Part shown: positions 1 to 32,209 of the stretch, in pieces | How positions within the stretch are numbered: the stretch's first letter is position 1 | Layout: every line of letters begins with the position of its first letter | Origin: a virus | IMG/VR virus record: IMGVR_UViG_3300000103_000002 | Span: 1 to 32,209 of that record | Strand: one strand, 5' to 3' | Length of the DNA stretch: 32,209 bases | Translations under genes and position numbers: made by a program | The notes under the pieces: generated by a model | Told to the model about the DNA's origin: nothing | Databases searched by the model: none | Seen by the model: the letters and a program-made list of their open reading frames with translations, nothing else

Positions 1-85
1 AGACGGAGACCGACTTATGGAGCTGAAGAAATTTTCATACAGAACAGAATCGTTATTAAACATAATAACAAATAAATTAATCAAA
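1..85. repeat. Terminal direct repeat, copy 1 (identical to 32125-32209)
   Basis: The first 85 nt (agacggagaccgacttatggagctgaag...ttaatcaaa) match the last 85 nt of the window base for base. The repeat spans the rep RBS and start codon. Confidence 0.95.
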
Positions 86-1042
86 GAAGGTAAATGGATA
101 GAAGGCAGGCCGTGGGTAAGTATTACACAGAAGCATTTATCTAAGATATTGAAATGTACGGAAAGATGCGCGTTAAATCACATAAAGAAATTAATTGAGG
201 CAGGCATTTTATTAAAAGAGCAATTTAATGTACAAGATTGTGATCGAAGTAATTTTTATTCTATCGATTTGTCAGTTGTGGATAACTCGAATTTGATGGT
301 ATTTTTTTCACGTTCGATACTGAAAAAAATTCATGACATATATAGTATTATTAATAAATCATATAATAAATCAATCAAGACAACTTGGTGTTCTAAAAAA
401 GAAAAAGCAGTTAAAGATCGGAAGAAATCTGACGAAGATATAATCAACGATGAAATAATAGATCGCTTTAGCGTGGAAGAGAGACTGGTTTACGACAGTA
501 TCAAGCCTACTATAGTACAGGACATGCTTGCGATATGGCGGGAACATATTGACCCAAACGAACAAGGAGAGCCATTGAAGTATAAATATTTATACACAGT
601 TTACATGGAGAAGTTTGATAGATCATTAAGGAGATGGAAAGAGTATGTAATAGGGCTGAAAAACAGTAAATGGATTATGAAATTTCGAGAAACGTGTAGT
701 TATTTTATGATGTGGTCGTTGAAATACAAGGTTATTAACAGGATATTTGCGGGAGGTTTTGGGGTTACTCTTGGGGAGGTGTTAGGAGTTAAGCCTAAGG
801 TTGCTTCCGAAGAAGATCACATAGGAGATTTGGAAAAAGACGAAGAATGCCTAGATGTACGCAAAGAAGCGTTAAGGAAGTATGGAAGTTCTGTATATTT
901 TTGTTGGTTTTCCAGATTACGTTTTGAGAAAAAAGCAGGATCAGAAGGTGTTGTTGTGAATGCTCCGTCGCAATTTGTTTTAGATTGGGTAATGAATAAT
1001 TACTTTACAGACAAGAGATTTACGAGAGGTATTTATGTATGA
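17..1042 (+). CDS. Replication initiator-like protein: N-terminal winged-helix/HTH region plus C-terminal DnaA domain-I-like motif
   Basis: 341-aa ORF. The N-terminus (ITQKHLSKILKCTERCALNHIKKLIEAGIL) looks like a wHTH. The C-terminus (YFCWFSRLRF...VVVNAPSQFVLDWVMNNYF) resembles E. coli DnaA domain I (FSMWIRPL...LYAPNRFVLDWVRDKYL). It is translationally coupled (ATGA) to the next gene, and iteron-like repeats lie upstream in the circular map. Confidence 0.6.
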   Translation: MELKKFSYRTESLLNIITNKLIKEGKWIEGRPWVSITQKHLSKILKCTERCALNHIKKLIEAGILLKEQFNVQDCDRSNFYSIDLSVVDNSNLMVFFSRSILKKIHDIYSIINKSYNKSIKTTWCSKKEKAVKDRKKSDEDIINDEIIDRFSVEERLVYDSIKPTIVQDMLAIWREHIDPNEQGEPLKYKYLYTVYMEKFDRSLRRWKEYVIGLKNSKWIMKFRETCSYFMMWSLKYKVINRIFAGGFGVTLGEVLGVKPKVASEEDHIGDLEKDEECLDVRKEALRKYGSSVYFCWFSRLRFEKKAGSEGVVVNAPSQFVLDWVMNNYFTDKRFTRGIYV

Positions 1043-1281
1043 AAAACAGACGCGATGAGGAAGATATTCTTATAGGAATCAACATAAAATTAGCCCGTAG
1101 GTTTAGAAGAGTGTCTCAAATGGAATTAGGAAAATTGTTAGGAATAACGTATCAACAGATACAGAAGTACGAGAGCGGTAAGAGCAGGATATCTGCGCTT
1201 TATTTATACAAGATATCGAGGAAATTAGAGTTTCCGTTAGCATTTTTTTTCACACCTCACATGGAGTATAAACATGAGTAA
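1039..1281 (+). CDS. XRE-family helix-turn-helix transcriptional regulator (Cro/CI-like)
   Basis: Classic HTH_3 signature: IKLARRFRRVSQMELGKLLGITYQQIQKYESGKSRIS. ATGA start overlap with rep. Confidence 0.8.
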   Translation: MKNRRDEEDILIGINIKLARRFRRVSQMELGKLLGITYQQIQKYESGKSRISALYLYKISRKLEFPLAFFFTPHMEYKHE

Positions 1282-1525
1282 TATATATCATTTACAAGGG
1301 CTTCGTTTAAAGATGAGCAGTCTTCCGTATGAGGAGTTTTTGAAAGCGTCTTATGATCATTTACTGCATATGAGTAAGGAATTAGATAATCCGGAAGAAA
1401 TGACAAAAGCGAAGATAGCGAAGAAGTCCTTAGAGACATTGGTAATCACAACCATGATAGAAATAAAAGAAAAGTTATATAGAATTGAAATGGAGAATAA
1501 TAATGCCGAGAATCCACCCACTTAA
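1274..1525 (+). CDS. Hypothetical early protein
   Basis: 83-aa ORF whose start overlaps the XRE stop (ATGAGTAA). Predicted helical. No recognisable motif. Confidence 0.5.
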   Translation: MSNIYHLQGLRLKMSSLPYEEFLKASYDHLLHMSKELDNPEEMTKAKIAKKSLETLVITTMIEIKEKLYRIEMENNNAENPPT

Positions 1526-1862
1526 GAAATACAATACGATTAAAGCAAGATGCGAAAGCGAAGACGCGTATACAAACGAGATAAGAAACGGAACAGCTGT
1601 GTCCTTCAAAGCAATTTTGATAGATGATCATGGTAATACAACGCTTCCGGTGAGAGCGGTATCATTTAATCCGAAAGATGAACTGGCGGCAAAGGTAGAA
1701 GCGCTTAAGAATGGAGAGATATTTGTTGTTTTAGGAGAGGTTAAAATGGCGGTTAATTCGTCTTATTCAGATGATTTGATAATCAAGGATATAAATCCTG
1801 CTGAATCACATATAAACGATTTACCTGTCGAAAATATGCCTAACGATGATATGCCGTTTTAG
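1503..1862 (+). CDS. SSB-like single-stranded DNA-binding protein (short, acidic C-terminal tip)
   Basis: I prefer the ATG at 1503 (GGAGA RBS at 1492-1496) over the TTG at 1485. The C-terminus ...NMPNDDMPF mimics the bacterial SSB tip DDDIPF. The beta-rich body is compatible with an OB fold. It sits in the replication module. Confidence 0.5.
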   Translation: MPRIHPLKKYNTIKARCESEDAYTNEIRNGTAVSFKAILIDDHGNTTLPVRAVSFNPKDELAAKVEALKNGEIFVVLGEVKMAVNSSYSDDLIIKDINPAESHINDLPVENMPNDDMPF

Positions 1863-1911
1863 ATGAGATTTGACAGTTTTATTCTGTTGGTCTAGGAAAG
1901 CGAAATTTTGG

Positions 1912-2364
1912 CTAATTCTCTTGACATCCCTCTTTTGGTTCTGGCGGAGTGTATTTGCCGTTTTCTGCTGATTGAGGCATTGAATTAATGATAAAAGTTC
2001 GTGACAATCCATCGATGATTGAGTCCTCTTTTCCGTTTATATAATTCATGCAGAACTGTATATGCGGGACACTGTTTTTAATTTTTTCATTTGTAGCGAT
2101 ACGCATTATGTAGTCAGCCATAATTTCGTCTTTTATTTCTTTTGTGCGTCTTTCTCCGTATTGTTCTGGTATAGTTCCTGGGTAATTTTTCATAACTTCC
2201 TTAACTATTTCGCCGTCTGGATATGTACGGATAGTTCCAAAGGGTCGATACTTAAGATATTTCAAAAAATCTTTTGTTATCTGTATTAGTTCACTTTCAG
2301 ACAATCGCAGTTCTTTCGCTTTTTTTAATAGTTCCGATTCTGAGAGTTTGTATTTGTAGTCCAT
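1912..2364 (-). CDS. Hypothetical protein, lone minus-strand gene divergent from terL
   Basis: 150-aa ORF with an internal LSESEL duplication (KLSESELLKKAKELRLSESELIQI). No family recognised. Confidence 0.55.
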   Translation of the reverse strand: MDYKYKLSESELLKKAKELRLSESELIQITKDFLKYLKYRPFGTIRTYPDGEIVKEVMKNYPGTIPEQYGERRTKEIKDEIMADYIMRIATNEKIKNSVPHIQFCMNYINGKEDSIIDGLSRTFIINSMPQSAENGKYTPPEPKEGCQEN

Positions 2365-2376
2365 TTATTAACTATT

Positions 2377-2385
2377 TGTTATAAT
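2377..2385 (+). promoter_or_regulatory. Candidate extended -10 promoter (TGTTATAAT) upstream of terL
   Basis: TGTTATAAT lies 33 nt upstream of the terL ATG. The -35 is weak. The same TGTTATAWT-type element recurs before other operon starts. Confidence 0.35.
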
Positions 2386-2417
2386 TGAATAAAATTATAG
2401 CGTATTAAAGGATATTT

Positions 2418-3719
2418 ATGAAAGAAAACAATTTTGCAGTAAGGAAGGAGTTTGATTTTTTATTTACGAGCAGTAGCCCGAACATATCGGTAGTGGCGGC
2501 GAGAGGGTCTGGAAAGACAGTTGCGGCATTGCAGATGATTATTCATAGATTGTTATCTGGGAATTCAAATGCACAAGCGGTATTTTTTTCGAACACATTA
2601 GGGCAGGCAAGATATACAACAGAAGCTTTCATGAGATCGAAGATGCTTGAATATCCTGATAAGTTTTTGGAATACAACAAGTCGGAGCATGTATACAAAT
2701 TTAATATTAGTAAAGAAGACATAAGAGAATTAAAACTTTTGTCCTACGAGAATCCTGATACCAAAAGAGGATATCACCCTGAAACAATAGTTTTAGATGA
2801 ATGCGCATCAATGCCGATAAACATGTTTGATGAAATTATAACTCCTATGCTTCCTACTGATACCAGTCCTTACCGTCTATTAGCGATTGGAACGGCTCAA
2901 GGAAGGAACAAGTTTTATGATTTATGGAGCAGAGGAAGAGATATTAATTTTCCGGATTGGGAGTCATATACAATCAAGGCAACCAACTGTGATTTGTTCG
3001 ATAGATCAGAGTTAAAAAAAAGAAAACTATCAATGACCGCAGCTGCTTTCGCTCAAGAATACGAATGCGACTTCAACGCTAACGTCTTGGTTAACTCTGT
3101 ATATGGTCATTACATGGATTTGTATACAGCTAAGAACATAGACGATAAATACGACTATAATTCGTCTTTGCCTGTGTGGACATCGTGGGATCTAGGTCAC
3201 AGCGATCAAACGGCGATATGGTTTTTTCAGGTTAACGGCGATGTGGTTACGTTTATAGATTATTTTGAGGATAGTAAATACGATATTACGTATTATGCGA
3301 ACGAGGTATTATCAAAGCCGTATAGTTATCGTAAAGCGATACTTCCTTGGGACGCTAGATCAAGGAATCTATTGAGTCCTGTAAATATTTCTCAGATGCT
3401 GGAGACATACGGAATTAAGAACGAGGTATTACAGAACACGTCGGTTAAAGCGGGCATAGATTCAGCGAGATTACTTCTCAAAACGGCGAGATTTAATAAA
3501 ACTAAATGCGCTAAGGGTCTGCATCATTTGAAGTCATATAAATTCAAAATTAATTACAAGACGGGAGTGGATGATCAGACACCGTTACATGACGAACATA
3601 GCGATGGTTCGGACGCGTTTAGATACGCTGCAGCGGGAAAATATTTATGGAATGCTAATAAAAACAATGGTATAATTGTTCCAATAAGGCGAGATTACAA
3701 TGTTTTAGGAATATTGTAA
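2418..3719 (+). CDS. terL: Terminase large subunit
   Basis: Walker A (AARGSGKTVA), Walker B (ETIVLDECASM), and C-terminal RNaseH-like nuclease motifs (WDLGHSDQTAIWFFQ, HDEHSDGSDAFRY). Confidence 0.95.
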   Translation: MKENNFAVRKEFDFLFTSSSPNISVVAARGSGKTVAALQMIIHRLLSGNSNAQAVFFSNTLGQARYTTEAFMRSKMLEYPDKFLEYNKSEHVYKFNISKEDIRELKLLSYENPDTKRGYHPETIVLDECASMPINMFDEIITPMLPTDTSPYRLLAIGTAQGRNKFYDLWSRGRDINFPDWESYTIKATNCDLFDRSELKKRKLSMTAAAFAQEYECDFNANVLVNSVYGHYMDLYTAKNIDDKYDYNSSLPVWTSWDLGHSDQTAIWFFQVNGDVVTFIDYFEDSKYDITYYANEVLSKPYSYRKAILPWDARSRNLLSPVNISQMLETYGIKNEVLQNTSVKAGIDSARLLLKTARFNKTKCAKGLHHLKSYKFKINYKTGVDDQTPLHDEHSDGSDAFRYAAAGKYLWNANKNNGIIVPIRRDYNVLGIL

Positions 3720-3730
3720 GGGGTAGGGAT

Positions 3731-3961
3731 ATGGCATTACCAATAGGGGCGATAATGAAAGCATTACCGGTAATTGCGCCAGTTGGATCTGATATAGGAA
3801 GACTGGTAGGCGGAGGTATGCAAAAATTAGGAAACAGAATTACTGGAGACGGAACGAACAAACATAAGCGGAGATTTGGTAATTTTCTGAGCGGCTTAGG
3901 TGGCATAGTGGGAAAGATAGCGAGTGGTATCGGCAGCATATTCGCACCTAGAGAAGAGTAG
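3731..3961 (+). CDS. Small glycine-rich amphipathic protein
   Basis: 76 aa. GNFLSGLGGIVGKIASGIGSIF is a glycine-zipper or antimicrobial-peptide-like segment. RBS present; follows terL directly. Confidence 0.6.
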   Translation: MALPIGAIMKALPVIAPVGSDIGRLVGGGMQKLGNRITGDGTNKHKRRFGNFLSGLGGIVGKIASGIGSIFAPREE

Positions 3962-3972
3962 AGGTAAAAGCT

Positions 3973-4569
3973 ATGATTAAAACATTATTTTCCAATGGCC
4001 CTATGAGCATGGTTCCATTAAATTTAATAGCTCCGAGACTTAGGAGATTTTCAGCTAGCAATGCAGGTAATATGGGAGGAAATCCTGATTTGTCGAGAGC
4101 AAACATGAGTTCCATGGATACAGGAATTGGCAGACCGTCAGCAGTGTCAGAAATACTCCAAAGACCAATATCGCAGCCTGGACCTGGGGGTATTTTTAGA
4201 CAACCTTTCAATGCAGGCAATATGGGAGGAGATCTTGATTTTTTGTCGAGAGCAACCATAGGGCCTCTGACATCACTAACGGGACCTGGTGGCGTTAGAA
4301 GATTCGGACCAACTCCTTATCCTAATTTAATGCCAAGCATAAACAGAAGACCAATATCGCAGCCTGGACTTGGGGGTATAACGCCTCAATTTGATGGTAC
4401 TGGATCTACGAACCCTGGTTATATTAATCCATTGCAGCTTGGACCTGGTGGTATACCTCGATTTAGGTTTTTTTGTGGAACTGGGGCCGGTGGTATCAGG
4501 CCATCGCAGCCTGGATTTGGGGGTGCTTTGAGACCAACTAGGAACATATCTGGCATAAGAGGATTATAA
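3973..4569 (+). CDS. Gly/Pro-rich repeat protein (PGxGG repeats)
   Basis: 198 aa with six PGxGG(I/V) units (QPGPGGI, TGPGGV, QPGLGGI, LGPGGI, GAGGI, QPGFGGA) and a duplicated NAGNMGG...LSRA unit. The near-identical 32-nt repeats at 4162-4193 and 4348-4379 differ at one base. Confidence 0.6.
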   Translation: MIKTLFSNGPMSMVPLNLIAPRLRRFSASNAGNMGGNPDLSRANMSSMDTGIGRPSAVSEILQRPISQPGPGGIFRQPFNAGNMGGDLDFLSRATIGPLTSLTGPGGVRRFGPTPYPNLMPSINRRPISQPGLGGITPQFDGTGSTNPGYINPLQLGPGGIPRFRFFCGTGAGGIRPSQPGFGGALRPTRNISGIRGL

Positions 4570-4570
4570 A

Positions 4571-4711
4571 ATGCCAAAACGTTGGGGTTCTTCTACGCGA
4601 ACTGATATGATAACAGGCGGATTACAATTGGCTGGGCAAGGTATTTGGAATTGGCTTAGACCGCCCATCTGCAGCGCCAACAGCGCCACCCGTGCGACCT
4701 GCACAAACTGA
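4571..4711 (+). CDS. 46-codon ORF with a good RBS; probable true 5' part of the next gene (frame change needed)
   Basis: ATG at 4571 is preceded by AGAGGA (4558-4563). It encodes MPKRWGSSTRTDMITGGLQLAGQGIWNWL... and stops at 4709-4711, overlapping the +1 frame that carries the 4692 ORF. Confidence 0.4.
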   Translation: MPKRWGSSTRTDMITGGLQLAGQGIWNWLRPPICSANSATRATCTN

Positions 4712-5159
4712 CCTTGCCGGAGTAGCAACTGCAGTTGGCAGATGGCTTGGATCAGGAAGGAGAGGCGACTGGATACGAGGAGCAGGAGCTCAAGCAGGCG
4801 AAGCAGCGGAAATAGCAGGAGAACTTCCTGGCAGAGCGGCACAGGCGGCAGGTAGAGGAGCAGGTCACGCGGCGGTTGGAATAGCAAACTTATTAGGTGA
4901 CAGCGGAACTGAAAAAGTAGGTGAATTATTAGGCAAAGGAGCAACTGAGATAGCTGCAATAGCTGGAGGAGCAGGAGAAAGCAGAGCAGGCTGCCTGTTT
5001 AGCAATATAGGCAGAATCCCAGGGGTTAGTTTTTTAGGTAAAGCAATAAAAGGGATAGCAGAAACCGGAGCTAGAGGTGTAGGTAGTAAATTAGGTAGAA
5101 TTGCCAGCTTTATCGGTCATGGTATCAAAAGCATTTTTGGGAAAGTAAGAGGAGCATAA
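4692..5159 (+). CDS. Gly/Ala-rich protein with amphipathic C-terminus (start doubtful; likely fused to 4571 ORF)
   Basis: 155-aa ORF with no internal Met. Its only start is a GTG with no RBS, yet its frame is open from 4614. The C-terminus (FLGKAIKGIAETGARGVGSKLGRIASFIGHGIKSIFGKV) is amphipathic. Confidence 0.55.
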   Translation: MRPAQTDLAGVATAVGRWLGSGRRGDWIRGAGAQAGEAAEIAGELPGRAAQAAGRGAGHAAVGIANLLGDSGTEKVGELLGKGATEIAAIAGGAGESRAGCLFSNIGRIPGVSFLGKAIKGIAETGARGVGSKLGRIASFIGHGIKSIFGKVRGA

Positions 5160-5243
5160 TGGGCATTAAATTAGACCGTGGGAGATGGAGCGGAGAACGC
5201 GATTTTAAGCAGATTGAACCAGTTTAATTGAGATGGAGTTCTT

Positions 5244-5783
5244 ATGGACTTAGGAACTATTATGCAGCTTGGTAACTTTGCTATGGGGTTATTTGGATCT
5301 TTCAGCGCTAGGAATACCTATAATCGTCAAGCGGCGCATTATGAACGAGAAGCGGCGTTAAATAGTCAGATAGGAGCGTTTAACGCTGAAGTAGCGGAAC
5401 GTACTGGTTCAGAATCGGTAGCGGCGATCGCTCATCAAACTAAAAAGATATTAGGAGCTCAAAGAAACGAGTTTGCTCGCAGAGGTATATCTATGGAGGG
5501 ATCTCCGATGTTTGTTATGGGAGAGACTATTACCATGGGTTCTAAGCAAGCTCAAGAAGCGTATTTTAACGCTCAGGTAAGAAAAACAAACGCGTTGTAC
5601 GCGTCATATGGAGCGACTGCCACTGCTTCTGCTAATGCTGAAAGGGCGCACGGTGGAGCTATGCAAGAAAATTTCAATATATTTAAGCAGTTTAAGCAAG
5701 GAGCTCAAAACCTTAGATCATCGATGGCTATTCAGGAAAACCAGCAAAGCTTTCGTAGTTTAATGTTTGGAAATAGTGTGTAA
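5244..5783 (+). CDS. Putative internal virion/ejection protein (gp14-position)
   Basis: 179 aa with an N-terminal hydrophobic segment (LGNFAMGLFGSF). Its position is immediately upstream of two large internal-protein-like genes and the T7-type fibre. The function is positional inference. Confidence 0.5.
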   Translation: MDLGTIMQLGNFAMGLFGSFSARNTYNRQAAHYEREAALNSQIGAFNAEVAERTGSESVAAIAHQTKKILGAQRNEFARRGISMEGSPMFVMGETITMGSKQAQEAYFNAQVRKTNALYASYGATATASANAERAHGGAMQENFNIFKQFKQGAQNLRSSMAIQENQQSFRSLMFGNSV

Positions 5784-5788
5784 ATAAA

Positions 5789-7915
5789 ATGCCTAGATTA
5801 GAGCCGAGATTAGATAATTCAGATGACGTAAGTTCGCAAGCAGCTAGAGGAAGAGGCAACAGCGGGTTGCCAACGGCTAATGTATATATACCTAATTATC
5901 ATGGCGTTAATCAATTATTGACAAGAGCTGGCGGAGATGGAGCGATAGCGTTTGGAGACGCTCTTGCCGCTCATTCAATGCGAGATATGGAGGCTCATCA
6001 AGCTGTATATGACAATTTAGAATCAACGTCTGCGATGGTTCTTGTTAACGAGAAGATAAATCGAGATTCCAGAGAGTTTAAGGAATCGAACCCGTCAGGC
6101 AAAGGATATCAGCAATACATAACGGAACAATATAAGAAATACACTGACGAAGCTATGGCTAACGCTAGTAATCCTACTGTATCTCAGAATCTGCAAATGT
6201 TTACTATGAAAGGTATGGTTGATTGGGCAAACAAAAGTTTCAAAGAAGAAGCTACGTTAAGAACCTCATACGCGTTTCGTGAAACGGATAAAAATAACCA
6301 GATATTATTAAATAATATACATATTAATCCAGATAATTTTGGGAGTTTATTTGAGCAATACAAAGCGTCTGTTAATACAATGTCTGGAATATTACCTAAA
6401 GGCCAATTTGAAACATACCAAGCTGATGCGTATCACAATGCTATATATGCTTATGGTCTTGGTTTAATAGAAAAAGATCCTCATCAGGCGAAAGAACTAT
6501 TAAAAGGAGATGTCTTTGTTAATGGACTTCCAGCAGATAAATTTAGTAACTTATCTCGTCATGCTGATGTAGCAATTCGATCAGAGGAAAGTAATAGACG
6601 GCTAGTAGCCGCAATCGCTGATAGAAACGAAAAAGCGCATCAAGATGTTAATACTGCAAAATTAGATGGATTAATTGAAGCTGGAGCTGCTTCTCATAAA
6701 ACAATCGATGAGTTCGATATCAGCGATACCCAAAGAGAACGAGCATATAACAAGCTTGCTAAGTACGAAAGACAGCAGGAAGAAAAGCAGAAAGATCAAG
6801 TTGAGATATCTACTCGCGTTTCCGAGGGAACTCCTCTTACCGGAATAAGTGAGCAAGCTCAAGTGGAATATTACAGAAATGCTGTTAGACAGATGAGACA
6901 GAGTAATCCTGATAATCCACCTACAATAATGGATAAAGCTATGGTTGCTACAAATATGAAAGCAACGGCGCAGATAGACGATCTTGTAGCTGATATACAG
7001 CAGATAATGAGCAACGGCACGGCTTCTGAAGCTGTACAAGCGGCGTTTGCTTTGAATTATTTGAGAGATACTAATGTAATCACAATTGGTAAGATAGGTT
7101 CAGAGTATAAGTACTTTGCGGACGAAGTAGAGAGAAACGCTATATTCGAAGGATCAGAAGCAAAGAACGCGCAGGTGGTTGTTGACAATGCCAGGGGTTT
7201 ATATTTCTCTCCTGTTACAGAACAAACGATAAAAGATCATAAAGCAGCATATTCTCAATATACAGAAAACGGAAAACTCAAAGGAGTTATTAATGAGATA
7301 GTTGATGACTTCACAACAGAAGGATTCATTCGTAAGACAATACATCCATCGATGGAAAGAAGCATACGATCTGACGCCGAAAGGCTTTTGCAGGAAGCGT
7401 TTATGGCTGGAGCTAGAGGAGACGACGCTAAGCGATCAGTAATGAATTCTTTAAAAAGAACGTATACAAGCACAGATATAAACGGTTCTCCGCAATATAT
7501 GAAGTTCGCTCCTGAGGCTATGTATCCTCAATACAGAGATACGCATTTTATAAAAAACAATTATGCGGAAAGTGTTCAATCTCTTGTTGATGCTGCATCC
7601 AAGAATAGCAGCGTTTATACTGGAACTCCCGTTAGATTAAAGAACCCACTTATTAGACAATATGCCGATCCGAATCGGAAGTTCCAAACCGACTTGACTA
7701 CTGGAAATGTGCCTGTTATTGAGGCTGATATAGATGGAAAATGGGAAGCTAGAGAAGTTTATATAGAGCCTGCGCCACATCAAATAGGCACTTATAATGC
7801 ATATTTTCTATATGAAAATGGTAAGTTTATGACCAAAAGATACCTCAAAAAAGTGTATAAAAACGCTCAAGGACACGTAGTCACAAGCCCACAAAACGCA
7901 AGGATTGCATTCTAA
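5789..7915 (+). CDS. Putative internal virion protein (gp15-position)
   Basis: 708 aa, mostly helical. The TAATG overlap with the next gene indicates coupling. Its size and order mimic T7 gp15 (747 aa). No catalytic motif seen. Confidence 0.55.
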   Translation: MPRLEPRLDNSDDVSSQAARGRGNSGLPTANVYIPNYHGVNQLLTRAGGDGAIAFGDALAAHSMRDMEAHQAVYDNLESTSAMVLVNEKINRDSREFKESNPSGKGYQQYITEQYKKYTDEAMANASNPTVSQNLQMFTMKGMVDWANKSFKEEATLRTSYAFRETDKNNQILLNNIHINPDNFGSLFEQYKASVNTMSGILPKGQFETYQADAYHNAIYAYGLGLIEKDPHQAKELLKGDVFVNGLPADKFSNLSRHADVAIRSEESNRRLVAAIADRNEKAHQDVNTAKLDGLIEAGAASHKTIDEFDISDTQRERAYNKLAKYERQQEEKQKDQVEISTRVSEGTPLTGISEQAQVEYYRNAVRQMRQSNPDNPPTIMDKAMVATNMKATAQIDDLVADIQQIMSNGTASEAVQAAFALNYLRDTNVITIGKIGSEYKYFADEVERNAIFEGSEAKNAQVVVDNARGLYFSPVTEQTIKDHKAAYSQYTENGKLKGVINEIVDDFTTEGFIRKTIHPSMERSIRSDAERLLQEAFMAGARGDDAKRSVMNSLKRTYTSTDINGSPQYMKFAPEAMYPQYRDTHFIKNNYAESVQSLVDAASKNSSVYTGTPVRLKNPLIRQYADPNRKFQTDLTTGNVPVIEADIDGKWEAREVYIEPAPHQIGTYNAYFLYENGKFMTKRYLKKVYKNAQGHVVTSPQNARIAF

Positions 7916-10900
7916 TGCCTGTTGTTAAGGAACTTGATGAACAGCTAGATAACACTTCTGCAGAAACTGCTTCGGAAGTAGTTTCTCCTTTTAAACCTGC
8001 CGAAGCAGATGCACCACCAGTCCACTCGGGAGAGAATACTGTAAACCCTACGGGTTGGGATAAAGCCGAATCTTTCCTAAGGCAATACAGTCCGGTGACT
8101 TCTTTCTTCGCTGATCCTCAATATAAAGAATATTATTTTCAAGGTAACGATCCTGAACCTAATTTTAATTTAGCTGCCAGTCTTGATGATGCAGGTGTGG
8201 ATAAAGGTATTAGAGCCTCTTACCAATGGTGTCGTTCAAAGGCAGACGTTGACGAGCAAACAGAATATCTAAGACTAGAAGCTCATGACAGAGATATCGT
8301 TGCTAATTCAGGCATTATGGAAAGCTTCCTATATTCCGCTCCTGCAATGCTGGATCCTGTGAACATAGCCGCAACTGCAGGTGCAGCAGCAGCCGCCGTC
8401 GTCGCTGCTCCAGAAGCTGCCGTTGTTGCAACAGCTGCTGTCGTTGGCTCAGCAGGAGCTTATGTCTCCGGCAAAGCGAGGCAAGCGTCTCAAAACATGC
8501 TCTCAGACTCCCAGGTAAACGCCGAAACAGCTGCTGGGGCGATATTTGGGGCTGCTTTCTCTGCTTGTGGAAAAGCTATTGGTTCAGCTTGGAAGTCGAA
8601 ATATATAGAAGCTATCAAAGATCGACTGGCTACTAACTGGTCTGATATGTCCTTCTCCTTTAAGAAAAAAGTCCAATACACTCCGAAAGCAGACGGCACG
8701 ATAAAAGAGCATAAAATAGCTGATATGCCGAAATGGTTTCAGACGATATATAGTGCTACTCCTGTAGGTAAATGTGCTACGTCAGAGTTCGAAACTGCTA
8801 ATAAAGTAGGTCGTATGTTCTTCAGAACAGATTATATCACTGAGTATACTAAAGCTGGGTTAGATAGCTTCCCATCTATGGAGGCCATTATCGAAACCCG
8901 CAGGGGAAACCTATTGTTCGTAGAAAAGGATTATATAACGTCTGTTGGTAAATATCTTAACAGCGAGTACGCTAAAAGCACAGGAGTTAACTTCGGTGAT
9001 GCTGTGAGAGAGACTATGCTTTCCGGAACTCATCATGAGTCATCAGAAGTAACTCGAACAGCAAGCGACTTGAAAAAATACATCAACGGAATGTTTCAAG
9101 AAGCGAACGAGGCTAAGATCATCCAAATCGACAATCTCGGTCAGCCAATGCAAGCAGCCGAAGGCAATGTGCCGTACCTTACCGCAGCTGAAAGCCACCT
9201 GACAAAAGAAGAGCTTACTACTAGAGTAAGTCAAGGCATACTAGATCAACAAGACGTGTTCTATTTCCCTCGTGTATGGGACATATCGAAGGTATTGTCT
9301 AACCGAGAGACTCTACTGCAACTGCTCGAGATGAGCGCTATAAAGCAAGGCAAGCCGAACCCTAAGGAATTCGCTGAAGGCCAGTTTATGCATATCATTG
9401 GAGCGGCAGAAGGAGAAAGATGGTCTATACCAGATGTTAAAGTTAGCGCAACAAGCGGTGGAGCTCTAGATAAAGAGCGGACTGTTCTCGTGGACGATCG
9501 TTTATTAACTCAGTGGGTGGTGACCGATCCGCTAGAGATCACTAAGGCTGTGCATCATAAGCTCGTGCCTGCAATCGCTATGAAAAAAACGCTGAAAGCA
9601 AACGGATACGATAATTTCGCTCAAGTACTGAAAGAGTTGGATAGCGAGTACGTTGCCAAGCTGGCTGCCGCTCCAAATGATCAAGGCGTTGTGTTACACG
9701 AGCAATATAAAGACGCGGCGCGGTTAATAAAAGATATTCCGCTGTTAGTAGATGGAATGTACGGAAAAGACAACTTAGTTAGAAACCCGAGATCAGCGGC
9801 TTCGCTACATTCTCTTAGAAACTTCAACTACGCTAGAAACCTCGGGGGCATGTTATTATCTTCCCTAAACGACCCGCAATTGCTGGTTAATACATGGGGG
9901 CTGAAGCCGGTATTAAAAAGTTATCTTAAAGAATTCAGCCATGCTGTCGGCATAACCAAACCTGCCGCACCTAAAGTTATGAAAGAAGAATTGCAGAGAT
10001 TAGGAGTAGGCATTGAGTTAGCTGTTCTCGATATGGCTAACCGCATGGACGTCTCAAGTATGCATCCTATGAGATACCTACTTGACGGAAATAAGATATC
10101 AGACAAAGCTCTCGCTTATACGATTAAAGCAAGCGATTGGTCAGCTAGAAAACTCACTAAATGGTCTGGTATAGCCTGGTGGAACGATTTCAATAAGCGA
10201 GTTAACGGTAATCTGTATTGCGATAGATTACTCGAGGCGTGCATTAACGAAGAAAAATCGTTTTTATCTCAGATGAGAGTGCCAGCTGATATGGCTAAGC
10301 GTATCGCGAAGCAGTATCAGGAATTTGGGGAGCTATACGACGGCTTTAGAATACCCAACAGCCAGCTGTGGAGCGACGTAGAAGCTAAAGAAGTCTTCGG
10401 AGCGTCTGTTGTGACTAACTTAAATAATACTGTACTCATTCCTGGCGCAGGAGAAGTGCCGATGTGGTTTAAGAATACTACTGGAAAAATATTTATAAAT
10501 TACAGATCGTATGGATTCGCTATACTAAATAATCTTTCGGCTAAATGGGCGAACGGTCAAAGGGAGCATATGACTGCCGTCGCTCTTACAGGAACTGGAA
10601 TGACAGCGCTTGGACTATATTTAAAGTCGTTGTCTAGAGGAGATCCGTATATGCTTGACGATCCGGAGTTCTATAAGGAAGTGGCGCTTAGGTCTGATCT
10701 AGGAGGATGGGTTTTAGATACTGTAAAAACTACACACAATCTCTATTCTTCCACAGCGGAGCATGGACAAGCAGGTCTTTTTAGAGCGTTAAGCAGAGAA
10801 TCTCCTGCTTTGGGATTATTGGGAAGTATAGGAGATACCGTTAATTACCTGACAAGGGAGTCAGATAGACCTATGAACGAATACGAGCTACGAAACGTTG

Positions 10901-11031
10901 TTTATATCAGTCCTTTCGTTACGCTGCCTATTGTTAATGGTATAGTAAATAATTGGATTAGAGGTCATGTAGAAGAATCAGGCGGAAAACTTGCAAAAAC
11001 AAGAAAAGAGAGATATTGGGAGAATAAATAA
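7915..11031 (+). CDS. Putative large internal virion/DNA-ejection protein (gp16-position)
   Basis: 1038 aa with a hydrophobic Ala/Val-rich segment (NIAATAGAAAAAVVAAPEAAVVATAAVVGSAGAY). TAATG coupling to the fibre gene. I saw no lytic transglycosylase motif. Confidence 0.55.
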   Translation: MPVVKELDEQLDNTSAETASEVVSPFKPAEADAPPVHSGENTVNPTGWDKAESFLRQYSPVTSFFADPQYKEYYFQGNDPEPNFNLAASLDDAGVDKGIRASYQWCRSKADVDEQTEYLRLEAHDRDIVANSGIMESFLYSAPAMLDPVNIAATAGAAAAAVVAAPEAAVVATAAVVGSAGAYVSGKARQASQNMLSDSQVNAETAAGAIFGAAFSACGKAIGSAWKSKYIEAIKDRLATNWSDMSFSFKKKVQYTPKADGTIKEHKIADMPKWFQTIYSATPVGKCATSEFETANKVGRMFFRTDYITEYTKAGLDSFPSMEAIIETRRGNLLFVEKDYITSVGKYLNSEYAKSTGVNFGDAVRETMLSGTHHESSEVTRTASDLKKYINGMFQEANEAKIIQIDNLGQPMQAAEGNVPYLTAAESHLTKEELTTRVSQGILDQQDVFYFPRVWDISKVLSNRETLLQLLEMSAIKQGKPNPKEFAEGQFMHIIGAAEGERWSIPDVKVSATSGGALDKERTVLVDDRLLTQWVVTDPLEITKAVHHKLVPAIAMKKTLKANGYDNFAQVLKELDSEYVAKLAAAPNDQGVVLHEQYKDAARLIKDIPLLVDGMYGKDNLVRNPRSAASLHSLRNFNYARNLGGMLLSSLNDPQLLVNTWGLKPVLKSYLKEFSHAVGITKPAAPKVMKEELQRLGVGIELAVLDMANRMDVSSMHPMRYLLDGNKISDKALAYTIKASDWSARKLTKWSGIAWWNDFNKRVNGNLYCDRLLEACINEEKSFLSQMRVPADMAKRIAKQYQEFGELYDGFRIPNSQLWSDVEAKEVFGASVVTNLNNTVLIPGAGEVPMWFKNTTGKIFINYRSYGFAILNNLSAKWANGQREHMTAVALTGTGMTALGLYLKSLSRGDPYMLDDPEFYKEVALRSDLGGWVLDTVKTTHNLYSSTAEHGQAGLFRALSRESPALGLLGSIGDTVNYLTRESDRPMNEYELRNVVYISPFVTLPIVNGIVNNWIRGHVEESGGKLAKTRKERYWENK

Positions 11032-14000
11032 TGGCGATAGACTCTAGAGAAGGACAAGCGGTAGTAACCTACGTAGTATCTCAATTAAAAGAAAGCGATA
11101 CGTTCCCTATAACGTTTCAGTATTTGGAGAACGACGAATATCTTGGAGCTTATATCAGAAAAAATGACGGCAGCAGAGTAGATTTAGTGCTGGATACGGA
11201 CTACAGAATAAGCGGCTCCAGCGGTATAAATAATACTTGGGGAACATTAACTATATTAAGAGATCTCGGAGATTCTGCAAGCAATCCTCTGAGAAACATC
11301 TGTATATATAGACAAGTAGATAACGATCAAGGACGTACGTTCGATTCTCAGACATTATTTGCGGAAACCACGGAATCTGCGTTAGATAAACTAACTGTAT
11401 TATATCAAGATAATCAATTCAGGGAATATACAATAAACGCTCCGGACGACGATTTATTAGATCCGGAGGCGATGAGGCTTCCTCCAGCTATGGAAAGAGC
11501 AAACGGACTTTTAGCGTTTAATACTCTTGGTAATGTTGAAATAGTAAGGGATATCGCGGATTCCAATATGGCTTTAAGGCAATCTCCTGGAGAACTTCCT
11601 GATCCTTCGTTTGTTCTTACTCAATATAATAGATCAGGAAAAATACTCGGTTTTGATGAACAAGGCAGTGTAAAGTATTATGATGGAGACGTTTCAAGAC
11701 TTCAGTCGGACTGGAAAGAGACAGACGGTACTTCCGCGTCTTATATAAAAAACAAGCCTATACTGTCGAATGTTGCCACAACCGGCGATTATAATGATTT
11801 AAAAAACAAATTAACAGCAGGAGCGAATATAAATATAACGACCAACAATGTTATTTCTGCCATAGGCTCAGGAGGTATATACACAGCGGGAGAGAATATA
11901 GACATAACAGACAATGTTATTTCCAGCGATGTATTGGGAGCGATTGTTGATCATAGTACCGGCGGATGGATGCCGTCTACGATGCCTTCTGCGCATTGGC
12001 GTTCTGGAACCTACGGAAATGGCAGGTTCGTTGTTGTAGCAGCTAGTAACTCCAATAAAGCAGCTTACAGCTACGACGGTATTAATTGGACGCCGTCTGA
12101 GCTGCCTTCTACTGCGGATTGGTATTCGGTAACCTACGGTAATGGTAAGTTCGTCGCTGTAGCAACTGATAACTCAACCAAAGCGGCATATAGTACTGAC
12201 GGTATTAATTGGACGCCGTCTAAGTTGCCTTCTACTGCGAATTGGATTTCCGTAGCCTACGGTAATGGCAGGTTCGTCGCTGTAGCAACTGGTAACTCAA
12301 CCAAAGCGGCTTACAGTTACGACGGTATTAATTGGACGCCGTCTACGCTGCCTTCTACTGCGAATTGGTATTCGGTAACCTACGGTAACGGCAGGTTCGT
12401 CGCTGTAGTTATAGGCTCCAACAAGGCGGCGTATAGTACTGACGGTATTAATTGGACGCCGTCTACGATACCTACTGCGAATTGGATTTCCGTAGCCTAC
12501 GGTAATGGCAGGTTCGTCGCTGTAGCTGATAACTCACCCGTAGCAGCGGCGTATAGTACTGACGGCATTACCTGGACGGAGTCTACGATTTCTTCTAGGT
12601 ATTGGATGTCTGTAACCTACGGTAACGGCAGGTTCGTCGCCGTAGCCGGCACCTCCGATACAGCATATAGTACTGACGGTATTAATTGGACGGAGTCTAC
12701 GATGTCTTCTGGGTATTGGAATTTTGTAACCTACGGTAACGGCAGATTTGTCGCTGTATCTTATGACTCAGGCAAAACGGCGTATATGTCCTTTGGAAAG
12801 GTTTTAAGAGAAGCGATTGATTACACAGCGGGAGAGAATATAGAAATCAAAGATAACGAAATTTCCAGCAATGTGTTGGGAGCGATTGTCGATCCTAGTA
12901 CCGACGGATGGATGCCGGCGGAGATGCCTTCTTCTGCGAGTTGGACTTCGGTAACCTACGGTAATAATAGATTTGTCGCCGTAGCTTATAACTCCAACAA
13001 AGCAGCCTACAGCCACGATGGTACTAATTGGACGCCGTCTACGCTGCCTGCTGCGGTTTGGTTCTCTGTAACCTACGGTAATGGTAAGTTCGTCGCTGTA
13101 GCTGATAACTCAGATAAAGCAGCATATAGTACTGACGGCATTAATTGGACTCAGACTGAGATACCTACTGGGGCTTGGACTTCGGTAGCCTACGGAAACG
13201 GTAAATTCGTCGCCGTAGCAGGTAATAACTCCAATAAATCAGCTTACAGCTACGACGGTATTAATTGGACGCCGTCTACGCTGCCTTCTACTGCGAATTG
13301 GTATTCGGTAACCTACGGTAACGGCAGGTTCGTTGCCGTAGCTACGAACTCCATCACAGCGTATAGTACTAACGGCATTAATTGGACTGCGTCTGCGATG
13401 CTTCCTACTGCGGATTGGCGTTCTGTAACCTACGGTAACGGCAGATTTGTTGCTGTAGCCTATAACTCAACCGCGGCGGCGTATAGTATTGACGGCGTTA
13501 CCTGGACATCGTCTACGCTGCCTTCTGGGTATTGGCGTTCTGTAACCTACGGTGATAATAGATTCGTCGCCGTAGCAGCTAATAACTCCAATAAAACGGT
13601 ATATAGTACTGACGGCATTAATTGGACGTCGTCTGCTACGCTGCCTTTTTCTGCGAATTGGAATTCTGTAATCTACGGAAACGGCAGATTCGTTGCCGTA
13701 GCAACCAATAACTCAACTAAAGCGGCGTATATGTCCTTTGGAACGGTTTTAAGAGAAGCGATTAATTACACAGCGGGAGAGAATATAGAAATCAAAGATA
13801 ACGAAATTTCCAGCAATGTGTTGGGAGCGATCGTCGATCCTGGTACCGGCAGATGGAAGCTGACTACGATACCTTTTGCGAATTGGCATTCTGTAACCTA
13901 CGGTAACGGCAGGTTCGTCGCCGTAGCTGTCAGCTCAACCAAAGCGGCGTATAGTACTGACGGTATTAATTGGACTCAGACTACGATACCTGCTGCGAAT

Positions 14001-14603
14001 TGGCAGTCGGTAACCTACGGGAACGGTAAGTTCGTCGCTGTAGGTTATAGCTCAACCGCAGCGGCGGCGTATAGTACTGACGGTATTAATTGGGTTCAGA
14101 CTGAGATACCTACTGGGCCTTGGACTTCGGTAGCCTACGGAAACGGTAAGTTCGTCGTTGTAGCAAGTAGTAGCTCAACCGCAGCGGCGGCGTATAGTAC
14201 TGACGGCATTAATTGGACGGAGTCTACGATACCTTCTGCGAATTGGCGTTCTGTAACCTACGGTAACGGTAAATTTGTCGCTGTAGCTTATCACTCAACC
14301 GTAACAGCTTACAGCTACGACGGTATTAATTGGACGGAGTCTACGCTGCCTTCTGCGAATTGGATTTCGGTAACCTATGGTAACGGCAGGTTCGTCGCTA
14401 TAGCTGATAGCTCAATCACAGCGTATAGTACTAACGGCATTAATTGGACGGAGTCTGCTACGCTGCCTGCTGCAGTTTGGTATTCGGTAACCTACGGTGA
14501 TAATAGATTCGTCGCTGTAGCTTATAACTCAACCGCGGCGGCGTATATGCCTTTTTTACGTACTTTTAGAGATCTTGTTAACTACGTGCTTAGTATTAAG
14601 TAG
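11031..14603 (+). CDS. Tail fibre: T7 gp17-type N-terminal adaptor domain plus 20 Asp-box-like beta-propeller blades
   Basis: The N-terminus (FPITFQYL...LDTDYRISG...ICIYRQVDNDQGRTFDSQTLF..ALDKL) parallels the T7 gp17 N-terminus (FNIPFEYL...INTDYRF...LRRVTS..R..DF.DGS). It carries the common fibre motif SDWKETDGTSASYIKNKPILSNVATTGDYNDLKNK, then repeats of W-SVTYGNG(R/K)FVAVA...AAYSTDGINWT. Confidence 0.85.
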   Translation: MAIDSREGQAVVTYVVSQLKESDTFPITFQYLENDEYLGAYIRKNDGSRVDLVLDTDYRISGSSGINNTWGTLTILRDLGDSASNPLRNICIYRQVDNDQGRTFDSQTLFAETTESALDKLTVLYQDNQFREYTINAPDDDLLDPEAMRLPPAMERANGLLAFNTLGNVEIVRDIADSNMALRQSPGELPDPSFVLTQYNRSGKILGFDEQGSVKYYDGDVSRLQSDWKETDGTSASYIKNKPILSNVATTGDYNDLKNKLTAGANINITTNNVISAIGSGGIYTAGENIDITDNVISSDVLGAIVDHSTGGWMPSTMPSAHWRSGTYGNGRFVVVAASNSNKAAYSYDGINWTPSELPSTADWYSVTYGNGKFVAVATDNSTKAAYSTDGINWTPSKLPSTANWISVAYGNGRFVAVATGNSTKAAYSYDGINWTPSTLPSTANWYSVTYGNGRFVAVVIGSNKAAYSTDGINWTPSTIPTANWISVAYGNGRFVAVADNSPVAAAYSTDGITWTESTISSRYWMSVTYGNGRFVAVAGTSDTAYSTDGINWTESTMSSGYWNFVTYGNGRFVAVSYDSGKTAYMSFGKVLREAIDYTAGENIEIKDNEISSNVLGAIVDPSTDGWMPAEMPSSASWTSVTYGNNRFVAVAYNSNKAAYSHDGTNWTPSTLPAAVWFSVTYGNGKFVAVADNSDKAAYSTDGINWTQTEIPTGAWTSVAYGNGKFVAVAGNNSNKSAYSYDGINWTPSTLPSTANWYSVTYGNGRFVAVATNSITAYSTNGINWTASAMLPTADWRSVTYGNGRFVAVAYNSTAAAYSIDGVTWTSSTLPSGYWRSVTYGDNRFVAVAANNSNKTVYSTDGINWTSSATLPFSANWNSVIYGNGRFVAVATNNSTKAAYMSFGTVLREAINYTAGENIEIKDNEISSNVLGAIVDPGTGRWKLTTIPFANWHSVTYGNGRFVAVAVSSTKAAYSTDGINWTQTTIPAANWQSVTYGNGKFVAVGYSSTAAAAYSTDGINWVQTEIPTGPWTSVAYGNGKFVVVASSSSTAAAAYSTDGINWTESTIPSANWRSVTYGNGKFVAVAYHSTVTAYSYDGINWTESTLPSANWISVTYGNGRFVAIADSSITAYSTNGINWTESATLPAAVWYSVTYGDNRFVAVAYNSTAAAYMPFLRTFRDLVNYVLSIK
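11881..14560 (+). repeat. Three tandem coding modules (~942 and 945 bp apart) of 7, 7 and 6 blades of ~130 bp
   Basis: The module header acacagcgggagagaatata recurs at 11881, 12823 and 13768. The YGNG/YGDN blade core recurs 20 times. Perfect matches are long, for example ~83 nt shared around 12320-12400 and 13255-13335, and ~55 nt at 12232-12286 and 12473-12527. Confidence 0.9.
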
Positions 14604-14611
14604 CTATGTGT

Positions 14612-14639
14612 TTGAAATATAAATATAATTTTGTATAAT
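14612..14639 (+). promoter_or_regulatory. Candidate sigma70-type promoter TTGAAA-16-TATAAT (with upstream TG)
   Basis: TTGAAA at 14612-14617 and TGTATAAT at 14632-14639, in the 62-nt gap after the fibre gene and 27 nt before the next ATG. Confidence 0.45.
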
Positions 14640-14665
14640 TATTATGTATTAAGGATTTATTAAAT

Positions 14666-14854
14666 ATGCCGAGAAAAATCGGGAATAGTAAGCTTACAAT
14701 TCATTCCTCTCCTCAAATGTTGATAAATGAAGTTAATAGATTGAAGCAATTACTAAGGGCGCGTCTTAGAAGCATCGCTCCGATAGCCGGAGTATCGAAG
14801 GATCCGTTTTTGATGATATTCAGAAGAAACGCTAATACACAAGAAAGAGAATAG
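14666..14854 (+). CDS. Hypothetical small basic protein
   Basis: 62 aa with an AAGGA RBS. Its stop directly abuts the GNAT start (TAGATG). Confidence 0.45.
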   Translation: MPRKIGNSKLTIHSSPQMLINEVNRLKQLLRARLRSIAPIAGVSKDPFLMIFRRNANTQERE

Positions 14855-15307
14855 ATGGAAGAAGTAAGGTTTATAGAGTATCTGCCACAGCACGCTTACG
14901 AGATGGATTGGAAAGACAAAGATGAGTTTTTGGGGATTGTAAAAGGTAATCCGCAGTTTTTTCATTTGATGTCTACGTTGGATGATACGTTAACTATGGT
15001 AAGAGGAGATAAGATACTTGCATTAATATCTGCATCGCCAACCGAAGCTTATAAAGCTGGTATAATATTTTTTATGTCTAATACGTATGTAGATGAGTTC
15101 GATAAAGAGATATTTACGGCAACTAAAGTTATGCTAGACAATATCTGTAAAAAATATAGCAAGAGAGTATCTTTGGAAGCGAAAGCTACCAACATAAAAT
15201 TAATAAAATTCTTAGATAAATTAGGATTTAAGAAAGAGGGCGTTATGAGGAAAAAAGGACATAACGGAGAAGATTACATTTTGTTTTCGATCGTAGAAGG
15301 GGACTAA
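14855..15307 (+). CDS. GNAT-family N-acetyltransferase
   Basis: C-terminal GNAT signature: RVSLEAKATNIKLIKFLDKLGFKKEGVMRKKGHNGEDYILFSI, of the RimJ/RimL type. Confidence 0.75.
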   Translation: MEEVRFIEYLPQHAYEMDWKDKDEFLGIVKGNPQFFHLMSTLDDTLTMVRGDKILALISASPTEAYKAGIIFFMSNTYVDEFDKEIFTATKVMLDNICKKYSKRVSLEAKATNIKLIKFLDKLGFKKEGVMRKKGHNGEDYILFSIVEGD

Positions 15308-15308
15308 A

Positions 15309-15878
15309 ATGTGTGGTTTTTTTGGAGAAGTAGGAAAAGTATTTAAACCTGTTGTTCGAATAGCTGCACCGATAGTAGGCGCTGGATTAGGAGGCCCTTT
15401 GGGAGCTGCTGCGGCGAGCGCGGCAGCTACCGCGGCTACCGGTGGCAATCGCGGTGATATATTTCGCAGCGGAGCATTGGGCGGCTTAGGAGCGGCGGCA
15501 GGCAGTGCTTTTGGCAGTCAGAATTATTTAGCTCGTTATTTGGGAGGTTCTGATGTGTTTCAAACGGCGACAACAGGAGTTGGGGCGTATTTAGGTAATA
15601 ACGCGGCGGCCAGCATAAACGCTAATCTGAGGGCTATGAGACAGGCTAATGCAGAGTATACCGCGCCAAGCGCTCCCAGCTTTGAAGTCCTGAAAGCCGA
15701 GGGGGCGGCAAAAGCTCGGGAAGCGTTTGAAAGAGAAGGCATAAGGCATATACTTGCCGACAGTCTTCATAGGAGAATCCGCAGATCGAGCGAGATAGAT
15801 ATTTATAATTACACTAAATTTGCCGATTGGAAGTCGAGAGTAAAAAGCAGATCTCGCAAAGGATACAGAAGTGAATAA
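15309..15878 (+). CDS. Gly/Ala-rich protein (fourth member of the glycine-rich set)
   Basis: 189 aa. The N-terminal two thirds are G/A-rich (APIVGAGLGGPLGAAAASAAATAATGG...GALGGLGAAAGSAFG) and the C-terminus is basic. It overlaps the portal start. Confidence 0.6.
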   Translation: MCGFFGEVGKVFKPVVRIAAPIVGAGLGGPLGAAAASAAATAATGGNRGDIFRSGALGGLGAAAGSAFGSQNYLARYLGGSDVFQTATTGVGAYLGNNAAASINANLRAMRQANAEYTAPSAPSFEVLKAEGAAKAREAFEREGIRHILADSLHRRIRRSSEIDIYNYTKFADWKSRVKSRSRKGYRSE

Positions 15879-17676
15879 ATCTCAAAAACAGTCTCAATCT
15901 CAAGAACAGCCTCAGCGTCAATCGATGAGCATAGTTGATATATTATTTCAGAACTTAGACGTTAGAGACATCATCAAGAAATGGAATCGAGTCAGAACGG
16001 CAAGGCAGCCCTGGGAACAGAAATGGCAGATGATTCAAGATATGGTTATGCCGAACTACAGGGATTTTCTCAGCAATGCGGGCAATGTTTCTCTTCATCC
16101 TCAAACTAACAAAATAAGGAATCATTCTTCGTCAGTATCCGGCAGGATCAATAAAGTAGTATCCCAGATGAATTCTCAGTTAACAGATCCGTCTATTAAA
16201 TGGCTGGATTTGAAATTTATTGATCCGTGTTACCTAGCCAACGGCATGCCTATATCCATAAGCGGGTTTGATTCCGCAAAGAGGTGGTTATATTCATTAA
16301 AGGAATCGTTATACAATTTATTTTCAGATCCTAGCAGTAATTTTTATCCGTCTACCTACAGTTTTCATTTTGATTGGTTCACGATAGGCACAGCGTGCAG
16401 AGAGATAGTATTAAGAAAAGATACGGGCAAAATACACTTTAACGCTGTATCAATGCAGAACATATATGTTGAGCTATCGGGACACGGAGATATCAGCACA
16501 ATTTACCGGAGGTTTCTGCTCAGTCCGAAGCAGGCATACGACTTATGGGGAGACCGCTTGCATCCTACTCAATTGCAATTAGTAGCGCAAAGCATTAACG
16601 ATTCAGCAAGGCATAATCTGCATGAATATGTAGAGGTATCCCAGCCTAATCCGTTAAAAAACCAGATACCATCTCCGGATTATATGACCTGCGTAATAGA
16701 TGTAATGAATAAGCATGTTGCAGATATCGGTCTTCACAAGCAATCTCCGTATATAGTATCGAGATTCGACGTAGCGCCAAACGAGATATACGGCAGATCG
16801 TACACGTGGTACGCGATGCCGACGATTATCACGTTAAGCAAATTAGATAAGAGAGCTATACAGATTGCGGATTACTCTGCTTCTCCTCCTATATTAGTGA
16901 AAGATACGGCGGCGCTCGCCATACAGTATTTAGCTCCGGATACCATGGTTCAGGGTCTGGACGCTAACGGCAGACCTACTATGATGCAAATGCCTATTAC
17001 AGGAAACTTCCCGCTTTTAATGGAGTTCTATAGGCAGAAGCTGGACGAATTAGACGAAGCGTTGGTAGCTAGAGATATATTTTCTCAAGAAAGTCCGAAC
17101 ATGACGGCAACAGAGGTAAACGAGAGGAAGATTCAAGCGTCAAATAGATTACGTCCTATACTCGTGAGATTAGAGCACGAGGACTTAAATAATATGGTTC
17201 ATCGTTCTCTATCTTTACTGTCTGAAATCGGCATGCTTCCGGCGTTTCCATACGCTCAAGTTGAGGAAGAACTGGGCGTGCAGGAGGGAATGCTACAGCA
17301 GCTGCTGCCGGATCCGTTAAGTCAATTAAGAATAGTGTTTTCAGGTCCTATGGCTAGAATGCAGAGAATGCAGGATGTGCAGAACAGCGAGTTACTGTTT
17401 CAGAAGACAATGCAGGCGGCGCAGGTAGATCCGTCAGTATTAGATAAAATTAATCTGGAAAACATTATATCTATGGACGCGGAGATATACGGAGTAGATC
17501 CGCAGGTGATTAATCCGCCGGAAGTTGTGCAGCAGATACGAGCGCAGCGCGCTGAGCAAGAGAGTCGTCAGGCGGAGGAGCAAGCTAAAACGGCAGATAG
17601 TCAGAGGCAGGCTATGTTGATAGATACTATGATAAAAGCCAGAAATGGCGGCATAGATATCGGAGTCGGCGCATGA
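15871..17676 (+). CDS. Portal (head-to-tail connector) protein, podovirus type
   Basis: 601 aa with a GTG start (AAGGA RBS). The N-terminal motif WNRVRTARQPWEQKWQMIQDMVMP is typical of T7-gp8-like connectors. It is followed by scaffold and capsid genes. Confidence 0.8.
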   Translation: MNKSQKQSQSQEQPQRQSMSIVDILFQNLDVRDIIKKWNRVRTARQPWEQKWQMIQDMVMPNYRDFLSNAGNVSLHPQTNKIRNHSSSVSGRINKVVSQMNSQLTDPSIKWLDLKFIDPCYLANGMPISISGFDSAKRWLYSLKESLYNLFSDPSSNFYPSTYSFHFDWFTIGTACREIVLRKDTGKIHFNAVSMQNIYVELSGHGDISTIYRRFLLSPKQAYDLWGDRLHPTQLQLVAQSINDSARHNLHEYVEVSQPNPLKNQIPSPDYMTCVIDVMNKHVADIGLHKQSPYIVSRFDVAPNEIYGRSYTWYAMPTIITLSKLDKRAIQIADYSASPPILVKDTAALAIQYLAPDTMVQGLDANGRPTMMQMPITGNFPLLMEFYRQKLDELDEALVARDIFSQESPNMTATEVNERKIQASNRLRPILVRLEHEDLNNMVHRSLSLLSEIGMLPAFPYAQVEEELGVQEGMLQQLLPDPLSQLRIVFSGPMARMQRMQDVQNSELLFQKTMQAAQVDPSVLDKINLENIISMDAEIYGVDPQVINPPEVVQQIRAQRAEQESRQAEEQAKTADSQRQAMLIDTMIKARNGGIDIGVGA

Positions 17677-17936
17677 ATAAGCAGAAAACAGAAAAGATAA
17701 AGCTGGCGTTTGACAGAGTATTTAAGTCGAAGGACGGCGAAACAATTTTGTATACGTTAGGAAGTGCTTGCCTTTCTGAGGTAGGGGAATATGAACCCGA
17801 CTCTTATAAAATGGCGTTTAAAGAAGGTCAGCGGAATATGTTATTCCGTATATTGAGAATTTCTGGTATTGATATACAAACGCTTTTAAAAAAATATGAA
17901 ATTATGGAAAAAGAGGAGATTTTATGGACACAGTAA
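17673..17936 (+). CDS. Small head-module protein, unknown function
   Basis: 87 aa. ATGA overlap with the portal stop. Confidence 0.6.
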   Translation: MNKQKTEKIKLAFDRVFKSKDGETILYTLGSACLSEVGEYEPDSYKMAFKEGQRNMLFRILRISGIDIQTLLKKYEIMEKEEILWTQ

Positions 17937-18763
17937 ATAACGATCAAAATTACGATCAGGGTTACGACCATGGTTACGATCAGCCTGTAAATCAGGATTG
18001 GAGATCGAACATATCTCCGGAACTGCAGAACACAGCAAGTAGGTTTAATTCACCGGAGAGTTTGGTTAAAGCGTATAGAGACGCTCAAGGCTTGATCGGC
18101 AAAAAGGTCGGGGAGTATTCTCAGCAGGATTGGCAGTCATACGCGGCGATTCAAGAACAGATTAACAATATTCCTTCATCGTCAGACAGATATAACTTTG
18201 ATCTATCTCCGCTGTCAGAAGACAGTGAAAACACTTTTTCTAACGAAGACATCGCGGCGTTGAAGGAAGTGTCTCATGCTTTGGGATTGAATAGCGATCA
18301 GGCTCAAGGGCTATACAATGTATTAAACGAGGTAAACAATCAGGCAGCAGCCTCTCAAGAAGAAGCGTCTATGGAATACGCGTCCTATAATCTAAGCGAG
18401 TTAGCGAGGGATTGGGGAGAAGCGTACGAGACTAAACTTCAGTCCATAAGCAACTGCGTTGAGAACATATTGCCTCAGATTACAGGTGTCAGCGCAGAAC
18501 GTATAAAAGAAGAGATATCTCAAAGCGGAATGCAATACAGCTCATTGCTTATGAATATGTTTGCCGCGATAGGAGAGTTAGGCTCTGAAGGGCGTTCTTC
18601 AGGATACAATAATATAGCTCCTATGGACGCCAATATGAGGTTGGAACATTTAAAGTCCGATCCTAACTTCGCAAATATCATGGCCAATAGATGGGATCCC
18701 AGACATAATCAGGTGAAAGAAGAATACAGATCTTTGTTAGCAATTAAAAACGGTGAAATGTAG
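17924..18763 (+). CDS. Putative scaffolding protein
   Basis: 279 aa, acidic and helical, with a low-complexity N-terminus (NDQNYDQGYDHGYDQ). GAGGAG RBS. It lies between portal and capsid, as T7 gp9 does. Confidence 0.6.
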   Translation: MDTVNNDQNYDQGYDHGYDQPVNQDWRSNISPELQNTASRFNSPESLVKAYRDAQGLIGKKVGEYSQQDWQSYAAIQEQINNIPSSSDRYNFDLSPLSEDSENTFSNEDIAALKEVSHALGLNSDQAQGLYNVLNEVNNQAAASQEEASMEYASYNLSELARDWGEAYETKLQSISNCVENILPQITGVSAERIKEEISQSGMQYSSLLMNMFAAIGELGSEGRSSGYNNIAPMDANMRLEHLKSDPNFANIMANRWDPRHNQVKEEYRSLLAIKNGEM

Positions 18764-18979
18764 ATGACAACAGAACCCATAAAAATGGACAAAACAAATT
18801 CTACATCTCAATGTGGTCAAGGAAAAATTCAAAATACATTGGTAGAATTAAACGAGCTCGGCTTAACAAGAGAGCAGGCATTAAGGCTTGATATATTCAA
18901 ATATATTATGAATCATACAAAAAGTACGACTACTTCCTTTTCAATCACTAATGATATCATTAGGTGGCTGAAAGAGTAG
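18764..18979 (+). CDS. Hypothetical protein
   Basis: 71 aa. Its ATG abuts the scaffold stop (TAGATG). Confidence 0.5.
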   Translation: MTTEPIKMDKTNSTSQCGQGKIQNTLVELNELGLTREQALRLDIFKYIMNHTKSTTTSFSITNDIIRWLKE

Positions 18980-18990
18980 TTAAAAAATAC

Positions 18991-19019
18991 TTGTAACTAT
19001 TTGTTATTTATGTTATATT
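18991..19019 (+). promoter_or_regulatory. Candidate promoter TTGTAA-17-TATATT with TG extension
   Basis: TTGTAA at 18991-18996 and TGTTATATT at 19011-19019. It overlaps the 14-mer taactatttgttat (18994-19007), which also occurs at 2369-2382. Confidence 0.35.
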
Positions 19020-19030
19020 TCTAATTAAGT

Positions 19031-19103
19031 TTTCATATAGAGAGAATTTATTGAGTTTTCTTTGTTGTTTGGCATAGTAATACTTAATGAACTCTATATG
19101 AAA
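19031..19103. repeat. 12-bp perfect inverted repeat (tttcatatagag / ctctatatgaaa) with a 49-nt loop
   Basis: 19031-19042 is the exact reverse complement of 19092-19103. It lies in the 413-nt gap upstream of the capsid gene. Confidence 0.8.
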
Positions 19104-19392
19104 GCCTATCGGTGTATTTTCGATAACACGTTTGTGTGAATGAGATAATACTATCAGAATAGTTGCCGAATATTTTTGGTAAGGGACAACCTGTTTATCA
19201 GCCCCCGCATGCTTCAACTGATGTACCTTTCGAAGATAGATAACGATCAAAAGATATGTGAGTATCACAAAATTTGATTAAGGTTTGTAATTTTGATGAT
19301 TACAGGCTCTGTTGTCTGTTATTTGATTAGTATTAAATTTTCAATATCAGATCAGGTCTAAATCATCCAATTACATAAAATTGGAGAAAGAA

Positions 19393-20346
19393 ATGATTGG
19401 AGAAGTAAGTAAGTCCTTTTTAGAGGAATTTGATTTTATGTTTCATCAGATGTTAGCCCAAAGAGGCTCGCAATTGATGAACGTAGTACAGCAGGAGCAG
19501 GTAGTAGGCGCGGTAAAGTATCTGCGTCAGGTGCAGGTGGGAGACGCGAGATTTGTAGAAGATCACGGGGCTCCTACACAATATACAAATATTAACTATG
19601 ATCGCAGGAAGCTAGAGCCGAAGGCGTTTGAATGCCCTCTCATGCTGAACGTATACGATTCTGTTATGCAGGGCATGCCGGATCCAGGTCAGCTAGCGCA
19701 GGAAGCTGCTGATAGATGCGGTGTGTTAATCGATCAGATTGTTATCGGCGGAATAGGCGGCAAAGCGTCTACAGCGGCGAGCGGAGACGTTGTATTACCT
19801 AGCACTCAGGTTGTTAAATGGAACGAAAACACACTTTCGCAAAATAACGCTGGTGACACTGCGCCTGCAGACGGCACTGGGCAATCCACAGCTACTTGGA
19901 GAGGATTAAACGTATCTAAGGTATCGCAGGCTGTTCAGATGCTGAGAAGTAAGTTTAACAACGCGCCGATTATTTTGGTTGCTGATAACTACTCTATGTC
20001 TACGTTTAGAGCCGATCCTAGAGCTGCTAATCTGCAGTTCAACGTAAACGGACCTGCGCAATCGATAGGGCAGAACGGTCCTTTCGCCGGAGTGGATATG
20101 TTTGTTCCTTCTGAGCAGGTGGACAGCGGACTTTCTATAGCGGCAGGAAACGCTCCTGTTACATACGCGTATGTATATGCTTTAGATCAAATCAGACTCG
20201 GCAGTTCTATGCCGTTAACGCTGGACGTCGGAAAAAACGCAGAAAGAGGCTTGAACGACGTGTTTATCTACAGAGGTATGTACGACTGCGTGCGTATGCA
20301 GGAAGAAGCTGTCGTTCGCATCGAAATTAACAAGAGCTTAGCATAG
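19393..20346 (+). CDS. Major capsid protein (putative)
   Basis: I prefer the ATG at 19393 (GGAG RBS at 19383-19386) over the TTG at 19381. About 317 aa, downstream of portal and scaffold and upstream of adaptor and nozzle. The family was not identified by motif. Confidence 0.7.
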   Translation: MIGEVSKSFLEEFDFMFHQMLAQRGSQLMNVVQQEQVVGAVKYLRQVQVGDARFVEDHGAPTQYTNINYDRRKLEPKAFECPLMLNVYDSVMQGMPDPGQLAQEAADRCGVLIDQIVIGGIGGKASTAASGDVVLPSTQVVKWNENTLSQNNAGDTAPADGTGQSTATWRGLNVSKVSQAVQMLRSKFNNAPIILVADNYSMSTFRADPRAANLQFNVNGPAQSIGQNGPFAGVDMFVPSEQVDSGLSIAAGNAPVTYAYVYALDQIRLGSSMPLTLDVGKNAERGLNDVFIYRGMYDCVRMQEEAVVRIEINKSLA

Positions 20347-20357
20347 GAGGAAAATAA

Positions 20358-20990
20358 ATGCCTATTCAGAATTCAAATATATCTTTAGCGTTCGGTCAAA
20401 AAAAACGCACAAGAACACAAAACTACCGAGGATCGGTAATTGCGACCACGATAAACCTTACGGCGGCTCAAGGAGCTGTTAACGCAGACGGTATAGCGTT
20501 AATGCCTATACCTTATACAGCTTCTGTGAAGTCGATAAAGATCGGAGCCGGCGCAGCTCTGGGAAACGCCGACATAACGTTAGGTGTATGGGGAATTAAC
20601 CGAGATTACTCTCCTAACATGGACGGAACATTTCCAGCCTCAGCATTTAAAGTATTTGACAGAACGGCTGACGAAGGCGGAGCAAGCGCCACTTTCGGCA
20701 ATACAATATTGAGGCCGGCAGGGGCGATCGTGGGAGCGAACGCTAACGGCAATTGGGTCGAATTGTTATCACCGATTAAAACTTCGGATACCATAGCCAA
20801 TATGCTGTGCTGGACTAACGCCGGCGGCTACACAGTTCCGCTTCAATCGTTTAGCGATTACAAGGAAGATCGCTACGGCATGCTGGGAATGCAGGTCGCT
20901 GCCGCCGCTCTCGGCCAGGCGGCGTATGTCGAAGTGACATACGTTGATGGATCACCGTCTACATCTCCAGTTATTGGAAAAACAGTTTAG
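20358..20990 (+). CDS. Putative capsid-associated (decoration-like) structural protein
   Basis: 210 aa, beta-rich and G/A/T-rich. GGAGG RBS. Located directly after the capsid gene. The function is positional inference only. Confidence 0.45.
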   Translation: MPIQNSNISLAFGQKKRTRTQNYRGSVIATTINLTAAQGAVNADGIALMPIPYTASVKSIKIGAGAALGNADITLGVWGINRDYSPNMDGTFPASAFKVFDRTADEGGASATFGNTILRPAGAIVGANANGNWVELLSPIKTSDTIANMLCWTNAGGYTVPLQSFSDYKEDRYGMLGMQVAAAALGQAAYVEVTYVDGSPSTSPVIGKTV

Positions 20991-21006
20991 CTGCGAGCAC
21001 TAAATA

Positions 21007-21660
21007 ATGAAGATATCGAACTCTGTAGAAGTATGTAATCTTGCCTTATTACGAATTAATCAGAGCCCGATATCTTCATTGACCGACGATTCATTACAGG
21101 CGAACAGATGCAATATGACTTACGAGCAGGCGAAAACTCGGCTGCTTGAAGAGTACAACTGGACGTTCGCTATACGCCGTGCGGAACTCGTTAAAGCTGT
21201 AGATAATTCCAGATTACCTAACGAAACAGACGCTCAATATAACTTAAGAAGAGATCCGCTTTTATTTGAGTACACTCGCAAGTTCGTTTTACCGGATAAA
21301 TTTTTAAGGATTGTTGCTGTTTACGACGGCTCTAACAGAATTATACATGCTAATATGGGAACAAGACCTGCGTATGTGCGAGAAGGAATGTTCCTGCTTA
21401 CCGATCTCTCGGCTTGCAAGATGTCTTACATTGCGGATGTAGATGTAGTATCTACCTTCTCCATGAAATTTATAGATTGCCTTGTATTGGATTTAGCTAT
21501 AAGACTTACGAAGTTTTTCAACGACAGCTCCGCGTATTTACAACAGCTGCAGGCGGAATTCGAGGCTCAAATAGCCAGCGCAAAAATATCCGATTGTCAG
21601 CAGACGATGATGTATTCCTTGAGGTCTAATCCGTTATTAATGGATTCATGGAGTTTTTAA
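21007..21660 (+). CDS. Tail tubular protein A / adaptor (T7 gp11-like)
   Basis: 217 aa. The N-terminus (VCNLALLRINQSPISSLTDDS...ANRC...EEYNWTFA) parallels T7 gp11 (VNDILASIGEPPVSTLEGD...ANAR...QSRGWTFN). It directly precedes the nozzle gene. Confidence 0.65.
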   Translation: MKISNSVEVCNLALLRINQSPISSLTDDSLQANRCNMTYEQAKTRLLEEYNWTFAIRRAELVKAVDNSRLPNETDAQYNLRRDPLLFEYTRKFVLPDKFLRIVAVYDGSNRIIHANMGTRPAYVREGMFLLTDLSACKMSYIADVDVVSTFSMKFIDCLVLDLAIRLTKFFNDSSAYLQQLQAEFEAQIASAKISDCQQTMMYSLRSNPLLMDSWSF

Positions 21661-24600
21661 ATGGCTCGTATGCGATATAGCCACAATACGTTCAATACCG
21701 GAATAATAAGCAAGAAGGTACAGGGCAACACCAGCTTCGAGGGATATAACAACGCTCTTGATGAATGCGTTAATTTTCAAGTACAGCATACAGGCGGGTT
21801 ATTTAAACGCGGTGGAAGTTATTTTATCGCGGAGACGAGGAACAGCAACGCTGCGAAACTAGTTTCTTTTGCATATTCCGCTGATCAATCATATATATGC
21901 GAGTTTGGAGAACTGCCTGTAGCGGAGCAGACACCCACTGATTTTGGATATATCAGGTTCTACACTAAATACGGGGCTATCAAGAGGTATAACTCAGACG
22001 ATATATTGGAACTTCGTACGCCGTTTACGCTGACTATTGTAAACAGTATGAAGCATTACCAACAAGGTAATACAATGTATTTCGTTACGTCGAAAGGTAC
22101 ATATTATCTTGAGAGAAATTCTGCTGCCGGCGTGGCAGGAGAAGAGACCTTCAGTTTTTTCCCGACTCCAATTGAATATACATTGCAGCCTCTTACTTTT
22201 ATAAACAACGATCCAATCGCTTTAAAGCCGAGCGCAGTCGGAACAGGCGGCGCTGCCATAACCATAACCGCTATAAATCCCGTCGATCCCGCTTCTAAGC
22301 CGGACGCTAAATACGCTCCGCTCTTTTTTAATTCGGATATCAACAATTATTTAGTACTTACTTATATTGGTAACACGCCAGATGATTTTATTCACTATTA
22401 TCTAAAGATAACTAGTGTTACAGACGATACCGGCGGATTTAAACAATTGGCATGTACCATAGATGCAAAATGGAGTCCGATAAACGATCAAGGAGCCAGT
22501 GTGCTCCCAAATATTGATCCCGTTACTAACTGGAGAATATCCGCGTTTTCTGCAAACAGGGGATTCCCTTCCGCTGTCGCGATATATGAAGGCAGGCAGT
22601 TTCTAGCTAATAACAAACCTTCTTATCCGTTAGGCGTCTGGGGATCGTCTACTTTCTTCGATGATTTTTTCAATTTTTTAGTTGGAAGTAATGCTGGAGA
22701 CGCAGTACAGGTAAAGGCAAGTACTGATTCTGCCGATGAAATATTATGGATGACGGCACAATCTAAATTATTCATTGGAACAAGAGGTGGGATATATATA
22801 GCTGGATCCGCTACCTATAACGATGAAGCCATTACTCCTGAAAATTTTAGAATGCGATTGTTTGAGTCTACAGGAGCGTCTAACCTGCAGCCTCTTACGG
22901 TTATGGACGCCGTTTTCTTTGTCGATACTGCCGGTAAAAACGTTCACGAAATAGTTCTTGCCGAAACAGGAGCGTTTCAAGCTCACGACCTATCTCTATT
23001 GGCTAACGACCTGACTCAATCGGGAATTATAGATCATACATGGCAGCAGACTCCAGTAAAAACATATTGGTGTGCTACTAACGAAGGCCATTTGTGCGCT
23101 CTTACTTACTTGAAGAATAACAATATTATCGCATGGACTAAGCATATAATCGCAGGAAAAAGCGCCAGAATATTAAGCCTTGCCGCTATACATGAAGATC
23201 GTAACGATATCGTTTGGATGGTTGTGCAGAGAGATATCAACGGTACTATTAAAAGATTTATAGAGTATATTCATCCGATGTACGATCCTTTGGGGCAGGA
23301 AGAATTTAAGCAGTTTTACGTAGACAGCGGTATTATTAAAGAGCAGAAGCATACTATACAAAACATAACAAAATCTGAAAACACTCGTATAATATGCGAT
23401 ATGACCCCCATAAGAAAAACATCTGGATATAAACACGAATATCTGCTCTGCTTCCATATAAATTTACCTGGTGGAGCAGACAGTTTATTAGGAAGAGTCG
23501 ATATCTTCTCAGCCAGGAATATTACTAATGACGGCGCTGATATACATCACGATACACGTTTTATTAACGCGGATATCACTTCTAAAAAAATAGATCCACT
23601 TGATTATGACGGATACGTGTTCGATGTAAATAATAATATCGGTATGTATTATATGGTCTCTAATATAACTTCCTTTATAGATTCGCAAACTCATTTTCGT
23701 AGAGAAACTTTCATAGGATGCGATAATTCTGAATTAACAAACAATGACACAATATTGATACAAAACAGCGGAATTCAATTAGCAGGCGGAGGATATGTGG
23801 ATTACACATATGATCGGCAGATCTTCAGGGTTGAAAAAACAGCGGGCGGGCTTTATTTAAAAAACCTAGATAGTAGCCACGTAGCAACTCTTCCAGGAAC
23901 TTTAAATCCAAGAGCGGAACTATTTAAAAGAGTTAATCAAGTCACCGCCTGCAATCTTGGCACAAACACCCTTATCGAATTAAAAAAAGCTATACCCGAC
24001 AACCTCTTATCAAAAATAATCGGCAACTTAAATTCCTTGGCTTATAACGGTAATAACATTGTTGCCGTCAGCAGCGCGGGAGTCGCATATATAGGCTCTG
24101 ACAACGGCACAAATTGGATCCAATCTACAACAACAGGCATGGGTAACCTCACCGCTATAGCGTACGGCAACGGGTATTTCGTCGCCGTAAATAATAATCC
24201 AACAGGAAGAGCTTGGCGCAGCAATGATAACGGTCAAACTTGGACCCAATCTGCAACAGCTAGCTTGGGCATACTCACCGCTATAGCGTACGGCGGCGGA
24301 TATTTTGTCGCCGTTGACAGTAGAGGAGTTGCTACATATAGCAATAATAACGGTCAAAATTGGATCCAATCTACAACAACAGGCATGGGTACTCTCACCG
24401 GAATTGCTTTCGGTGTATCATATTTTATGGCGGTCAGCAGTGAAGGCCGCGTGTGGATGAGCAATAATAACGGTCAGACTTGGACTGTTTCCACAACAAC
24501 AGGCATGGGTAACCTCACCGCTATAGCGTACGGCGGAAGCTTTTTTGTTGCCGTCAACAGCATAGGAGAAGCATGGCGCTGCCCTTACAGCTCTGATAGT

Positions 24601-25578
24601 TGGACGCGGTCTCCTACAGCGATAAATATGGGTAATCTATCAGCTATAGCTTTTATAAGCGGCAGTACCTTCATCGCTGTTAATAGAGATGGAAAAGTAT
24701 GGAAAACAACAGATGCAGGTCAGACTTGGACTCATTTATTTACAACAACCGGAATAGGTAATTTATCAGCGGTAACACGCGGACGAGATGTTTTTGTAAC
24801 AACCGGAAAAAACGGAGCAGTATGGCAGGGATATGAAGACGGATCCGGACTTAAAAAAATAATGCAAATCAACGACGTGTATATCAATAAAGTAGTCGGA
24901 ATGACAGAAATTAACCAATTAAGATATCTCATCAGATGGATATCTAACGATAGAAAACAATTGATTTTATACGACTATAAAAAATCCCCCGCTATCCCTC
25001 AAAATAATCTCGCGGTAATCGATAGCTCGGAATACTCTCTATACGACACTCTCGTAGAAAATAACGGCAACTGCTATCTATATTTCGATACAGTAGAGGG
25101 ACTGGATCATTTAAACGGCCTTAAAGTATCTGTCTGCGCAGATGGAAACAACGCTCAGCCGAAAACAGTCGCACCTCTCGGTAATAATAAATTTGGATTC
25201 AAATTAGATAATCCAGCTATGTATTGCTGTGCTGGATTAGAAGAAAAAGCTTACTTTAAAACTGTGCCATTCTCCGGTGGAAGCGTCTTGGGAAGCTCAG
25301 ATGGAGTCGTCGGTAATCAAAAAGATATAGCGGTTTATTTCTATCACTCTCTCGGAGGAAGATACGGCGCGGAAACCAGAGAAACATACGCTGTGCCTAA
25401 TCAAAAAAAGAAAGCCTCTCTCTTCGACGCTCCGCAAAACCTCTTCACTGGACTCATAAAAATCCCTATGCCTAACGCTCAAGATATTTACAGCAGAACA
25501 ATATATTTCGAACATTCAGAGCCGCTCTCATGTAACATATTATCTATTGCCCATGATATACAGGTGACAGATGCTTAA
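21661..25578 (+). CDS. Tail tubular protein B / nozzle (T7 gp12-like) with inserted 7-blade Asp-box propeller
   Basis: 1305 aa. The N-terminus (FNTGIISKKVQGNTSFEGYNNALDECVNFQVQHTGGLFKRGG) follows the T7 gp12 pattern (LKGGISQQP...RQVNGW....GLQKRP). Residues ~791-1063 hold seven repeats of GNLTAIAYGxGYFVAV....SNDNGQTW. Confidence 0.7.
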   Translation: MARMRYSHNTFNTGIISKKVQGNTSFEGYNNALDECVNFQVQHTGGLFKRGGSYFIAETRNSNAAKLVSFAYSADQSYICEFGELPVAEQTPTDFGYIRFYTKYGAIKRYNSDDILELRTPFTLTIVNSMKHYQQGNTMYFVTSKGTYYLERNSAAGVAGEETFSFFPTPIEYTLQPLTFINNDPIALKPSAVGTGGAAITITAINPVDPASKPDAKYAPLFFNSDINNYLVLTYIGNTPDDFIHYYLKITSVTDDTGGFKQLACTIDAKWSPINDQGASVLPNIDPVTNWRISAFSANRGFPSAVAIYEGRQFLANNKPSYPLGVWGSSTFFDDFFNFLVGSNAGDAVQVKASTDSADEILWMTAQSKLFIGTRGGIYIAGSATYNDEAITPENFRMRLFESTGASNLQPLTVMDAVFFVDTAGKNVHEIVLAETGAFQAHDLSLLANDLTQSGIIDHTWQQTPVKTYWCATNEGHLCALTYLKNNNIIAWTKHIIAGKSARILSLAAIHEDRNDIVWMVVQRDINGTIKRFIEYIHPMYDPLGQEEFKQFYVDSGIIKEQKHTIQNITKSENTRIICDMTPIRKTSGYKHEYLLCFHINLPGGADSLLGRVDIFSARNITNDGADIHHDTRFINADITSKKIDPLDYDGYVFDVNNNIGMYYMVSNITSFIDSQTHFRRETFIGCDNSELTNNDTILIQNSGIQLAGGGYVDYTYDRQIFRVEKTAGGLYLKNLDSSHVATLPGTLNPRAELFKRVNQVTACNLGTNTLIELKKAIPDNLLSKIIGNLNSLAYNGNNIVAVSSAGVAYIGSDNGTNWIQSTTTGMGNLTAIAYGNGYFVAVNNNPTGRAWRSNDNGQTWTQSATASLGILTAIAYGGGYFVAVDSRGVATYSNNNGQNWIQSTTTGMGTLTGIAFGVSYFMAVSSEGRVWMSNNNGQTWTVSTTTGMGNLTAIAYGGSFFVAVNSIGEAWRCPYSSDSWTRSPTAINMGNLSAIAFISGSTFIAVNRDGKVWKTTDAGQTWTHLFTTTGIGNLSAVTRGRDVFVTTGKNGAVWQGYEDGSGLKKIMQINDVYINKVVGMTEINQLRYLIRWISNDRKQLILYDYKKSPAIPQNNLAVIDSSEYSLYDTLVENNGNCYLYFDTVEGLDHLNGLKVSVCADGNNAQPKTVAPLGNNKFGFKLDNPAMYCCAGLEEKAYFKTVPFSGGSVLGSSDGVVGNQKDIAVYFYHSLGGRYGAETRETYAVPNQKKKASLFDAPQNLFTGLIKIPMPNAQDIYSRTIYFEHSEPLSCNILSIAHDIQVTDA
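24031..24850 (+). repeat. Seven ~41-aa Asp-box (SxDxGxTW) blades inside the nozzle gene
   Basis: Asp-box variants present: SDNGTNW, SNDNGQTW, SNNNGQNW, SNNNGQTW, SSDSW, TTDAGQTW and YEDGSG. There is a 42-nt perfect nucleotide repeat (acaacaacaggcatgggtaacctcaccgctatagcgtacggc) near 24127 and 24493. Confidence 0.85.
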
Positions 25579-25601
25579 TAATTATAAAACGGCGAAGAAT
25601 A

Positions 25602-26105
25602 ATGAGGTATAATATAGAAGACGCGTACTTTGATAGAGCTTTTGATGAACTAATAACAATCGAGGGCGGATATGTAAATGATCCGGACGATCTCGGCGGT
25701 GAAACCAAATACGGAATATCTAAACAAAACTACCCGAATTTAGATATAAAAAATCTAACGCTGGATCAAGCAAAAGAAATCTATTACAACGACTTCTGGA
25801 CGAAAAATAAATGTAATGTCGTCTGTCATTACGGCCTGGCGGAAAAATTGTTCAGTATTTCGGTAAATATGGGATGTCAGCAGGCGGGAATATTAATACA
25901 AAGAGCGCTGAAAACCCTCGGAAAAAATTTGAAAGAAGACGGAGTTGTCGGATTGCTTACAATAAACGCTATTCTAAAAGCAGATCACGCTATGCTTCTA
26001 TCTGCTCTAAAATCAGAGGCCGCTGGGTATTATAGATTGCTGGCAAATGCCAATCCTTCTCAAAATAAATTCCTAAATGGGTGGTTAAATAGAGCTTATG
26101 CGTAA
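25602..26105 (+). CDS. Endolysin, GH108 N-acetylmuramidase with C-terminal peptidoglycan-binding domain
   Basis: GH108 signature EGGYVNDPDDLGGETKYGISK, and a C-terminal ...YYRLLANANPSQNKFLNGWLNRA typical of PG_binding_3. Confidence 0.9.
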   Translation: MRYNIEDAYFDRAFDELITIEGGYVNDPDDLGGETKYGISKQNYPNLDIKNLTLDQAKEIYYNDFWTKNKCNVVCHYGLAEKLFSISVNMGCQQAGILIQRALKTLGKNLKEDGVVGLLTINAILKADHAMLLSALKSEAAGYYRLLANANPSQNKFLNGWLNRAYA

Positions 26106-26160
26106 AGAATACATCATCGAAAATATAGTGCTGTTAACAAAAAAAAGGGAGAAAAATAAA

Positions 26161-26232
26161 ATGATCATAATCGGAATAATAGCCGCGCTCGCTATTGCCG
26201 TCGTCGCTCTAAAAGCTATGGGAGTATGGTAA
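26161..26232 (+). CDS. 23-aa single-TMD peptide (below the ORF-track cutoff)
   Basis: MIIIGIIAALAIAVVALKAMGVW, with an AGGGAG RBS at about 26147-26152. It lies between the endolysin and the holin-like ORF. Confidence 0.35.
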   Translation: MIIIGIIAALAIAVVALKAMGVW

Positions 26233-26233
26233 A

Positions 26234-26401
26234 ATGCAAATGACCAATATAATAGATATAATAACAAGTGATAAGTTCAAGGGAATTGTGGCGTTAATTG
26301 CCGCCGTTGTAATGTACTTCACTCCCGATCATATAGATAAAATTATCGAAACTCTATTGGTTGCTTTCGGGATATCAGTCCTTATCATACAAAAAAAATA
26401 A
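26234..26401 (+). CDS. Holin-like two-TMD small membrane protein (below the ORF-track cutoff)
   Basis: 55 aa: MQMTNIIDIITSDKFKGIVALIAAVVMYFTPDHIDKIIETLLVAFGISVLIIQKK. Two hydrophobic segments and a charged C-terminus. Adjacent to the endolysin. Confidence 0.5.
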   Translation: MQMTNIIDIITSDKFKGIVALIAAVVMYFTPDHIDKIIETLLVAFGISVLIIQKK

Positions 26402-26421
26402 GTTACACGGCCGTAAATTAA

Positions 26422-26826
26422 ATGATCTTAAATAACATATTCAGCAATATCCATTACTTAAAAAACGCCAAGGGAGAAGACGCTATAGCTAACGAAACCG
26501 CTATAAACCTCCGTAACCTGTCCCTGGACGGGAAACTTAACTGCATCTGGTTCCATGTGCCAAATGAATACGTCGTCAAAAATAACTTGGATAGAGCCAG
26601 AATCAGAAAACGTCAGTGCATCGGAATGATCTCCGGTGCGCCTGACTTCGTCTTCATAAACAATTGCGGAGCGTTGTTGGTAGAGCTAAAAACTGAAAAA
26701 GGAGTTCTTTCTGATAACCAGAAGCTATTCAAATCATGGGCAGACTCTAACTCCACTCCTTACATCGTAGCAAAATCTTGGAACGACGTCAAAAACTTGC
26801 TGCTAAAATATAAATTTGTTGTGTAA
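26422..26826 (+). CDS. VRR-NUC domain nuclease
   Basis: PD-(D/E)xK-type motif GAPDFVFINNCGALLVELKTEKGVLSDNQKLF, matching the VRR-NUC pattern G.PD......ExK...G.LS..Q. Confidence 0.8.
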   Translation: MILNNIFSNIHYLKNAKGEDAIANETAINLRNLSLDGKLNCIWFHVPNEYVVKNNLDRARIRKRQCIGMISGAPDFVFINNCGALLVELKTEKGVLSDNQKLFKSWADSNSTPYIVAKSWNDVKNLLLKYKFVV

Positions 26827-26844
26827 TAAAAGGAGAAAAATAAT

Positions 26845-32209: not shown

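Follow-up and report, generated by a model that had tools for sequence, protein, structure and literature searches.

Receptor-binding proteins determine which bacteria a phage infects. To our knowledge, the phage receptor-binding proteins bearing beta-propellers that have been studied so far carry one propeller per chain. Propellers have been established in phi11 Gp45, PRD1 P2, phiKZ gp131C and the endosialidases of K1F and phi92 (PMC4901313, PMC13250141). The C-terminal domain of phiKZ gp131 (PDB 4GBF) is seven-bladed, lies distally on the fibre and is a putative host-surface binder (PMC13250141, PMC4901313). Gp45 of Staphylococcus phage phi11 is a homotrimer in which each chain has its own propeller, with the three arranged around the axis and a GlcNAc pocket proposed (PMC4901313). 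In the K1F and phi92 endosialidases, both podovirus tail proteins, the propeller part is trimeric and an anchor forms the N-terminus (PMC4901313, PMC13564897).

The window analysed here, the whole 32,209 nt of IMG/VR virus record IMGVR_UViG_3300000103_000002, holds the complete podovirus genome (~32.1 kb) of a small gut or rumen phage, the relatives of which originate from deer and rumen gut assemblies. A single ORF, seen in the ORF list and its translation, spans the entire repeat region (Table 1). The upstream gene (7915–11031) encodes an internal virion protein, and its stop codon overlaps the start of the ORF; the gene order of internal virion proteins, fibre and portal is the same in two related loci, L002 and L003. 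Our preferred reading, to which we give a probability of about 0.6, is that the product is a tail fibre with three tandem non-enzymatic, lectin-like multivalent propellers, the repeats of which exchange DNA by gene conversion.

Compared with the described systems, the fibre is like phiKZ gp131 in having a seven-bladed propeller fold in the distal part of a phage fibre, whereas gp131 has one propeller per chain and belongs to a myovirus baseplate fibre; no sequence similarity to gp131 was found by tblastn on the phage collection, and it was not among the top 50 structural neighbours. Gp45 has five irregular blades in one tier on a siphovirus baseplate, in contrast to the regular 40-aa repeat and the three proposed tiers here. 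The K1F and phi92 proteins share the podovirus tail location and the N-terminal anchor with the present fibre, the propeller part of which would also be trimeric, but they are six-bladed enzymes in which the Asp-boxes are canonical and the active site is asymmetric, whereas the fibre has no BNR or sialidase match, a shorter motif and interchangeable blades.

Table 1. Features of the predicted propeller fibre gene, with nucleotide positions in the window and residue (aa) numbers in the translated product
Feature	Positions	Strand	Description	Evidence
Tail fibre gene	11031..14603	+	1190 aa + stop	ORF list, translation, neighbouring genes
N-terminal tail-anchoring domain	11031..11699	+	aa 1–223, conserved core aa 23–129	PHROG profiles, tblastn
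Short shaft	11700..11879	+	aa 224–283; fibre motifs SDWKETDGTSASYIKNKP, VATTGDYNDLKNK and first AGANINITTNNVIS hairpin motif	Translation
Header 1	11880..11996	+	aa 284–322; YTAGENIDITDNVISSDVLGAIVD then HSTGGWMPSTMPSAH	Translation, motif scan
Propeller 1 (predicted)	11997..12788	+	Blades 1–7, aa 323–586; last blade cut after third strand (..TAYM)	Motif, AF2
Connector 1	12789..12941	+	aa 587–637; SFGKVLREAID segment, header 2, presumed closing strand	Motif, AF2
Propeller 2 (predicted)	12942..13730	+	Blades 8–14, aa 638–900	Motif, AF2
Connector 2	13731..13883	+	aa 901–951; short helix, header 3, presumed closing strand	Motif, AF2
Propeller 3 (predicted)	13884..14549	+	Blades 15–20, aa 952–1173; six blades, distal fibre end	Motif, module model
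C-terminal short helix	14550..14600	+	PFLRTFRDLVNYVLSIK; same element as after propellers 1 and 2	Translation, models
83-nt exact tract	12318..12400	+	Longest; identical to 13251–13333; spans blade 3/4 and blade 10/11 boundaries	
55-nt exact tract	12232..12286	+	Identical to 12472–12526; both copies within module 1	

The anchor matched phrog_1640 (E 2.5e-10), phrog_6518 (E 1.8e-8) and phrog_36601 (E 4.6e-5), families that represent the N-termini of a tail protein, tail fiber and tail spike. Residues 23–129 align to PHROG profile positions ~20–115, and the same profiles were matched by 5/5 aligned relatives. By tblastn, the anchor was found in annotated tail fibres of the Vibrio phages VP2, VP5, phiVC8 and J2 and of Burkholderia phage BcepC6B at 30–34% identity. 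This homology to podovirus fibre N-termini, combined with the position of the gene downstream of internal virion protein genes, identifies the product as a tail fibre, as the first-pass annotation had proposed. Its more specific assignment of a gp17-type adaptor could not be retained: no Pfam family, Phage_T7_tail included, was matched by the anchor and four relatives at E <= 10, the whole protein gave no Phage_T7_tail match at E <= 1, and the domain falls within other tail fibre and tailspike N-terminal PHROG families.

The anchor is 36–52% identical to those of P0001, the closest relative, and P0121–P0123; synteny is the same and the C-termini differ, those of P0121–P0123 being unrelated. 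Likewise, the fibres of L002 and L003 keep the anchor and have unrelated C-termini. Propeller repeats were absent from all 39 loci fetched with distant anchor relatives. The sole anchor relative with such repeats was L001, fetched separately, so that among the fetched loci only L001 and the window join the propeller family to this podovirus fibre anchor. Conservation of the anchor with propeller repeats confined to these two is what one would expect if the receptor-binding part can be swapped.

Beyond the shaft, the motifs of which recur repeatedly in the fibre-like proteins P0124–P0127, the motif YG[ND][GN][RK]F is present in 20 copies at a spacing of 38–42 aa, with two 75-aa gaps at the headers. 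The repeats, of ~40 aa, are arranged 7+7+6 in modules of 314, 315 and 278 aa, and Tandem Repeats Finder gave periods of 117/123 nt over 11967–14547. The YTAGENI header starts at aa 284, 598 and 913 (nt 11880, 12822 and 13767). Motif count and header positions are in agreement with the 7+7+6 blades in three header-led modules described in the first-pass annotation, although its module starts (11881, 12823 and 13768) were each one base late. The last repeat of each module ends after the third strand, and a DG-W-like segment of the header is modelled as a strand. The second part of header 1 mimics the outer (D) blade strand and is presumed to act as a closing 'velcro' strand; the equivalent header segments in the models form a strand after GxW. 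This putative ring closure by the header, like the variable face described below, was judged from secondary structure, pTM and textbook propeller topology. The SFGKVLREAID segment, coil in the model after propeller 1, has counterparts behind propellers 2 and 3 that are predicted as helices.

The full-length AF2 model consisted of three all-beta, high-confidence blocks (10-residue block means 83–98, mostly >90), between which the linkers were of low confidence, and each repeat formed four strands; pLDDT was <50 in the anchor and connectors. The confident stretch of propeller 1 was approximately aa 311–589, including the end of header 1 (block means 83–98, mostly >90), and propeller 2 had block means of ~87–98 over approximately aa 630–900. 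For module 3 modelled in isolation, pTM was 0.82 and core pLDDT was mostly ~90–98. Matches to PDB propellers at E <= 0.001 numbered 1,431–1,493. The PDB neighbours of the full-length model were all multi-propeller proteins, namely the LRP4 and LRP2 YWTD arrays, DDB1 (three propellers) and Aip1 (two seven-bladed propellers). These best whole-model matches have several closed propellers in tandem, an arrangement putatively shared by the fibre, but they are eukaryotic, 8–12% identical and of unrelated functions, and the resemblance is architectural only. Module 3 had its highest TM-scores with NHL propellers, which are six-bladed (for Brat, TMq 0.68 / TMt 0.70), and lower scores to the seven-bladed Ycf48, Vgb lyase and G-beta. 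Together, the models and structural neighbours support the earlier prediction that the three modules are separate beta-propellers of 7, 7 and 6 blades.

Ycf48 was matched by the family profile at E 0.0035 and by Foldseek at E ~5e-11 (TM 0.53–0.57, 11–12% identity), which is a generic propeller resemblance. Designed Pizza proteins were matched by phmmer at E values down to 1e-12 and PknD at 0.004; the family profile found no NHL structure, and the protein had no Pfam NHL match. EPTP (PF03736, LGI/epitempin) reached a summed 58 bits against a cut-off of 21 bits through 20 accumulated weak matches, with no single stretch significant.

Both tight turns of the repeat, GNG and S-x-DG-x-x-W, are conserved; together with the core Trp/Tyr/Gly/Phe/Val/Ala positions they make up most of what the 20 blades have in common. 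When the blades are aligned, high entropy is confined to position 2, which follows the leading Trp, to the B–C loop and to the D–A linker. Standard propeller topology puts these three sites on one face, so that all variable positions would lie on one face of each propeller. As the blades are nearly interchangeable and have no blade-specific conserved residues, the propellers are taken to be non-enzymatic, lectin-like binding modules, and we infer that they most probably bind a repetitive surface ligand multivalently, without enzymatic activity. Tachylectin-2, Aleuria aurantia lectin and PVL, which are regular propellers with approximately one sugar site per blade or interface and bind through avidity, serve as the working model, with no sequence or specific structural match to these three obtained. 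The ~220-aa N-terminal domain would fix the fibre to the tail and be followed by a short fibre-motif segment and the three propellers, each closed by a strand from the header ahead of it. Podovirus fibres with this type of anchor are trimers, and one fibre would therefore bear nine propellers in three tiers. Binding would involve many weak sites for a repetitive ligand on the host surface, with a polysaccharide as the likeliest candidate.

The same propellers may instead be general adhesion modules that attach the virion to glycan-rich material such as gut mucus or plant fibre, a role that has been proposed for Ig-like capsid decorations, with another protein recognizing the host. This is an unlikely reading, although the deer and rumen gut origin of the relatives is consistent with it, and in large gut phages propellers of the same family are fused to a Hoc-like head-decoration domain, so that receptor binding at the tail is not the only role of the family. 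In this phage, tail tube protein B is 1305 aa long with only the first ~566 aa covered by its assignment, and the ~740 C-terminal residues could be the true receptor binder. However, the propellers are located on the anchor-bearing protein, in the place that different, exchanged C-terminal parts occupy in relatives, which is the signature of a host-range determinant, and no fibre or spike gene besides the propeller fibre was found when the window was scanned.

Non-enzymatic binding by the fibre propellers must also be weighed against catalysis. As enzymes, whether of sialidase-like, other glycoside hydrolase or lyase type, they would make the fibre a capsule or surface-polysaccharide depolymerase like the six-bladed K1F endosialidase, which we regard as distinctly improbable. 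The S-x-DG-x-x-W turn resembles an Asp-box, and Vgb lyase is among the structural neighbours, as are BFVD entries named 'BNR repeat domain protein' and 'xyloglucan hydrolase'. Phage endosialidases also bear trimeric propellers (PMC4901313). However, the Asp-box consensus is S-x-D-x-G-x-T-W, in the turn between strands 3 and 4, and Asp-box propellers are irregular (PMC2716378). The motif here is S-(T/Y)-D-G-I-N-W, with Gly directly after Asp and one residue fewer before Trp, and the blades are regular, with 57–88% DNA identity (mean 74%). No BNR, sialidase or glycoside hydrolase model was matched at E <= 1, and identity of module 3 to every one of its structural neighbours was ~10%. An active site requires blade-specific residues, whereas conservation here is mainly in the repeat core and turns, and gene conversion would keep the blades alike. 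A canonical Asp-box or sialidase propeller was rejected on the short motif, the lack of a BNR match and the regular blades without blade-specific catalytic residues, and the description of the repeat as Asp-box-like was dropped with it.

At the DNA level, the longest exact direct repeat was 83 nt (starting at 12318 and 13251), matching the perfect stretches of up to ~83 nt noted previously. A 67-nt exact repeat (12820–12886 and 13765–13831) is header sequence common to connectors 1 and 2, and exact repeat pairs of at least 30 nt numbered 16. For comparison, synonymous codons were redrawn 300 times from the gene's own usage with the protein sequence kept; in the redrawn genes, the longest repeat had a mean length of 21.7 nt and never exceeded 35 nt, and the mean number of pairs of at least 30 nt was 0.02. 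The exact tracts of 83, 67 and 55 nt are far above this null and go beyond what protein conservation alone would give, which points to gene conversion or recent exchange among the repeats.

The first-pass annotation had spoken of near-identical DNA repeats produced by very recent duplication or ongoing gene conversion, with identical stretches linking blades of the same register. The modules are 77–82% identical, in a patchy manner (63–100% per 60 nt), and only short patches are identical. With dS of 0.38–0.50 and dN/dS of ~0.4 between module pairs, very recent duplication is not supported, while the exact tracts favour the other half of the claim, conversion or recent exchange. The best DNA partner of a blade is often in a different register (1 to 3, 4 to 15, 5 to 17, 8 to 10 and 11 to 4). 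P0001 has exact tracts of its own (109, 61 and 56 nt), and third-codon-position identity is higher within each gene than between the two. Comparison of blade number among related genomes, as previously suggested, did reveal variation, P0001 having 2+7+7 blades versus 7+7+6. Under the preferred reading, the 20 repeats would swap short tracts by gene conversion, and probably also recombine unequally, an exchange that would keep the repeats alike and alter blade and module number between relatives.

That the 7+7+6 copy number is an assembly artefact, the true gene having fewer or more repeats, is very improbable: the region is highly repetitive, the window resembles a metagenomic assembly with an 85-nt terminal overlap and the odd two-blade module of P0001 could itself be a collapse, but the longest exact repeat is only 83 nt, the 20 blades all differ (<=88% DNA identity), the frame is open for 3.57 kb, the elements of each module are correctly ordered, with a full header in front, a last blade cut short and a helix behind it, all three modules are predicted with high confidence (block means mostly >90), and 7+7+7, 7+6+7 and 7+7+6 patterns occur in unrelated assemblies. 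As every blade is unique and the longest repeat is this short, reads of ordinary length place the blades uniquely, contrary to the earlier warning that the region is prone to assembly collapse.

A bolder extension can be offered tentatively, as a reading of low probability. The fibre may be a trimeric 'beads-on-a-string' adhesin with nine lectin-like propellers and up to 60 blade-level sites, in which blade and module number would act as a fast, recombination-driven dial of avidity and reach. In the extreme case, the two-blade module of P0001, which cannot fold alone, three chains would have to share one six-bladed propeller around the fibre axis. Designed two-blade Pizza proteins assemble a six-bladed propeller from three chains in this way.

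The repeats belong to a sequence family of uncharacterised propellers with partial matches to DUF6242, Beta-prop_HVO_0234 and EPTP. The family consensus is W-x-SVCYGNGKFVAVA..SN..AYSTDGI-x-WT, at 35–50% identity. The family comprises ~50,000 cluster representatives, is abundant in uncultured phages and Bacteroidota surface proteins, and includes proteins with up to 23 profile-matched stretches, among them jumbo-phage tail genes; no experimental studies of any member were found. Like the present fibre, members have seven-blade modules, often several per protein, but most are 1,500–7,000 aa in length, are encoded on 100–280 kb contigs and have other N-termini. The three-propeller layout is new among studied phage fibres and common among unstudied proteins, and the architecture that had been called unusual is so only relative to experimentally studied receptor-binding proteins.

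As this gene shows, a standard fibre anchor can be combined, in a small podovirus, with three tandem propellers from a very large family. As a practical rule for annotation, a repeat of this family behind a fibre anchor can be taken to mark the receptor-binding part. Should the propellers bind glycans multivalently, gut and environmental viromes would contain in this family a major class of phage adhesins that has so far gone unannotated, and the family would also offer a compact system for studying the effect of repeat number on adsorption. Among cultured phages, the repeat occurs in tail modules. Xoo-sp13 has it inside and beside a 'host specificity protein' close to genes for the tail sheath, and Limnohabitans phage DC31 has it at the end of the gene block upstream of the lysis gene.

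The fibre was encoded by a single open reading frame (ORF) on the plus strand (11031–14603, 1190 aa), positioned directly 3' of gp14/15/16-like genes, as the fibre gene is in T7. Residues 23–129, termed here the anchor, matched the N-terminal ~100 positions of the PHROG tail protein, tail fiber and tail spike families (E 2.5e-10, 1.8e-8 and further matches), as did four aligned relatives. By tblastn, the anchor was 30–34% identical to the annotated tail fibre N-termini of Vibrio phages VP2, VP5, phiVC8 and J2 and of Burkholderia phage BcepC6B. This homology, together with the position after the internal virion genes, supports the tail fibre identity proposed in the first-pass annotation. The accompanying description as a gp17-type adaptor holds by analogy only, since no Pfam model, Phage_T7_tail included, matched the anchor; a phmmer search of PDB sequences also gave no match at E <= 10.

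Two contigs with a related anchor (L002 and L003; 36–45% identity) displayed the same gene order, and their C-terminal parts were short and unrelated. The shared anchor combined with the unrelated C-termini is the classic layout of a modular receptor-binding protein, in which a conserved anchor carries a swappable distal part. Propeller repeats were found in 0 of the 39 fetched loci with distant anchor relatives; among the loci fetched, the sole anchor relative with such repeats was L001, which was fetched separately and encodes P0001, the fibre of the closest relative. Viral contigs gave no match to the single anchor sequence and 38 distant anchors in an alignment-based scan, none with propellers. 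The metagenome scan gave one locus, again without propellers, and the genome scan three.

Distal to the anchor, the core motif YG[ND][GN][RK]F was present in 20 copies, one per repeat (blade), in groups of 7, 7 and 6. Three modules beginning with a YTAGENI header had been placed at 11881, 12823 and 13768; all three headers were recovered, each one base earlier (nt 11880, 12822 and 13767; aa 284, 598 and 913). Tandem Repeats Finder returned periods of 117 and 123 nt across 11967–14547. The full-length AlphaFold2 (AF2) model contained three all-beta blocks (aa 311–589, 625–900 and 940–1175) with four strands per repeat and 10-residue block mean confidences of 83–98, mostly >90, joined by low-confidence connectors. 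Its best PDB neighbours were exclusively multi-propeller proteins: the LRP4 and LRP2 arrays, DDB1 (three propellers) and Aip1 (two seven-bladed propellers). The six-repeat module modelled alone (pTM 0.82) had its closest fit among six-bladed NHL propellers (Brat, TMq 0.68 / TMt 0.70; the query included 60 residues outside the propeller) and a poorer fit to seven-bladed Ycf48, Vgb lyase and G-beta (0.53–0.61), with ~10% identity to all compared propeller structures. These models agree with the earlier prediction of three propellers of 7, 7 and 6 blades. Given that the final repeat of every module ended after its third strand (..AAYM) and that the header end (DG-W-x-x-x-x-P) was a predicted strand, 'velcro' closure of each ring by the header strand is likely. 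A short helix was modelled after propellers 2 and 3; the same segment behind propeller 1 was coil. The feature is real and well defined, and its novelty is that of a variant of the propeller-bearing phage receptor-binding proteins.

The blades had been described as Asp-box-like. Their turn, S-(T/Y)-D-G-I-N-W, deviates from the Asp-box consensus S-x-D-x-G-x-T-W, BNR models did not match the fibre protein, and the blades are uniform whereas Asp-box propellers are irregular, so membership of the sialidase/Asp-box family was rejected. EPTP membership was also rejected, since its 58 bits add up from weak repeat matches, of which no single stretch reaches significance. The module profile reached at best E 1.3e-3 against PDB sequences, and by this measure the family appears to have no solved structure; no paper was found on the repeat motif, and DUF names yielded only passing mentions in the literature. 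The repeat in fact belongs to a very large, experimentally unstudied propeller family. Of 8,000 candidates scored, more than 4,700 proteins matched, and the module profile matched 50,391 cluster representatives at E <= 0.001 (16,257 of them at E <= 1e-30), in proteins of up to 7,363 aa with up to 23 matched stretches. Members were found in Bacteroidota surface proteins, one giant virus, gut contigs of 100–280 kb resembling large phages and many uncultured tailed phages, some of these last carrying an intramolecular-chaperone domain typical of fibres; in cultured jumbo phages the repeat sits in tail modules. Arrangements of 7+7+7, 7+6+7 and 14 blades were common, so three tandem propellers are ordinary within the family. 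The view of this architecture as unusual therefore stands relative to studied phage receptor binders, which have one propeller per chain (phi11 Gp45, PRD1 P2, phiKZ gp131C and the endosialidases; PMC4901313, PMC13250141), and fails within the family. The fibre provides a convenient entry point into this uncharacterized family. Giant arrays were observed among P0131, P0175 and P0128, the largest count being 23 profile-matched stretches, on a protein of 7,024 aa. On Hadza gut contigs of ~278 kb (L004/L005, 8001–13049) the propeller protein ended in a fused Hoc-like head decoration / DUF6273 domain.

The 20 blades shared two tight turns, their leading Trp and the Tyr/Gly/Phe/Val/Ala positions of the core, and varied only in the residue behind that Trp, in the B-C loop and in the D-A linker. 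In standard propeller topology such variable positions lie on one face, the usual ligand-binding face, and by analogy those of the fibre would share a predicted binding face. We infer that the fibre is trimeric and carries nine propellers in three tiers; it would bind a repetitive surface glycan by avidity and thereby bear on host range. The propellers may instead serve general adhesion to mucus or fibre, which is possible given that head-decoration proteins carry the family too and that receptor recognition could reside elsewhere: only aa 1–566 of tail tube protein B matched tail protein families, and its C-terminal ~740 residues had no Pfam match and lay outside every PHROG match, so that this part could give the nozzle a second domain for host interaction, or an enzymatic one. 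A depolymerase role for the propellers is weakened by the lack of a hydrolase signature and by the uniformity of the blades; because the blades are interchangeable and lack conserved residues specific to any one of them, many equivalent weak sites are favoured over an asymmetric active site.

At the DNA level, the reported 83-nt perfect stretch between modules was present (at 12318 and 13251), with further exact tracts of 67 nt (header) and 55 nt (inside module 1) and 16 pairs of at least 30 nt. When the protein was held fixed and synonymous codons were redrawn 300 times from the gene's own usage, the longest exact repeat had a mean of 21.7 nt and a maximum of 35 nt. With this maximum well below the 83 nt observed, the exact tracts are real, far beyond chance and beyond protein conservation alone. 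The repeats were nevertheless not near-identical, as had been stated: blades were 57–88% identical (mean 74%), and modules aligned in register were 77–82% identical (dS 0.38–0.50, dN/dS ~0.4), ranging from 63 to 100% in 60-nt steps. The closest DNA partner of a blade often occupied a different register or lay within the module of the blade itself. Recent whole-module duplication, one of the two origins initially suggested, was rejected on the dS values and these mosaic partners; the other, ongoing exchange among repeats, is supported by the exact tracts and the patchy identity. The pattern is that expected of old repeats swapping short tracts through gene conversion. That the 7+7+6 copy number is an assembly artefact is unlikely and the flagged proneness to misassembly overstated, since the longest exact tract is shorter than ordinary reads and each blade is unique, and all three modules keep an open frame and an orderly grammar of header, blades, truncated blade and helix. 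A diversity-generating retroelement was rejected as a source of variation, with no reverse transcriptase among the scanned ORFs. The repeat region (11997–14603) had 47.8% G+C, compared with 40.9% for the genome, a difference that may stem from the amino-acid composition of the repeat or from uptake of the module from a different genome.

P0001, with an anchor 52% identical to that of the window fibre, had the same header and helix grammar and a different blade number, 2+7+7. It contained its own exact DNA tracts of 109, 61 and 56 nt, and third-codon-position identity inside the two genes (0.69 and 0.73) exceeded that from one gene to the other (0.64). Blade count, exact tracts and within-gene identity support recombination among the repeats, and gene conversion together with unequal recombination would supply variation in loops and blade number. 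Two blades alone cannot close a propeller ring; the two-blade module of P0001 could reflect three chains building one shared six-bladed propeller, a deletion or an assembly collapse.

Bases 1–85 of the window were repeated exactly at 32125–32209, so the window is a complete phage genome of ~32.1 kb, circularly closed or terminally redundant. Its content included a large terminase, major head protein, tail tube proteins A and B, endolysin, Erf recombinase and IS110-family transposase. The portal shared only ~26% identity with its counterparts in HTVC010P-type pelagiphages and other podoviruses, and the fibre gene had no DNA-level match (megablast) among 50,697 phage records, suggesting a distant lineage. 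Contigs binned with genomes from deer and rumen gut carried relatives of the fibre anchor. One relative (38% anchor identity) lay on JAZNEM010000022.1 (L049, 32,161 bp), binned as a Eubacteriales MAG; nearly the same size as this genome, the contig probably belongs to a related phage and was binned with bacterial contigs by mistake.

Locations of features in the phage genome and in the locus of the closest relative
Feature	Location	Strand	Details
T7-like internal virion proteins	5244–11031		
Near-consensus sigma-70-type promoter	14612–14639	+	TTGAAA, 16-nt spacer, TATAAT; 11/12
Portal	15871–17676		
Tail tube protein B	21661–25578	+	1305 aa
Erf recombinase	29819–30514		
ORF-poor stretch upstream of transposase	30515–30849		~335 nt, no long plus-strand ORF
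IS110-family (DEDD) transposase	30850–31830	+	Pfam DEDD_Tnp_IS110 2.2e-16, Transposase_20 7e-13
Two-blade module of P0001	aa 262–360 of P0001 (L001 2101–5115)		Between normal header and normal trailing helix

The transposase, which adjoins the Erf recombinase, could either be an insertion sequence or serve the phage itself as an integration enzyme. The ORF-poor stretch might encode a guide RNA; an Rfam search of the whole window, this stretch included, gave no match. No convincing terminator was found downstream of the fibre gene, and the sigma-70-type promoter lies just past its stop codon, before the small genes at 14666–15878.
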